Source: Myxococcota bacterium (GTDB lineage: Bacteria; Myxococcota_A; SURF-8). Taken from it: a DNA stretch of 64,000 bases. Positions within the stretch are counted from its first letter, which is position 1. The number at the start of each line of letters is the position of its first letter. The translations under genes and the position numbers were made by a program. The notes under the pieces are model-generated. The model was not told the origin of the DNA. It saw nothing but the letters and a program-made list of their open reading frames with translations, and made no database searches. Below, one piece after another: positions 1 through 64,000 of the stretch. The stretch is taken from NCBI GenBank assembly GCA_963674735.2, contig CAXXQS010000001.1, positions 1,120,001-1,184,000 of the forward strand, given 5' to 3'.

Positions 1-343
1 GGATCGCTCGGCTTCTTACATGGCGCGCTATATCGCCAAGAATTTGGTCAAGGCCAAGCTTGCCAAGCGTTGCGAAGTTCAGTTGGCGTATGCCATCGGG
101 GTCAGAGAACCGGTTTCGGTCTCGATCAACACCTTCGGTACCGGGAAGGTCGATGAAGCGAAGCTCGTCAAGTTGGTGAGGCGTCATTTCGATCTGACTC
201 CCTACGGGATTACCACCAGCTTGGACCTTCTGAAGCCGGTCTACCTCAAAACGGCCTCCTACGGTCATTTTGGTGAGAACACCCGCAAAATGACCTGGGA
301 GCAGACGGATAAGGCACAGATGTTGGCCGAAGACGCCCAATAA
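1..343 (+). CDS. metK: S-adenosylmethionine synthetase, C-terminal part (5' end outside window)
   Basis: Reads [16 protein letters not shown]...[14 protein letters not shown]...TASYGHFG, the MetK C-terminal signature. The frame is open from base 2. Confidence 0.96.
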
Positions 344-364
344 CGGCCCGTTACGAAGAAAATG

Positions 365-397
365 AAACGCCGCATTCTCATTGGATGCGGCGTTTTT
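365..397. terminator. Bidirectional intrinsic terminator between convergent metK and the FHA gene
   Basis: AAACGCCGCAT-loop-ATGCGGCGTTT followed by further Ts. Confidence 0.85.
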
Positions 398-424
398 ATG
401 TAGGGTGAACGATTCGGTTCTCCG

Positions 425-1222
425 TTAGAGTTCTTTTACCGCATCATGGAATTGCAGCTTGGTGGAGCCGATTTCCAGTTCGTCCCCTTCTTTAAGCTGG
501 TGCTGGGAGACTTTGTTGCCGTTCACTTTCAACGAGCCGAGACCATCGACTTTTTCGACAAACCATTTTCCGCCGAAACAGGACATTTTCGCGTGTGTCT
601 TGCCGATGGTCAAGCCTCCCTTGATGGGGATGTCGGCGCTGTCGCTACGGCCGATCAGGACCATTCCTTTATCGAGAGGATAGGTGCTTTTCGGCATGGG
701 AGTTACGGCGCTTAAATGTGCTCCGCGGCGTTGGCCGAGACCTTTACGCAGGGACTCCAGTTGCTCGGGAGCCAGCCGCATCGTGGATTCCGTCGTGTCG
801 ACCTGTGCTTGTACCTTCTGAAAAGTCTCTTGCTCGGGGGTGCCGCTTGCCTCTGCCATCATTTCGCCGAAAGATAGCTTGAATTCGGCGCCGGGTTGCT
901 TTTGCGCTCGTGCGTGATCGCGCTCCAATTCATCTTTTGTTTGCTCGAAGCGAATCATGAATTTTCCGATTTCAACCGTATCCCCGTTCTTGAGGGCTTG
1001 GCGACGGATAATCCGGCCATTGACAAAGACGGTGTCTTTGCCGGAAATGTCTTCGAGAACCCATATTCCGCCATGGCGAACCAGCATGGCTTGTTTGCGC
1101 GAAACCATCACATTGTTGAGAATGATGTCTGCCATGTCGTGTCGGCCGATCAGAATGTGATCTTTCGACAACTGCAATTTCTGAATGATTTCACGGCCAT
1201 GTAAAACGGTTACCGATGCCAT
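425..1222 (-). CDS. Tandem FHA-domain protein
   Basis: Two FHA-like units: IGRHDMADI..VSR..VFVNG..LKNGDTVEIG and IGRSDSADI..THA..VNG..LKEGDELEIG. Confidence 0.85.
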   Translation of the reverse strand: MASVTVLHGREIIQKLQLSKDHILIGRHDMADIILNNVMVSRKQAMLVRHGGIWVLEDISGKDTVFVNGRIIRRQALKNGDTVEIGKFMIRFEQTKDELERDHARAQKQPGAEFKLSFGEMMAEASGTPEQETFQKVQAQVDTTESTMRLAPEQLESLRKGLGQRRGAHLSAVTPMPKSTYPLDKGMVLIGRSDSADIPIKGGLTIGKTHAKMSCFGGKWFVEKVDGLGSLKVNGNKVSQHQLKEGDELEIGSTKLQFHDAVKEL

Positions 1223-1422
1223 TTCGACCCCCTATGTAGCTGGTCGTCATTCCAAATAACACAAACGAAATCTGTCTTGTTCTTTTTATTGATTTTATCC
1301 GCAAAAATTGCGGCTTGTAAAGTGTAATTCTTTTTTGATTCTGCATTTCTTTTTCAAACGCTGAGCGTGCTTCGTGACAAACGCATGCGGATGTGCTAGA
1401 GAAAGCCAGCGATGGAGGCGAA

Positions 1423-3240
1423 ATGAGTGCAGAGGAAAGACAGAAGATTCACGTTCTTCCAACTTCGTTGGCCAACCGAATTGCCGCAGGTGAAGTGGTG
1501 GAGCGGCCAGCTTCGGTAGTGAAAGAACTGGTCGAGAATTGCCTCGATGCGAGTGCGACAAAGGTCGTGGTGGAAATCGAAGAGGCGGGAAAGGGGCGTA
1601 TTCGTGTCCTGGACGATGGTGTTGGAATGGATCGAGAGGACGCTCTGCGTGCCATCGAGCGCCATGCAACCAGCAAGATCCATCATGCGGACGATCTGTT
1701 TGCCATCCAGACACTTGGTTTCCGAGGTGAAGCCTTGCCCTCGATCGCGTCGGTTTCGCTGTTTAGCTTGACAACGCGTGGTCTTGATTCGGTCGGAACC
1801 CGTTTGACGATTGAGGGGGGGGAACTGAAACACGTGGAGGATGTCGGCTTCCCGCGCGGGACGGAGATCGATATCCGAAAGCTATTTTATAATACCCCGG
1901 CGCGTCGGAAATTTTTAAAGCGCGATGCGACTGAGTTGGCGGCTATCAGCGAGGTCATGCAGCGGATCGCATTGGTCAGACCGGATGTCCGCATCGAATA
2001 TCGGCACAACGGTCGCGACCTCATGAATCTACCGGCGACGGACGATCTGCACGAGCGAGTGGCAGGGGTGTTCGGCAAGGATGCCTACCCGAAGCTGTTT
2101 CCCGTAAGTGGTGAAAGGGGAGGTTTTCATTTGAGCGGCATGATTTCGGCCCCGGAATTGACCCGGCCGACCCCCGCCGCCTTGCATCTGTTTGTCAATG
2201 GGCGTCCCATCCGCGATCGCTCACTGATGCATGCGGTGACGTCCGCCTATGGCACCATGTTGGAACCCAGACGCTTTCCTATCGCGGCTTTGATGCTTGA
2301 AATGCCGATCGATCTGCTGGATGTCAATGTTCATCCGGCTAAAACAGAGGTTCGTTTCGCAGACGCACGGATGGTCTATCGGATTCTGCATGAAGGCGTG
2401 CGCGAGGCTTTGGGACGTTCGCCCTGGTTGGGTGGAGTCGGAACTCCCGGAGGCGGTCGGCGGGAAACGGGCGGCGATGCCGTCGGTGCCGAAATCGCCT
2501 TGGCAAATTACTTCAAGTCCCAATCCGGTCAACGCCATTTTACGATACCGGGTGGTTCGACCTATCAATCTCCGATGCAGGTCCAGGGAAGTCCGGCATC
2601 GATGGTGGAAAACCAGAGTTTCGCGGTCGGACCGGCGGCTGCGCCATTCGGGATGGGCTTCAGCTCTTTCACCGTTCTGGCTCAGTTGCATAATACCTAC
2701 ATTCTCGTCAGCACGCCGCGAGGTTTGGGTATTATCGATCAGCATGCCGCGCATGAACGGGTGGCCTTTGAAAGGCTGAAAGTCTCTTACGATACGCAAA
2801 AAATAGAGCGTCAGATTCTGCTGTTTCCCGTTCGTGTCGAACTGGATGCCGGAAGACTGGCGGCCCTTGAAGAATTCGTGGGAGACGTGACCGCCCTTGG
2901 TTTCGATGTGGAAACGTTCGGCGGCGATTCCGTGCAGATCCGAGCGGTACCGCAACTCTTGGCAGGCGCAGACCCGGCCAGCGCTCTTCGCGACCTGCTG
3001 GATGAGTTGGCCGATGCGGGCGGGAGTCGAGCGGTGGAAGATCGGATCGATCTGGCCTTGGCGACTTTGGCTTGTCATTCGGCGATTCGAGCTAACGAGG
3101 CTCTGAATTACGAACAGATGGAAGCCTTGTTGCGGCAATTGGATACCATCGATTTCGCGACCCATTGCCCCCACGGACGACCGGTCTTTATCGAAGTGTC
3201 GCAGATGGAGTTGGAGAAACGCTTTGGCCGCATCAAGTAA
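1423..3240 (+). CDS. mutL: DNA mismatch repair protein MutL (endonuclease type)
   Basis: Motifs NRIAAGEVVERPASVVKELVEN, GFRGEAL, DVNVHPAK, DQHAAHER, ACH and CPHGRP. ATG 1423 has a GGAGG RBS (ORF track starts at 1393). Confidence 0.97.
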   Translation: MSAEERQKIHVLPTSLANRIAAGEVVERPASVVKELVENCLDASATKVVVEIEEAGKGRIRVLDDGVGMDREDALRAIERHATSKIHHADDLFAIQTLGFRGEALPSIASVSLFSLTTRGLDSVGTRLTIEGGELKHVEDVGFPRGTEIDIRKLFYNTPARRKFLKRDATELAAISEVMQRIALVRPDVRIEYRHNGRDLMNLPATDDLHERVAGVFGKDAYPKLFPVSGERGGFHLSGMISAPELTRPTPAALHLFVNGRPIRDRSLMHAVTSAYGTMLEPRRFPIAALMLEMPIDLLDVNVHPAKTEVRFADARMVYRILHEGVREALGRSPWLGGVGTPGGGRRETGGDAVGAEIALANYFKSQSGQRHFTIPGGSTYQSPMQVQGSPASMVENQSFAVGPAAAPFGMGFSSFTVLAQLHNTYILVSTPRGLGIIDQHAAHERVAFERLKVSYDTQKIERQILLFPVRVELDAGRLAALEEFVGDVTALGFDVETFGGDSVQIRAVPQLLAGADPASALRDLLDELADAGGSRAVEDRIDLALATLACHSAIRANEALNYEQMEALLRQLDTIDFATHCPHGRPVFIEVSQMELEKRFGRIK

Positions 3241-4156
3241 ACCAACGAAAATTATCGTGATTCAAGGCGCAACGGCCAGCGGCAAAACCGGCTTGGCCAT
3301 CGAATTGGCTAAGCGCTTTTCCGGAGAAATCGTGAATGCCGATTCCTTGCAGATGGTGCGAGGCTTTGACATCGGAACTGCGAAACCAACGCTAAGCGAG
3401 CGATCCCAAGCTGCTCATCACTTGATCGATGTCGTAGAGCCGGATGAGCCTCTGGATGTCGCGCGGTTCGTGGAAATGGCTGCTGGTTGTATTCGGAATC
3501 TTGAAAAAAGCGGAAAACTTTCGATTATCGCGGGTGGAACTGGATTGTATGTGCGAGCGCTTTTGGGTGGATTGGTTGATCTTCCGGGCCGAAACGATGT
3601 CTTACGCGCAAAGTATGAGAAAACACTTGAAGAATGCGGGGCGGAAGCCCTGTTTGCCACCTTGGCAGCCCAAGCACCGGAAGCCGAACAGCATGTCGAC
3701 CGGCGAAATCCCCGGCGTGTGATTCGTGCGTTGGAAGTGCTGGAGTTAACCGGAAAGCCGATCTGGCAGTGGCAGGACGAACATCGGTTTGCCGAGAAGC
3801 CTTATCGAGCACTCCGTTTTGCCATTGACGCCTCAACGGAATGGTTGCGGCCTCGTGTTGAACAGCGCACTCGGCAGATGTTGGAAAACGGTTTGATCGA
3901 GGAAGTTCGAAGCTTGCTTCGACGTTTCCCCGATGCTGCGCCCAAGGCATTCGAGGCGATCGGTTATCGGCAGGTTCTGGCTGTCATCAACGGGGAGGCA
4001 GCTGAAAGCGAGTTGGCTTCCGCCATTGCCACCGCCACTGTTCGGTATGCGCGAAAACAACGGATGTGGCTACGAAAAGAACACGATATCAAATGGATAG
4101 CTCCGGGAGAGTTGGACTCGGTTGTTGCAACCACGGCCGACTTTCTTTCCCGCTAA
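3224..4156 (+). CDS. miaA: tRNA dimethylallyltransferase
   Basis: GATASGKT, ADS.Q, IGTAKP, GGTGLY, NPRRVIRALE, AIGY and YARKQ motifs; conserved position after mutL. Confidence 0.96.
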   Translation: MAASSKPTKIIVIQGATASGKTGLAIELAKRFSGEIVNADSLQMVRGFDIGTAKPTLSERSQAAHHLIDVVEPDEPLDVARFVEMAAGCIRNLEKSGKLSIIAGGTGLYVRALLGGLVDLPGRNDVLRAKYEKTLEECGAEALFATLAAQAPEAEQHVDRRNPRRVIRALEVLELTGKPIWQWQDEHRFAEKPYRALRFAIDASTEWLRPRVEQRTRQMLENGLIEEVRSLLRRFPDAAPKAFEAIGYRQVLAVINGEAAESELASAIATATVRYARKQRMWLRKEHDIKWIAPGELDSVVATTADFLSR

Positions 4157-4204
4157 AACCTACCGATCAAAGCATAATCGAAAATCGGATGAACCCGCGC
4201 ATCA

Positions 4205-4972
4205 TCAAGCTGTGGCCTCGTCGGCTTTCCACTCCGTCACGAATGCCTTGAATTTCTTCAGTTCTTCTCGGGTGAAGGTGAGGTGCCGGTGGGTGAAGAG
4301 ATAATTGAGGAGCCAGAACGTGATGATATCGAATGTTACCCCGTATCCCGTGATCAAGTGTCCGATAGCGGCGAAGGCCACGGAGGAAGCAATGAACCAG
4401 AACGCCACTTTGATGTAAAGTGGATGGGCAAAACGGTGGTGACTGTAGAATGGGACCAGAACGAAATGCATGACAGAACTGTAAAAGACGACGAAAATGC
4501 CGAACCAGTAGAAAATTTCATTGGAAATAAAGAAGTGGGAGTTGAAATAGCCGATGAACAGCAGGGCCGAAGCGGGTCGGGGAAAGCCGACGAAAGCGCC
4601 GTCGTAGCTGATGCGCTTGACGTTGAACCGAGCGAAGCGGATGCATCCGGCCAGAGTCGGGGCTGAGGCAATGGCGGCGGCGATCCACCAGGGCAGTGCC
4701 GGGTAGATCGGATGCATGGTATAAATACCGTAGATGAGGAACGAGGGCGCGATGGAATAGGCCACCAAATCGGCCACGTTGTCGAGCTCGGCTCCGAATT
4801 TGTTGAATTGATTGGTGAGTCTTGCTACCGCGCCGTCGCTGACATCGAAGGCATAGGCGATCAATATCGAGTAGCTGGCCCATTCGAGCCGACCTTGAAT
4901 GACGAAGATAACACATAGAAACCCGCCGAGGACGTTTCCCAGCGTGAAGTAATCTTTGGCTTTCAGTAGCAT
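4205..4972 (-). CDS. pssA: CDP-alcohol phosphatidyltransferase (PssA-like)
   Basis: DVSDGAVAR...FGAELDNVADLVAY signature, RFARFN and FVGFP, multiple TM segments. Start 4972 has a GGAGAG RBS; alternative start is 5008. Confidence 0.8.
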   Translation of the reverse strand: MLLKAKDYFTLGNVLGGFLCVIFVIQGRLEWASYSILIAYAFDVSDGAVARLTNQFNKFGAELDNVADLVAYSIAPSFLIYGIYTMHPIYPALPWWIAAAIASAPTLAGCIRFARFNVKRISYDGAFVGFPRPASALLFIGYFNSHFFISNEIFYWFGIFVVFYSSVMHFVLVPFYSHHRFAHPLYIKVAFWFIASSVAFAAIGHLITGYGVTFDIITFWLLNYLFTHRHLTFTREELKKFKAFVTEWKADEATA

Positions 4973-5179
4973 CGGGTCTCTCCGTTGCGCCTTATAAGTA
5001 TGGACCATGCTGTTTGTATCAGAACGATAGGCCTTTTGTCAAAAGGATCTTCAATGGAATTTCGGGGCAAGTCAGGGTGGCCGAAGTCTCGCTTTTCCTT
5101 GCCAAAATACCGTATGGTGGTTTATAAGATGTAGCTCTGTAGTTGACTAATCAGATCGCGTTGTCGAGGAGACGTTTCA

Positions 5180-6925
5180 ATGCGCTATTCGCAATTGATG
5201 ATTCCAACTCAAAAAGAAGTGCCTGCCGATGCGCAGGTTATCAGTCATGTTTTAATGCTACGTGCCGGTATGATCCGAAAGCTGTCGGCGGGAATCTATA
5301 TCTACCTTCCGCTGGGATTGAAGATCATTCGCAAGGTCGAGCAGATTGTACGTGAAGAGATGGATCGCGCGGGCGCTCAGGAACTGCTGATGCCGATGGT
5401 GCAACCCGGCGAGATCTGGGAAAAATCGGGCCGCTGGGCGAAGTATGGCCCGGAGCTTTTACGTCTCCGCGACCGCAAAGGGGCCGAATTCTGCCTCGGA
5501 CCGACCCATGAAGAGGTGATTACCCAGCTTTTTTCCAACGAATTCAATTCATACAAGCAATTACCGGTCAATCTCTATCAAATTCAGAACAAATTCCGCG
5601 ACGAAATGCGCCCGCGCTTCGGCTTGATGCGTGGACGTGAATTCGTAATGAAAGACGCCTATTCCTTCCACGTCGATGAAGAGGATAGCCGCCGCGAATA
5701 CAAGAACATGTACGAAACGTATACCCGTATTTTCAAGCGCTGTGGTCTTGATTTTCGTGCGGTCGAGGCCGATACCGGCTCGATTGGCGGCAGTACCTCC
5801 CACGAATTCCAGGTGCTTGCCCAATCGGGTGAGGATCTGATTCTCTCCTGCCTCAACTGCGGCTACAGCGCCAACGTGGAAATGGCCGAAACCATTTCCG
5901 AAAAAGGTGGAGAGCCGGCGGATAGCGGAAAAATACCGGTTTTAAAAGAAATGCAGGAGGTCGACACCCCGAACAGTCGGACCATCGATGAAGTGTCCGA
6001 GTTTTTGGGCATTACTCCCGCCGATTTGTGTAAAACACTGATTTATCATGACGATGCGGACCAGTACGTGGCCGTTTGCATCCGTGGCGATCACGATGTC
6101 AACGAGATGAAACTGCGCCGCGTCCTGGGCGTCAATGCCGTTTATCTGGCGGAAGATGAAGAGGTTGAGAAACGCACGGGCACCCCGGTTGGCTTTGCCG
6201 GACCGGTTGGGATGGGCTTGCCTGTCATCGCCGATCTGACTGTTAAGAATATGATCAACTTCGCAACGGGTGCGAACAAGAAAGATAAGCACTTTGTGGG
6301 CGTGAATCTCGACCGTGACGTGACGATCGAGAAATTCGCCGATCTGAGGCTTGCCAGAGAAAACGAGACCTGTCCGCGCTGTGGGACGGGAGTCTATAAG
6401 GCTTTCCGGGGCATCGAAGTGGGCCAGGTTTTCTATCTGGGAACCAAATACTCGGAACCCATGGGGGCCAGCGTCCTCGACGAAAAAGGCGAGAGCGTTG
6501 TATGTCCGATGGGCTGCTATGGAATCGGCGTTTCAAGGACGGTAGCCGCCGCCATCGAGCAGAATCATGACGATGATGGCATCAGTTGGCCCATGCCGCT
6601 CGCTCCGTTCCAGGTGGTGTTGCTCCCGCTGATGATGAAGAATGAAGCCGTCGTCGAAATGGCGGAAGACCTGCATAAAGATCTGATCTCTCGCGGTGTG
6701 GAAGTGCTTTTGGATGACCGAGACGAGCGGGCCGGTGTTAAGTTCAAGGACGCGGATCTGCTCGGTATTCCGATTCGGATTACCATCGGGAAAAAAAGCC
6801 TGGAACAAAAAGCCCTCGAGTTCAAACTGCGAAGGGAAAAAGAGTCGGAAATGGTTCCGCTCGAGAAAATCGTGGCCAAGGTCAAAGACACCATCCGCGA
6901 TTTAATGGACGAATCTCAGCCTTGA
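5180..6925 (+). CDS. proS: Proline--tRNA ligase (bacterial type with editing insertion)
   Basis: LGPTHEE, KFRDE.RPRFGLMRGREF.MKDAYSF, GIEVGQVF.LGTKYS and MGCYGIGVSR motifs. Confidence 0.98.
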   Translation: MRYSQLMIPTQKEVPADAQVISHVLMLRAGMIRKLSAGIYIYLPLGLKIIRKVEQIVREEMDRAGAQELLMPMVQPGEIWEKSGRWAKYGPELLRLRDRKGAEFCLGPTHEEVITQLFSNEFNSYKQLPVNLYQIQNKFRDEMRPRFGLMRGREFVMKDAYSFHVDEEDSRREYKNMYETYTRIFKRCGLDFRAVEADTGSIGGSTSHEFQVLAQSGEDLILSCLNCGYSANVEMAETISEKGGEPADSGKIPVLKEMQEVDTPNSRTIDEVSEFLGITPADLCKTLIYHDDADQYVAVCIRGDHDVNEMKLRRVLGVNAVYLAEDEEVEKRTGTPVGFAGPVGMGLPVIADLTVKNMINFATGANKKDKHFVGVNLDRDVTIEKFADLRLARENETCPRCGTGVYKAFRGIEVGQVFYLGTKYSEPMGASVLDEKGESVVCPMGCYGIGVSRTVAAAIEQNHDDDGISWPMPLAPFQVVLLPLMMKNEAVVEMAEDLHKDLISRGVEVLLDDRDERAGVKFKDADLLGIPIRITIGKKSLEQKALEFKLRREKESEMVPLEKIVAKVKDTIRDLMDESQP

Positions 6926-6934
6926 GGGTGATCC

Positions 6935-7657
6935 ATGGAGACGCGTAACCCGTTAATTGTTGCTCTGGATGGCGATTGGAGTCTGGACGATCTGGTTAGC
7001 ACGGCAGGAAGCTTTGCCAAAAGCGTGGGCATGGCCAAAATCGGAAAACGTCTGTTCACGCGCTTTGGTCCGCCGTGTGTCCACGCGATGCACGCCCTCG
7101 ATCTCCCCGTCTTTCTGGACCTCAAGTTCCACGATATCCCCAATACGGTGGCGCAAGCTTGCGAAGAAGCCGTCAAATTGGGTGTGCGTATGCTGAACGT
7201 GCATGCATCCGGTGGTTACAACATGATGACACGAGCGGCTGAATCGGTCCAGGAGACGGCCTTTCGCCTCGATCTACCCAAGCCGGACCTGATCGCCGTG
7301 ACCGTTCTGACCAGTTTGGACCGCACCCAGATCGGCGAAGTCGGCATTGCGGGATCGGTATCCGATCAAGTCAAACGGCTGGCCGAACTCGCGCAAAAAT
7401 GCGGATTGGACGGTGTGGTCGCCTCACCGCATGAAACGCCGATCGTTCGGGAGGTCTGTGGACCGGATTTTCTTATCGTCACGCCTGGGGTCCGGCCGAA
7501 TTTGTTGGTGGCCAATGACGACCAACGGCGCGTCATGACGCCGAAGCATGCGATTGAACAGGGGGCCGACTACTTGGTCATCGGGCGTCCCATCGTCAAT
7601 GCCAGCGATCCCTCGGCGGCAGTCCGCAGTATTCTGGCCGAGATCGAGGCCAGCTGA
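6935..7657 (+). CDS. pyrF: Orotidine-5'-phosphate decarboxylase
   Basis: LIVALD, FLDLKFHDIPNTV, VTVLTS, TPGVRP, DQRRVMTP and GRPI motifs. Confidence 0.97.
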   Translation: METRNPLIVALDGDWSLDDLVSTAGSFAKSVGMAKIGKRLFTRFGPPCVHAMHALDLPVFLDLKFHDIPNTVAQACEEAVKLGVRMLNVHASGGYNMMTRAAESVQETAFRLDLPKPDLIAVTVLTSLDRTQIGEVGIAGSVSDQVKRLAELAQKCGLDGVVASPHETPIVREVCGPDFLIVTPGVRPNLLVANDDQRRVMTPKHAIEQGADYLVIGRPIVNASDPSAAVRSILAEIEAS

Positions 7658-8412
7658 TGGGGCGTTGTGTTTTCGGCGTACACCCCGTCCGGGAGTGGCT
7701 TCAAAGCCGAAGCAAACAAATCGACACAATCTATGTGAAAGATGGGGATGTGAGTGGGGTATTGCGTCCCTTGGTCGATAGTGCCAAGCGTAATGCCATC
7801 CCCATCAAGCGCGTTCGTCGTGAAGAACTCGATCGTCTGGTGAAAGGCGGCAACCATCAAGGTGTTGTGGCCCTCGTTTCCGAAGGCTTATCTGAAACAC
7901 TGAAATCACCCATCTTCGAAGATTGGCTTGGCGAAGTCGAGAATCTGGAAGCCAAGCCGGACATTCTTCTCCTGGATGGTGTGGAAGATCCCCATAACCT
8001 GGGAGCGCTTTTACGTTCGGCGGAATGTCTGGGAGCCGGGGCGATCATCATTCCGAAAGACCGATCCGCCCGTGTTACGGAAACCGTCGTGCGTGTTTCC
8101 GCCGGGGCGGCGGCCTATGTTCCGGTTGCAACAGCCACGAACTTGGTTCGCGCGATGAAGCAATTAAAGGATATCGGTTACTGGATGATCGGCTTGGACG
8201 CGGAGGCCTCCGATTCGATTTTCGATATCGAAATACCGGAACCGGTGGCTTGGGTTCTCGGAAATGAAGGGAAGGGAATACGGCGGCTGGTGCGGCAAAC
8301 CTGTGATCGACTTACCTCCATTCCTCGTATGGGTCGGCTGGGTTCACTAAACGTCTCCGTGACGGGTGGTATTGTTCTGGCAGAAACGTTGAGGCGTCGG
8401 AAAGCGGGTTAA
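7657..8412 (+). CDS. rlmB: 23S rRNA Gm2251 methyltransferase (TrmH/SpoU family)
   Basis: FGVHPV.E, NHQGVVA, LDGVEDPHNLGALLRSA, GNEGKG and SLNVSV motifs. Confidence 0.92.
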   Translation: MGRCVFGVHPVREWLQSRSKQIDTIYVKDGDVSGVLRPLVDSAKRNAIPIKRVRREELDRLVKGGNHQGVVALVSEGLSETLKSPIFEDWLGEVENLEAKPDILLLDGVEDPHNLGALLRSAECLGAGAIIIPKDRSARVTETVVRVSAGAAAYVPVATATNLVRAMKQLKDIGYWMIGLDAEASDSIFDIEIPEPVAWVLGNEGKGIRRLVRQTCDRLTSIPRMGRLGSLNVSVTGGIVLAETLRRRKAG

Positions 8413-8438
8413 TGTGACGGTCCGTTTGGTTTAATATA

Positions 8439-8467
8439 TTGACGATAGCCGTTAAAGCACATAACAT
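8439..8467 (+). promoter_or_regulatory. Putative sigma70 promoter (distal) of the small ORF at 8606
   Basis: TTGACG-N17-TAACAT. Confidence 0.5.
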
Positions 8468-8527
8468 ATCAATGGGTTAGCGTTTATTGGGAGCTTTGGG
8501 GAAGTTTTGTTAATTACGTGAAATTCC

Positions 8528-8556
8528 TTGACACTTTTTGAGAAATTGCCTAATGT
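8528..8556 (+). promoter_or_regulatory. Putative sigma70 promoter (proximal) of the small ORF at 8606
   Basis: TTGACA-N17-TAATGT. Confidence 0.6.
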
Positions 8557-8605
8557 GGCATGACTGAAACGTTAACTTGCTCAGTCAAAATGGTAGAGGC
8601 AAACA

Positions 8606-8782
8606 ATGTCTGTTGAAGAACAATTCGAAGTTTTCTACGATTATTTCTCGGATGAGGCGATCGAGAGCATGTTCAACAACCTCCCTCAAGAGACGTTGGA
8701 GGAGATGTTGCAGGTGATTACCTTGGTCGAGAAAAAAATTAGCGGCTACAAATCACGTATTAAAGAACTCGAAAACAGGTAA
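8606..8782 (+). CDS. 58-aa acidic helical small protein, absent from the ORF track
   Basis: Hand translation gives MSVEEQFEVFYDYFSDEAIESMFNNLPQETLEEMLQVITLVEKKISGYKSRIKELENR*. It has an AGAGG RBS, upstream promoters and a downstream terminator. Confidence 0.75.
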   Translation: MSVEEQFEVFYDYFSDEAIESMFNNLPQETLEEMLQVITLVEKKISGYKSRIKELENR

Positions 8783-8799
8783 TTCCTTTTTTTTCGAAA

Positions 8800-8834
8800 A
8801 CAAAACGCCACCCCGTCGATGGGTGGCGTTTTGT
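8800..8834. terminator. Bidirectional intrinsic terminator
   Basis: Perfect 14-bp stem ACAAAACGCCACCC-N7-GGGTGGCGTTTTGT between convergent genes. Confidence 0.85.
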
Positions 8835-8916
8835 CGTTGTAAAGTATGGAAATTACGCCCGATGTTGGGTTGATTGTTTCAATCGGATGAAACAGGTGCT
8901 GAATAGGCGTCAATTC

Positions 8917-9930
8917 CTATCTGAACAAAGCTAAGCCGGAAACTCCCAAAGAAATCCGCCAGACCCGATTGCCGCGCAGTTCCGTCACGTATAGCGAGCA
9001 GGGATCGAAACCGTCACCTTCTCCGAAAGCCAGGCTGGCAGGAGTCAACAAACCGCTTGCAATGGTTTGTGTTTCTCCTGTCGGACTGATCCGAATGATT
9101 TCTCCCATCACGTTGGCCGCGACATACAGGTAACCTTCGCTATCCATTGCAACGCCATCGTTCATGCTGCCGGGCGTAAGGTTGACAACGAGTTCCTTTT
9201 CGCCGGCTTGTCCATTGTCGATGGGGAGGCGGTATATCGGGCTGCCGTCTTCGAAAGTACTGGCGACATACAGCCAGTTCCCATCCGCCGTGAACACCAT
9301 TCCATTGGGTGATTCAATCGCATCGCTCCAGAGAGTTGCCTCGCCGTTGTCGGTCACTTCCCATATTTCAGGTACGTAATCGTCGCCGATCAGCCAGGTT
9401 CCCCAAGGCGTTCGGGTGACGAAATTGGGGTTCAAGATGGTTCCGGCTTCAAGCAAGAGACTGGAGGAACCATCGGGGGTTACGAGGTACAGGCTTCCAT
9501 CTTGAGTTTCATCGTCGAATTGCTCTCCCAGGGACGCCACGAGCAGATCGCCATTTTCATCAAACGCCATTCCGATCGCTTGCGGAATCTCCGAAAAAGT
9601 GCTGTAGCTACCATCCGGAGCGATGCGCAGGACTCTGTCGGTTTCGCTTACGTAAAGATGACCCAGTCCATCGAAAGCGATGCCTTCAGATTCGGCCAAG
9701 TCGGAGACGAATTCGAGTTTTTCACCCACTTCCAGATCGGTGAGGCATGCACTGACCGGCTCATCGGAATCGCCGTCCGCAACGGCGTCATCATCCGAAT
9801 CGCCATCGGCTGCAGGTGCATCCCCGTCAAGTGCGGATGTATCGTCATCCGATCCGCAGGCGTTTAGTGCCGCTATCATGATAATGAAACAACATAACCC
9901 AAGTAGACTGTAAAATGGTTGATTTCTCAT
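8917..9930 (-). CDS. SMP-30/gluconolactonase-family beta-propeller lipoprotein with DGD-rich linker
   Basis: Lipobox-like LNAC. Blade motifs SEGIAFD, PNGMVFTADG.WLYVA, DGVAMDSEG.LYVA and PASLAFG. Confidence 0.85.
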   Translation of the reverse strand: MRNQPFYSLLGLCCFIIMIAALNACGSDDDTSALDGDAPAADGDSDDDAVADGDSDEPVSACLTDLEVGEKLEFVSDLAESEGIAFDGLGHLYVSETDRVLRIAPDGSYSTFSEIPQAIGMAFDENGDLLVASLGEQFDDETQDGSLYLVTPDGSSSLLLEAGTILNPNFVTRTPWGTWLIGDDYVPEIWEVTDNGEATLWSDAIESPNGMVFTADGNWLYVASTFEDGSPIYRLPIDNGQAGEKELVVNLTPGSMNDGVAMDSEGYLYVAANVMGEIIRISPTGETQTIASGLLTPASLAFGEGDGFDPCSLYVTELRGNRVWRISLGVSGLALFR

Positions 9931-9943
9931 TGTTTCCCCCTGT

Positions 9944-12136
9944 TTATTCGTTCACATCCGGAATATCCGAGGTAGCCGGATCTCCGACAACGGAGAACAT
10001 AATCTTGAATTTATCGATGTATTCCTGTGTGACATCCGACATGCCTTTTCCCTGGCCGTGACCGGCGCGACGGTCGATGTGGAAAAGGATCGGAGCGTCT
10101 GATGCGGTCGCTGCTTGCAGGGCTGCAACAAACTTGGCGGTATGCACCCAATGGACACGCGTGTCGGTATCAGCGGTATGACCGAAAAAGGCCGGGTAAC
10201 GAACTCCGGGAAGAACTTGGTGGTAAGGCGAATAACCAAGCAGATATCCGGTGTCGTCGGGATTGTCGGTCGACCCGTATTCCGGCACCCAAAGTTCACC
10301 TGGAGGGAAACGGTGGTACCGAATCATGTCGTACAATCCAACCGAGGACATTCCCAGAGCGAAAAGGTAGGGGGTGGAAACCGTCATGGCTCCAACCAGC
10401 AATCCGCCGTTTGATCCGCCTTCCAAGACCAGCTTGGCGGGGCGTGTATATCCCTTGGTGATCAGATAGCGGGCGGCATATTCGAAATCCTTGAAAACCT
10501 GGAACTTTTTGCCACGCATTCCGGCTTCATGCCAGGCTTCGCCGTATTCGCCGCCTCCGCGGATATTAGCAACGGCATAGACCCCGCCTCGATCGATCCA
10601 AGTCGCGACGCGCCGTGAAAAATAGGGGGCCATATTCACCTGGAATCCACCGTAACCATAAAGCAGGGTAGGGGTCGAACCGTTGAGAATCAGGCCCTTT
10701 TTGTGTACGATGAACATGTTGACCCGGGTTCCATCGAAGGATGGGTATGTCACTTGATGGGCCTCGAACAAATCCGGGTCCAGCGGGGTTTCGATGGCGG
10801 CAAGAACGCGGGCCGTTGGTTCGGGTGTGTTAAGCGAGGCGCCGTAAAGAGTGGGAGGATGAAAGAAGGAATTGAAAACGAAGGTCAACTCGCCGGTGTC
10901 TTTTTCCAGGTCGTAGCTTTCGATCATGCCGAAGGTCGGGAGAGTCACTTCCGAGATACACTCGCCTGTTATCGAAAAGACGTTCAGATGATGCGAGACC
11001 TTTTTCAACGAGAGAGTCAGAATGCGGTCTATGGCGATTTGAAAGCTTTCAATCGGCCAATCGCTTTCCTGGATGACGGTTTCCCAGTGTTCTGGGGCAG
11101 CCTTTTGGGGCGTAAATGCCACCAGACGGCTTTTAGGAGCCTGATAATTGGTTAGGGCATAGATCTTCCCCTCGACCATTTGAAGGTCTAAAATACTGGC
11201 GTCTAGGTCGGTTAAAAGAGGACGTCGTTTTTTTGTTTTAGTGTCGAAAAGGTAAAGGTCGGTGTTGGACCATCCACGATGTTCGCTGATCAACAAAGTG
11301 TGACCGTCGTCCGACAATTCAAGGCTGGTCCAATCGGTTTTGTCGCGCTTCTCACCGAAGATCAAGGCATCTTTCTGTGGATCATCGCCCAGTTTGTGAT
11401 AATAAGCTTTCCGATTGTAGCGGTCTCCCGCCTCATACCTGGTGTAATAGAAACCGTCTGAATCCGGGGTCCACGCGAGCGATGCGTGTCGCGCTTCAGG
11501 AATGGTGTCGCTAAGAGCCGTATTTGTTTCGACGTCTAAAATGTATAGCGTACTGTTTTCGCTTCCATCTTTCGATAGCCCATAAGCCAGGAGTTTGCCG
11601 TTGGGAGAAGGATAGGCCCAGTCAATGGCGGTCTTGAATTCCGGATCGATCTGATTGGGATTGATAAGCACGCGCTCTCCGGTGGCGTCGCGAACATATA
11701 AAGCGGCCTGTTCCATGTCCCCATCACGCTTGACGAAAAACGTCCGATCTCCCCTGGTTTGAGGGTTGGCAAGATATCCAACGGAAAAATGTGCCTTCAC
11801 CTGCTGTTCCAGCCCTTCAAACTCGTATTGCTCCAGGTAGTGTTGAGTCAGCTTCTGCTGCGCCTCGATCCAGGCTTCCGTCGTTGCTTGGTCATTTTCC
11901 ATCCAGCGATAGGGGTCGGAAATGGAATAGCCATGAATGTCCTCGATTTGAGACAGGTCGGCTGCTGCGGCTGGATAAGTAGGCCGATTCATGGGGGGCG
12001 TCTCAGTATCTTTGCTTTCTGAAGCAGGTTTGGACGAACCGCACCGTTCGGACACGCTTGCACATGCTCCCAGAAGAACCATTATCAAGATCGAGATCAA
12101 ACCTGTGAGCAACATGCGGTGAAGAATAGCAATCAT
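9944..12136 (-). CDS. Prolyl oligopeptidase (S9A), probable lipoprotein
   Basis: DPYRWME, YGYGGF, NIRGGGEYGE.WH, GGSNGGLL (nucleophile), DTRV and AGHG motifs; LGAC lipobox. Start uncertain (12115-12187). Confidence 0.93.
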   Translation of the reverse strand: MIAILHRMLLTGLISILIMVLLGACASVSERCGSSKPASESKDTETPPMNRPTYPAAAADLSQIEDIHGYSISDPYRWMENDQATTEAWIEAQQKLTQHYLEQYEFEGLEQQVKAHFSVGYLANPQTRGDRTFFVKRDGDMEQAALYVRDATGERVLINPNQIDPEFKTAIDWAYPSPNGKLLAYGLSKDGSENSTLYILDVETNTALSDTIPEARHASLAWTPDSDGFYYTRYEAGDRYNRKAYYHKLGDDPQKDALIFGEKRDKTDWTSLELSDDGHTLLISEHRGWSNTDLYLFDTKTKKRRPLLTDLDASILDLQMVEGKIYALTNYQAPKSRLVAFTPQKAAPEHWETVIQESDWPIESFQIAIDRILTLSLKKVSHHLNVFSITGECISEVTLPTFGMIESYDLEKDTGELTFVFNSFFHPPTLYGASLNTPEPTARVLAAIETPLDPDLFEAHQVTYPSFDGTRVNMFIVHKKGLILNGSTPTLLYGYGGFQVNMAPYFSRRVATWIDRGGVYAVANIRGGGEYGEAWHEAGMRGKKFQVFKDFEYAARYLITKGYTRPAKLVLEGGSNGGLLVGAMTVSTPYLFALGMSSVGLYDMIRYHRFPPGELWVPEYGSTDNPDDTGYLLGYSPYHQVLPGVRYPAFFGHTADTDTRVHWVHTAKFVAALQAATASDAPILFHIDRRAGHGQGKGMSDVTQEYIDKFKIMFSVVGDPATSDIPDVNE

Positions 12137-12466
12137 GTGTTGTGCCTTTATTGAAAATTTGGGATCAATCGATTTTCGCTCAGCCACATACTAGCGAATT
12201 CTTGAATACGGGGCAAGTTTGCCATGTTAGGAAACGAAAAAGGTGAGAATCAATGTGAGGTGGAGAATTGCAGATGGGAAGGTGATGAGGGGATTAAATT
12301 CAATTAATAACCGAGTTCTTCTTGATTTTACGGCTTTGTCAATGTAACCTTCTATATAAGCCGTTTCACATGTACGTTTCAGTGCAGAAGTAAAAAGTGT
12401 TGTATATCGTTTCTTTTAAGACAGAGAACGGATCTCTGTTGATAATTGCAAGGGTTTTTGTATCTC

Positions 12467-13003
12467 ATGGCAAGGATTCGAAGCATAGAAGACCACGAAG
12501 TTGATAATGGGTTACGTGAAATCTTCCAGGCATCAAAAAAACGATATAATGTAGTCCCCAATATTATTCGCACATTAGCTCACTGGCCGGACTATCTTCG
12601 CCTGTTTTGGATTACCAACGAAACGATGTTTGAAGACAACGGCGGATCGATTGACCCGGCCACTCGGCATATGATCGCCTTGCTTGTTTGTCGCAATCTG
12701 CATTGCCATTATGGGTATGCGTGGCATATGTTGAATTTGCGGCAATTGGGCGTATCGAGTGAAATGGTTGCCGCATTATCGGAAAGCTTTCGGAATGCAG
12801 AGCTAAGCGATCGCCAAAAAACCATTTTGGCCTACGCCGAAAAGATGACTCGGTCGGCTTATGCCGTTAGCGATCGGGAGATCGATCGGCTGAAAAGCCA
12901 TGACCTTGGTGACAAAGAGATCGTTACAATTACCGCCGTGACGGCTTTTACCACTTCTTACGCTCAAATAGCCCTCGCGCTGGGCGTCCCTTTCGAATCC
13001 TAG
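12467..13003 (+). CDS. AhpD/carboxymuconolactone-decarboxylase-like protein
   Basis: VPNIIRTLAH.P, IALLV...N.HCHY...H, LSDRQK.IL.YAEKMT, ALG pattern. Probable start 12467. Confidence 0.75.
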   Translation: MARIRSIEDHEVDNGLREIFQASKKRYNVVPNIIRTLAHWPDYLRLFWITNETMFEDNGGSIDPATRHMIALLVCRNLHCHYGYAWHMLNLRQLGVSSEMVAALSESFRNAELSDRQKTILAYAEKMTRSAYAVSDREIDRLKSHDLGDKEIVTITAVTAFTTSYAQIALALGVPFES

Positions 13004-13052
13004 ACTCCTAGACGTACAGAGATCAAAAGGAACACCCAGAGAGAGGTCTGGG

Positions 13053-13817
13053 TTACTTTCTGCCGGTTGCCGGTTTGTGCTTGGGACCGGCAGGAGGCGC
13101 CGGGGGCATCCCAGGCATCGTGGGCATGGTTTGCTTGGTATAACCTGCGGGAGGTACGAACAAATCGGCGGTTTCGGGGATTTCCTTAGCTGCCCGCAGT
13201 TCGGTGAACTCGTATTTGCCATCTTCACGGTTACGCACGGTCTTGACCGGAAAGCCTTTCTCGAAGGTCTTAATCAGGCCGGAAAAGAAGGCGGTGGCGG
13301 GAGAGTTCGGATTTTGCGCTCCGGTCATTTGGAAAAAACTTCTGTAGGTTTCCGCGATTCCTGCCTTGTTGAAACGATCGGTTACCCAGATTTCGCCTTG
13401 TGGTTTGCCTTCTTTGATCAAGGTCAGCTTTTTGCAGGTGAAACCGTTTAGCGTTTCCGTTTTTTTACTGTCTTTGATTTGGATGTCCGGGGTGCCTTGC
13501 GCTTCCGAGATTGTTTTCAAGATACGCTGCATCTGTTCGGCCACGGCTTTGATCTGCATCTCCACATAAGCCTTTTGCTCATGCTGGAGAATGTACATGC
13601 GGTCGCCGGCGAAATCCATAATCACGCTTGATTTCATCTGCGGGTTATCGGCGCGCATGCGGTTTTTTCCAAATGTGACAACGGATTGCATACTTGGACC
13701 ATCCGGACCAAGCCCCTCAACCTGTTCCATGCGCCATGCCGCTTGGGAAGGGGCTGCAAAAGAAAAGAAAATGAGGGTGATGAGTGTCGCTAAACAGCCT
13801 TTCGAGATAACGTGCAT
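13053..13817 (-). CDS. Secreted DUF4412-like protein
   Basis: Signal peptide ending SQA; ETLNGFTCKK, EIWVT and LFVPPAGY motifs; Pro-rich tail. Start 13817 has an AAGGAG RBS. Confidence 0.7.
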   Translation of the reverse strand: MHVISKGCLATLITLIFFSFAAPSQAAWRMEQVEGLGPDGPSMQSVVTFGKNRMRADNPQMKSSVIMDFAGDRMYILQHEQKAYVEMQIKAVAEQMQRILKTISEAQGTPDIQIKDSKKTETLNGFTCKKLTLIKEGKPQGEIWVTDRFNKAGIAETYRSFFQMTGAQNPNSPATAFFSGLIKTFEKGFPVKTVRNREDGKYEFTELRAAKEIPETADLFVPPAGYTKQTMPTMPGMPPAPPAGPKHKPATGRK

Positions 13818-13865
13818 CCTTGGCTCCTTACGTGATTGAGGGCACAGCGAAATAAGTTTTAACAT

Positions 13866-14405
13866 TTACTGAACGGGATCGCGATCCGATTCCTCTGGTT
13901 TGTTCGTTCGTTCTGCCTCTGCGGTGGCGGCGTCCGGGTCGACATTGAACGCGTATTTGAGGATGCCGACTTTCCTCGCTTCATCGATGAAATGGATCAC
14001 TCTTCCGTGGGTCACTTCGGTGTCGGCCTGGATGACCATGGTGAGTTCATTGCGCGCGATCAAGCGAAGCTGGCTGCTGGATAGGCTTTTTCCCTCGGTT
14101 TCAAGAGTTTTGCGTTTTTCCTCGATAAAATCGTTGAAAATCTGTGTGAATTCCTCTTGAATATTAGCAGGATCCAGCTCCTTTTCTCCGATCACAACCG
14201 ATCCGTTCTTTCCGAGCAACAAGGAAAATTGGTTGCGTTCCTTGCGTTCACCCGTATCGGCAGAGGGAAGCTCCATATCGATAGCCGGTTTTACGATGAA
14301 CGTGGCCGTGACCATGAAAATGATTAGCAATACCAAGACGATGTCGACAAGTGGGACAACATTGATCTCAGTAATAAGGTCGTCGTTTTGTGCGCCTCCG
14401 TGCAT
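13866..14405 (-). CDS. ExbD/TolR family protein
   Basis: EINVVPLVDIVLVLLIIFMV TM motif and IQAD..V.HG.V...ID. Confidence 0.92.
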   Translation of the reverse strand: MHGGAQNDDLITEINVVPLVDIVLVLLIIFMVTATFIVKPAIDMELPSADTGERKERNQFSLLLGKNGSVVIGEKELDPANIQEEFTQIFNDFIEEKRKTLETEGKSLSSSQLRLIARNELTMVIQADTEVTHGRVIHFIDEARKVGILKYAFNVDPDAATAEAERTNKPEESDRDPVQ

Positions 14406-14416
14406 GATGCGGTCTC

Positions 14417-15067
14417 CTAGTTGGAGGAACCGTCCGACGGCGAAGTCGAACGATTCTCAGCGATGAAGGCGATTAGCGTTCTCTGGATCTGATTGACATT
14501 ACTTAGAATTCGTTTTTGGCGATTTTTAAAATAGTTGAAGAAGATGACGGCCGGAATCGCGACCAGCAATCCAACGGCCGTGGCGACCAAAGCCTCGGCG
14601 ATGCCTGCCATAACGACGGACGGTCCTCCCTGGGCATTGGCGGAGAGATCGTGGAACGCCTTGATGATACCGAGGACCGTTCCCAGAAGGCCGATAAAGG
14701 GCGCGTTGGAGCCGATCGTTCCGAGGATGATCAGGCCTCGGTCGAGCGACTGCTGTTGCTTGAGGGCCATGGATTCCATCAGTTCATTGGCCACCACTTC
14801 GCCTTTGTCGAAATTTCGAAGTCCCTCACCGACGACGGCCGCTTCTGCCGCACGTAGCGAGTCGGTCATGGCAAGGGCGGATTCGAAATCGTCCGCATTA
14901 AGTTTGTCGACTAACTTCGACGCGAATTCGCCAATATCGAGGCGATAGCGAAAGAAGAAAACATAGCGCTCTATAACGACGGCAATTGATAAAAAGCTAA
15001 GGAATATCAACAGGTATAGAATCGGTTCGCCGCCGATCAAGGCGATTTTCAAAAACTGCTCGATCAT
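14417..15067 (-). CDS. MotA/TolQ/ExbB proton channel
   Basis: LGTIGSNAPFIGLLGTVLGII.AF and GIAEALVATAVGLLVAIPA motifs. Confidence 0.95.
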   Translation of the reverse strand: MIEQFLKIALIGGEPILYLLIFLSFLSIAVVIERYVFFFRYRLDIGEFASKLVDKLNADDFESALAMTDSLRAAEAAVVGEGLRNFDKGEVVANELMESMALKQQQSLDRGLIILGTIGSNAPFIGLLGTVLGIIKAFHDLSANAQGGPSVVMAGIAEALVATAVGLLVAIPAVIFFNYFKNRQKRILSNVNQIQRTLIAFIAENRSTSPSDGSSN

Positions 15068-15260
15068 AGCCTAAACCCCTTTTGCAAGCCCTGATTCAAA
15101 GCCGAAGTGATGTTTGAAAGCACAAATACGGACGCATGATTTAGCACCGTCTCAACGGTCGATTAGACTAGCAGATCTGTTTCAGCGGGTCAATCATTCC
15201 GCTTTATCATCTTTCGGGCACCATTTAACACCGATCTTCTACAAGTGCGAGTGAGATGTT

Positions 15261-15284
15261 AATGAAAATGCTTATTGTTTTCAA
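15261..15284. promoter_or_regulatory. Putative overlapping Fur-box-like operator upstream of exbB-exbD
   Basis: AATGAAAATGCTTATTGTTTTCAA contains two staggered imperfect matches to TGAwAAT-N-ATTwTCA. Confidence 0.45.
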
Positions 15285-15504
15285 CAAGAAGTCGATTAAT
15301 TAATGAGAAGCTCGGCATTGAATGCGTATTGACAAAACCTGTTTGACTCAACTGATAAGTGCCGAGAAAAGTAAGGGTGGTTCATGTAACTTCGCGTGTA
15401 CGGTGGGTTTTTAGGCCTTACTAACTTGACGGATTCACGATCGAAGAGGTATAATTAATAGAAAGTGTTTCGAAAAACCTTACTCTTCTGGAAGTAGATC
15501 GAAC

Positions 15505-16737
15505 GTGACCCGACGACTAAGACGCTTACTTCATTCTTTACCGGTGATCGGTCACATGCGACGTAACCGAGAAAATGGCGGGAAAAATAGGGTGGTAACG
15601 AAAATACAACAGTTATACCGTAAATTGAACCCGGCTCCATCGCCGTTTTTCTATCCAGAACAACGCCATGACTATATCTTTAAAAAAATTGCCAAGCGAA
15701 GTATTCAGGTTATTACGGAAGACGACATCACCCTGACCATCACAAACAAGCATCCGCGAATAAAAAGCAAAAACATGTATCCGGTGCTGTGCCTACCGGG
15801 ATTAGCGGAAACCCGCTTCGTTCTCGATCAAGCTCTGGGTAACAGTTTTGTCGATTATCTGGCGCTCAATGGCTTCGACGTTTATATGGCCGAGATGCGG
15901 GGCCATGGTAAAAGCCTGCATCTAAAAGAACGTTACAATTGGAATGTACAGACATTTTTAGACTTTGACGTCCCTGCCATCGTCAATAAGGTTATTGAGG
16001 AATCAGGTCAGAAACAGCTCCTATGGGTTGGACATTCCATGGGAGGAATGCTGCTTTTAGCTTACCTCATTTCGGCCGGCCTTCATAAAGACAAAAACAT
16101 TTACGATTCATCCGTTATTCGGGGCGGCATCACCGTCGGTTCTCCCGTTACCTTCGATCAGCCCTCGCTTGTTGCCTTGTCGCTGCTCTGGCGTTCGACA
16201 CCGTTGTCCCGCTTGCCCTTTCTCCCGACGGATTTTCTGGCCAATCTTCTCTCCGTGATGGGTGTTGTTCTCGATTCGCCGCTCACTTACCATTTCTGGA
16301 ATTGGAAGAATATGGAGCAGAACAACAAGGTTCTGTACCTCAAAGACGGCATCGACAATATGGCTCAGGGCGTGATGCGTGATTTCATGGAGTACGCGCT
16401 GGTGGGGGACTTCTGTTCCTCCGATGGAAAGATCAACTATCGCGAGAATCTGTTCTTGGTCAATACCCCGCTTCTAATGGTGGGCGGATCCAAAGATCCT
16501 CTGGCTTCACCGGATGGTCAAAAGGTCATTTTCGACAACATTTCAAGCCAAGATAAAGAGTTGCGTGTATTTGGAACACGCGGGTTCATGTCGCGTAAAG
16601 GTCAGCGCATCAACATGAAGGACAGAACGGATTACGGTCACGTCGACCTGACGCTCGGCCTCCATTCGAAGGACGAAGTTTGGCCTTACATGTTGAACTG
16701 GCTGCGAAAAAGGGCGAAAGTGAACAACGGAAGCTGA
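15505..16737 (+). CDS. Alpha/beta hydrolase (lipase/PHA-synthase-like)
   Basis: RGHG.S, WVGHSMGG nucleophile elbow, GGSKD.L and YGHVDL motifs. Start codon uncertain. Confidence 0.85.
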   Translation: MTRRLRRLLHSLPVIGHMRRNRENGGKNRVVTKIQQLYRKLNPAPSPFFYPEQRHDYIFKKIAKRSIQVITEDDITLTITNKHPRIKSKNMYPVLCLPGLAETRFVLDQALGNSFVDYLALNGFDVYMAEMRGHGKSLHLKERYNWNVQTFLDFDVPAIVNKVIEESGQKQLLWVGHSMGGMLLLAYLISAGLHKDKNIYDSSVIRGGITVGSPVTFDQPSLVALSLLWRSTPLSRLPFLPTDFLANLLSVMGVVLDSPLTYHFWNWKNMEQNNKVLYLKDGIDNMAQGVMRDFMEYALVGDFCSSDGKINYRENLFLVNTPLLMVGGSKDPLASPDGQKVIFDNISSQDKELRVFGTRGFMSRKGQRINMKDRTDYGHVDLTLGLHSKDEVWPYMLNWLRKRAKVNNGS

Positions 16738-16809
16738 AAACGCTCCTATGCTTTTCTTCTCATGTTTCGACATTCCTGAACCGGTTTGTGTGCATGATTC
16801 GTTGCTGAT

Positions 16810-17577
16810 TTAAGGCTGGGAAGAATCCCCCATCGAATTGACCAGCATCTGAAGATAATCCAAGATAACCTGCTTCTTTTCCGGCTGAGACACGAATGCC
16901 ACTCCCACCATGGCCCGTTCCGTGCTGATTTCCGCGCGCTTGGTCGTAACGAGAAGATCTTTAACTTGTTGCCCATTCGGCAAGTTGAATGAAATTGTGA
17001 ATTCGTCTCCCAAATCGGGTGCCGAGCCCATCTGCAATAGAGCTCCCCCTTCACTTAGGTTGGTAATCCACTCCTTTTCAGGGTCTCCCCCTTCACGTTC
17101 AAAGGGGATCATCACCTGGATGCGGGGAGCGCGACGAAGACTGAACTCTTCGATTCGGTCGGGACACTTCAGGAAGGTCAAAGAGAAGGGTGGTCCAAGA
17201 ACTCGAAGAACGGATGTTTGAAAGCCATAGATGCTACCGTGCATCAGGTAGCGCACGACAAGTGTTTGGTGGTCGCCGTACCGGATGTTCTGGCCGTTGA
17301 TTTTAGGAGTGGTGACAATCAAGTATTGGCCGTCCAGATATCCGATGAGCTGGGTTTTGACTTTTACCACCTTTCCGGCAACTTTGACGTCAATGAAAAA
17401 TTCAGTTCCCACCGGAACCGAATGATCCTGAAAGGAGCTTTGAGGTAGTACCCGAGTTGAGCGACTACTAATGTCAAGCAATCTTCCTAGCTTATCGGTT
17501 TTATCGGATTGCACGGTATCCCTCGGTTTGAAAGTCCCAATCAAACATACCAATTTAGGCAAGGATGCAGCAAACAC
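16810..17577 (-). CDS. YcgR/flagellar-brake-like protein (PilZN plus PilZ c-di-GMP receptor)
   Basis: LIGY..GQYLIV..P, YGFQTSV, RRAPR (RxxxR) and NLSEGG (D/NxSxxG). Start uncertain. Confidence 0.85.
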   Translation of the reverse strand: MFAASLPKLVCLIGTFKPRDTVQSDKTDKLGRLLDISSRSTRVLPQSSFQDHSVPVGTEFFIDVKVAGKVVKVKTQLIGYLDGQYLIVTTPKINGQNIRYGDHQTLVVRYLMHGSIYGFQTSVLRVLGPPFSLTFLKCPDRIEEFSLRRAPRIQVMIPFEREGGDPEKEWITNLSEGGALLQMGSAPDLGDEFTISFNLPNGQQVKDLLVTTKRAEISTERAMVGVAFVSQPEKKQVILDYLQMLVNSMGDSSQP

Positions 17578-17871
17578 AAAGTGCTTACATGCAAGTATAC
17601 ATCAAATCGGAGAAATAGTTTAGATCTTTAGTCCTGGCTGAAAAATAATAACCAATTAACAATTGGGGATTCTTCAGGGGCTATTGGCGAGATATAGTAT
17701 CAAAAGGAGTTCTCGTTAGGCGGAGCGGCCGGGCGAGAGCGCTTTTTTATATGATGGGTGGCGGAAACAAATATCCGCAATTAGACGGTTTCGTTATCAG
17801 ATCGAGATGTGTGTCTTAACCTCTTTCATGCGGTTTTTCTGTATTTTTTGTTCGAACGGGGGGCCGACAAT

Positions 17872-17906
17872 AAAACGGGCACAAAGCCGAAAAGCTAAGT
17901 GCCCGT
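17872..17906 (-). terminator. Probable terminator of tRNA-Pro
   Basis: ACGGGCAC...GTGCCCGT stem followed by further Ts on the minus strand, just past the CCA end. Confidence 0.6.
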
Positions 17907-17912
17907 AATTGC

Positions 17913-17989
17913 TGGTCGGGGCGGCCAGATTTGAACTGGCGACCCTCTGCTCCCAAAGCAGATGCGCTACCAAGCTGCGCTACGCCCCG
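17913..17989 (-). tRNA. tRNA-Pro(UGG)
   Basis: Minus strand reads CGGGGCGTAGCGCAGCTTGGTAGCGCATCTGC-TTTGGGA-GCAGAGGGTCGCCAGTTCAAATCTGGCCGCCCCGACCA: a 77-nt cloverleaf with encoded CCA. Confidence 0.98.
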
Positions 17990-18170
17990 TATAGATGGCG
18001 AAGGATACTCAGGACAGGCTGTCCTGACAAGTTTTTTTTCTTTTCATTTTTTCTCTGTTATCCGACATTGTGAATTGCTGTTTGAGGCGGTATACTTCTT
18101 CAAATCGTGGGCGGCGCATACCCACTTGCCCAATTGTACGTAACAGCAACAGGGGACGGACAACCGGACG

Positions 18171-19880
18171 ATGGTGGATTCCAATTCCTTACTGATTCTT
18201 GCAGTCATTCTGATTGCCGGAGCGCTCGGAGGCGAACTGGCCCGAAAGGTCCGTTTGCCGTCCGTGACCGGTCAAATCCTCGCAGGGATGATCATGGGTC
18301 CTTCCTTGCTGGGCATCTTCAGTCCCGATGTCGGCCATGATTTAAAACCTTTTACGCACTTCGCGTTGGGCTTGATTGCCATGGCGGTCGGAAACCATCT
18401 CAACCTGACTCGTCTGCGTAATGCGGGAAAACGATTGTTGTGGCTGCTGCTTTTCGAGTCCATGATCACCCCCGCGCTGGTGTTTGCGGTTGTGTGGTTG
18501 ATGCCGGGTTCCAGTTTGTCGTTGGCGTTGTTGTTGGGAGCGATGGCCGTTTCGACGGCTCCGGCAACGATTGTTGCCATTGTCAGCGAGACCCGCTCGA
18601 AGGGTATTTTTGTTAAAACATTGGTTGCAGCGGTTGCGTTGAACAACATCATGTGCATTTTGTTGTTCGAACTCGCCTATACCGCAGTCGGGGCTCAATT
18701 GGACCCCACGTTAAAGCAGGGGGTTTGGGGTATCTTAATGGCGCCGCTCAAAGAACTGGGGTTGGCGTTGCTGTTGGGCGGGAGTGTGGCGGTGGCGCTT
18801 GTGATCGCCACTCGGAAAGTGATTCGCAGCGATCGGTTGGCAACCGTTTCGATTATTGCCATCTTCCTTGTCACGGGTATTGCCGATCATTTCGGCTTAT
18901 CGATGATGCTTTCAGCTCTGTTTTTGGGTGTCGGATTGGCCAACTTGACACCTGAAAAAGAAGAACTGGGTCACGGGGTGTTTGTCAACTTGGAGTCGGC
19001 CATTTTCGCCGTCTTTTTTACCTTGGCCGGACTTGAGCTTGACTTGTCGGTCGCGCTTACGGGCGGGTTGCTTTCATTGGTCGTTGTGACGGCTCGTTTG
19101 CTTGGGAAAGTTGCGGCCGGCAACCTGGCCATGCGTTTGGCAAGTGCAACGGAGAGATTGAGAAAATATATCGGTCTCGGGTTAATCCCGCAAGCGGGTG
19201 TTGCCGTCGGTCTAATTTTTCTGGTGCTGGAAAATCCGGCGTTTGCGCCCATCCACCAGACAATTCTGGCTGTGGGTTTGACGTCGGTTCTCGCCAACGA
19301 ATTAATCGGTCCGATCCTCACCAAATTGGCTCTGACGCGTTCGGGCGATTTTGGAAAAGATCGTGCGCGACTTATCGATTTTCTGCACGAAGAGCATATC
19401 GTGACCGATTTTCATGCCAAGACGAAAGAGGAAGCGATCGAGAAGTTGACGGACTTGCTGATCCAAACTCACCACCTTCGCGTCAGCCGAAGTAGCCTTT
19501 TAAAGTCGATTCTGGATCGAGAGCGGGAAATCTCCACCTGCATTGGAAACGGGGTTGCGATTCCACATGGTATTTTAGAGAAAGGGCGTGGCGATAATAT
19601 CGTGGGGGTTATGGCTATTAGTCGAAAAGGTCTCGATATGGAAACGCCCGATGGGGCTCCGGTACATTGCATGGTGCTGCTGGCAACCCCGCCCAGTCAA
19701 CGTAATCGCCACTTGGAAGTTCTGGCCGCGTTGGCGCGTGCCATCGGGTCCGATCGAAACATACAACGTCAGCTTTTCAATTCAAAATCCCCGGCGCATG
19801 TCTGCGATATTCTGCACGCTGAAGAATCCGAAGATTTCAATTATTTCATGGATATCCCTTCGAACGAAGAGACGGCTTGA
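18171..19880 (+). CDS. Cation:proton antiporter fused to a C-terminal PTS EIIA (Ntr/Fru-type) domain
   Basis: LPSVTG.ILAG..MGP, STAPA, FFTLAG and PQAGVAVGL membrane domain, followed by RE...STCIGNGVAIPHG...PDG.PV...HLEVLAALA. Confidence 0.9.
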   Translation: MVDSNSLLILAVILIAGALGGELARKVRLPSVTGQILAGMIMGPSLLGIFSPDVGHDLKPFTHFALGLIAMAVGNHLNLTRLRNAGKRLLWLLLFESMITPALVFAVVWLMPGSSLSLALLLGAMAVSTAPATIVAIVSETRSKGIFVKTLVAAVALNNIMCILLFELAYTAVGAQLDPTLKQGVWGILMAPLKELGLALLLGGSVAVALVIATRKVIRSDRLATVSIIAIFLVTGIADHFGLSMMLSALFLGVGLANLTPEKEELGHGVFVNLESAIFAVFFTLAGLELDLSVALTGGLLSLVVVTARLLGKVAAGNLAMRLASATERLRKYIGLGLIPQAGVAVGLIFLVLENPAFAPIHQTILAVGLTSVLANELIGPILTKLALTRSGDFGKDRARLIDFLHEEHIVTDFHAKTKEEAIEKLTDLLIQTHHLRVSRSSLLKSILDREREISTCIGNGVAIPHGILEKGRGDNIVGVMAISRKGLDMETPDGAPVHCMVLLATPPSQRNRHLEVLAALARAIGSDRNIQRQLFNSKSPAHVCDILHAEESEDFNYFMDIPSNEETA

Positions 19881-19925
19881 GCATTTTGGGGCGTGCGAAG
19901 ATTTGAGAAGATCGTAATAGCAGGT

Positions 19926-20168
19926 TTAGATACGGTTACTGTATCGATGCCCGACGAGATCGGTCAATTCTTCGAAGTCATCATCGCTCAGAAGAGGGGC
20001 GAGATCGCCGATGGTCTGGACCTGGTTGCAAGACGGGCAGATAAATCGTGTCGTCAAGCACGAAAAGTGCGGGCGCAGGGTTGCGGCACGGCAAATCGGA
20101 CACGAAATAGCGGTGTCATGTTTAGCGGCCAGAGCGGGGTTGGTCGGCAAGCGAAATGTGTAACTCAT
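19926..20168 (-). CDS. Small dual-CXXC protein (80 aa)
   Basis: CPIC...FSC...CPSC...DDDFEEL....NRI. Probable start ATG 20168 (ORF track extends to 20282). Confidence 0.7.
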   Translation of the reverse strand: MSYTFRLPTNPALAAKHDTAISCPICRAATLRPHFSCLTTRFICPSCNQVQTIGDLAPLLSDDDFEELTDLVGHRYSNRI

Positions 20169-20410
20169 CTTTATCCTGCCACAAATATCGTGAACATCCG
20201 TTAGACAGCCGGAATCGCGCGCAACTCCGACACCTCTCGTCCAAAACAATCGGAAGTATATCCAAGAATTTAAAAGATGCAAGCCTTCCTTTTCAAAATA
20301 GCTTTGAACGCGGATATCGGCGTTGCCTTCTATTCTAAGGTCGGTCGATTCCGTGAAAACTTCAATGAGGTTGACGATTGCTCGGATTGCTTTCTTGCGC
20401 GTCTTGTGTA

Positions 20411-20438
20411 TTGACCGGCCATGCTGGATGTGTATACT
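20411..20438 (+). promoter_or_regulatory. Putative sigma70 promoter
   Basis: TTGACC-N16-TATACT upstream of the CDS at 20498. Confidence 0.55.
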
Positions 20439-20497
20439 TAGCGCGATATCAGTAATGGTGACAGGGTTCTAAATGTGCCGAGTTTGAAAGAAGAACC

Positions 20498-22630
20498 ATG
20501 ATGCAACGAAAAAGTTCAATGATTTTAATGCTGCTGACCGTGTTGTTTTTGTCTGCCTCGGCTTGGGCTCACCAGGTGGACGTCATTCCGGCGACGGTCA
20601 AGGTTACCGATGTGTATGTGGCGGGATCTGTACCGTTGACTGTTTTGTCCGCCGCGCGCAATGAATGGGAAGGCTTCCAGATCGTTGTCCAGGCGGAATC
20701 CGCCGCAACGATCGATGACGTCCAGGTAGTCGTGACGGCTCATCCGAAGGATGACGCCGCGGCTGAATCGCTCTCAGGTTTCACCGCTATTCTGTACAAA
20801 GAGCACTATTTGACCATCGACGAGCCGTCGGCCGGGTCGCTTTACCTGCACGAGCGTCTGGCCGGTGATTATCCCGACCCCTTGATCCCGTTGTACGATC
20901 CCTATGCCGAGGCTGCCGTCACGGTCGGATTGCCGATCGAAATGGCGGCCGATGCCCGCGCGGTTATCTTTGTAGACTTGCATATTCCGAAAGAAATAGG
21001 GGGGCTTACGGCATCTTTCTTGGAGTATGACTTTACCGTCGATTATTCGATTGTTTTTGCGCAGGGGGAGCCGCTGCAGGGGAGTATTCCGTTGGTAGTC
21101 TGGGACTTTGAGATGCCGTCCACAAAATCGATGGGGACCGCTTTCGGCGTGTCGTGGAGTGCTTTCCCGGGTTACCATTGCGGCCCGAATGGGGATGACC
21201 AGGCCTGCATCGATCGGGTGACGCAGAACTACGCGGAGGCGCTGCATCAACATCGTATGGACCCCACGCGTTTGAAAGGACCGGTCGAATTCCAGTTTGA
21301 CAATGATGGAAACCTTCTTCCGGTCGATTGGACGGCCTATGATGCCTTTCTCGGTCCGTGGGTAACCGGTTCCAAATTTTCGGATGGCATCGGCGTCGCC
21401 CGCTTCGACGTGAATCGTTTCAAGCCCGGCAGCGGAATCGGAAGTTTCGAGACGGAAGATCAATATGCCAAAGCCGCCGCCGCTTTCGCCGAACATTTGG
21501 AGGCCATGGGTTGGTGGGACAAAGCCTATATCTACGCAACCGATGAACCGTGGTTGAATGGTGGAGAAGAAACCTACGCGCGCATCAAATCCGATATCGC
21601 GTTGCTAAGGCGCTACACCGATTTGTGGGATGACAAGGTGCTGATTACGGGGCCGTTCGTTCCCGATCTCGAAGAAGAAGTCGGAACCTGGTGCCCGGTT
21701 ACCCCCATGTACGAGAACTGGTTTTGGCTGGGCGACGAAGGCATGGCGGGCCGGGAGGAATATAGTCGTTTGATGGATAAGGGAAAGAAGCTTTGGTTTT
21801 ATGTTTGCAATGCCAACTTTCCGCCCTATGCCGGTTACGATATCGATACGTCGATCGGACATGAGCCGCGTATCGTCAAATGGGGCACTTGGTTTGAAAA
21901 AGCCACCGGCTTTCTTTACTGGCGCGTCACTTACTGGGTAGAGAACGATCCGTGGAATGTTTATCGAAATGTTCCCGGATTCGACGAAATGTTTGCTCGT
22001 CATGGCGATGGCTTGTTGCTTTATCCGGGCGATCATAACGGGACGCATGGGGGCAAAGGGTCGCCTGAAGACGTGGCGATCGACGGTCCGGTTGTCTCCT
22101 ATCGTATGAAGCAGATTCGCGACGGATTCGAAGATTGGGAACTCTTTATCATGGCGTCCGATTTGGGGGCCGAAGCTTACGTGCGCGAGCAAGTCGGCCG
22201 AGCCTATACGCAGTTCGGGAACTTCATGTTCGAGAATTGCGAGTCGGAGGGCATGTATTGCCGTGACAATCAACCCTGGACGCTCGACCCCGCCTTGATG
22301 GAAGAAATTCGCGGCAATGTCGCCGGCAAAGTTCTACATCTACTTCAACCCGATATCTATCCCGACCCCGAAACGTCACCTGATGATGAGGGAGACGGCG
22401 ATGTGGATGACGATTTGGAGGCGGATGAAGATGGCGATGCGGATGCCGCCGGTTCGGATGAAGACGGAGATGTTTCGGACGATAGCCAACCGGGAGACGA
22501 GGATACGGCTGTTTCGGAGGATGACGGAGACTCCGGTTGTCGGAGCGTTCCTCTTTCCGGTCGTGTGAGCCTTTTGGTTTTGACGCTCGGCCTGTTGTTG
22601 GCTCGTGCAAGAAAGAGGAAAGTAGTCTGA
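20498..22630 (+). CDS. Exported DUF4091/GH123-like glycoside hydrolase with DGD-rich linker and MYXO-CTERM-like tail
   Basis: Signal peptide AWA; ARNEWEGFQ, YPDPLIP, DEP, LWFYVC, GFLYW, GDG.LLYPG and S.R...IRDGFEDWE motifs; tail SGC-hydrophobic-RKRK. Confidence 0.75.
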   Translation: MMQRKSSMILMLLTVLFLSASAWAHQVDVIPATVKVTDVYVAGSVPLTVLSAARNEWEGFQIVVQAESAATIDDVQVVVTAHPKDDAAAESLSGFTAILYKEHYLTIDEPSAGSLYLHERLAGDYPDPLIPLYDPYAEAAVTVGLPIEMAADARAVIFVDLHIPKEIGGLTASFLEYDFTVDYSIVFAQGEPLQGSIPLVVWDFEMPSTKSMGTAFGVSWSAFPGYHCGPNGDDQACIDRVTQNYAEALHQHRMDPTRLKGPVEFQFDNDGNLLPVDWTAYDAFLGPWVTGSKFSDGIGVARFDVNRFKPGSGIGSFETEDQYAKAAAAFAEHLEAMGWWDKAYIYATDEPWLNGGEETYARIKSDIALLRRYTDLWDDKVLITGPFVPDLEEEVGTWCPVTPMYENWFWLGDEGMAGREEYSRLMDKGKKLWFYVCNANFPPYAGYDIDTSIGHEPRIVKWGTWFEKATGFLYWRVTYWVENDPWNVYRNVPGFDEMFARHGDGLLLYPGDHNGTHGGKGSPEDVAIDGPVVSYRMKQIRDGFEDWELFIMASDLGAEAYVREQVGRAYTQFGNFMFENCESEGMYCRDNQPWTLDPALMEEIRGNVAGKVLHLLQPDIYPDPETSPDDEGDGDVDDDLEADEDGDADAAGSDEDGDVSDDSQPGDEDTAVSEDDGDSGCRSVPLSGRVSLLVLTLGLLLARARKRKVV

Positions 22631-22651
22631 TTCTTTCAATTGATAGCGCGG

Positions 22652-24436
22652 TTATGTACTCCGGTTTACGGGTAGTGAAATCGTGAACGTCGAGCCGACG
22701 CCCTGCTCGCTCTCGACCGTCACGCGCCCATTGTGCACTCGCGAAATGTGCTTGACGATGGACAAGCCCAAACCGGTTCCTCCCATCTTGCGACTGCGCG
22801 CCTTGTCAACTCGATAGAACCGCTCGAAAATACGCGGCAATTCCTCTTTTGGAATGCCGACGCCGGAGTCCTTCACCGCGATTTGCAGGATTTCGTCGCT
22901 ATTGATATGGCAGGTTACCAGGATCGGACCGCCGGTCTCGCTGTATTTAATCGCATTATCCACCAAGTTGATAATTGCCTGCTCGACCAACGGGGCATTG
23001 ATCGGCGCGTTCAGGTCGTCGGGGCAGGTGAGGTTGATGCTTATGTCTTTGGCGCGGGCTTTGTCGGAACAGGTTAGGATGGCGTAGCGTGCGATTTGAG
23101 CAACATTGATCGATTCGAACCGCACCGAGTCGACCGGCGCGTCGTGTTCCAGGCGAGACAGCATCAGCAGGTCGTTGATGATGGCGTTCAAGCGCTCGGC
23201 TTGTCGTGCGATAATTCCCAGAAACTCAACGGATTTCTCCGGGTTGGCCATGGCACCGTCACGCAGTGTTTCGACAAACCCGATAATCGAGGTGATGGGC
23301 GTTTTCAATTCGTGAGAAACATTGGCCACAAAATCCTGGCGAACGCGTTCGAGCATTTTCAAGCGTGTCACATCGTTGAGGACAACCAGAGCTCCGGTGT
23401 AGGTGCCTTCCGGGTCGGTAATGCGTCGACCGTGTGCCTGCAGAAAGCGCTCGCTTTTCTTTTCCAGGATGATATCGGTTTCTGAAGGTTCTTCCGACCG
23501 GATACAAGTATGTAAAAACTCCATAAGGGGTGCATGCTGGATAATTTCGGCGATCGGTTGGTTACGCAAGGCAATGGGGTCGGTTTTAAAAAGCTCTCCA
23601 AATGCATGGTTGGCCCAGATCAGAAGACCGTCTCGGTCGACCATGAAAACCGCTTCAACCATGCCGGAAAGCAGGGCTTCAAGCTCATTTCTTTGTCGGG
23701 TGATCGTGCGGATCCGCTCGTTCAATTGAGTGGCCATCTTATTCATCGTGCCAGCCAGATACTCCATCTCTTCGATCGGCGGTTTGGGAATTCGATGATC
23801 CAAATCCCCGGCGGCAAACCGTTCCGCGCCCCGGTTGATTTCGCGGATGGGGCGGCTGATGCGACGCGCCAGAGCAAGCGATAGAAGGGCGGTGACCACC
23901 AACATGGCCAGAACCGCCCAAGCCAGTCGTTTGTAGGCTTTTTCCAGGGTATGCGTGATCGCCAGCATCGATGTCGAGATACGCACAACGCCGACCAGCC
24001 GTCCATCATGCTGAATGGGAAGCGCTACATACAGCATATCCAGACCGATCGTGCGGCTGAAACGAGAAGAAGACCCGGTATCCCCTTTAATGGCGGAAAG
24101 AATTTCAGGACGCTTGGCGTGGTTGTCCATTCGCAGAGGGTCTTCGTCGCTGTCGCCGATGACAAGCCCGGAAGGCAGAATGATCGTGACACGCTTTCCG
24201 ATATCTTCGCCGATTTGTTTGGCCAGGGAGTCGATCTTTGATTCTTGGCCTTCCGAAACGCTTTTTCCGAGTAACTTGATGATTAGCTGTGCATTGTCTT
24301 CCAATTCCGCAGTGAGTTGATCGAGATAGAAGCTTTTAAGCGCGTTAGAAGCATAAATGCCGACAGCCAGAGTGGAAAGCAACGTAATCAGCAGGAAAGA
24401 GAGGTAAAGTTGCCAGAGAAGCTTTTTTGGCATCAA
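22652..24436 (-). CDS. phoR: PhoR-like sensor histidine kinase (HAMP-PAS-HisKA-HATPase)
   Basis: DFVANVSHELKTPITSI, NLVDNAIKYS, IFERFYRVDKARSR and GGTGLGLSIVKH motifs; MDNH..RPEI sensor motif. Confidence 0.85.
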   Translation of the reverse strand: MMPKKLLWQLYLSFLLITLLSTLAVGIYASNALKSFYLDQLTAELEDNAQLIIKLLGKSVSEGQESKIDSLAKQIGEDIGKRVTIILPSGLVIGDSDEDPLRMDNHAKRPEILSAIKGDTGSSSRFSRTIGLDMLYVALPIQHDGRLVGVVRISTSMLAITHTLEKAYKRLAWAVLAMLVVTALLSLALARRISRPIREINRGAERFAAGDLDHRIPKPPIEEMEYLAGTMNKMATQLNERIRTITRQRNELEALLSGMVEAVFMVDRDGLLIWANHAFGELFKTDPIALRNQPIAEIIQHAPLMEFLHTCIRSEEPSETDIILEKKSERFLQAHGRRITDPEGTYTGALVVLNDVTRLKMLERVRQDFVANVSHELKTPITSIIGFVETLRDGAMANPEKSVEFLGIIARQAERLNAIINDLLMLSRLEHDAPVDSVRFESINVAQIARYAILTCSDKARAKDISINLTCPDDLNAPINAPLVEQAIINLVDNAIKYSETGGPILVTCHINSDEILQIAVKDSGVGIPKEELPRIFERFYRVDKARSRKMGGTGLGLSIVKHISRVHNGRVTVESEQGVGSTFTISLPVNRST

Positions 24437-25119
24437 TCTTCCTTGAATCGATATCCGACTCCACGAACGGTTTCAATATAGCTTCCCATGTCGCCGAGTT
24501 TCTTGCGCAAGCCGACGATTTGCACATCGACCGAACGGTCGGTGACGGGATAGTCGTCGCCTTTGACGGCGGAAATGATTTGGTTGCGTGTAAAGACCCA
24601 TCCGGGATGTTTGGCCAGAAACAATAGAATAGAAAACTCCGTAGCGCTCAGGTCTATGGGGGTTTCGTCAATTTTCACTTCGTGGCGCGCCGGGTGGATC
24701 GTTAGATCGAGATGCTTGATGAGTTCGGGATCGTTTGCTTCGGATCGTTTACTGCGGCGTAAAACAGCGCGGATACGTGCGATGAGCACGCGGGGGTGCA
24801 TGGGTTTGGTGATGTAATCGTCGGCTCCAAGCTCCAGCCCGCACACGACATCTACATCTTCGCCTTTGGCCGTAAGCATGATAATTGGGATGTTTTCGGT
24901 CGTCTTATCGCCTTTAAGGCGCTTGCACACCTCAAAACCATCCAAGCCGGGCAGCATCAGGTCAAGTAGAACCAAATCGGGAACTTCCGCGAAGGCTTTT
25001 TCCAGGCCTTCTTCACCGGTGGCAGCGGAGAGAGTGGTCAGTCCCTCTTTTTCGAGGTTGTAACGGACCAGTTCGAGAATGTCTTCTTCGTCTTCAACTA
25101 CCAAGATTCGCTGGTTCAT
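24433..25119 (-). CDS. phoB: OmpR/PhoB-family response regulator
   Basis: VEDE, LLDLMLP, MLTAKGE, GADDYITKP, DRSVDVQI..LRKKL and IETVRGVGYRF motifs; overlaps the kinase start. Confidence 0.85.
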   Translation of the reverse strand: MNQRILVVEDEEDILELVRYNLEKEGLTTLSAATGEEGLEKAFAEVPDLVLLDLMLPGLDGFEVCKRLKGDKTTENIPIIMLTAKGEDVDVVCGLELGADDYITKPMHPRVLIARIRAVLRRSKRSEANDPELIKHLDLTIHPARHEVKIDETPIDLSATEFSILLFLAKHPGWVFTRNQIISAVKGDDYPVTDRSVDVQIVGLRKKLGDMGSYIETVRGVGYRFKED

Positions 25120-25170
25120 GTCGTCTCCTATTTCGTGAACTCCACCGACTTGTGTTTACTTAGCATAATT

Positions 25171-25200
25171 TGTAAACAGGAGTGTTAAGGCTTCGTTAGA
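25171..25200 (-). promoter_or_regulatory. Possible Pho-box-like direct repeats
   Basis: Minus strand CTAACG-N5-TTAACA-N6-TTTACA upstream of the response regulator. Confidence 0.35.
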
Positions 25201-25364
25201 ATTTCCATTTTCTTAGGTTATGACAAGTTCGAACCCCCGCCGAAATAACGCAATTGAACCGGATGATTCTGCCATGATCCGTCAGGTGGGAGGTTGTTGT
25301 CAAGTTTGGAGATGTATTCGTAAGCTTTCACCCCGCATAAAGTTTTTCAGTTGACCTGAAGCAC

Positions 25365-25393
25365 TTGACAATTATTCCTCGTTCCGCTAGTTT
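25365..25393 (+). promoter_or_regulatory. Putative sigma70 promoter of pyrE
   Basis: TTGACA-N17-TAGTTT. Confidence 0.5.
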
Positions 25394-25454
25394 CCAATCC
25401 GACCCAGATCATAGGGTATGGGGTTCCATTTATTTTTCTGTCAAGGAGACGATT

Positions 25455-26075
25455 ATGAGCCAGGCCGCTTTGCCTTCCCATTTCGAGACCAATCCAGAGC
25501 ACAAAGCGCGCCTGTTGGCGATTCTAAAAGAAAAATCATACGTTGAAGGCGAGGTGGTTCTTGCTTCCGGTAAAAAAAGCGATTTTTACGTCGATTGTCG
25601 CCAAACTTCGCTGGACGCGGAAGGGGCTTACCTGATCGGCCAGATCTTCCACCGCTGGTTGGAGCAGCTTCCCGAACACCCGGTAGCCGTTGGGGGAATG
25701 ACCATGGGGGCCGACCCGCTGGTTACGGCGACATCGGTGACAAGCTTTTTGGAATCGAATCCCGTCAACGCGTTTTTATTGCGTAAAGAGCCTAAAGGGC
25801 ATGGCATGCAAAGCCAGATAGAGGGCACGAAAAGCGTTGAGGCCGGTGACCAGGTTGTCTTGTTGGAGGACGTTGTGACAACCGGGGGATCGACGCTCAA
25901 AGCGCTGGATGTGTGCGGGGCAGCCAATCTCGATGTGGTGGCGGTATTTTGTCTGGTTGATCGCCAGGAAGGCGGACGCGCTGCGGTGGAACAACATGGA
26001 GCTCCCTGTTTTCGATCTTCACGCGGAAGGATGTCAAGGGCGAGTAACCTGAACCACTGGATGAGCTTGCAATGA
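25455..26075 (+). CDS. pyrE: Orotate phosphoribosyltransferase; probable 1-nt deletion near 26006 (corrected stop 26047)
   Basis: LASGKKSDFYVD, GGMTMGADP, RKEPKGHG, LEDVVTTGGS and VDRQEGG motifs. AAGGAG RBS before ATG 25455. Confidence 0.93.
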   Translation: MSQAALPSHFETNPEHKARLLAILKEKSYVEGEVVLASGKKSDFYVDCRQTSLDAEGAYLIGQIFHRWLEQLPEHPVAVGGMTMGADPLVTATSVTSFLESNPVNAFLLRKEPKGHGMQSQIEGTKSVEAGDQVVLLEDVVTTGGSTLKALDVCGAANLDVVAVFCLVDRQEGGRAAVEQHGAPCFRSSRGRMSRASNLNHWMSLQ

Positions 26076-26103
26076 AAAACCCCGGCTTTCACCGGGGCTT
26101 TTT
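26075..26103. terminator. Bidirectional terminator between pyrE and hslU
   Basis: AAAAACCCCGG-CTTTCA-CCGGGGCTTTTT. Confidence 0.85.
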
Positions 26104-26122
26104 GTATTAATCCATAAGGATC

Positions 26123-27598
26123 TTATAAGATGTAGCGGCTCAGGTCTTCGCTTTGCAGAACATCGGAGAGACGCTGGTCCACGTACTCTGGCGTTACTAC
26201 GATACTGGTGGGGCCGATGTCCGGACCTTCGAACAGGACTTCGTCCAAAAGGCGTTCCATGACTGTATGGAGTCGGCGTGCGCCGATATCTTCCGCCGAA
26301 TTGTTCACTTGGGCGGAGATGGCCGCGATGCGTTGAATGGCAGGTTCGGTGAATTCAATCGTGATTTCTTCCGCATCGAGCATCGCCATATATTGGCGTG
26401 TCAGTGAATTCTCGGGCTCGGTCAAGATGCGCACGAAATCGCCCTGGGTGAGTGAATCCAACTCAACGCGGATCGGGAAGCGGCCTTGAAGCTCGGGAAT
26501 CAGATCGCTGGGTTTGGAGATATGGAAAGCGCCTGCGGCGATAAAAAGGATATGATCGGTTTTGACCGGCCCGTATTTCGTGGCGACGGTGCTTCCTTCG
26601 ACGATGGGCAGGATGTCGCGTTGCACGCCTTCGCGTGAAACATCCGGTCCATGTCCTCCTTCGCGTCCGGCGATTTTATCGATTTCGTCCAGAAAGACGA
26701 TTCCGGCGTTTTCGACTCGGTCGAGCGCCTCTTTCTGCACTTTTTCCTGATCGATCAGCTTGGCCGCCTCTTCATGCGTCAGCAGTTCCATCGCGTCCTT
26801 TACCAGCATCTGACGCTTGCGTTTCTTATTCGGCATCATGCCGCTCATCATGTCTTTCAGATGCATGCTGATTTCTTCCATGCCGCTGGCGCTGAAAACC
26901 TCGAACATGGGCATGGGGGAATTCTGTTGGGTTTCAAGTTCAACCTTACGCTCATCCAGCTCGCCGCGTCGCAGCTTGTCGCGGAATTTTTCCCGCGTGC
27001 GCTTATGCGACTCCATCTCGGTTTGATATCGCTCTTCGTTGGTCTTCTTCTGCTCTTTTTCCAGGCGCTTGGTCTCATCGTCCGAAGAGTCCGTATCCAG
27101 TGCGTCGAAATTGAAAAGCTGGGCGGCGCTGTTGGAAGAAGATGACTGGGGCTTGGGCGGAGGCGGCACCAGGAGGTCGAGCAGACGTTCTTCGGCGTTT
27201 CGTTTAGCTTTGGATGCCACGCGTTCCTCTTCTTCGCGGCGCAACATTTGAATCGAATTCTCCATCAAGTCGCGCACCATCGAGTCGACATCGCGTCCGA
27301 CATACCCGACTTCGGTGAACTTGGAGGCTTCCACCTTGATGAAGGGAGCCTGCGCCAGCTTGGCCAGACGGCGCGCGATTTCCGTTTTACCGACGCCGGT
27401 TGAGCCGATCATAATGATGTTTTTCGGCACGATTTCGTCGCGCAGATCTTCGACCACCTGACGGCGACGCCAACGGTTACGTAAAGCGATGGCCACGGCT
27501 CGCTTGGCTTTCGATTGGCCGATGATGAATTTATCGAGCTCGGCCACGATCTGGCGTGGTGTCAGCGCATCGGGGGCCTGGGGTTTGGCGGGAATCAT
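26123..27598 (-). CDS. hslU: ATP-dependent protease ATPase subunit HslU
   Basis: [54 protein letters not shown] and C-terminal DLSRYIL. Start 27598 follows the hslV stop. Confidence 0.97.
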
Positions 27599-27599
27599 G

Positions 27600-28127
27600 T
27601 TACAGCTCCTCAATATGCAGTTCGCCGTTGGTGTAAACACAGATATCGGCGGCGATTTTCATGGATTCTTTGGCGATGGTGACGGCGTCGAGTTGGCTAT
27701 GCTCGGAAAGCGCACGCGCTGCGGCGTAAGCGTACGAACCACCCGAACCGATGGCGATCACACCCGTGTCCGGCTCGACGACGTCTCCCGTGCCGGAAAT
27801 CATCAACGTTTTCTCGACATTTGCGACCAAAAGCAAAGCTTCCAGGCGGCGCAGATATTTGTCGGTGCGCCAATCCTTGGCCAGCTCGACGGCGGCTCGG
27901 GTAATGTTACTGTTATACTCCTTGAGCTTCTTTTCAAAGCGCTCATAAAGTGTGAAGGCGTCGGCTGTGGAACCGGCGAAGCCCGTAATCACATTGTGAT
28001 CGGGCAGGCGGCGTACTTTAATAGCGGTGTGCTTCAGCACGGTGCTTCCCATGCTGACTTGACCATCCCCGGCCATGACCACCTTGTCATCCTTGCGGAC
28101 GCAGAGTATCGTGGTGCCTTCGAACAT
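27600..28127 (-). CDS. hslV: ATP-dependent protease peptidase subunit HslV
   Basis: GTTIL.VR..., [31 protein letters not shown] and ICVYTN motifs. True start is near 28127, not 28502. Confidence 0.97.
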
Positions 28128-28144
28128 AACTTCCATCCTTTCGT

Positions 28145-29089
28145 CTATTCGCCGTTGTCGTTTGACTGAACTCGGCGTTTTCGCGCGCGCGGGTGCGCAC
28201 GGTCGTAAACGGAAACCAAGTGGTCGAGACTGACTTGAGCATATCGCTGGGTCGTGCTGAGAGAGCGATGTCCAAGCAATTCCTGAATCGTGCGCAGGTC
28301 TGCGCCGCCATCCAGCAGGTGAGTGGCGAAGGTATGGCGCAGAGTGTGCGGGCTGGCACGTCGGCCGCTGCCAAGGCCTAGAAGAGTTCGATCGATGATT
28401 TGGGCGACACCGCGCCGGGTAAGTCTGCCTCCGCGATGATTGACAATCAGTGCGTCGGGGTCGGCCCATTTCGGATAGCGTTTTTGAAGCTCCTCTCGCC
28501 ATGGCAGGTAGGCGGCCAGTGCTTTGAGTGCCGGGTCGGATACCGGTACGACCCGCTCACGACTCCCTTTCCCCCAAACCCGTACTTCGCGGCGTTCGGT
28601 GGAAATACCATCCACGTCGAGACCCACCAATTCGGAGACTCGCAACCCGCAGGCGTACAGCATTTCCCACAAAAGACGGTCACGCGGACCGAGTGAAGAT
28701 TCCGAGAAATTACGGTGCAGAATCTCGGTCATTTCGTCGATGCTGAACAAGTCCGGTAGCTTTCGTGCCTTTCGGGGAAGACTTAAGGCATCCGCCGGAT
28801 TGTGCTGAATATGTTTCATGCGTAGACAGAAACGAAAAAAGCTGCGCAAGGCCGAGATTTTTCGCTCCAGACTGGTCGGCGACAGCCTGTCGTAAAGATC
28901 GGCCAGAAACTCGCGCAGAATGCTTTCGTCGATGCGATCCAATTGCTTGGCGTCCGCCAGTGCGGGGAACCGAGCATCCAGAAAAGTCGCGAATTGCTGT
29001 AAGTCGCGAAAATAGGCCTGACAGGTGTTGTCGGCGGCTCCTCGTTCGCCATCCAGATAGCGGATATAGCTGTCAATGAGGGTATTCAT
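28145..29089 (-). CDS. xerC: Tyrosine recombinase XerC-like
   Basis: [44 protein letters not shown] and HPRA motifs; conserved xerC-hslVU order. Confidence 0.9.
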
Positions 29090-29096
29090 CGGTCAT

Positions 29097-30215
29097 TCAA
29101 CCTGCGCTCGAAGGCATGTTGAATTCGGTCGAGGCAATCCAGCCGCCGCCGAGGGCTTCATCATCCACGTAAAAGACGGCTGCCTGACCGGGCGTAATCG
29201 CCGATTGAGGTTGTTCGAAGGTCACGCTTACGGGGTCTCCCGGTTTGATCGATTCACCGTCAAGACTGCAAAGGGTTGCTTGAGCCCCGGCGTGGCGTGA
29301 TCGAATCTGGCAGGTTACCTGAAGGTTGTTTGCCAATGCCTGATGATCGATGAAGCTCAGGTTTTCGACGATCATTTCCGACCGATAAAGGGCGGCTTCG
29401 GGGCCGAGTACGACTTGGTTCCGAGTTGCATCGAGTCCGACGACGTACAACCGGTCGGTAGAGGCCACCCCCAAGCCGCGTCTCTGGCCGATGGTATGGC
29501 GAAAATAGCCTTCGTGATGTCCCAGAACGTTGCCTTTCAGATCGATAATTTCACCGTGAGAGACATGGCGCAACTGCGAGGTCCGGGCGATGAAGTCGGC
29601 ATAGGAACCGTCTTGGATGAAACAAACATCCTGGCTGTCTCGCTTGGAAGCATTATGGAAACCATAGCGATCGGCCAGCTCGCGCACCGTTTCTTTGGTC
29701 ATCTCACCCAGAGGAAAGCGAAGATTCGCCACCGCCGGTTTTGTGATTCCAAACAAAAAGTAAGACTGGTCTTTGGGTCTGTCAACTCCTCGACGCAAAC
29801 AAAAACGTCCAAGTGTCTCGTCGAATCCGATACGCGCGTAATGACCGGTTGCCAGAATATCGGCTCCGAGAGCTTGGGCCTTCTGGAATAGATGTCCGAA
29901 TTTGATTCGCCGGTTACACAAAACACAGGGATTCGGCGTTCGTCCGTGGGCATATTCGGCGGTAAAAGGGTCAAGCACCTCTTTCCTGAATATCTCTTTA
30001 AAATCGACGACATGGAGCTGAATCCCAAGTGTATCGCACACTTGTTGAGCGTCTTTGGCCGGAGTTGGCGTGTTTTTAGCGGGCGAGCAAGTCTCCGCCG
30101 ATTTGAACTCGCCGATGTCCATGGTTAAACCGAAGACATCGTAACCTTGTTCCAGCATTAAGGCGGCTGTGACCGAACTATCTACGCCACCGCTCATCGC
30201 GACTGCTGCTCGCAT
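29097..30215 (-). CDS. mnmA: tRNA 2-thiouridylase MnmA
   Basis: AMSGGVDSSV, TPNPCVLCN, ATGHYAR, KDQSYFL, SQDVCF, TIGQRRGL and TPGQAAVFY motifs. Confidence 0.97.
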   Translation of the reverse strand: MRAAVAMSGGVDSSVTAALMLEQGYDVFGLTMDIGEFKSAETCSPAKNTPTPAKDAQQVCDTLGIQLHVVDFKEIFRKEVLDPFTAEYAHGRTPNPCVLCNRRIKFGHLFQKAQALGADILATGHYARIGFDETLGRFCLRRGVDRPKDQSYFLFGITKPAVANLRFPLGEMTKETVRELADRYGFHNASKRDSQDVCFIQDGSYADFIARTSQLRHVSHGEIIDLKGNVLGHHEGYFRHTIGQRRGLGVASTDRLYVVGLDATRNQVVLGPEAALYRSEMIVENLSFIDHQALANNLQVTCQIRSRHAGAQATLCSLDGESIKPGDPVSVTFEQPQSAITPGQAAVFYVDDEALGGGWIASTEFNMPSSAG

Positions 30216-30516
30216 GACCGTCCTTTCGAATCTGAGTCTCTATTCGTCGGGCCCATTATCGAGATGTGCTTGAAGGCTGTCAAGGTGATCGTTTTTTTAA
30301 AGTAAAGGGTGAGGGAAAGGAAAAATGTGCAATTATAAGAAGCTCTGGGCTGTCTTATTCAGGTCTTCGGATTGTTCAATCGCTCTTTGCTGAGAAAAAA
30401 GCGCCTTATAAACACTTGTCGCACCTGTCAAACTTTAGTAAACTGTTTTGTTAGCATACGGGGACGGCGGGTGCTTAACGTGACATGTTTAACTATGGAT
30501 TGGCAAGGTTGCAGAC

Positions 30517-32424
30517 ATGACTCGAGTTATCGCTATCAGTTTGTTCGTATTGATGTTCTTTCCCTTCATTCAACTTTCCTCAGCTTCTGCGGAAACGTCT
30601 TCTGTTGCCGACTCGCCGGTTCCGGTTCAGGATGTTGCGGTCGCCTTGACAGCGGACAAACCCTATCCGGTTTGGTGGGGTGAACGGATGGTCGATAAAT
30701 ACAAGGCTGTTAAACCCGAATTCAAAATCTGGCACGGAACCACCAGCCCCCAAACCGTGTCGTTGAGCACCGGCCAGCGCAATGCGGTGGTTTCGCTGAT
30801 GATGCAATCCTGGGGCGGGTATCAATCCTTTTGCACCGGTACGTTGATCAGTGATCGGGTTGTGGTCTCGGCGGCGCACTGCGTACACCAATGCGACGAT
30901 TACGGGAATAATTGTCAGGATATTTCGGCGAGTTACACCGCCATCGGAGTGGGTGACGATCTTAGCAGCGCAACAGCGGTCTTGGGTGTTTCGAATATTT
31001 ACTACAATCCATCCTACACCGGCGACTTGACCATAACCACCGCCTATCACGATGTTTCGATTCTGGTTCTCAGCCAATCCGCCTCCGCGCAAGTCAGCAC
31101 CCTCACACCGATTCCTTTCAACCGGGATCCGATTTCGAGTTCGTTTGTCAATACCGACGTTCAGGCCGGTGGGTACGGAATAACCGAAAGTACCAACTAC
31201 AATACCCGGAAATACTGGGCCACGCTGGGCCTCAGCGCGATCCGAGCCTATGAAATCGTTGCGGCCGATTCGGCGGGCGTGCAAGGCGTCTGTTCGGGCG
31301 ATTCCGGCGGTCCGCTCATGGCCGATTTCGGGGCGGGATTGACGGTGTTTGCGACGACGAGTTGGGGGACGGAAGACTGCACGGAACCGGCTCATTTCTG
31401 TCGCCTGGACCCGAAATCCGATTGGATTGAAGCGATTCTAAGCCAGACCAACGATTGCAGCTCGGCTTGCAGCGGCCAGCAGTGTGGATACGACGGCAGC
31501 TGCCACTGCGGTAGCTGCGGATCGGGTGATCTTTGCAACAGTCAGCATCAATGCGTTCCCGATCCCGACAATCATTGCGGGTCGGTGCCGGAAATCGGGT
31601 GCTGCGACGGCTCGATGGCTATGAAATGCGTATCTGGTCAGTTGGTTGAAGACGAATGCGGCGACTTGGGGTGTGGCTGGAAGAACCAATATAGTGGCTA
31701 TGCTTGCGGAAATGCCGGGAAGGTGGATCCGGACGGCAATTACTCTTGGGGTTGCGATGGTTCGGAACCAAGCTGCGATATTATCTGTCATGATCGGCAA
31801 TGTGGAGACTATGAAGGCTGCAATTGCGGAGAGTGTCTCCATGGATTGGTTTGCGAAGACAATTACTGCGAGATTCCGCCATCTTGTAGAGAAGTTTGCG
31901 GGAGTCGTCGAGAATGCGGCGAATATGAAAATTGTGTTTGTGGCCAGTGTGACGATGATGAAATGTGTCAGGAATTCCGTTGCGTGGATGACCCCAGCGC
32001 CGATGGTGATGATCCAGACGGCGACTCGCCTGTTGATGGCGATGAGCCGGTGAATTGCGATGGAGCCTGTGCGCCTATCGATACCCCGTTCTGTCTCGAT
32101 ACCGGCCGGTTGTGCGAGTGTCGGCAGTTGGCATGGGGTGCGACCGACTGCAATCTATATTGTCTTGAACAGGGTATGGCGAATGCGGGGTGTTCATTCC
32201 ATCCGGGCCTGCAAAAAGACGTCTGCCTCTGCCGTGAGCTTGATCCGGACCCGACGGACGGCGATACCCCGGACAATTCCGATGGGGACGATACGGACGA
32301 TGAACCGAAAGGTTTCGGTGTCGACAGCGGAAGCGGTTGCCAGGGAAGCAACGGAGTTTCGGCGCTGGCGCTGATGATCCTGATGCTGTTTGTCGGGCTG
32401 AAACGTCAACGCAGGAAGAATTAG
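30517..32424 (+). CDS. Exported trypsin-like (S1) serine protease with Cys-rich repeats, DGD linkers and MYXO-CTERM-like tail
   Basis: FCTGTLI, SAAHC (His), HDVSIL (Asp) and GDSGGP (Ser); Cys-rich C-terminal half; tail SGCQ-hydrophobic-KRQRRK. Confidence 0.9.
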   Translation: MTRVIAISLFVLMFFPFIQLSSASAETSSVADSPVPVQDVAVALTADKPYPVWWGERMVDKYKAVKPEFKIWHGTTSPQTVSLSTGQRNAVVSLMMQSWGGYQSFCTGTLISDRVVVSAAHCVHQCDDYGNNCQDISASYTAIGVGDDLSSATAVLGVSNIYYNPSYTGDLTITTAYHDVSILVLSQSASAQVSTLTPIPFNRDPISSSFVNTDVQAGGYGITESTNYNTRKYWATLGLSAIRAYEIVAADSAGVQGVCSGDSGGPLMADFGAGLTVFATTSWGTEDCTEPAHFCRLDPKSDWIEAILSQTNDCSSACSGQQCGYDGSCHCGSCGSGDLCNSQHQCVPDPDNHCGSVPEIGCCDGSMAMKCVSGQLVEDECGDLGCGWKNQYSGYACGNAGKVDPDGNYSWGCDGSEPSCDIICHDRQCGDYEGCNCGECLHGLVCEDNYCEIPPSCREVCGSRRECGEYENCVCGQCDDDEMCQEFRCVDDPSADGDDPDGDSPVDGDEPVNCDGACAPIDTPFCLDTGRLCECRQLAWGATDCNLYCLEQGMANAGCSFHPGLQKDVCLCRELDPDPTDGDTPDNSDGDDTDDEPKGFGVDSGSGCQGSNGVSALALMILMLFVGLKRQRRKN

Positions 32425-32449
32425 GTCCGCAAACAATCGATGTTATTTT

Positions 32450-32478
32450 GCCCGCACTTGGTTTGCGGGCTTTTTTTT
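32450..32478 (+). terminator. Intrinsic terminator
   Basis: GCCCGCA-N7-TGCGGGC followed by 8 Ts. Confidence 0.85.
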
Positions 32479-32501
32479 CACGGGAAGAGCGGGGTGCGGG
32501 C

Positions 32502-33416
32502 GTGGATTTCAGGAGGCGAGAAAAACAGCCGGTCGGAATCGCGCTGCTGGTTGCCGTATTGGCGGTCTCCTTTGCCGCCATTTTCTTTCGGAAATCGGCA
32601 CCGACGCCTCCCATGGCGCAAGCGAGTGTGCGTTTGGCGGTTGCGGCTTGCGTGCTGTTACCCGCCACACTCAAAGCTTGGCGTGACGGTCGTTTGAACG
32701 CTCCTGTCGTATGGTCCGCCGTCTTGGCTGGAATCTTGTATGGCTTGCATTTCGGTGCCTGGGTCACCTCCTTGTCCTATACCAGCGTCGCCGCTTCGGT
32801 AACGCTGGTCACCACCACGCCCATCGTTTTAGGGGGAATGGCCTTGCTTACCGGCCGCGATCGCCCCGATGGACGGTTGTGGATGGCGATCGGCATGGGA
32901 TTATGCGGCATGTTGCTGATCGGCTGGCATGACTGGAATTTGTCGAAAGTCGCTCTTTTCGGCGACGGCTTGGCTTTGCTCGGGATGTTGGCGGTGGCCG
33001 GTTACATGACCGTCGTTCGGCGACTGGGCGATGATTATCCCATCTGGGCCTTTTCAGGAATCGCAACAGCGGTGGGGGCCGTTTTATTATCGACCGCGAC
33101 CGTGGTCACAGGACAATCCGTGCTGCCTGTCTCGCTGGAATCGTTTTTCTACTTGGTTTTAGCCGCTTTGGTTCCGCAGTTGATCGGTCATACTTTGCTT
33201 ACCTGGTCTTTGCGTTATGCGACTCCGACTCTGGTGGCGATGGCGGTTGTTGGCGAGCCTGCGGGGTCCACCTTGCTTGCCTGGCTGTGGCTGGGGGAGG
33301 GGGTTGCACCTCGGGTTGCGATTGGCTGCGGTGTGACCTTGTTCGGGGTCGTCTGGGCGACATTGAATCGTGGTAGATTGACGAATAAGTTCGGTAGTAT
33401 CACGACTGACGGGTAG
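32502..33416 (+). CDS. DMT/EamA family transporter
   Basis: About 10 TM segments; HFGAWVTSL.YTSVA.SV.LV, GD.LAL, PQLIGHTL..WSL and EP.G..L motifs. Start approximate. Confidence 0.88.
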   Translation: MDFRRREKQPVGIALLVAVLAVSFAAIFFRKSAPTPPMAQASVRLAVAACVLLPATLKAWRDGRLNAPVVWSAVLAGILYGLHFGAWVTSLSYTSVAASVTLVTTTPIVLGGMALLTGRDRPDGRLWMAIGMGLCGMLLIGWHDWNLSKVALFGDGLALLGMLAVAGYMTVVRRLGDDYPIWAFSGIATAVGAVLLSTATVVTGQSVLPVSLESFFYLVLAALVPQLIGHTLLTWSLRYATPTLVAMAVVGEPAGSTLLAWLWLGEGVAPRVAIGCGVTLFGVVWATLNRGRLTNKFGSITTDG

Positions 33417-33506
33417 CGAACCTCTCTCTAAAAACCAACTAACATACCGATAATACAAAACAAATATAAATATTTGGTCTGTCTTGCAAAAAAAACGAGT
33501 TCGCGC

Positions 33507-33569
33507 TTGACAAACGTTCGTTTAATCGTATACTCGAAAAATATAAACGATCGTTTTAATCGGTCGTAT
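33507..33569 (+). promoter_or_regulatory. Sigma70 promoter overlapped by repeated palindromic operators
   Basis: TTGACA-N16-TATACT (33507-33534); AAACGTTCGTTT (33512-33523), perfect AAACGATCGTTT (33545-33556) and degenerate AATCGGTCGTAT (33558-33569). Confidence 0.75.
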
Positions 33570-33585
33570 GATTGTGGAGGTCGCA

Positions 33586-35079
33586 ATGAGGAGCGGGAGA
33601 TTCGATAAAAGGCAAACGGTCAAAGGACTTCTCTATATCTTTTTCGTTGGTACATGCTGCTTATGTCCGGCCCTCGCTTGGGCGGGGTTGTTTGATGATG
33701 CGGTCAGCGGTGAGGCGGACGCGGGAGAATCGATTGACGACACGGACGGAAGCCAGCCGGCCGATACGGGTTTTCGTGCGAGCGCAGGTGGTTTCAACTT
33801 CGAACTCAACGGCTATGTACGCGGCGATCTTTACTTGGGAAAAGTACCGGACCAGAGCGACGGTGAGGTGAAGAGCGGCTACGGCGAAACCAGCCTGGAA
33901 CTGAGAGTCCGCAAAAATCCGTATGGAGATGCCTATAGCCAACTGCGTTTGTGGAGTGGATATCAGAGTGACCAACGGGAAGTCCGGGTCGATTTGCGCG
34001 AGGCTTACGTCAATCTCTACGTCGGTCCCTTCGATTTTCGTTTGGGTCATCAGATCATTGCCTGGGGGCGTGCCGATGGCATCAATCCCACCAACAACCT
34101 CACGCCTCGCGATATGCGGGTGAAATCGCCGAACGAAGACGATTCACGCCTGGCCAATCTCGCTTTGCGAAGCTTCGTCAATCTGCAGCCGTTTCGAATC
34201 GAGCTTGTTTGGTTGCCTCTCTACATGGAATCCACCTTACCGGCCTTGATTTTGCCTGACGCGGTTTCGATGCGCGACGCGGATTATCCCAACGCCGATC
34301 TTTCCAATGGGACTTTCGCAGGACGCTTGCACCTCGAACTCCCCGAAGTGGAGATGTCGGTATCGTACTTATTCGGCCATGCCCCGCAACCGGGATTGGA
34401 ATTTCGCGAGTTGCTCATCGACGATAACGGTCCGAGCGTGCAGGTCGGGTTTCGGGCGTATCAACAGCAGGTGATCGGTTATGACTTTGCGGCGCCGATC
34501 GAGGATTGGTTCGGTCTACGGGGTGAAATCGCCTATCGGCGGCCCTGGCAGAACTGGAACAACGATTACGTTCCCCAGCCGGATCTGCAGTACGTGGTCG
34601 GTTTCGATAAGGAATTCGTAACGGCCGATTCCGGTGACGTCTCGATTATTTTGCAGTACATCGGACGTTATGTCTTTGATTGGGAGAAAAAAGCGGGTAG
34701 CGAGATGCTGAGTTCGATGGAAGAACTGCCGCCGCCGGAAGTCTTGCTTGCGCTTCAGGATCAGGTGCAAGCCGAAGCGGCAAAGGAAATACAGGCGAGA
34801 AACCAGATGATCATGAGCCAGCAGTACGAGCTCCAGCACAGCGCCATGATGCGGCTGGCGTGGAATACTCTTCACGACACGTTGGACCTTGAGTTGATGG
34901 CGATGGTCAACATCACATCGCATGAAACGCTTTTACGCCCGAAAATCTCCTACGACATTACCGATGCCTTCGCTTTTACGGTGGGTGGGGAGATTTATCT
35001 GGGCAAAGACGAGACGCTCTACGGCATGATCGATGAACAACAGAGTGCGGGTTATACGGAATTGAAAATCTCCTTCTAG
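33586..35079 (+). CDS. Outer-membrane beta-barrel protein (DUF1302-like)
   Basis: Signal peptide AWA; LREAYV...FDFRLG.QIIAWGRADG.NPT..L.P.D motif; C-terminal YTELKISF. GGAGG RBS. Confidence 0.75.
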   Translation: MRSGRFDKRQTVKGLLYIFFVGTCCLCPALAWAGLFDDAVSGEADAGESIDDTDGSQPADTGFRASAGGFNFELNGYVRGDLYLGKVPDQSDGEVKSGYGETSLELRVRKNPYGDAYSQLRLWSGYQSDQREVRVDLREAYVNLYVGPFDFRLGHQIIAWGRADGINPTNNLTPRDMRVKSPNEDDSRLANLALRSFVNLQPFRIELVWLPLYMESTLPALILPDAVSMRDADYPNADLSNGTFAGRLHLELPEVEMSVSYLFGHAPQPGLEFRELLIDDNGPSVQVGFRAYQQQVIGYDFAAPIEDWFGLRGEIAYRRPWQNWNNDYVPQPDLQYVVGFDKEFVTADSGDVSIILQYIGRYVFDWEKKAGSEMLSSMEELPPPEVLLALQDQVQAEAAKEIQARNQMIMSQQYELQHSAMMRLAWNTLHDTLDLELMAMVNITSHETLLRPKISYDITDAFAFTVGGEIYLGKDETLYGMIDEQQSAGYTELKISF

Positions 35080-35103
35080 TCGATTGTTGAAACAGGAGTT
35101 GAT

Positions 35104-35757
35104 ATGTCGTCTCATACGGATGATCACAAATTGGAACCGCGTCAGCGCATCATCGAAGCGGCCACCCGCTTGTTTGCGCGAAAAGGCTATTCCGCAACCA
35201 GCATGAGAGAGTTGGCTCAGGAAGCGGACGTGAATTTGGCCATGATGAATTACTACTATGGGTCCAAACAAGGGATTCTGGAGTTCATTATGGAGCAATT
35301 TTTCAGCGGCTATACGAACATGGCCAAAGAAGCTTTCCATTCGGAAGGAGCGATCGAGGAAAAGCTCGAACGATTTGTCCATATGATTGTGATGTTTTTC
35401 AAAGAAAATCGGGATACGGTTCGGGTCGCCATGATGGAATTCCCGGTAGACATCCCCGAAATCGCCGAGTTCAAAGCGACGTTCATCCGACGCCTGATCG
35501 CCGAGATCGGGATGGTTGAAGTCCTCGTGGAAAACGGTGTAACCATCCGGCCGGACATCATCGGACCGGCCATCATTTCAAGCATCGGCTCTCATTTCCT
35601 GTTGCGACCCGTGATCGAACGGGTGTTCGAGCAGAACTATGACGATGACTTCTATGAGCAATACGCCAAGGATCTTTCGCGATTTATTATCAACGGTTTG
35701 CTTGGGAGAATGACGCTTTCTTCGGAAAAACGTACCGAGAATGAGGTGAAAAAATGA
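35104..35757 (+). CDS. TetR/AcrR transcriptional regulator
   Basis: RIIEAA..LFA.KGY.ATSMRELA.EA.VN.AM..YYYGSK helix-turn-helix. Confidence 0.95.
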   Translation: MSSHTDDHKLEPRQRIIEAATRLFARKGYSATSMRELAQEADVNLAMMNYYYGSKQGILEFIMEQFFSGYTNMAKEAFHSEGAIEEKLERFVHMIVMFFKENRDTVRVAMMEFPVDIPEIAEFKATFIRRLIAEIGMVEVLVENGVTIRPDIIGPAIISSIGSHFLLRPVIERVFEQNYDDDFYEQYAKDLSRFIINGLLGRMTLSSEKRTENEVKK

Positions 35758-38060
35758 GCGGTCGACTTTCGGAAATCGTAGTTCGTTATCCGTGGATGTT
35801 TATTCTGCTATTTGTTGGGATCAGCGTCTTTTTCGGCTTCCAACTGCCGAAGGCGGAAGTCGATCCGGATGTTAAAAACCAGCTCCCGGCGGATTATCCG
35901 GCGCGTCTCCATATCGATACTCTGGAAGACATGTTCGGAGGTTCCGAAATGGTGATGCTGGTCATCACCGCCGACGATGTCCTGGCCGCCGATACCTTGA
36001 AGCGGGTCAAGCAGATCAGCAAAAAGATCGATCGACTGAAGCTGGTAGACCGCACGCTGAGTTTGTTCGAGTTGAAGGATATTCGCGGGGAAGGCGGCGA
36101 AATGCTGGTGGATCCCGCGGTCAAGCGCATTCCGAAAACCGACCAGGCGCGGGAGAAGCTGCGAGCCCAGATCATGGATAATGACCTCGTTTATGGAAAC
36201 GTTGTCTCCACCGACTGGAAGGCGACGGCCGTAATCGGTCTTCTGAAAGACGGGACGTCGGACACCGAAGTCATCGGGCTGACGCGGCAAATCATTGCCG
36301 ACACGCCCGGGGCCGAGCCGGTTTACATTGCCGGTATGCCTTATGTGCGCGTCAACCTGAATAAGGATATCAAGGGCGACTTGCGAAAGTTCCTCCCTGT
36401 CGGTTTGCTGATTATGCTGATATTTCTGTTTCTCGCGTTTCGTCAATTGCGCGGTGTGCTGTTACCGTTTCTCATGACCATTATGGCGGTTGTTGTGGCG
36501 ATGGGGTTGATTCCCTTGTTCGGCTGGAAAATCCAAATGGTGACCGTCATCCTGCCGGTTATTCTGATTGCGGTCGCGAATGATTACGGAATTCACCTCA
36601 TTGCCCGCTATCAGGAGGAAAATGTCCCCGGAAACACGTTGACCAAGCAAGATTTGGCCAAGCGCGTCGTGGATGCGCTGGGAAAACCGGTTCTGGCGGC
36701 CGGAATCACCACGATTGTCGGTTTGATGTGTTTGCTCACGCATATCATCACCCCGGCTCAGGAACTGGGTATTCTATCCTCGTTGGGAGTGGCCTTTGCC
36801 CTGTCGGGCAGCATCATGTTCATCCCGGCGATCCTGGCCGTGTTGCCCAAGGCGAAGCCTCTGAAAAACATGTCTCATGCCGGCATCGAATCCGGCGGGA
36901 CCAAGGTTTCGTTGTTGGAGCGCTTTCTCAAGAAAACCTCCCGAGCCGTCGTGGCGCATCCCAAGAAGATCATTGTCGGAACGCTTGTGTCGGTGGCGTT
37001 GGTCTCGACCGGCATCTGGCAGGTCGTGATCGATACCAATCCGGTAAATTATTATCCGCTCGATTCGCCGGTGTCCAAGGCATCCTTGCTGGCGGATAAA
37101 TACTTCGGCGGTTCGACCACCTTGAATATCACCGCCAAGGGCGACATGAAGGATCCGGTTGTGCTGAAACAGATCGATGCGTTGGAGCAACATCTGTTGT
37201 CGTTACCCAATGTCGATCAAACCAGCAGCCTGCCGAAAGTCATTCGGCGCATGAACAAGGTGATGAACGATAACAATAAAGCCTTCGACACCATTCCCGA
37301 GCAGCGCCGTACCGTGGCGGAGTATCTGCTGCTTTATTCCATGAGCGGCGATCCGGACGATTTCGACCGCATGGTGGATTTCAATTACGAAAACGCCCAA
37401 CTTACGGCGCGGATCAACAAAATCAGCACTCAGGAAATCGCCCAGGTCGTTGCGGAAACCGAACGCTATATCCAGGAAAACGGCGGACCCTTCCAGTTGA
37501 TTACGGGGTTTGCGGCCTTCTTCTCGGACATGATCGATGAAATTGTCAAAGGCCAGATGATCAGCCTGTTGCTATCGATCGTTCTGATTGCGTTGACGGT
37601 GATGATCCTCTTCCGTTCGGTCGTCGCCGGTTTGATGGCGTCGATCCCGCTAGGCTTGGCCATGCCGCTTTTGTTCGGCATCATGGGATACTTCCACGTC
37701 GAGTTGAATATCGCGACCGCGATGCTGTCCTCCATCATGATCGGGGTCGGCGTGGACTACACCATTCACTATCTCTGGCGCTATCGCGATGAACGTCGCG
37801 CCGGGCAGGAACCGGTAGCGGCCGTGACAACCACCCTGATGACCACCGGACGCGGCATTATCTTCAATGCCTTATCCGTTGTCATCGGATTCGCCGTGCT
37901 CATGGCGTCGAGCTTTCTTCCGATCCGTTTTTTCGGTATCCTGGTTGTCATCTCCGTCGGGGCTTGTCTGTTCGGTGCACTGGTTCTGCTTCCGGCGATC
38001 TGCCTGGTTTTTCGTCCGAAATACCTGGAACCTCTTGAAAACGTCGTTGAAAAAGGCTGA
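35754..38060 (+). CDS. MMPL/RND-superfamily transporter
   Basis: Two repeats with ANDYGIH and GVGVDYTIH motifs, about 12 TM segments and two periplasmic domains. Confidence 0.92.
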   Translation: MSGRLSEIVVRYPWMFILLFVGISVFFGFQLPKAEVDPDVKNQLPADYPARLHIDTLEDMFGGSEMVMLVITADDVLAADTLKRVKQISKKIDRLKLVDRTLSLFELKDIRGEGGEMLVDPAVKRIPKTDQAREKLRAQIMDNDLVYGNVVSTDWKATAVIGLLKDGTSDTEVIGLTRQIIADTPGAEPVYIAGMPYVRVNLNKDIKGDLRKFLPVGLLIMLIFLFLAFRQLRGVLLPFLMTIMAVVVAMGLIPLFGWKIQMVTVILPVILIAVANDYGIHLIARYQEENVPGNTLTKQDLAKRVVDALGKPVLAAGITTIVGLMCLLTHIITPAQELGILSSLGVAFALSGSIMFIPAILAVLPKAKPLKNMSHAGIESGGTKVSLLERFLKKTSRAVVAHPKKIIVGTLVSVALVSTGIWQVVIDTNPVNYYPLDSPVSKASLLADKYFGGSTTLNITAKGDMKDPVVLKQIDALEQHLLSLPNVDQTSSLPKVIRRMNKVMNDNNKAFDTIPEQRRTVAEYLLLYSMSGDPDDFDRMVDFNYENAQLTARINKISTQEIAQVVAETERYIQENGGPFQLITGFAAFFSDMIDEIVKGQMISLLLSIVLIALTVMILFRSVVAGLMASIPLGLAMPLLFGIMGYFHVELNIATAMLSSIMIGVGVDYTIHYLWRYRDERRAGQEPVAAVTTTLMTTGRGIIFNALSVVIGFAVLMASSFLPIRFFGILVVISVGACLFGALVLLPAICLVFRPKYLEPLENVVEKG

Positions 38061-38098
38061 AAGAATAGGGGATATTGGTATCCCGAAAGGAGGCGACT

Positions 38099-38944
38099 AT
38101 GTGGAAGATATACGTGAAATATGTTGTGGCTTTTGCCGTATTGGGAGTGGTGGCCTGGTATTGGCCGGTCTGTGCGCAGGCTCAGGCCACTAAAGCGACC
38201 CCGGTTGTGGACAAAGAACTTAGTGCCGATCAGATTATCGATAAAGCTCAGGAAAACCGTAAATTGGACGGCGCGGAGAGCCTCCAGACGCTCACGATTT
38301 ACAACGAGAAAGGCGATAAGCGGGTTCGGCGTATGGCGGGCGTTTCAAAACTTTATGACAACGGCGATACCGAAAAACGCCTGATGCGCTTTACCCATCC
38401 GGCCGATGTGAAGGGAACCGGTCTTTTAACCTACGATTACGAGAAGAAAGATGACGATATCTGGCTGTTTTTACCGTCGTTGCGCAAGACGCGCCGTATC
38501 GTGTCGAGCGAAAAGTCCAAAAGCTTCATGGGATCGGAATTCAGTTATGCCGACATGACGCCTCCGCCGGTTGAGGATTTCGTTCACAAAAAGCAGAAAG
38601 TGGAAACCGTTGACGGTGTGGTTTGTTGGGTTGTGGAGTCGACGGCGAGAAGTGAGGATATCGCCGAAGAAAACGGCTATCTCAAGCGTGTGAGTTGGAT
38701 CGGACAGGCTGATTTCGTCGTTCGAAAAGCGGTCTACAACGATTTGGATGGTGAATTGCTGAAAGTCTTGACGACGAAAAACATCAAAGAAATCGATACC
38801 AAACGGCATCGTTTCCGGCCGCTTTACATGGAAATGAACAACAAACAAAACGGGCGAAAATCGGTATTCGAAACCAATCAGATCGAAATCCAGGAAGGGG
38901 TGAAAGACGATTATTTCACTACCCGTTATCTGGAACGACAGTAG
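38099..38944 (+). CDS. LolA-like periplasmic protein (outer-membrane lipoprotein-sorting family)
   Basis: F..PADVKGTGLL, WLFLPSLRKTRRI, SFMGSEFSY.D and FTTRYL motifs. AAGGAGG RBS. Confidence 0.88.
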   Translation: MWKIYVKYVVAFAVLGVVAWYWPVCAQAQATKATPVVDKELSADQIIDKAQENRKLDGAESLQTLTIYNEKGDKRVRRMAGVSKLYDNGDTEKRLMRFTHPADVKGTGLLTYDYEKKDDDIWLFLPSLRKTRRIVSSEKSKSFMGSEFSYADMTPPPVEDFVHKKQKVETVDGVVCWVVESTARSEDIAEENGYLKRVSWIGQADFVVRKAVYNDLDGELLKVLTTKNIKEIDTKRHRFRPLYMEMNNKQNGRKSVFETNQIEIQEGVKDDYFTTRYLERQ

Positions 38945-38956
38945 CCACGATCTTCT

Positions 38957-38993
38957 AACCCGGCGAAATCCTTGCGGGGTTTCGTCGGGTTTT
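38957..38993 (+). terminator. Intrinsic terminator
   Basis: AACCCGGCGAAATCC-loop-GGGTTTCGTCGGGTT followed by TT. Confidence 0.75.
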
Positions 38994-39169
38994 GCATCCC
39001 AACGAATCCTGCTGCAAAGTCGAAATACTTCCTGAAAATTCCCTCCTATTTCCCTTTCAACACGGTTTTAAGTTGTCGATAAATGCCTAAAAAGCCTGTG
39101 AATACAGGTGGATATCGCGAGGACGGCTAGGGTGGACATAATCATTCGTTTGCCTGTTTCATTTTAATA

Positions 39170-39224
39170 TTGACAGCCGGGAAACGGTACCGTAAGATCT
39201 GAAAACTAACTGGGCGGTCGGTTA
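39170..39224 (+). promoter_or_regulatory. Sigma70 promoter and TetR-type operator of the GRE operon
   Basis: TTGACA-N17-TAAGAT (39170-39198) and imperfect palindrome TAACTG-GGCGGT-CGGTTA (39207-39224) just before the GTG start. Confidence 0.7.
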
Positions 39225-39228
39225 AATT

Positions 39229-39843
39229 GTGAGCGAGGTTCAGGTGACAGCCAAAGAAAAAATTATCGAAGCGGCGGACCATCTTTTCGGAAAATTGGGT
39301 TTCGATGCGGCTTCGACACGCGAAATAGCGGAGATGTCGGGTGTTAACAAAGCCCTGATCCATTACCATTTCAAAAACAAGGATGGGTTGCTGGAAGCCC
39401 TGCTGGATCGATATTATCAGAAGCTCGCGATGCTGATCGAGACGAGTTTCCTGGATGAGGGTGACCTGAAAAAGCGACTGCTGCACATGGTCGACATCTA
39501 CATGGATTTTCTCGAGCAGAATCGAAATTTCGGTCGAATCGTCCAGCGCGAGGCCGCCGGTGGGCAACACATGGACCGCATCGAGAAAAATATGGTGCCT
39601 CTTTTCGAGTTGGGAAGCCGCGTTTTGAAAGACTCTTTTCCGGCGGCGCAAAAAGGTGAACTCGCCGCCGAACAGATGATGCTCAGTGCCTACGGCGCCA
39701 TCATCATTCATTTCATCTATGGCGATATGTTGGGACGGCTGGTCAAAAGCGATCCCCGTTCCCCCAAAGTCTTTAAAGCCAGGAAAAAACACATTCATCG
39801 CTTGATAGGAATCATGCTCGATTCGATGGATGCCGAACCCTGA
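39229..39843 (+). CDS. TetR/AcrR transcriptional regulator
   Basis: KIIEAA..LF...GFDAASTREIAE.SGVNKALIHYHFKNK. Confidence 0.95.
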   Translation: MSEVQVTAKEKIIEAADHLFGKLGFDAASTREIAEMSGVNKALIHYHFKNKDGLLEALLDRYYQKLAMLIETSFLDEGDLKKRLLHMVDIYMDFLEQNRNFGRIVQREAAGGQHMDRIEKNMVPLFELGSRVLKDSFPAAQKGELAAEQMMLSAYGAIIIHFIYGDMLGRLVKSDPRSPKVFKARKKHIHRLIGIMLDSMDAEP

Positions 39844-39861
39844 AAACAAGCGAGGTGAGTC

Positions 39862-42459
39862 ATGGTATCACACGCCAATTCGCAGACTGTGGTCTCGGAA
39901 GCAAGCCGGATTCGGAATATCCGGCACCGTTGCCAGAGCGGCGATGCCATGATTTCCATCGAGCGCGCCCGTTACTACACGGAAAGCTGGGAAGCGACGG
40001 CCGGGCAGGGGCTGTCGAATGCAATGCGAGTCGCCATGGCGATGAAGCACGTTTATGCAAACATGACGCTCTACCTGGACCCGGATGATCGCATCGCAGG
40101 CAATTGGACCGAATATTTCCTCGGCATTCCGATCGATATCGAGCGGGGTGTGTTCAATCAGGTGTTGAAATCGGAAATCAAGAAGAGTTCGATGATCCGC
40201 TTTCGCCTGAAATCCATGGGCAAGGGCTTGATTTACATGTTGAGAAAGGGCGCATTACCGCGCTTTCTGAAGAACCAGCGAATCGTCAAGGCGGCGGGAA
40301 CGCAACCGCTCAACATGGATTTTAAAACCATGGGCGAACGCGAGATCAATCCGTATCAAATCGAGAAAGCCGATCGGGATGAACTGCTGACCCGTATTTT
40401 GCCGAAATGGGAGGGACGGACGCTGGTCGATCAACTCGAACGGGAGATGCATGAATCCGGACTTTATTCCAAGGATATGCACGACTTTGCGGTTGCGTTA
40501 CCCGGCAATACCTCGCGCCAGGTCATGATGCTTTCCACCTGCGCTACCATCGCCACTTATCAGGGCCATGTCATTCTGGACTTCGACCGGGTGCTTGAAG
40601 TGGGCCTGACAGGCATGCTGCAGGAGCTGCGTTCCAGGCGAAAAGACGCTACGTTGAGCGAGAGTCAGAAAGATTTTCTGGATTCCCAGCTTGTGTGCCT
40701 CGAAGGTGTGAGCTTGTTCTGCAAACGTCTGGCCGAGCGCATCGAGACCGAAATCGAACACGAATCCGACGACGGCAGGCGGCGCGAGTTGGAAACCATG
40801 TGTTCGATCTGCCGCAAGGTCCCCATGGAACCGGCGGGCTGTTTTCGCGAAGCCGTTCAATCACTGTGGAGCATCAAAACGGCGGTGGAGCTGGCGCATC
40901 CCGTCAACCTGCATTGCTTCGGGCGTCTCGATCAAAGTCTGTACCCTTACTATGCCAAAGACTTGGAGGTCGGAGCGATCACCGAGGATCAGGCCTTGTG
41001 GTTGCTCGAAGAACTGCTACTCAAGATTATGTCGCAGAACATTCGCCCCGAGTCGAACATCTTAGGTAACTTCTATCATCGATTTTTAGGTTCTTCTCCG
41101 GTCACCATCGGGGGAACCGCCTTGGATGGCACGGATCAAACCAACGAATTGACCTACCTGTTTGCACGGGCGGCCCATGAATCGCGGGCTATTACCAATG
41201 TCTCGGTGCGAGTCGGAAAGAACACACCACCCCAGCTTTTGACAACCCTCGCCGAATATCTGAAGAACGGAACCTCCAGTTTCTCGCTGTTTAACGACGA
41301 AATAAATATCGAAGCGATGCGCAAGCGTGGGTTCTCGGAAGAGGATGCCTGTAACTACGCCATCATGGGTTGTGTCGAAGCGACCTGCCCCGGTAAGACG
41401 GGAAGCATGAGCGCCAACGCCTTACAGTTGAACCGCTTGCTCGACATCACTCTGCGCAATGGCGATTCCGCCATTCTGGCGGGTCTGATTCGAAACGAAG
41501 GCTTGAAAACGGGTGTCGCCGACGACTTCGCCACCTTCGAGCAATTCCTCGCTGCCCTTTATCGGCAGGCGGACCACTTTATCAAGAAAATCGTCGACGG
41601 GTCGAACCTGCGTGACCGGGTCTTTGCCGAACATCTGCCCGCTCCCTACATCTCAGCTTTTATCGACGGCTGCCTGGACTCCGGAAAGGATGTCACGCAG
41701 GGTGGGGCGGTTTACGATCTGGCCGGGATTTCGATGATCAACTCCATCGCCAATTTCGTCGATTCCCTCTACACCATTCAAAACCTGGTTTTCGAGCGGA
41801 AAAAGATCACGCTTAGCCAATTGGTGAACGCACTCGACGAAAATTTTGTCGGCTACGAAGACATCCACGCGGACATCCTGAAGCTTTCCGGGAAATGGGG
41901 TAACGGCGATCCCAAGGTGGACAAACTGGCCTCGGAGGTCATGAAACAGTTGTTCTCCTATACCTACCGGCACCGCACCAGTCGCAACGGCCCCTTCACC
42001 GTCTACGTTATCAGCATGATCACTCACACGATCGATGGGCGACTGTCCATTGCCAGCCTGGATGGCCGCAAGGCCGCCGTACCTTACGCTGCCAGTTGCA
42101 ACCCCTACAATGTCGAACGAGGGGGTGTCACCGCGGCGTTACGATCCGTGGCGTCATTGCCCTTTGAAGACGTGATGGGGTGTGCGGTGAATATGAAGTT
42201 TCATCCAAGCGCCATCGGAGAGAAGCCCGAGACGCGCGACAAGTGGGCCGCGTTGATTCGCACTTATTTCGCGTTGGGCGGCTCACAGATGCAACCGTCC
42301 TGTGTTTCGACGGAAACGCTCAAGGCGGCGCAACAGTCACCGGACCAGTACCGCGATCTGATCATCAAGGTCGGGGGGTATAGCACTTATTTTGTGGATT
42401 TGGGATGCGAGATTCAGCAGGAAATCATCGAGCGTACCGAACATGCCGGTGCGGCATGA
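39862..42459 (+). CDS. Glycyl radical enzyme (PFL2/eliminase-like), substrate unknown
   Basis: ISIERARYYTES N-terminus, FGRLDQ.LYPYY, Cys loop MGCVE (C504), KWGNGD..VD, Gly loop LIIKVGGYSTYF (G839) and EII.RT end. Confidence 0.92.
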   Translation: MVSHANSQTVVSEASRIRNIRHRCQSGDAMISIERARYYTESWEATAGQGLSNAMRVAMAMKHVYANMTLYLDPDDRIAGNWTEYFLGIPIDIERGVFNQVLKSEIKKSSMIRFRLKSMGKGLIYMLRKGALPRFLKNQRIVKAAGTQPLNMDFKTMGEREINPYQIEKADRDELLTRILPKWEGRTLVDQLEREMHESGLYSKDMHDFAVALPGNTSRQVMMLSTCATIATYQGHVILDFDRVLEVGLTGMLQELRSRRKDATLSESQKDFLDSQLVCLEGVSLFCKRLAERIETEIEHESDDGRRRELETMCSICRKVPMEPAGCFREAVQSLWSIKTAVELAHPVNLHCFGRLDQSLYPYYAKDLEVGAITEDQALWLLEELLLKIMSQNIRPESNILGNFYHRFLGSSPVTIGGTALDGTDQTNELTYLFARAAHESRAITNVSVRVGKNTPPQLLTTLAEYLKNGTSSFSLFNDEINIEAMRKRGFSEEDACNYAIMGCVEATCPGKTGSMSANALQLNRLLDITLRNGDSAILAGLIRNEGLKTGVADDFATFEQFLAALYRQADHFIKKIVDGSNLRDRVFAEHLPAPYISAFIDGCLDSGKDVTQGGAVYDLAGISMINSIANFVDSLYTIQNLVFERKKITLSQLVNALDENFVGYEDIHADILKLSGKWGNGDPKVDKLASEVMKQLFSYTYRHRTSRNGPFTVYVISMITHTIDGRLSIASLDGRKAAVPYAASCNPYNVERGGVTAALRSVASLPFEDVMGCAVNMKFHPSAIGEKPETRDKWAALIRTYFALGGSQMQPSCVSTETLKAAQQSPDQYRDLIIKVGGYSTYFVDLGCEIQQEIIERTEHAGAA

Positions 42460-43364
42460 GCCGTGGACGGATCTTCGATATTCAGACCAATGCCGTCTAC
42501 GATGGTCCCGGTATCCGCACGGTTGTGTTTTTCAAAGGTTGTCCGCTTCGTTGCGCGTGGTGCCACAACCCGGAATCCCAGTCGGCTCCGATTTCGATTG
42601 CGTGGATACGGAGCAAGTGCCGCCAATGCGGAATCTGCCTTTCGGTCTGCGACCAAGGTGCACGGCTTTGTCTGGGCGATTCGATAATTCGAAATGAGGC
42701 TCTTTGTACGTGCTGCGGGAACTGTGTGGAAAGTTGTCCCTCAGGTGCCGTGGCGTGGATTGGCGAAGAGATCGACGCAGAAGAACTGGCGAAAAAAGCC
42801 TTGCTCGACCGTCCTTTTTTCGAGCATTCCGGCGGCGGTGTGACGTTGAGCGGGGGCGAGCCGACGCAGCAACCCGAGTTCATGTTCGATCTCGTTCGGC
42901 GTATCAAGAAGGCGGGCGTCCACGTTGCCCTTGAAACCTGCGGATATTTTAGCGATGAGATGATGACGCATATTCTCGAAGAGGTGGACCTTGTTTTGTT
43001 CGATTTCAAGCATATCGACGATGGCAAACATCGGGAAGCGGTGGGAGTCGGTAATGCGCCTATCATTGAGAACATGATACGGGCGGTTCATTGGCCGGGC
43101 GATAAGATCCGGTTCAGGATCCCGGTGATTCCCGGGTTCAACGCCGATTCGGAAAGTTCGACGGCCATGGCGCGTTTCCTGGACGAAATCGGATATCGCG
43201 GCCAGGTCGATCTGATGGCCTATCACAACTATGCCGGATCGAAGTACGACAAAATCGGGAGAGCGGCCGACTTCGTCGATTTGGGATCGTTGAGTGAACT
43301 GCAAAAATCGGTTGTCGAGGAGAGTTTCAGGAATTGGAATCTTATTCCAGTTTGGGGAGGTTAG
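42456..43364 (+). CDS. Glycyl-radical activating enzyme (radical SAM with 2x[4Fe-4S] insert)
   Basis: DGPGIRTVVFFKGCPLRCAWCHNPE, CRQCGICLSVC, CTCCGNCVESCP and GGVTLSGGEP motifs. ATGA overlap with the GRE stop. Confidence 0.95.
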   Translation: MSRGRIFDIQTNAVYDGPGIRTVVFFKGCPLRCAWCHNPESQSAPISIAWIRSKCRQCGICLSVCDQGARLCLGDSIIRNEALCTCCGNCVESCPSGAVAWIGEEIDAEELAKKALLDRPFFEHSGGGVTLSGGEPTQQPEFMFDLVRRIKKAGVHVALETCGYFSDEMMTHILEEVDLVLFDFKHIDDGKHREAVGVGNAPIIENMIRAVHWPGDKIRFRIPVIPGFNADSESSTAMARFLDEIGYRGQVDLMAYHNYAGSKYDKIGRAADFVDLGSLSELQKSVVEESFRNWNLIPVWGG

Positions 43365-43365
43365 G

Positions 43366-45201
43366 ATGGGGGAGATGGAATCGATGGATCGAAAACGCAC
43401 GGTCCTTGTCATCGGTGCGGACGGTTTGCTCGGGAGTCATTTGGTTCGAGCCTTGCAGGTTCAACAGTATCGCGTTCGTGTTTTCAAACAGCCTGGCAGT
43501 TCGTCGCCGACATTAGACGAACTCGACTTGGAAATCTTCGAGGGGGATCTGCTTGACGAGGGGGATTCTCTCGCGGAGGCCATGCAGGGGTGTGATACCG
43601 TTTTTCACTTGGCTGCGATCACCGATCTGTGGGCGGATGAGAAAAAGGTTTGGCAAGTCAACTACGATGGCACGCGAAACGTGCTCGATGCCTGTCTGGC
43701 GGCCCATATCAGGCGCTTGATTTTCACCGGTTCCGCAAGCTCGTTTCAGTTCGGTTCGATGGATCGTCCGGGGGATGAGCGCAATTCATTTGCGCCCGAA
43801 TATCGCGGTATCGCGTATATGGAGTCGAAACACAAGGCCATGGAGTTGGTCTTGGACTATGCCGAGTCCAAAGGCTTGGATGCGCTGGTGGTTGCACCGA
43901 CCTTCATGTTGGGCGATCTCGACTGGCGGCCGAGTTCGGGCGAATTGATTCGCCAGTTTATCGCGCGCGGCATGCGGGTCACCTCGCCGGGAGGACGCAA
44001 CTTCGCTCACGTAAGCGATGTCGCCCAGGCGATGGTCAATGCGATCGACAAAGGCAAGAGCGGCGAATGCTACATTCTGGGCGGAGAAAATCTGCGCTAT
44101 CTGGATTTCTTTACCAAGGTGGCCGCCATCGCCGGGTGTGAACCGCCAAAGCGCGTGATCCCGAAAGTCGCCTTGCAGATTGCGGGTCTGATTGGATCGC
44201 TCATCGGAAAACTGACCGGCCGCCGGGTCGCGTTAAATCGCACGTTGGCCAAGCTATCCTTGATGGGTACCTATTACAGCTCGGAAAAGGCGATCCGCGA
44301 ACTGGATATGCCGCAAACGCCGATTGAAAGCGGTATCGAAAAAACGATTAAAAGCCTGTTGAGTTACCGACATATATACGCGGAGGAATCCGCAGCTTTT
44401 AAAGGGAAGGTGGCGCTCATTACCGGTGCGTCGCGCGGGGTCGGGTTTTCGGTCGCACGTGAACTGGTCAAGCGCGGCGCGAAGGTCGTTCTGAGTGCCC
44501 GAGGTGAAAGGCGTCTGCTCGATTCCAGAGATAAGCTGGAACGTCTCGGAGGTGACGTGGCGGCCGTAACCGGTGATGTGGGCAAGTGGGACGATGCCCG
44601 GCGCATGGTTGAGGTCGCCCACGACCGATTCGGCAAAATCGATATTCTGGTGAATAACGCCGGGATTTCGATGCGGGGGAAATTTCACGAGCTTTCGCCC
44701 GAAGTCTGTACCGACACCATCACCACCAACCTGCTGGGGAGCGTTTATCTAACGAAAGCCGCTATCGACGACATCCGCGAGACGAAAGGCCATGTCGTTT
44801 TCGTCTCCAGCATCGCCGGTTTGTTCGGGCTGCCGGGAGCCTCGACGTATTGCGCATCCAAGGCCGCCTTGACGGGCTTGAGCGAATCGCTGCGTCTGGA
44901 ACTGATTCCGGAGGGGGTTCACTCGGGGGTGGTCTATCTCGGCTTCACCGAACACGATCCCGAAAAAACGATTTTGGCTGCGGACGGAACCGGGGTGCGT
45001 CCCGACCGCCCCGCGCACCACACGCAAGTCTTCGCTGCCTCACTGATCGTGGATATGCTGGTGAAACGGAAACGTCGCATCATCATGACGCCTGCCGGAG
45101 TGTTGGGTGGGTTGGTTTACCGGTTTTCTCCCGGTTTCGTCGAGTGGGCGATTCTAAAGGCACAGTCCATGCAAATTGGGACTTTTAAAAAATTTTCATA
45201 A
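43366..45201 (+). CDS. Fusion of an extended SDR (HpnA/DFR/3beta-HSD-like) and a classical SDR
   Basis: N-domain GADGLLG, FHLAA, YMESK, GECYILGGEN; C-domain TGASRGVG, LVNNAG, VSS, YCASK; one uninterrupted frame. Confidence 0.9.
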   Translation: MGEMESMDRKRTVLVIGADGLLGSHLVRALQVQQYRVRVFKQPGSSSPTLDELDLEIFEGDLLDEGDSLAEAMQGCDTVFHLAAITDLWADEKKVWQVNYDGTRNVLDACLAAHIRRLIFTGSASSFQFGSMDRPGDERNSFAPEYRGIAYMESKHKAMELVLDYAESKGLDALVVAPTFMLGDLDWRPSSGELIRQFIARGMRVTSPGGRNFAHVSDVAQAMVNAIDKGKSGECYILGGENLRYLDFFTKVAAIAGCEPPKRVIPKVALQIAGLIGSLIGKLTGRRVALNRTLAKLSLMGTYYSSEKAIRELDMPQTPIESGIEKTIKSLLSYRHIYAEESAAFKGKVALITGASRGVGFSVARELVKRGAKVVLSARGERRLLDSRDKLERLGGDVAAVTGDVGKWDDARRMVEVAHDRFGKIDILVNNAGISMRGKFHELSPEVCTDTITTNLLGSVYLTKAAIDDIRETKGHVVFVSSIAGLFGLPGASTYCASKAALTGLSESLRLELIPEGVHSGVVYLGFTEHDPEKTILAADGTGVRPDRPAHHTQVFAASLIVDMLVKRKRRIIMTPAGVLGGLVYRFSPGFVEWAILKAQSMQIGTFKKFS

Positions 45202-45222
45202 CGTTCAACACAGGAGAGCAAG

Positions 45223-45987
45223 ATGGGATTTGTCAAAACGAAGGAAGAATTGGACAAGTATTTCGCGCTAGGCGTGCGCAAATTCAGTGGCGCTCAAATG
45301 ATGGGGGTGATGTTCTCGGCACCGGCCGACGTGACCGCCGCGCTGTTACCGGCACCCTTGGAGCAGGCGGATATGCCGGGCGGTTTGATCTTCATCGCGC
45401 AATACCCGGAAACCAACCTCGGTGAAGGTTACCACGAGGCGGCGTTGTTCATCCGCTGCAAATACAAGGGAGAAGCGGGGGCGTATTGCCTCTCCATGCC
45501 CATCGACAACGAAGCCCGCATGCATAACGGGCGCGACATCTTCGGCTTCCCCAAGAAAATGGCCAACATTCAGTTCGAGAAAAACGGCAACAAATTGAAA
45601 GGGTCTGTTGAGCGCAACGGTATTCGGTTTATCGAGATCGATATCGAACTTTCAGGTTCCCTCCCCGAACTGCCGCCGACCGGTCCCACCTATCTGTTCA
45701 AGGCCATGCCGAAAATCGACTTGACGCCGGGATTCGACGGCCCGGTTTTTCTGGTGCAGCAGAAAACCGACGTCAAGCTGCAAAGCCTTGAAATCGGAAC
45801 CGCCGATGTGAAGTTGACTCCTTCGGAGTCCGATCCGTGGGCGGAAATCGAAGGATTGGCGCCCATGATGGCGTTCTATATCGTCAGCGATAACACCATG
45901 ATGCCTGGAAAGATTCTGGAAGAAGTGAACCCGGAAAGTTTCCTTCCCCATTACTACAAGATGACGGATTTCTCGGCCGGGAAGTAA
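45223..45987 (+). CDS. Acetoacetate decarboxylase-like (ADC superfamily) protein
   Basis: LLPAPL, Y.EAAL, GRDIFGFPKK (Schiff-base Lys region) and S..DPW motifs. Confidence 0.88.
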   Translation: MGFVKTKEELDKYFALGVRKFSGAQMMGVMFSAPADVTAALLPAPLEQADMPGGLIFIAQYPETNLGEGYHEAALFIRCKYKGEAGAYCLSMPIDNEARMHNGRDIFGFPKKMANIQFEKNGNKLKGSVERNGIRFIEIDIELSGSLPELPPTGPTYLFKAMPKIDLTPGFDGPVFLVQQKTDVKLQSLEIGTADVKLTPSESDPWAEIEGLAPMMAFYIVSDNTMMPGKILEEVNPESFLPHYYKMTDFSAGK

Positions 45988-45999
45988 AGGAGGACGACC

Positions 46000-47202
46000 A
46001 TGATCGATTTCAGTCTTTCGGAAACCCAGGATCAATTCGTCAAAACCGCGCGGGATTTCGGTAAAAATGTCTTGCAACCGGCGGAAATCGAATTGGATAA
46101 GATGGCCGATGCCGAGGCGGCATTTCATTCGGAAACGTTTCGAAACCTGCTGGCGCAAGCCTTCGAACTCGGTTTTCACAAAATGGGGATGAAAGAGGAG
46201 TTCGGGGGGCTGGGGCTGGATGCCAATACCACCGGCCTGATCTGGGAGGAGCTGGCCCGTTACGGCGCAGGATTTACCGCCTCCCTGATGGCGGGCTCCG
46301 TCGTTCCGGCCCTGATCGCCTTTCTGGCCCCCGGCAACAAGGAGTTGCTCGACCGCTACGTCACGCCGTATTGCGAAGACACGACCGGGCAGACCATCAC
46401 CGCCTGGGGGAGCAGCGAGCCGGATGTGGGATCGGACGGAAAGAACTACTACACGGAGTCGGTGAAGCACAAAACATCCGCGACAAAAACGGAAACCGGA
46501 TTCGTCATCAACGGGGCGAAATCGAATTTCATCAGCAACGGTTCCATCGCCAAGGATTACATCGTCTTCGCCTGCCTGCAACCCGAACTCGGCATTCGCG
46601 GGTCGGGGGCGTTCATCGTGCCCGGTGATGCGCCCGGCATGACGCGCGGGAAGACGGTCGATCGCATCGGCATGCGCGCCTTGAATCAAGCTCCCATCTA
46701 TTTCGACGATCTGGAGATCCCGGAAAGTCACCTGATCTTTCCTCCCGGCGACGCCTATCCGATGCTGCATCATTCCATCATGACGGTCGGCAATCTCGGG
46801 ACCGGCTACCTGGCTTTGGGATTGATGCGGGCGGCCTACGAGGAAGCCTTGGCTTATTCCAAGGAGCGAGTCCAGTGGGGGAGGCCAATCAAAGAGCATC
46901 AGCTTGTCACCAAAAAGCTGTTCGATATCCAGGCCTCGATCTCGGCGTGTCGAGCCTTGCTTTGGCGGGGAAGTTGGCACTGTAAAAACAATTTTCCCGG
47001 CGATCTCGTAACCAGCGTCAGCGCGAAAGTCTTAACCACCGAGCAGGCGGTCAAGCACACCGCTGAAATGGTGCAGGTTTTGGGCGGCTACGGCATAACC
47101 AAAGACTACAAACTCGAAAAATACATGCGTGATGCGCCCCTGTTGCAGATCATGGACGGCACCAACGATACCTTGATGATGGAAGCGGCAACGCTGCTTT
47201 AA
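46000..47202 (+). CDS. Acyl-CoA dehydrogenase family protein with atypical motifs
   Basis: FGGLG, SEPDVGSD, INGAK.NFISNG, YSKERVQWGRPI.EHQ.V, QVLGGYG and EKYMRDA...QIMDGTN motifs. Confidence 0.92.
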   Translation: MIDFSLSETQDQFVKTARDFGKNVLQPAEIELDKMADAEAAFHSETFRNLLAQAFELGFHKMGMKEEFGGLGLDANTTGLIWEELARYGAGFTASLMAGSVVPALIAFLAPGNKELLDRYVTPYCEDTTGQTITAWGSSEPDVGSDGKNYYTESVKHKTSATKTETGFVINGAKSNFISNGSIAKDYIVFACLQPELGIRGSGAFIVPGDAPGMTRGKTVDRIGMRALNQAPIYFDDLEIPESHLIFPPGDAYPMLHHSIMTVGNLGTGYLALGLMRAAYEEALAYSKERVQWGRPIKEHQLVTKKLFDIQASISACRALLWRGSWHCKNNFPGDLVTSVSAKVLTTEQAVKHTAEMVQVLGGYGITKDYKLEKYMRDAPLLQIMDGTNDTLMMEAATLL

Positions 47203-47210
47203 GGAGCAAA

Positions 47211-48053
47211 ATGGAGCACGCGTTTATATACGGGATCATGCTCGGCATGCTGGGCGCCTTGATGATGAATATCGGAAAGGGCGTTCAGAAACAGTACGTG
47301 CACATCTTTCTGGCGGGCCGGGGCTTTTTGCGAGCGGAGCATCGGAGAACCTTGGTTCTCTGGTCGCTCGGCTTTCTGGTGACCGCCAGTTCTATTTTTC
47401 CCTATACGCTGGCCTTGAAGATGACAAAGTCTCCCGCCTGTATTTCGGCCATGACCGGCATCGGTTTGACCGGCCTCGGACTCTATGCCGTTTGGGTGAT
47501 CGGCGAAAAGCTGAGCCGTCGCGACTTGTTCGGAATGGGGCTGATTGTCGTCGGCACCTCGCTTTTGGGTTATCTGGGGGGCGATCAAGCGGCGAACGTT
47601 CGGCAGTTGGTCGATACGAGGCTGGCCTTGGCAGGCTTTTCCATCGTCGTGGTCGCGGCCGGTATCTGTCTGTTATCGAAACGCCTCCCGCGTATTCATG
47701 GTATCGCCTTCGGTTCCGCGGCCGGAATGGCCATCGGACTCTCCATCTTTCTGGGCGATGCGGCTTTGGTCAAGGCCGGGGGCTCGCTGACCGGGCAATT
47801 GTCCAATCCCTATCCCTACATCGCGCTGGCGTCCGCCGCTTCGGCGACCGTTATCACGCAGGTCGGGTTTTTGAAAAGCCGCGCCATCGAGGTGGTATCG
47901 GCAGTCAACTCGGCGGCGATTCTCACTCCTTTGGTCTTGGAACTGATCGTCTACGGCTCGATTCCCGACTTTAAAAGACTGCTTCTGATAGCGTTGATCC
48001 TGACGGGTGTGATAGTCTTGTCCGGCGGAGCCGCCTCCCGAATTCCTTCCTGA
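47211..48053 (+). CDS. Polytopic membrane protein (DMT/NIPA-like)
   Basis: About 9 hydrophobic segments; NIGKGVQK, GEKLS..D..G..LIV.G and Q.GF...RA..V patterns. Confidence 0.65.
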   Translation: MEHAFIYGIMLGMLGALMMNIGKGVQKQYVHIFLAGRGFLRAEHRRTLVLWSLGFLVTASSIFPYTLALKMTKSPACISAMTGIGLTGLGLYAVWVIGEKLSRRDLFGMGLIVVGTSLLGYLGGDQAANVRQLVDTRLALAGFSIVVVAAGICLLSKRLPRIHGIAFGSAAGMAIGLSIFLGDAALVKAGGSLTGQLSNPYPYIALASAASATVITQVGFLKSRAIEVVSAVNSAAILTPLVLELIVYGSIPDFKRLLLIALILTGVIVLSGGAASRIPS

Positions 48054-48076
48054 GAAGTCCGATGGAGTGTGCTTGA

Positions 48077-48829
48077 ATGATAATCGGTTTTCATCTTGAA
48101 TTTATGGCGCTGATGGGCATCGTCGCGCTGGGCTGTCTGGTGGGGGCCGCGACGGGCTTCGGGAGCTCGACGATCATCATGACCCTTGCGGTGCTTCTGT
48201 TTCCGATCAAGGCGATCGTGGCGGTGATCATTCCGCTGAACGTCGTGATCTGCCTTTACTTGGTTCTAAAATATCGCGACGGCATCGACGCGCGCCTATT
48301 GTTTTTGCGCATCGTTCCCCTCACCGTGCTCGGCATGCCCCTGGGCTTGCTTATCTTCGAACTGGCCGACACCAACCGCATGAAGCCATTCTTTGGTGCA
48401 TTTGTGATTCTGCTCTCGATATTCGAGCTGTGGCGCAGCAGACAAAACACGGATGGCCCGCGACCGTCACCCAAGCTTGCCTCGTCTGCTTTTTGGCTTG
48501 TTACCGGCGGCGTCATTCAGGGTTTGTGGGTAACCGGCGGACCCCTGGTGGCGTACTGGGCCAGCCGAGCCATCGACAACAAGCACGAGTTTCGCAGCAC
48601 CTTAAGCGCGCTTTGGTTGATTCTGAACGTGATTCTGCTGGTCAGCCACGGTGTGACGGGAACCATCGACTTGGGAACGGCCAAGGTCAGCCTGGCGCTC
48701 ATACCTGCCTTGATGCTGGGGATTGCGCTGGGCGAGCGTATCCATCATTATCTGCCTGAACGTTCCTTCAAAATGTTGGTGTATATCGTTCTGCTCTTTT
48801 CCGGTACGGCGATTCTGCTCAGTGATTGA
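48077..48829 (+). CDS. Sulfite exporter TauE/SafE family protein
   Basis: GATGFG-type N-terminus, G.PLG, GG...G....GGP, FRSTL and G..LG.R.....PE..F motifs. Confidence 0.85.
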   Translation: MIIGFHLEFMALMGIVALGCLVGAATGFGSSTIIMTLAVLLFPIKAIVAVIIPLNVVICLYLVLKYRDGIDARLLFLRIVPLTVLGMPLGLLIFELADTNRMKPFFGAFVILLSIFELWRSRQNTDGPRPSPKLASSAFWLVTGGVIQGLWVTGGPLVAYWASRAIDNKHEFRSTLSALWLILNVILLVSHGVTGTIDLGTAKVSLALIPALMLGIALGERIHHYLPERSFKMLVYIVLLFSGTAILLSD

Positions 48830-48899
48830 AGAATTCTGCCGATAGCTATCAATCCGATCCGTTCTAAAGTCTGTCGGGCGCGAGCCGGTAGCCCAAACG

Positions 48900-48929
48900 A
48901 AAAACGGCCGGGACTCATCGCCCCGGCCG
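48900..48929 (-). terminator. Intrinsic terminator of the peroxiredoxin gene
   Basis: Minus strand CGGCCGGG-N9-CCCGGCCG followed by T5. Confidence 0.8.
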
Positions 48930-48969
48930 AAATCTGAATGAGGCCGACGCGCTGCGCCGACCGATCTAT

Positions 48970-49689
48970 TTATTCAGTCGGTTTCCAAACCTTCCACACT
49001 TTGCCAACCAACTCGGGGCCGACCTTCAATACCGGTTGTCCGGGCTCCCAACCGGCCGGGCAAACCTCGGCACCGGCGGTTGCACGCACATGCTGGAACG
49101 CCTGAAGCTGGCGAATCGACTCATCGACCTTGCGGCCGACAGGCGGAGTCAGGATTTCGATGGCCTGCACCACGCCGTCCGGATCGATGATGAAGCGACC
49201 GCGCACGTCCACGCCTCCGGCTTCATCGTAAATGCCGTAGACGGAGCCGATACGGCCACCCGCATCCGAGAGCATAGGGAAGGGGAATCCGCCCTTCACC
49301 ATCTTGCTCAGTTCATCTTCGTTCCAGATTTTGTGCACGAAACGGCTGTCCGTGCTGCACGCGAGAACTTGTACGCCCAGTTTGTTGAAGACTTCGGCCT
49401 TGCCGGCGACCGCCGACAGTTCCGTGGGTCAAACAAAGGTGAAGTCACCGGGGTAAAAGCATAGGAATACCCATTTCCCCTTGTAATCCGACAGTTTGAC
49501 TGTTTTGAAGCCACCCTGATGAAAGGCCGATGCCTCAAAATCAGGTGCTTCCTTGCCTACCATTACTTGCATGGCAGTGCCTCCCTTTTCATTAGATGTA
49601 TCATCCGTTTTCATCTCGTCCGGTTTCGCTGCGGCCGAAATCGGCCCCTTGGCCGGTTGGACACAGCCTTCCGGCTGCTTGCTGGCCAT
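48970..49689 (-). CDS. prxU: Selenocysteine-containing peroxiredoxin (AhpC/PrxU type); in-frame UGA at 49431-49429
   Basis: FYPGDFTFV-[TGA]-PTELSAVA continues in frame into FVHKIW...[15 protein letters not shown]. The UGA sits at the peroxidatic Cys position. Confidence 0.93.
49402..49417 (-). promoter_or_regulatory. Bacterial SECIS-like stem-loop
   Basis: GUCGGC-GGUC-GCCGGC hairpin starting 12 nt 3' of the UGA, with an apical loop beginning GG. Confidence 0.75.
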
Positions 49690-49945
49690 TTGCCCTCCTT
49701 TCTCTTGAAAAAGAGATATGTAAAAGAAACTCCCACATCATGATAACGAGAGTGAAAAGCGGATGCAATGGTGAAGTTGAAAGAAATTAAAAGGATTACA
49801 AATTCAGGAATTGGGAGTCGGGCTTAGGAATGGGGGGTTGTTTTTGTTACCAATCCCGTGTTGGAGCACACCTCCGGCGGGCTCCGGGCCTAGCGTATCT
49901 GAAGAGTGGGTCGGAGATCGGCCCCAACCTTGGAACGGCTCGTTT

Positions 49946-50332
49946 TTAGTGATTGGCCGCTTCTTTATCGGATTCTGCTCCGTTTTCCGGTACGTAAACC
50001 ACTTCGCCGCTGGGAAGACGATAGGCGATACCGAGTCGTTGGCCGTTCCCGCCGATTTCTTCTTCGGTCATGCGGTAGCGATCGATTTTGACGCCTTTTT
50101 TCATGATGATTTCCATGTCGGGTTTTCCGGCATTTTTGATGATCGTGATATCTTCGGGCGAATTTAACAGCTCCGGGACGCTCAACGCCGTGAACATGGC
50201 CAGAATCAAAGCCACCGCGAAGACCATGGCGACGTCGAAGAGGTTGGCTACGGCTCCCAAGGGATCGTCCTCCGATTGTTCGAGCAGGCGTTTATAGCGG
50301 GGCCGGGTGTTTGGGTGTGATAAACGGCTCAT
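49946..50332 (-). CDS. DUF2149 family protein (HmuV-like)
   Basis: DDPLGAVANLFDVAMVFAVALI, KNAGKPDMEII.KKG and G.GQRLGIAYRL.SGEVVYVPE motifs. ATGA overlap with the upstream gene. Confidence 0.9.
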   Translation of the reverse strand: MSRLSHPNTRPRYKRLLEQSEDDPLGAVANLFDVAMVFAVALILAMFTALSVPELLNSPEDITIIKNAGKPDMEIIMKKGVKIDRYRMTEEEIGGNGQRLGIAYRLPSGEVVYVPENGAESDKEAANH

Positions 50333-50949
50333 GATTGTGCGGCCTCCACGACAGTCGAAATCATGCTTTCCGCCTCGTCGATATCCTTTGCATACCAATA
50401 CTGCCGGTTGATCAGCATCACGTAAAACAAGGCGCCCACCAGCAGCCCGGCAACCGTGGTGCTGAACGCGATGATCAAATCGTTCGACATCACCGTCAGG
50501 TTGCCTTGCGAAATGTTCATCAGCGCCGGACCCATGGGAATCAGCGTGCCCATCAGACCGAGAACCGGCCCGATGCGCAAGCCGATGCGCAGGCGCGACC
50601 AGCGGCGGGCCGCTTCGAATTCCAACTCGTGCAGCAGGCGTTCGTAGTGGACCGTCCGCAAGGGTTGTGTTGGTGACCGTAGCGAAACAGCCCGTGACTT
50701 GACCAACTCCGGCGCGTGGGGGCCGGTCAGAAGGTCGAGCAACTCCTTTTCATCCACCTTTTCGCCAAGCGCGAAGGCCGAGACGCAGGATTGCCAGTCG
50801 CCATGTCGGTGTCGTCGTTCGAACCATTCCCGCAGGAACGCGCCGATTTCGAACAAGGCCCAGATCAAAGCCAATAAAACCCCCAGCACGACGGGAGCCT
50901 TGAGCGCAACCGTAATGCTGTACAGGATGGCGATGGCGAGATCAATCAT
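50329..50949 (-). CDS. MotA/TolQ/ExbB family protein (HmuU-like)
   Basis: RIGPVLGLMGTLIPMGPAL, IAFSTTVAGL and WYAKD motifs. Confidence 0.9.
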   Translation of the reverse strand: MIDLAIAILYSITVALKAPVVLGVLLALIWALFEIGAFLREWFERRHRHGDWQSCVSAFALGEKVDEKELLDLLTGPHAPELVKSRAVSLRSPTQPLRTVHYERLLHELEFEAARRWSRLRIGLRIGPVLGLMGTLIPMGPALMNISQGNLTVMSNDLIIAFSTTVAGLLVGALFYVMLINRQYWYAKDIDEAESMISTVVEAAQS

Positions 50950-53900
50950 GATGGATGTGTCCTTGTTTTCTGCTGCGGCGGCTACGCGCAAGGAAACCGG
51001 CCAATATGATCAGACAAGCCAATCCGATCACCCCAACCAGCGTGTAATCGTTTTGCCTATCCGCGTTGGGCTTGGGATCGTCGGCTTTCTTGTCGAGCCG
51101 TTTGCCTGCGATGGGTTCGTGTCCCGGTTCGGCGGGATCGCTGGGAGTGGTGAGCTCCGCCGATTTCTCCCGATATTGCTTGAGCAGGGCATCCATCTCC
51201 GGGGTTTTCGGCGCGGACAGCGTCTCGTCGATAAAGGTCTCCAGTTTGTCGTTTCCGCCTTCGCGTACTCCGCTGGAACGCCCATGTTTGACCACGGATT
51301 CGGCATAGGCGGCCGTGATTTCCAGCCGTGTGGCGTCGTCCGCTTTCCAGAAATCTTTGCGGATGGTTTCCAGCAGGGTGACGGAAAGCTTTTGGAAGGC
51401 GTGGGGGTTGGTGGTGTCGAACCAGTGCCGCAGGCCGAGTTGATGGCGGTCGCGCAGGTAAACATCCGTAAGGTCGTTCCAGTTTGAATCGGCGATGCTG
51501 TCCTCGCGCATGATCTCCCAGCCCATAAGGTTGTCGATGTTTTTGGCGATGATATTGCCGCCCGCGTATCCCTCCTTTTGCATGCCTGCGATCCACTTGG
51601 GATTGGTTAGACGGGCACGGAAGTCTTTTTGCACCACCGCCCCCGAATCGACGATCTGCGCCTCGTCCGTATCGCGCACGTCGACGAATAAATAGTCCGG
51701 CTCTTTTCCGGTGAGATGCTTGATCGCCAGCGACAAGGTGCCGTCCACCCACCAGGCGAACTTGTTCGACAAAACGAAATCGCGGTTATCGTACCAGCTT
51801 TTCAGAATCAGATCGGTTCCCTGGATGGTCGAATCAAAGGCTTCGGGAGCCATATCGCCCCACGCCCCTTGTGTGTAAACGTGCTTCGAGTTTTGCAGGT
51901 AGACGTCCAGCAGGTCTTCGCGGTTTTCCCATTCGCCGGAGCGTTCGGTGAGATAGAAAAACCAGTTGTGAGCGTCGAGGATTTCATCCGGCTCCGCGCC
52001 GTACATGCGCGCCTTTGAAAGGGTTTGCGCCTTGGGAGAGGAGAAGCCTTTGGCTTCAAGCGCTTTGCGGGTGGCCTGGCTGTTTTGGTAGACGCGATTG
52101 TCCTTTTCGTTCAGGGACGCCACCAGGCGAATGGCTTTGTCTAAAAGCTTCATCAAAGACGGCAGCTCGTCGCGGTAGATACTGCGCGCCGACAGAAACA
52201 CATCGATGCGCGGACGGCCGAGTTCGGCTGCGGGAATCAGTTCCACGTCGCGCACGCGGTTCTTGGCGTCCCATGCCGGACGCACGCCGATCAGGTAGAG
52301 AATCTGCGATTCGATGATACCGAAATCGCTGTACGCGGCAAAGGGCACCAGGCTGAACGCGATTTTGCCGGGGTAGCGGCCCTTGGTGTCCAGCTCGTTT
52401 TGCAGATAATCCCGAATCAATTTCGTGCCCAGTTCCCAGGATGCGCGCGAGGGCAGCTCTTCCGGGTTCATCACGTACATGTTGCGGCCGGTGGGCACGA
52501 CGGACGGATTGCGCTCCGGGTTGCCCGAGGGCCCCGGCTCGATGAACTTCCCCTCCAAAGCCTCTAAAATACCGTCGATTTCCGGCGGCTGCTCAACAGT
52601 CCCGCATTCATTTCGACGGCGATCTGGAGGCTTTCCGCCACCTTTTGCGGAAGAGCGCCCTGCGGCAGATGCCCCCCGCAAGCCTTGACCGCGTCGGATG
52701 CCGACAAACCCTGCTTCAGCATCAGGGTCAGGATTTCCTTGCCTTTCTGCTTGAGGAAGGCGTCGTCGGGCGTGGGATTCTCAGGGGTTACGAACAGCGG
52801 CGCGGCGGTTTTCAGAAAGCGTTTTCCCATGCTGTAAACGAGGTAGGGAATGCGCAGATCATCGGCGGGCGGCTGACCCAGTACATGCATGCTGGCAGGG
52901 ATCAATTCGTTGCCCAGGTCGTGCAGATGCTTGGCGATCCGCTCGATCTCCGCCTCACCGAGCAAGGCTCCCGGGGCGAGTTGCAGATCCAGATCGCGAT
53001 CGAGTTTGCAGGCTTCCACTTGCCGGGTGACCGATTCGGCGAATTTCTTTTTCAAGGCCCCCGCGTCGAGTGCCTGGTACTTGTTGATCGAGGATTCCAG
53101 GTTCAGAAGCTCGTCCGACAGGCCCGCTTCCATCAGCGGAGGCGGCAGGAAATCAACGGTAACCGCTCGCGCCCGGCGTTTGCAGGGTAGAATTTCGGAG
53201 GTGTTGCTGGAGAGCCAGGGGTTGATGTTGGGCAGATCGCCGATAAGAATATCGCTCCAGTCGGCGCGCGAGAGCACCGCCTGCTTGCCCGGAAACAACC
53301 ACTCCGAGCCGTGCGAGCCGAAATGCACCAGGGCATCGGGTTTGAACGCATTCTGCAGCCAGAAATAGGTGGCCAGGTAGTGATGGGTGGGCGGCAGCAG
53401 GCTTTCGTCGGGGTCTTCCACTTTCAGCGAGGCGCTGATGGTTTCGCCCTTGGGAGGCTGGGTCAGCAAAACCGCGTTTCCCAGATCGAGCTTCGGCAGC
53501 ACCAGGAAGCGTTTGCCTTTGTGGGTCCACACCATGAATTCGCCGGGAACCGCGCCCCATTGCTTGACGACTTCCTTGCGTCGCCACTCGGGCACCTGTT
53601 CTTCGAACCAGGTTCGATACTGCTTTTCCGGTACCAGTATCGCATGCCCGCTACGGGCCAGTTTGTCGAGCGAACCCGGTTCCCAGGAGCCCATCTGGCG
53701 GCCATGATCCACGAGGCGGGCGATGAGGTCTTCCTCATTGGCGGGAATGTCTTTCAGCGTATAGCCCGTCTTTTGCAGCGCGTCGAGAAGGGCCAGCATG
53801 CTGCGCGGCGCATTGAGATTGTGCGCCGGACCGCTCATCAACCCGGCTTTGTCCGCTTCTCGATCGTAGGTGACGAGCGCGAGTTTCTTTTCTGCGGCCG

Positions 53901-54993
53901 GTATGCGCGACAACGCAATCCAGGCCTGGGCACGTCCGACGATGCGCCGAATGCGGTCGGGAATGGGCAGGATTTCCTCGCCGCCGTCGCCCCCGGATTC
54001 CGTGCCTCCGGCGGTGAGGCATTCGGTCGCGCCCTTCAATTCGGAGGAGGCGATTTGGTGGAACTGGGACGACTTGACCATGCCGGTCTGGTTGCTTTTG
54101 CGCCATTGATCGATGGATTCATGGGTGAACCAGAGCGCGTGCAACCGCGGGACACCAAGCTTTTTCCAGAAATCGGGGGTTTCCCGCGTGTGGGAGGTCA
54201 TGATGACCAGGTCGGGTTTGAATTCCGTGAGCCGTTTGGTGAACCCGGCATCGTCGGCCACCAGGCAAAGCGCCAGCATGCCGCGTTTTTCCAGCTCCCG
54301 CATCAGTGCATCGATCACTTTGGGTTGATGAAACAACACGTGGTGTCGCCACGAACCCAAGGCGACGCGCGGGGCCTGTCGGGTGTCCCAACCGTCTTTT
54401 GCCGCTCGTTCGAGAAAGTCCGGGATGTGGGCCAGCTGTGGGTATTTCGGGTGATACATCTTGATCGACGGCCCAGATCCCGGCGGCGAGACCACCCCAC
54501 TACGCCCCAGGTGGGTGATCAGGGTGTAACGGAGCATGTCCCGCATCGACTCTTTGGAAAGCCCGTAATAGGCGGCCATTTTGGGGTCGGTGTGGATATT
54601 TTCTTTGCCCACCCAGTCGGTCCAGGCCTCGCAGATCGGCGCCGGACCCACACAAAACACCTTGAGGTCGCTGTTTTTCGTCCGGGCGGCCTTCAGGCTC
54701 TGTTTGTATTGTTCTTTCAGATCCGGCGTGGCGAAAGACGTGATGATGACGTCGTAAGCGGCGAGGTCCGGCAGAGGCTCGCGTCTGAAACGCTCGGGCT
54801 TGAGCGACGTGACGGTTACATTCAACTCGTTTTCATAGGCCGACAGCGCCTGAACCGCGCCGCCCGCCATCCCGATGATGCCGAACGACACGGTCTTTTC
54901 TGCGGGAGTCTGGGCGGGGGCGGAAGGCGGAAACAGAAACAAAGCCAGGACAAAGAGCGTTACGGACAGAGTGGCTGTGTGGATCCATCGCAT
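50942..54993 (-). CDS. CobN/Mg-chelatase-like exported protein (about 1350 aa), split by a 1-nt frameshift near 52582
   Basis: PPTHHYLATYFWL, HFGSHGSEW..PGK and KRR in ORF 52564-54993. EPGPSGNP.RNP.V.PTGRN.Y, LGRPRIDV and NPKWI.GM..EGYAG in ORF 50942-52681. N-terminal signal peptide and C-terminal TM anchor. Confidence 0.88.
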
Positions 54994-55054
54994 GAGGTAT
55001 TCCTAAGTGGGAGCGTAAATAATGTTTCGCTTCCTCGACAAAACCCATTGTTCG

Positions 55055-57244
55055 CTAGAAGTTCAGCGCAACCGATCCGTTGACCAGGATACCCGGCGAT
55101 TCGGACGGCACATTGGGCACGCTGTATACGTCGTACTTCGTGTTGAGCATGTTTTCGAAGCTCAGTTTCCAATTGATCATATCGATTACGGAGCCGCTCA
55201 CGCCCAGATCGAGCGAAATGTAATCGTGCATTTTCGTGGCCTGGGTGTTGACCAGATCCGTGAACCGCTCGCCCTCATAGCGGGCGCTCAGATCGATGGC
55301 GATCCATTTCAGGTATTGGAATTGCACACCGAGACGGCCGCGATGCTGCGGCTCGAAGGGCAGGTGATTGTCTTCGATGGTCGGATCGGCTTCGTCCTTG
55401 ACGATCGTCGAATGATTGAAGGTGTAACCGCCGTACAAGGTCCACATCTTGTTGATATCGTAGCGCAACTCGCCGTCGAGCCCCATCACCTGAACGTCGG
55501 TTATGTTGTCCATTCGATTCACATTGACGTCGATGGTGCGTGAGCCGATGAAGTCTTGGCCACGGGTGTAATAGCCGGTTACGCGTCCGAGGAAGTTGTG
55601 CAAAATCCATTGATCCAGGCCGACTTCCGCCGACCACGCGCTTTCCGGGTCGAGTTTCGGGTTGCTGTAGAGCAGCATCGGACCACGGGTGAAAACGGTG
55701 TACAACTCGAACAGGGTCGGGGCGGCGAAGGAACGTCCGACGGAGGCGCGCAGAGTGGTCAAATCGGCGTAGCGGTACACAAAGGCCAGCTTGGGATTGA
55801 TGGCCACCCAGGAACGGTCCTGATACGTTTCATCCACCGGCGCATAAGGGCCGGGGCTCGTATCGGAGCTTTCGCCGTCACCGCTTCTGAAATAATCGAC
55901 GCGCAAGCCGGGAGTCAGCAGAATCGTGTGTTCATCGATATGGAAATCCATTTCGTCCTGGGCGAAAAGCGAGGCGCTTAAATTGTTGCCTTTCGCTTTC
56001 CCTTTGCGCTCGACCAGATCGTATTCGTTGTGTTTGTCCATCGTCGAATAGGCCGAGTCGATGCCGACGGTCAGGGTGTTGAAGTCGGCGACCTTGAAGT
56101 CCACCTTGAAAAGCTGGCCGAATTTCTTCGATTCGTCGAATTCGGTGTGATCGTGCAGGGTGTAGTCCGGCCGCGCGCCCAGGTCGACTTCGCGCCACAG
56201 AAAATGTCCGTAGAGGGTGGCGGTCAGATCGATGCGGTTGCCCATCTCCCGTTCGTAGGTCAAGTTGGTGGTCAGAGTGGTGTTGTTCTGGTTGTCGGTT
56301 TGAATGCCTCGGCTGAAGTCTTCGTTGACGAAGCTCAACCCGAGGGTGAGCGTGGAGCGGTCGTCCGGCATCACGTAGGCTTTACCGAAAAGGCTGAGGT
56401 CGGTACGCGCGTTTTTCACGTGATAGGCTTCGGGCTCTTTGGCTTGAATATAACCTTTTGTTTTGTACAGGTTTGCGCCGAGCGAGTAGCCGCCTTTTTC
56501 AAACATGCCCGCCTGCAGCAAGGTGGCGGTGTAGGTGTCCAGGCTGCCGTAACCGCCCTTCAACGTGGTTTCGTTTTCCGTTCGTGGTTTGTGGGAAATC
56601 AGATTGATTACGCCCCCCATCGCACCGGAGCCGTACAAAGCCGACATGGGACCGCGAACGATTTCGATCCGTTCCAGTGCTTCCGGCGGCATCAGCGACC
56701 AGTTGACCGCGCCGGTGACGCCGTCGTTCACCGGGACGCCGTCCAACAAGATCAGGGTGCGTTTTTGCTCGTGGATCCCGCGCAGTGTGATGTCGCGGCC
56801 GGGACCGCACTCGGCTACATGCTGGCGGGAATAAGAAATGCTGGGGATGCGCTTGAGAAAATCATCCACCGTTTTTTCGGGGGCTTGTTGCAGCTCGTCT
56901 TTGCCGATGACCGTCACCATGGCCGGAGCGTCTTTCCAGGAGGACTTGCGGCGATTGGCCGTCACCACGATTTCGTCCAGGGCGGCGCTGCTGTCCGGTT
57001 GCGCGGCGGACGGTTCGCTGCTTTCCGGGTCGGTCGCCTGCTCGGCTGGCTCGGAAGCTGCAGCGGGCGGGTCAATCGCGGTATCGCTCGATGCCGTCTG
57101 CGGCGCTACATCAGCGGAAGTGGCCGGGACCACCGGTGTCGATGGGGTATCGGTATCCGCTTCCTGTGCGCCAAGGGTGTAAGGAGCCATGAAAAGGATG
57201 AGTAAAATAAGAACCGGTCTTAAAGGGCTGAACGTGTGATACAT
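55055..57244 (-). CDS. TonB-dependent receptor
   Basis: Signal peptide, LDEIVVTANR TonB-box region, LRG, LLDGVPVN, IEIVRGP.SALYGSGAMGGVINLI, NPKL.PE, ENMLN..Y and C-terminal F. Confidence 0.95.
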   Translation of the reverse strand: MYHTFSPLRPVLILLILFMAPYTLGAQEADTDTPSTPVVPATSADVAPQTASSDTAIDPPAAASEPAEQATDPESSEPSAAQPDSSAALDEIVVTANRRKSSWKDAPAMVTVIGKDELQQAPEKTVDDFLKRIPSISYSRQHVAECGPGRDITLRGIHEQKRTLILLDGVPVNDGVTGAVNWSLMPPEALERIEIVRGPMSALYGSGAMGGVINLISHKPRTENETTLKGGYGSLDTYTATLLQAGMFEKGGYSLGANLYKTKGYIQAKEPEAYHVKNARTDLSLFGKAYVMPDDRSTLTLGLSFVNEDFSRGIQTDNQNNTTLTTNLTYEREMGNRIDLTATLYGHFLWREVDLGARPDYTLHDHTEFDESKKFGQLFKVDFKVADFNTLTVGIDSAYSTMDKHNEYDLVERKGKAKGNNLSASLFAQDEMDFHIDEHTILLTPGLRVDYFRSGDGESSDTSPGPYAPVDETYQDRSWVAINPKLAFVYRYADLTTLRASVGRSFAAPTLFELYTVFTRGPMLLYSNPKLDPESAWSAEVGLDQWILHNFLGRVTGYYTRGQDFIGSRTIDVNVNRMDNITDVQVMGLDGELRYDINKMWTLYGGYTFNHSTIVKDEADPTIEDNHLPFEPQHRGRLGVQFQYLKWIAIDLSARYEGERFTDLVNTQATKMHDYISLDLGVSGSVIDMINWKLSFENMLNTKYDVYSVPNVPSESPGILVNGSVALNF

Positions 57245-57539
57245 CTTACATTCTCTTTTCTTGAAAATGATGCGAAGGGCGTGATTACTACCTAAAAAGC
57301 GGCTTACATTCGTTTACCCGGAGAGCAATAGTCAGAAATCGACCGATTGTCCAATTAATATTTCTTAAGTATTTCGCCTGGAATATTCTGGAAAGGGGTA
57401 TTGAAAAACGGAAAGGCAAGAAAATCGATCAGGTTCGGATTCGGCCTTGACACGGTGGTGAAAACCCTATAGATATGCTCGGCCGTGAAGGCGGCCAGTG
57501 CGGGACGGTGCGGCGGGAATTTTCATGCAGGAGACGAAA

Positions 57540-58376
57540 ATGGCAACTTGGATGATTCTCAAACGCGGAACGGCCATTTTGCTGGGGACGGCCCTGATCG
57601 GCTTCGGCATCAATTACTTAAACATCGCCAATAACCTGGCGGAAGGCGGCGTGACGGGGCTGAGCATTTTGATCAAGCTCGCGCTCAACGTCAATCCCGG
57701 CCTATCGGTGATCCTCATCAATATTCCCTTGTTCGTGCTGGGATATATGTTTCTGGGCGCGCGCGATATGGCCTGGACCATCTACGGGACGCTGTGCTTG
57801 TCGGGGGCTTTGTGGCTGTTCGACGGTTACCGCCTGCCGATGGACGATCTGCTGCTGACCGCCGCTTACGCCGGAGCCTGCATGGGGCTTGGGTTGGGCG
57901 TCATCTTCAGAAACGGCGGAACCACCGGTGGCGTCGATATCATTGCACGGATCGTCAACAAGCGTTTCGGGATCGGCATGGGCGTGTCGATGTTTTACGC
58001 CGATCTCGTGGTGATGGGGATTTCGCTGATCTATCTCACGCAGGCGCAAGTCATGTATACTCTTGTAGCCGTCTTTATCGGCGCGCGCGTGGTCGACGTG
58101 GTGCAGCAGGGGGCCTATCGCGCGAAGGCGGTGACGGTCGTGAGCGAATGCGAAGAGAAAATTGCCGAAGGCATCATGAAGGAATTGAATCGGGGTGTGA
58201 CGATCATGAAAAGTATGGGCGGCTACACCCGGAAAGAACGCGGATTTTTATATGTCGTGTGTTCGCGCAGTCAGATCGTGCGCGTAAAAAACCTCATATA
58301 CGAACGCGATCCGCGTGCCTTCGTCACCGTAACCGACGTGCACGAGGTGATCGGCGAGGGGTTCCGACGAGCCTGA
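57540..58376 (+). CDS. YitT family membrane protein (DUF161 plus DUF2179)
   Basis: LAEGGVTG, NIPLF, GGTTGGVDI, RGVT, GGYT and DPRAFV....VHEV.GEGF motifs. AGGAG RBS. Confidence 0.92.
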   Translation: MATWMILKRGTAILLGTALIGFGINYLNIANNLAEGGVTGLSILIKLALNVNPGLSVILINIPLFVLGYMFLGARDMAWTIYGTLCLSGALWLFDGYRLPMDDLLLTAAYAGACMGLGLGVIFRNGGTTGGVDIIARIVNKRFGIGMGVSMFYADLVVMGISLIYLTQAQVMYTLVAVFIGARVVDVVQQGAYRAKAVTVVSECEEKIAEGIMKELNRGVTIMKSMGGYTRKERGFLYVVCSRSQIVRVKNLIYERDPRAFVTVTDVHEVIGEGFRRA

Positions 58377-58862
58377 AAATGGTCCCAAAATGGGTGAAAA
58401 TACCGGGTAGTGACCTTGTAACCTTCCGGAATAACTCCGTAATACGCGAATTCACGCGCTTCCGCGCCGCTCGTCTCAGTAACGTCTTGCTGGAATCTGC
58501 AATAAAATAATGATATCAAGGAGATAGGACTCCTAAATAGGGAGTCCTAACAAGTCGTAATAGTATAATATACTGACTATAGCAATTGCGCGGACCTCGA
58601 ATCGCTTTTCGGCCGAGCGGCATCGCAACCCGGACATGTTTTTCCGGCTCGCTCTGTGCGCTTCAACTAGCTGAAGTTACGAGTGAAAATCGTTTCGACT
58701 GGTTTGGACAGACCGTTTGGCGTGTCGGGTCGAGGTCGGAAAGAGGAGGCGGATCGCTCACCTGCGTGTGACGTATTACGGCAAGTATACTATTCCCATC
58801 TGAAAATCACCTCCCGGAAAATGATGGGGCGAAAAAACGTAATGATTTCGCGAAAAGACCCG

Positions 58863-58949
58863 CGAGCGCATCGAGCGTATCGAGCGCATGGAGCGACCGG
58901 ATCGCGTTCGAGCGAAAGAAGAGACATCGAGCGCATCGAGCGTATCGAG
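58863..58949. repeat. Two clusters of a 9-bp tandem repeat CGAGCG(C/T)AT
   Basis: 58863-58895 (about 3.6 units) and 58925-58949 (about 2.7 units). Confidence 0.85.
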
Positions 58950-58997
58950 ACGCGTCGGAAGAGGGGAGCAGTCGTTCGGGTTTGCGTGACATAAACG

Positions 58998-59028
58998 AAG
59001 AAAGGGCCCCCCGGATGGGAGGCCCTTT
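58998..59028 (-). terminator. Intrinsic terminator of the 59051-59578 gene
   Basis: AAAGGGCC...GGCCCTTT stem followed by CTT on the minus strand. Confidence 0.75.
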
Positions 59029-59050
59029 GAGTGCCGGATTGGCTCGACTG

Positions 59051-59578
59051 TTAGTCGATGGTCAGCATGCATTTCTGTGCATCGGTGTCACAGGAAGCGG
59101 TGCGGGCGGGTTTGTCGGGATCGTCGCAGGTCTCGAGGCCGTCGCAGTCGTCGTCGCTCGTGCAATCGATCTCGGCGCAGGCGCCGTATTTGACGGTGTT
59201 CATCTCGTAGGTGCCGGCACAATCCTGGTTGAAGTCGCCGTCCATGCAGACGTCGGCCACTTCGAGGGAGCAGAACGCTTCGCCTTCATCGTCGCCGCAC
59301 ATCGAGATGCCGAGGCAGTCCGCGTCTTCGACGCATTCCGGCTCGTCGCCGTCAGGATCGTCGCCATCGGGATCGTCGCCGTCAGGATCGTCGCCATCGG
59401 CCGCTTCGGCAACACAAACGTCTTCTTCGTTGCACATCAGGCCGTCGTTGCAGGTGCCGTCTTCGAGGCACGCGCCGCCTTCGGCACCGGCTTCGATTTC
59501 TTCATCGTCGTCGCCGCAGGCAACCAGAAGAACCATCGTCGCCAACAGAGCCATCATGATCAAAAGTGCTTTCTTCAT
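59051..59578 (-). CDS. Acidic Cys-rich lipoprotein with (DGDDP)n linker
   Basis: MKK..LLVAC lipobox, AAGGAG RBS, Cys-rich modules either side of DGDDPDGDDPDGDDPDGDE. Confidence 0.85.
   Translation of the reverse strand: MKKALLIMMALLATMVLLVACGDDDEEIEAGAEGGACLEDGTCNDGLMCNEEDVCVAEAADGDDPDGDDPDGDDPDGDEPECVEDADCLGISMCGDDEGEAFCSLEVADVCMDGDFNQDCAGTYEMNTVKYGACAEIDCTSDDDCDGLETCDDPDKPARTASCDTDAQKCMLTID
59343..59400. repeat. Coding tandem repeat, 15-bp unit x4 (30-bp unit x2)
   Basis: TCGTCGCCGTCAGGA alternating with TCGTCGCCATCGGGA. Confidence 0.9.
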
Positions 59579-59826
59579 CGTTTCTTTCTCCTTTGCTGAA
59601 TACAATGTGCCAAAACTTGGTTTTCAACACCCCTCGTCTCAAACCAAAAACCCAGTAGCCGAAAATGCACCTTGATTCCCGCGATTCTTGAAAATCGGGG
59701 GAAAGGTTTTATTCCCTACATCCGTAACCTATTTGGTTGTCGATATATTTTCAGTTTCTCGCCAATGCGAGAGTCCGTGAAGTCATGATTCCAAAACCGG
59801 CGATCGTCTTCCGAAATTCCCGAAAA

Positions 59827-60858
59827 CTAAGGCCGGTGGTCGGTTTTCAAAGACCCTTCGTCGGAACGTTCATGCTCGAGTTGCTCAATACGTTGCCGCG
59901 AAGCCGCGTCTTGGGTCAAATTAATATTGACCCCCTCCTCCTGTAAAAATCGTCTAACTACCAGCTCATCGATATTTAATAGCCTTTGGAGCAAAATGTC
60001 AAGACTTTTCAGAATATTTTCCACGCGTTCGCCCGATCCGCCGAGCCGTTCGGCGAGGGGCAAAAGACGATCCAGGGCTTGATCGAGTTTCGCGTAAGTG
60101 GCCGGAATCTTTTCGATTGTGCCGATGGGTACCGCTTGCGCGATCCGGTCGAGACGTTTCAGGGTGGCGTCGGCCTGGGCCAGCAGCGCCGGGGCGCGTT
60201 TGGAGGCCGTGAGGCTCAAATCGTCGAGCCTTGACGCGATGCGTCCAAGGCGCGCTTCGTTACCGGCAATCAGCCGGTTGGTCTGGCCGAGCAATTCGTC
60301 GGTGCGGTCGATGATGCGTTCGAGGGTTTCGCGTTTGTTGCCGCCGGTTTCGTTGAGCGTTTTCAAGAGTGTTTCGAGTTCGCCCAAAACCGCCTGCAGC
60401 TTGGGCGCCATGGGGTCGAGCTGCTCGAAAAAGGGACGCAACGCGGCGAAGACTTCGTCCATTTCCACCGGCGTTTCGGTGAGCGTGAGGCGTTCGCCGC
60501 CGACCAGCAGCGGAGCTTCGGGGCTTTGCGGAACCAGCTCGACGTATTTTTCGCCCAAAAGATTCTTGGCGCGGATGCGCACGCGGGCGTCTTGGCGCAG
60601 GCCCGCTTCCGATTGAATGCTCATCGCCACCACGGCGCGATTGTGCTCGACGCGGATGGTCTCCACCATGCCGATGGGCACGCCCGCCACCATGACGTAA
60701 TTGTCGGGGACCAGCCCGGAGGCGGACGCGAAAACCGCTTCCACCTCGATATGGCGCGCGGCGCTGCGACCGCCCACCGCGTGGTACATATAGATCAACA
60801 GGCCGACCACCAGCAGGAAAAACAGGCCGAGCCAGACTTCGTTACGAAAGCGTTTCAT
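59827..60858 (-). CDS. MlaD/MCE family protein with long helical C-terminus
   Basis: N-terminal TM, F.SASGL....V.VAGVPIG.V..I and LLGEKYVEL.P motifs, coiled-coil tail. Confidence 0.92.
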   Translation of the reverse strand: MKRFRNEVWLGLFFLLVVGLLIYMYHAVGGRSAARHIEVEAVFASASGLVPDNYVMVAGVPIGMVETIRVEHNRAVVAMSIQSEAGLRQDARVRIRAKNLLGEKYVELVPQSPEAPLLVGGERLTLTETPVEMDEVFAALRPFFEQLDPMAPKLQAVLGELETLLKTLNETGGNKRETLERIIDRTDELLGQTNRLIAGNEARLGRIASRLDDLSLTASKRAPALLAQADATLKRLDRIAQAVPIGTIEKIPATYAKLDQALDRLLPLAERLGGSGERVENILKSLDILLQRLLNIDELVVRRFLQEEGVNINLTQDAASRQRIEQLEHERSDEGSLKTDHRP

Positions 60859-60945
60859 CGCCGTGTGTCCCTTATCACTCACCAAAGGCAGTCAGCTTAC
60901 GAAGTCCCGCGCCGGATGACAAGGTTTTTATGAGGGGGGGATTTT

Positions 60946-60990
60946 GCCCTCTCCTTGGGGAGAGGGTCCGCGACAGCGGATGGGTGAGGT
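60946..60990. repeat. REP-like palindromic element
   Basis: CCCTCTCC-TTGG-GGAGAGGG, then TCCGC-GACA-GCGGA, then GGGTGAGG. Confidence 0.7.
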
Positions 60991-61052
60991 TTTTTAATGG
61001 ATTACTTCTTGCTCAAATTGGCGTGACGATTGTTTTGGCATATGAGGCGGGT

Positions 61053-61158
61053 GACCGTGGCACCCCCTTGTTTCGTTCGGCCTTTAAAGACCGGCCACCC
61101 GACCAACTACTGACGTATACTGCGCCTGATCGTGCTATTGAGGAGAATATTTACAACA
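61053..61158. repeat. Direct repeat copy 1 (106 bp; last codons plus 3' flank of the FGE-like gene)
   Basis: 102/106 identical by hand alignment to 62910-63015, offset 1857 bp. Confidence 0.92.
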
Positions 61159-62694
61159 GCGAAACCCTATAAGGTTAATTGCTGTTTTTAGCCCCATACT
61201 TCCCAAAGATCCCGTTTCTTGACTGCAATCAAGATCTGAAGGAGAATCGAGTCTCCAATCTCCACCTGCCGTATATGCGTTTAAATATTGATCGTATTCG
61301 TACAACCATTCCTCAATATTTCCTGACATGTCGAATACGCCAAAGTCGGAGTAGCATCCATTCATCAAGCCAGTCTGAGTCGGGGCATCTACACCAGCTA
61401 AATCAGAAGCTATTTCATCGTAGCAAATACCTGGAATGAGATCGTTTCCATAAGGAAAAGTATAGTTTTGCGGTCCCACACAAGCCGCATCCCAGTCATT
61501 TTTAGCACAAAGGCTTTTACCTGAGTTCTCGCAGGCTTTGTTTGCCTGATACCAGGTGATAAAACGAGAGGGAATAACACCAACCTCAGAACAAGCGTAA
61601 ACCGGAGTGCTTTGGGGAGCATATTCGCTTTCATCGTCTGTAGGACAACCAGCCAGCACAGTTTTACTTGTATTTAATTTCATGTAAAAACAGATTTCAT
61701 CTTCCAAGCAGCTCACGCAATTACCGAAACCGCTCGGGTAGTCGTCTTCGTTTTGTCCGTAAATCGTACCCGTGCAATCGGCATTGGCCCGAACGGTTGC
61801 TTCGTAGCGGTCGATGCAGAAACTTCCGTTCACCGGCACCATCTCGGGGTGGTTCCAACAGTTGGCTATCGATGGCTCCCCCTCCTGATAGTCGTAATCC
61901 ACCGTGTCGCGCTCCGGCCATTCTTCTTCGTCCAGATCGCCATCCACGACGCCGACACACTGATGGAATGCTACGCACTCCGTTTCATCGCCGCAGATTA
62001 GAAGACTTTCCGCTGGTGGTGTATTCTGGCAATCACTGAAACAAAAACTATAAACAACATCATCACAGGTTTCAAACATCCGGCAAAGGCGCTCGCAACG
62101 AGCTTCTGTAGAATCGGGATCCTGATCCGGTCCATCGCCGTCGAGGATTGCATCCACACACTGGCCATAACTGGCGCAGTCTTCGTGCTCGGCGCAGTCA
62201 GTTACTTCCTTCGGGAGGTTGAGAGTCTGGCACATGTTCATGCAATCGCCGAGCGTCCCCGAGTCGTCGGGGTAACACTCCAGGTACTTTTCGCAGAACG
62301 GCAGGCATCGGCCTGAATATTCGATATCCATGTCACCGTCGGGCGTGTCGCCGTCGGGCGTGTCGCCATCTGTGGTGTCACCATCTGGCTTATCGCCGTC
62401 GGTATCGATCGCTTTACAGGCATTGATATAGCATACTTGTCCATCTGGGCAGCGCCGGAATTCCGCCCAGCCCGAAGCATCAGATTTGCAGATTTCGACC
62501 ACCAGGTCGTCGCCCGGACGGCAGCGCAGCGCTTCCGGCTCGCAAATCCCGCTGCCGCCGTCGGTTTTGTCCTGATCGCCGTCGATTATGTCGCCATCTC
62601 CCGCTGAATCATCAGAGGACTCGTTGCAACCGATCATTCCGACAGCCAGAAACAGAAGAAGAATCAATGTCAGATGTCTTTTATGCTTTACCAT
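61135..62694 (-). CDS. Lipoprotein with Cys-rich modules, DGD linkers and C-terminal FGE-sulfatase/C-type-lectin-fold domain (paralog 1)
   Basis: MIGC lipobox; FCIDRYE, ITWYQA..AC...GK.LC...W..AC, FPYG, GVFDMSGN..EW and GFRCC motifs. Confidence 0.88.
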   Translation of the reverse strand: MVKHKRHLTLILLLFLAVGMIGCNESSDDSAGDGDIIDGDQDKTDGGSGICEPEALRCRPGDDLVVEICKSDASGWAEFRRCPDGQVCYINACKAIDTDGDKPDGDTTDGDTPDGDTPDGDMDIEYSGRCLPFCEKYLECYPDDSGTLGDCMNMCQTLNLPKEVTDCAEHEDCASYGQCVDAILDGDGPDQDPDSTEARCERLCRMFETCDDVVYSFCFSDCQNTPPAESLLICGDETECVAFHQCVGVVDGDLDEEEWPERDTVDYDYQEGEPSIANCWNHPEMVPVNGSFCIDRYEATVRANADCTGTIYGQNEDDYPSGFGNCVSCLEDEICFYMKLNTSKTVLAGCPTDDESEYAPQSTPVYACSEVGVIPSRFITWYQANKACENSGKSLCAKNDWDAACVGPQNYTFPYGNDLIPGICYDEIASDLAGVDAPTQTGLMNGCYSDFGVFDMSGNIEEWLYEYDQYLNAYTAGGDWRLDSPSDLDCSQETGSLGSMGLKTAINLIGFRCCKYSPQ

Positions 62695-62909
62695 GTCAGT
62701 CTGTTCCCCAATTATCCAACGAATACCAGCCTTCATCGTCTACATCGTATCCGTCGACGATGATCGTGCAAAACCCAGGCTGTAATGTGTCGGTAATAAT
62801 TTCCTCAACTTGCGCTTTCCCGCTTGGCGGGTTTTCGTGTTTATCTGTCCCCTGAATTGTATCCTATTTCTTACAAGTCTGCATGGCCATGTTTCGCATC
62901 ACGAAACAA

Positions 62910-63015
62910 GACCGTGGTACGTCCTTGTTTCGTTCGGCCTTTAAAGACCGGCCGCCCGACCAACTACTGACGTATACTGCGCCTGATCGTGCTATTGAGG
63001 AGAATATTTACAACA
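62910..63015. repeat. Direct repeat copy 2
   Basis: Matches 61053-61158. Here it overlaps an inverted repeat ACGAAACAAG...CTTGTTTCGT (62901-62933). Confidence 0.92.
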
Positions 63016-64000
63016 TCTGAAACCAGTCAGATCTGTTGCCGCTTTAAGACTATTACTAATTAATCCTCCAGTATCTCCGCTACAGTCAAAAGAGGTTGTA
63101 GTATCAATCTGCCAATAGCCTCCTATGGCATAAGCACGAAGGTATTCGTTATATTCAAGCAACCATTCCTGAACATTTCCTGACATGTCGAATATTCCAT
63201 AGTCGGAGTAACATCCACTCATTACGCCCGTTTGTGTTGGAGCGTTGATTCCACTCGCATCGGAAGCTGTTTCGTCGTAGCAAAGCCCAGAGATAAAGTT
63301 GTTGCCGTAGGGGAAAACAAGGTTTTGAGGTCCCATGCAGGCAGCTTCCCAATCGCTGCGCGCACAAAGGCTTTTACCTGAATTTTCGCAGGCTTTGTTT
63401 GCCTGATACCAGGTGATGAACCGCGAGGGAAGCACACCAGCCTCGGAACAGGCATATAGAGGCGTGCTCTGCGGGGCGTATTCGCTTGCATCGTCGGTTG
63501 CACAACCGGCAACTCCTCCCGCCTTGCCGTTTTTTTCCCATTCATAACAAATTTCATCTTCCAGGCAGCTCACGCAATTGCCGAAACCGCTCGGGTAGTC
63601 ATCCTCGTTTTGTCCGTAAATCGTACCCGTGCAATCGGCATTGGCCCGCACGGTGGCCTCGTAGCGGTCGATGCAGAAGCTTCCGTTCACCGGCACCATC
63701 TCGGGATGATTCCAGCAGTTGGCCACCGAAGCTTCACCATCCTGATATTCATAATCGACCATCTCGCGTTCGGGCCATTCTTCTTCGTCCAGATCGCCAT
63801 CCACAATTCCAACGCACTGATTGAACGCTGAACACTCCGTTTCATCGCCGCAGATAAGTAAACTTTCGGCTGGTGGGGTTTGGAGGCAGTCGTCGTAGCA
63901 GATGCCGTAAACAACATCATCACAGGTTTCAAACATCCGGCAGAAGCGCTCGCAACGAGCTTCCGTCGAATCGGGATCCTGATCCGGTCCATCGCCGTCG
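62992..64000 (-). CDS. FGE-sulfatase/C-type-lectin-fold protein, paralog 2 (5' end outside window)
   Basis: Collinear with 61135-62143 at offset 1857 with the same motifs; frame open to the window edge. Confidence 0.88.
   Translation of the reverse strand, partial: DGDGPDQDPDSTEARCERFCRMFETCDDVVYGICYDDCLQTPPAESLLICGDETECSAFNQCVGIVDGDLDEEEWPEREMVDYEYQDGEASVANCWNHPEMVPVNGSFCIDRYEATVRANADCTGTIYGQNEDDYPSGFGNCVSCLEDEICYEWEKNGKAGGVAGCATDDASEYAPQSTPLYACSEAGVLPSRFITWYQANKACENSGKSLCARSDWEAACMGPQNLVFPYGNNFISGLCYDETASDASGINAPTQTGVMSGCYSDYGIFDMSGNVQEWLLEYNEYLRAYAIGGYWQIDTTTSFDCSGDTGGLISNSLKAATDLTGFRCCKYSPQ

Follow-up and report, generated by a model that had tools for sequence, protein, structure and literature searches.

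Among the oxygen-sensitive glycyl radical enzymes (GREs), the B12-independent glycerol and 1,2-propanediol dehydratases (GD and PD; 1r8w, 5i2a/5i2g and 9rco) are C-O eliminases. According to a 2026 review, the Cys-x-Glu (CxE) loop is kept by all eliminases and isomerases among GREs, His164 of GD protonates the leaving hydroxyl, and CutC is so far the sole C-N-cleaving GRE eliminase. The 2026 review also covers HpfG, the GRE dehydratase of a route from DHPS via 3-sulfopropionaldehyde to 3-hydroxypropanesulfonate, in which HpfD, described in a separate publication, is the aldehyde reductase. YbiW and PflD are GRE isomerases that cleave the ring ether C-O bond of anhydro-sugar phosphates. A search of the literature found no description in print of the operon or the GRE family reported here.

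The window analysed is a 64,000-nucleotide stretch of a Myxococcota bacterium contig, to which all positions refer, and within it positions 39170-48829 form a single compact plus-strand operon of eight genes. These encode, in order, a TetR-family regulator, a GRE, its activase, a two-domain short-chain dehydrogenase/reductase (SDR), an ADC-fold protein, an ACAD-fold flavoprotein, a DMT-type permease and a TauE permease. Every gene was found on the plus strand at the coordinates and in the families given in a preliminary description of this DNA, and the claimed overlaps or gaps of at most about 25 nt were likewise recovered: 18 nt separate TetR from the GRE, the likely activase start is the ATG at 42456, which shares the sequence ATGA with the GRE stop, the likely SDR start (M25, at 43366) leaves a gap of 1 nt, and the later gaps up to TauE are 21, 12, 8 and 23 nt. 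We give a probability of roughly 65% to the reading that this is a self-contained, horizontally mobile, TetR-repressed operon whose core comprises a new family of glycyl-radical 1,2-eliminases with a proposed C-O chemistry, the activase and an obligatory two-domain SDR.

The gene set around the GRE is retained, while order and strand differ among loci. Among the 26 non-redundant loci that have 6 kb or more of sequence on each side (full loci), both SDR domains adjoin the GRE in all 26 and are fused in 16; the ADC-fold and ACAD-fold genes occur together in 21 and are missing from five; the activase adjoins the GRE in 15, by the thresholds used; and TetR orthologues (45-56% identity) do so in 12, with a divergent TetR in four further loci (16/26 in total). 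Conservation of the SDR, ADC and ACAD neighbours was the test that the preliminary description had proposed for itself, and it is borne out by these counts. The arrangement is far beyond chance, having turned up in dozens of loci that represent several phyla. The GRE family spans several phyla, as labelled in database records, and is patchy within its own phylum (4 of 41 relatives carry the cluster). We read the operon as self-contained and horizontally mobile, a small cassette that passes between phyla and has unrelated flanks.

The regulator (39229..39843; 204 aa) matches PF00440 with 58 bits and TetR_C_29 weakly. Upstream of it lies a sigma-70-like promoter match on the plus strand (TTGACA-17-TAAGAT, 39170..39198), a consensus match only and the sole promoter-like site in 38800-49400, where 5.6 would be expected and no enrichment is therefore seen. 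It is followed by a 20-bp palindrome, CTAACTGGGCGGTCGGTTAA (39206..39225), which is probably the binding site of TetR. The consensus of this 20-bp palindrome, TTAACTGGGCGNCCGGTTAA, is found at the cluster promoter across phyla. In 20 of the 77 non-redundant loci that make up the wider set it precedes the first cluster gene by 30-150 nt; it is also present in L135, and in loci ordered ADC-ACAD-TetR-GRE it stands in front of ADC. Four matches of at least 14/16 occur in the 5.26-Mb genome itself, one of them at the operon promoter. Directly after the last gene, a GC-rich hairpin (48905..48929; 10 pairs, 9 of them GC) may mark the operon end; this terminator-like site is listed on the minus strand, and its role is uncertain because its T-run lies on the minus-strand side.

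The GRE (39862..42459; 865 aa; PF02901 461 bits, PF01228 76 bits) appears from its sequence to represent an uncharacterised family of the eliminase type, as had been claimed from the sequence alone. Its identity to solved GREs does not exceed 27%, and its scores are below every NCBIfam equivalog cut-off, the best equivalog being HpsG (418 against 1000) with HypD, HpfG and CutC at similar scores. The family is compact (55-70% identity), with members only in metagenome-assembled genomes and metagenomes from several phyla. In a 50%-identity library, one full-length representative is found at 57% and one sister at 43%, all other full-length matches being at or below 39%. No variation is seen among 31 family members in the G-C-V-E cysteine loop or the glycyl motif. 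Arg407 is likewise invariant, and the motifs C-F-G-R and NFYHRFLGSSP are family-specific. So is a basic helical insertion of 45 residues (approximately 100-148), with a net charge of +4 to +11 (median +7) and an unremarkable helical hydrophobic moment of 0.1-0.4. The AF2 model has a pLDDT of 82.8 and a pTM of 0.88, but the three conserved segments that are most specific to the family (216-219, 397-405 and 720-725) have its lowest confidence; our reasoning about the active site hence draws on sequence alignment alone.

PD and GD head the Foldseek ranking (E about 1e-53, TM 0.80-0.82, 26-27% identity), and the operon shares with them the CxE loop (Cys504-Val-Glu506), the glycyl loop (Gly839 in KVGGYS), a histidine on the first barrel strand (His236, aligned to His166 of PD 5i2a and equivalent to His164 of GD) and an activase of its own that carries additional Fe-S clusters. 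That the GRE is an ordinary B12-independent glycerol or 1,2-propanediol dehydratase with odd neighbours nevertheless seems extremely unlikely, given the low identity, a score of 453 against the cut-off of 678 for TIGR01774, and the family-specific motifs and insertion. Moreover, the position of PD Asp452 (Asp452/447) is taken by Ser517, indicating an acid/base set unlike that of GD and PD. Partners of the PduP/PduQ or DhaT type are lacking, and SDR, ADC-fold and ACAD-fold proteins under TetR control stand in their place. Shells of microcompartments are also absent, as previously stated: the BMC shell domain PF00936 was not matched anywhere in the 5.26-Mb genome (94% complete), while the control search was positive in E. 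coli and Synechococcus.

CutC and IslA/IseG/HpsG belong to the same superfamily and use the same CxE eliminase mechanism, but their substrate anchors are lost here. The position of CutC Asp216 is Val237 and CutC Thr502 is aligned to Ser517, while of the sulfonate anchors Arg/Gln/Arg only Gln234 is kept, Ile230 and Tyr715 occupying the other two positions. The GRE is accordingly read, from these alignments, as belonging to none of the known types of quaternary-amine or sulfonate lyase. A C-N lyase acting on a vicinal amino alcohol, for instance a sphingoid base, 1-amino-2-propanol or carnitine, with loss of ammonia or an amine, would still have the CxE machinery in place, and its beta-hydroxy or beta-keto carbonyl product would suit the ADC-fold protein and the 3-hydroxyacyl-type SDR; the niche is also open, CutC being so far alone in it according to the 2026 review. 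We regard such a lyase as improbable, because the conserved histidine suits an oxygen leaving group in need of protonation, the ADC-fold protein lacks the arginine that binds the carboxylate of beta-keto acids, and no aminotransferase, BCCT or amine-handling gene is recurrent. A C-S lyase, or a dehydratase of a sulfonated diol, would act on an organosulfonate and let TauE export the sulfite or sulfonate product. It could draw on the TauE gene of the operon, on HpsG as best equivalog and on the match of the ACAD-fold protein to the 3-sulfinopropanoyl-CoA desulfinase model (157 bits), yet it seems very unlikely: the HpsG score is far under its cut-off, two of three anchors are gone, TauE is missing from 20/26 full loci, and neither sulfite reductase nor Xsc is linked, the linked ThDP enzyme being ALS/HACL-like. 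Hence, of the water, amine or sulfite elimination suggested in the preliminary description, the eliminase part fits the CxE loop and the conserved histidine, whereas loss of sulfite or a quaternary amine is not supported.

The retained CxE and diol-dehydratase histidine, together with the lost CutC Asp and sulfonate anchors, make a C-O-cleaving 1,2-eliminase the best reading, with water or an alcohol as the group that the GRE probably eliminates. In the proposed mechanism, the activase would place the radical on Gly839, Cys504 would take a hydrogen off the carbinol carbon and Glu506 would accept the hydroxyl proton. The vicinal leaving group, which His236 may then protonate, would be an oxygen function, OH for a dehydratase or OR for a beta-hydroxy-ether lyase, and an aldehyde or ketone would result. 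The ether-lyase variant is possible because the CxE machinery of YbiW and PflD expels alkoxide and not only hydroxide, although the operon GRE is only about 25% identical to them, has no aldolase partners and shows no evident phosphate-sugar context.

The activase gene (probably 42456..43364, in an ORF from 42405) encodes a radical SAM protein with extra ferredoxin-type clusters (Radical_SAM and Fer4 domains), scoring 314 bits on TIGR02494 against a cut-off of 174. It is followed by the SDR gene (likely 43366..45201, in an ORF from 43294), in which an extended SDR (Epimerase/3Beta_HSD; HpnA-like and aldehyde-reductase-like) is fused to a classical one (adh_short; FabG/3R-hydroxyacyl-CoA dehydrogenase-like), with the motifs GxxGxxG, YxxxK, TGxxxGxG and NNAG all intact. 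The two NCBIfam scores stay below cut-off (TIGR03466 244 against 368; NF004825 214.1 against 215). Fatty acyl-CoA reductases with the PRK07201-type build of two domains exist, and the domain order is the same here, but the N-terminal half fits HpnA/3beta-HSD-type models and not the N-domain of PRK07201, and the C-terminal half reaches only 152 bits on NF005539 (cut-off 549). The two SDR domains would reduce or oxidise the carbonyl product of the GRE, a pairing like that of dehydratase and reductase in the fermentation of glycerol, propanediol and DHPS. The HpfG/HpfD route is similar in that a GRE dehydratase hands its product to an aldehyde reductase and a permease releases what is formed; it differs in that the operon GRE reaches 386 on the HpfG model (cut-off 1000), lacks the sulfonate anchors and is served by a fused double SDR.

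The ADC-fold protein (45223..45987; 254 aa; PF06314 156 bits) and the ACAD-fold flavoprotein (46000..47202; 400 aa; three ACAD domains) both appear non-canonical by alignment, since the former lacks the carboxylate-binding arginine and the latter has Asp for the catalytic Glu. With the acetoacetate decarboxylases of Clostridium and Chromobacterium (3bh2, 3bgt), the ADC-fold protein shares the fold, Glu76 and the F-P-K-K motif, which contains the Schiff-base lysine (K111, K112; K111 invariant in 27 sequences). It differs from them in Arg29, which is Ala24 (alignment to 3bh2, 3bgt and 3c8w), in Glu61, which is Phe, in its score on NF002614 (62 against 150) and in its constant ACAD-fold partner. 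The ACAD-fold protein has the three-domain build of short-chain acyl-CoA dehydrogenases and matches butyryl-CoA dehydrogenase best in the PDB (1buc, E 3e-53), but Glu367 is aligned to Asp386, invariant in 28/28 sequences, and no CoA-forming enzyme is linked. Nitroalkane oxidase is a relative of ACAD-fold enzymes with an Asp base. The pair forms a separable module: G053 and G124, both lacking a GRE orthologue, carry it by itself, and it is naturally fused through a Pro/Ala-rich linker in G053 and four database proteins. This Schiff-base enzyme and Asp-base flavoprotein would provide a second module in about four-fifths of the loci.

The preliminary description had seen in these neighbours a feed into beta-oxidation, with the GRE acting on a functionalised lipid such as a hopanoid polyol side chain, a sphingoid base, a sulfonolipid or a bile-acid/steroid conjugate. 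In this model, to which a glycerol ether can be added as a candidate, the GRE would attack the polar head. The extended SDR lends this some colour, as its best-scoring models are HpnA (244 bits) and 3Beta_HSD, and its nearest solved relative (residues 30-349) is 3wj7 (E 9e-45), which we take to be Gox2253. A preprint describes Gox2253 as an aldehyde reductase and finds it to be the PDB entry nearest to a steroid ene-reductase. The classical domain (residues 366-542; 2et6, E 7e-37) resembles 3R-hydroxyacyl-CoA dehydrogenase, and the basic insertion of the GRE could sit on an anionic membrane, although its hydrophobic moment does not stand out. In addition, no transporter is shared by every locus, the operon is directly preceded in this genome by a DUF1302/TetR/MMPL/LolA-like cluster for hydrophobe transport, and C45 Ntn-hydrolase and 2-hydroxyacyl-CoA-lyase-like genes are near the cluster in some loci. 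However, MMPL/LolA genes occur in none of the other loci examined, the C45 and lyase-like genes are confined to a few, related lineages, and no CoA ligase/transferase, enoyl-CoA hydratase or thiolase recurs in the 77 loci, which leaves the beta-oxidation and lipid parts unsupported, as do the Asp of the ACAD-fold protein and the missing Arg29. We therefore consider this lipid pathway unlikely; the uncharacterised GRE, its conserved neighbours and the eliminase chemistry are what stand of the earlier interpretation. A biosynthetic or tailoring role, in which an endogenous lipid or secondary metabolite is modified (e.g. by polyol deoxygenation) and no nutrient is broken down, could likewise appeal to the hopanoid-associated HpnA family, to the exporter-type MMPL next door and to the lack of a universal importer. 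This seems very improbable, because control by a TetR repressor of its own, with an operator at the promoter, is what systems for inducible catabolism or detoxification typically show, the cluster passes between phyla as a cassette, and synthase, carrier-protein and transferase genes are not linked.

Under the preferred C-O eliminase reading, the two permeases are optional and would presumably transport substrate or product. The DMT-superfamily (EamA/NIPA-like) permease (47211..48053; 280 aa) has no Pfam match and was assigned by EamA/NIPA clusters in the Atlas feature search (0.95); it is present in 9/26 full loci. The TauE/SafE-family anion permease (48077..48829; 250 aa; PF01925 101 bits) occurs in six of the 26, sometimes on the opposite strand. 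Permeases in about one-third of the loci suit a soluble compound better than a lipid, and together with the invariant Arg407 the anion-type ones could point to a small anionic rather than a hydrophobic substrate; that the substrate is an alcohol or diol of hydrophobic or amphiphilic character is a reasonable guess, but no more. A second, different GRE is encoded in the same genome, and the SDR adjoining it is a paralogue of the extended SDR of the operon (58% identity).

The eight co-directional genes that the preliminary description placed at window positions 39229-48829 were recovered by ORF listing and by Pfam and NCBIfam scans, and their tight spacing also holds. All lie on the forward strand. 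The first encodes TetR (PF00440, 58.3 bits) and is followed by a PFL-like glycyl radical enzyme (GRE) of 865 aa at 39862-42459 (PF02901, 461.5 bits against a cut-off of 24.3; PF01228, 76.2 bits against 22.2), a GRE activase (TIGR02494, 314 bits against 174.35), a protein with two SDR domains recognised by Pfam and NCBIfam (611-635 aa), an ADC-fold protein, an ACAD (PF02771, PF02770 and PF00441, each above cut-off), a membrane protein of 280 aa and a TauE-family permease (PF01925, 100.6 bits). The membrane protein gave no Pfam match, and an Atlas feature search led to EamA/NIPA-like DMT permeases (score 0.95). The most likely start of the activase overlaps the GRE stop as ATGA, that of the SDR protein lies 1 nt past the activase stop, and the remaining gaps are 8-23 nt. 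A sigma-70-like match at 39170-39198, just upstream of TetR, is the only one in the operon region. The genes directly upstream of the operon run in the same direction. They encode an outer-membrane protein of DUF1302-like type (33568-35079), another TetR (35104-35757), an RND transporter of the MMPL/HAE3 kind (35754-38060) and a protein resembling LolA and DUF1329 (38075-38944). These four genes look like a hydrophobe transport system, and they stand beside the GRE cluster in the genome of the window and at no other locus.

Membership of the GRE superfamily is evident from the PFL-like barrel and Gly_radical domains above the Pfam cut-offs, the motifs and the activase, while within NCBIfam the protein falls under every equivalog cut-off (HpsG, NF048011, 418 against 1000 bits; HpfG, 386 against 1000; CutC, TIGR04394, 370.5 against 1050) and under that of the TIGR01774 subfamily of glycerol/1,2-propanediol dehydratases (452.8 against 678.2). 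HypD was likewise rejected as an identity (NF043068, 399.4 against 1100 bits), and no gene of the cluster was recognised as a P5C reductase. A PDB sequence search gave CutC, propanediol dehydratase (PD) and HpsG as the best matches (E 1e-96 to 1e-103). With 31 family members as input, AF2 gave a confident model (pLDDT 82.8, pTM 0.88), which Foldseek placed nearest to the 1,2-propanediol dehydratases 9rcp, 9rco and 5i2g and the glycerol dehydratase (GD) 1r8w (identity 26-27% and TM 0.80-0.82 for the top matches), with other eliminases close behind. In a protein collection clustered at 90%, the best 120 relatives are 60-69% identical; their source names are all generic ('pyruvate formate lyase family protein', 'formate C-acetyltransferase'), and those of their records that carry an organism name are MAGs without exception. 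Of the 1814 proteins that a 50%-identity library yields at E 1e-30 or better, just two full-length ones stand out, a representative at 57% identity and a sister at 43%; the remaining full-length matches reach at most 39%, and the few higher values belong to fragments of 174-658 residues. The sister (P0129, 859 aa, aligned across residues 15-862) is the only full-length one in that library. No BMC shell gene was detected in the whole genome (94% complete), and the control search worked.

The accessible text of a 2026 review of GREs names GD, PD, HpfG, HypD, HpyG, HpzG, CutC, IslA/IseG, HpsG, HplG, YbiW and PflD as characterised eliminases or isomerases, and speaks of entire clades without validation or function; none of the enzymes on its list has a gene context like that of this operon. 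In the literature searched, mostly open and confined to main texts, we found no account of this GRE family, no GRE with SDR/ADC/ACAD neighbours, no lipid-cleaving GRE and no ADC-like/ACAD pair. The system is real, conserved and uncharacterised, and is best filed as a GRE 1,2-eliminase with a new set of partners.

The Cys loop G-C504-V-E506 and the radical loop K-V-G-G839-Y-S are invariant in the 31 family members, as is His236, which aligns with His166 of the propanediol dehydratase 5i2a. The Asp typical of PD and GD is missing, Ser517 being aligned to Asp452 of 5i2a, the GD equivalent of which we take to be Asp447. In CutC, Asp216 of the motif G-Y-D216 serves the trimethylammonium group; the aligned stretch here is G-H-V237. 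According to the 2026 review, all eliminases and isomerases keep the CxE motif with its Glu bonded to a substrate hydroxyl, the GD equivalent of His236 (His164) protonates the leaving hydroxyl, and C-S lyases anchor the sulfonate by Arg, Gln and Arg. By that definition C504-V-E506 has the eliminase/isomerase form, and the anchor positions are occupied by Ile230, Gln234 and Tyr715, a combination that differs from IslA/IseG/HpsG. From these alignments we conclude that the GRE is probably a 1,2-eliminase that expels oxygen as hydroxide or alkoxide, and probably not an amine or sulfonate lyase of known type. Of the pathway first proposed, in which a lipid loses water, amine or sulfite and passes on to beta-oxidation, no more than a part is supported.

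Three invariant motifs set the family apart: C352-F-G-R, which is S-x-G-R in other GREs, N-F-Y-H-R407-F-L-G-S-S-P and S-M-I-T-H-T-I-D. The least confident segments of the AF2 model are 216-219, 397-405 and 720-725, the latter two within family-specific motifs, and all three may be mobile gates. The genome of the window also encodes four further PFL-like GREs (C2:122842-125871, reverse strand; C3:103608-106112, C1:1284672-1287188 and C1:880001-883336, forward strand), each with the C-x-E loop and the His and each under every NCBIfam equivalog cut-off. One of them is an activase-GRE fusion of 1111 aa, and another (1009 aa) has an N-terminal extension of roughly 200 residues.

Orthologous loci were gathered from species-representative genomes (13) and from metagenomes (80); the 93 loci form 77 groups when those with GRE genes at 95% nucleotide identity are pooled, 26 of the groups with at least 6 kb on each side, and a locus with a GRE of a different family (L014, 28% identical) was excluded from every count. 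Partners were counted by tblastn with the window proteins at E 1e-8 or better and a coverage of at least 0.5 (0.3 for the SDR), some proteins being additionally held to at least 38% identity. The extended SDR domain is present in all 26 full loci and so is the classical one, fused in 16; ADC occurs in 21/26, as does ACAD, always together with ADC. Less constant are the activase (15/26), TetR (12/26, with a divergent TetR directly upstream of the GRE in four more), the DMT permease (9/26), TauE (6/26) and a URO-D/MtaA-like protein (3/26). The gene set is constant and its order and strand are variable (e.g. ADC-ACAD-TetR-GRE-AE-SDR-SDR, AE being the activase, or SDRs divergent), which argues for functional linkage. 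The preliminary description had set as its test that the clade be uncharacterised and its SDR/ADC/ACAD neighbours conserved, and the family passes it. A protein of 500-508 aa, with a distant URO-D/MtaA-CmuA methyltransferase-like domain and an N-terminal HMG-CoA_red_N-like domain, stands before or after the GRE in the operon at L001:8393-9919, at L079:12599-14100 and at seven other non-redundant loci.

De novo clustering of 1223 other neighbour ORFs from the 77 loci gave no further family in more than five loci; the minor families are a divergent TetR, a C45/AAT and a GalT-like protein, and an unknown protein of 210 aa. Genes for a CoA ligase or transferase, for a hydratase or thiolase, or for a transporter common to the loci do not recur among these ORFs. 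Similarly, Pfam scans of about 90 flanking ORFs showed no theme of transporter, CoA ligase, hydratase or thiolase. The flanks are unrelated from locus to locus (e.g. glycosidases, haem synthesis, restriction systems, kinases), and hence the cluster behaves like a small, mobile cassette. By record title, members of the family occur in MAGs of Myxococcota, Phycisphaerae, Hydrogenedentota, Gemmatimonadota, Nitrospirales, Actinomycetota and Desulfobacterales. Within the phylum of the window, 4 of the 41 relatives searched, own genome counted, have a GRE orthologue; the genome of the window belongs to the same family as a MAG titled Myxococcota bacterium (locus L005, genome G004).

Both domains of the SDR protein are intact. 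The N-domain is an extended SDR with GxxGxxG and YxxxK; its best model is HpnA and it also scores on 3Beta_HSD. An HpnA identity was rejected (TIGR03466, 244.4 against 367.65 bits), and there are no hopanoid biosynthesis genes in the cluster. The nearest solved relative of the N-domain is 3wj7 (E 9e-45), presumably Gox2253 of Gluconobacter, and Gox2253 is called an aldehyde reductase in a preprint. The C-domain is a classical SDR with TGxxxGxG, NNAG and S...YxxxK, nearest to the (3R)-hydroxyacyl-CoA dehydrogenase of 2et6 and to FabG enzymes. An HpnA-like extended-SDR paralogue (58% identity) is divergent from a second GRE of the same genome (834 aa, 34% identical; locus L133, C3:95063-107661 of genome G000), and this type of SDR is thus a recurrent GRE partner. 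These observations fit an extended SDR that acts on the carbonyl product of the GRE. GRE and SDR here resemble the dehydratase-plus-reductase pairs for glycerol, propanediol and DHPS, the last as described in the review and in an abstract.

At L133 the second pair has as neighbours a C45/AAT-domain protein of 847 aa, an unknown protein of 413 aa, a ThDP enzyme resembling ALS/2-hydroxyacyl-CoA lyase, an MFS transporter and a DUF218 protein, and no activase adjoins the GRE there. The first four of these are the accessory genes of some loci of the main family, where the C45 Ntn-hydrolase-like protein and its 413-aa partner occur at L089, the L036 group, L034 and L028, and the ThDP enzyme and MFS transporter at L031. 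Two different GREs, 3.6 kb apart, were found on the metagenome contig L079 (3885-6371 and 10001-12547), one 39% identical to the second GRE of the window's genome and the other an orthologue of the operon GRE, with a divergent ADC-like gene (39%) between them.

The ADC-fold protein keeps Glu76 and F-P-K111-K112, corresponding to Lys115 and Lys116 of 3bh2, and the Schiff-base position K111 is invariant in 27 sequences (L067, with an internal stop, was excluded from the alignment). Ala24 takes the place of Arg29, at a position that is not conserved, and Phe that of Glu61. In acetoacetate decarboxylase Arg29 binds the carboxylate, and its loss argues against simple beta-keto-acid decarboxylation; a true acetoacetate decarboxylase was rejected, with Lys115 retained, Arg29 lacking and NF002614 at 61.8 against 150 bits. 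The ACAD contains all three domains of its family and is nearest to the butyryl-CoA dehydrogenase 1buc (E 3e-53), but lacks the catalytic Glu367 of that enzyme, having M-D386-G-T in place of Y-E-G-T, with Asp386 in 28/28 sequences. Relatives with an Asp base include nitroalkane oxidase. Two features, this base and the absence of any linked CoA-forming enzyme, argue against ordinary beta-oxidation, and the idea that SDR, ADC and ACAD feed the skeleton into that pathway is not supported, with neither hydratase nor thiolase recurring at the loci.

The ADC and ACAD genes often abut or overlap, and in four database proteins (P0122-P0125) they are fused through a Pro/Ala-rich linker of 20-32 residues; in genome G053 the fusion is a single ORF of 700 aa (L116:9128-11230), and the fused chains as a whole measure 674-700 aa. 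In G053 and G124 the pair lies among unrelated genes without a GRE orthologue, the best GRE matches being 36-37% identical. Genome G268 has TetR-GRE-AE-SDR and nothing that matches ADC at E 1e-25 or below. Since the pair and the GRE-SDR core occur separately, ADC-ACAD is a module in its own right, recruited in most cases though not in every one.

The GRE also has an insertion of about 45 residues (about 105-148), modelled as helices 108-128 and 132-144 after a short helix at 100-106. It is found in 31/31 members and missing from the four other GREs of the genome, and its net charge is +4 to +11 (median +7). Its helical hydrophobic moment is ordinary, and hence we do not claim an amphipathic membrane helix and report the strong positive charge alone. 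A hydrophobic or amphiphilic substrate, such as the lipid first proposed, would agree with this basic insertion, the aldehyde-reductase/3beta-HSD-like SDR, the lack of a universal transporter, the TetR control and the DUF1302/TetR/MMPL(HAE3)/LolA-like cluster at 33568-38944, the last in the genome of the window only. A small and possibly anionic substrate is hinted at by the DMT and TauE permeases, both optional, and by the invariant Arg407. Neither set of hints is decisive; we give a lipid about one chance in five. Narrower and still less probable is a GRE docked at the membrane by its basic insertion and cleaving a C-O (or C-N) bond in a lipid polar head. Candidates for the substrate would then be an alkylglycerol or a glycerol ether of archaeal type, the side chain of a bacteriohopanepolyol, and a sphingoid base, and the lipid aldehyde would be worked up by the double SDR and the ADC-ACAD pair. 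If true, this would be the first O2-independent entry of anaerobes into such lipids and would bear on the anoxic degradation of membrane-lipid biomarkers.

GRE eliminases govern the use of choline, hydroxyproline, sulfonates, diols and anhydro-sugars by anaerobes, and each newly found substrate has opened another piece of anaerobic metabolism. The clade described here is tractable, being compact, widespread in sediment and digester metagenomes and carried on a small cassette. It also sets two puzzles for enzymology, a double SDR that is obligatory and serves GREs of more than one family, and an ADC-fold/ACAD-fold pair, sometimes fused, in which each protein lacks a canonical catalytic or binding residue.

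A PDB search with TetR matched DNA-binding domains alone and gave no ligand hint. Just past the promoter-like site and upstream of TetR, a 20-bp palindrome, CTAACTGGGCGGTCGGTTAA, is found at 39206-39225. We compared 22 upstream regions with a canonical TetR (21 loci and the window), and in 18 of them the same palindrome is found no more than about 150 nt from the start of TetR. The remaining four have TetR after ACAD; the palindrome precedes ADC, the first gene, in three of these, and the fourth contig begins at ADC and so has no upstream sequence. A site with at least 13/16 half-site positions occurs in 23 of the 77 non-redundant loci (985 kb in all), in 20 of them at the cluster promoter; the sites of the other three, and two extra intragenic ones, look like chance. 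At L135 the palindrome is also found ahead of its TetR. The 5.26-Mb genome of the window has four sites at 14/16 or better, one at this operon and three that by our estimate are about the chance expectation. A TetR with a PF00440 HTH and a palindromic site at its own promoter are thus both present, and the palindrome is probably bound by TetR as its operator. Because the cassette has its own repressor and a defined, putative 20-bp operator, the inducer can be fished out with TetR.

Outside the operon, at 50942-54993 on the reverse strand, CobN/Mg-chelatase homology is divided between two overlapping ORFs (52564-54993 and 50942-52681), a pattern open to three explanations: frameshift, assembly error or true split.
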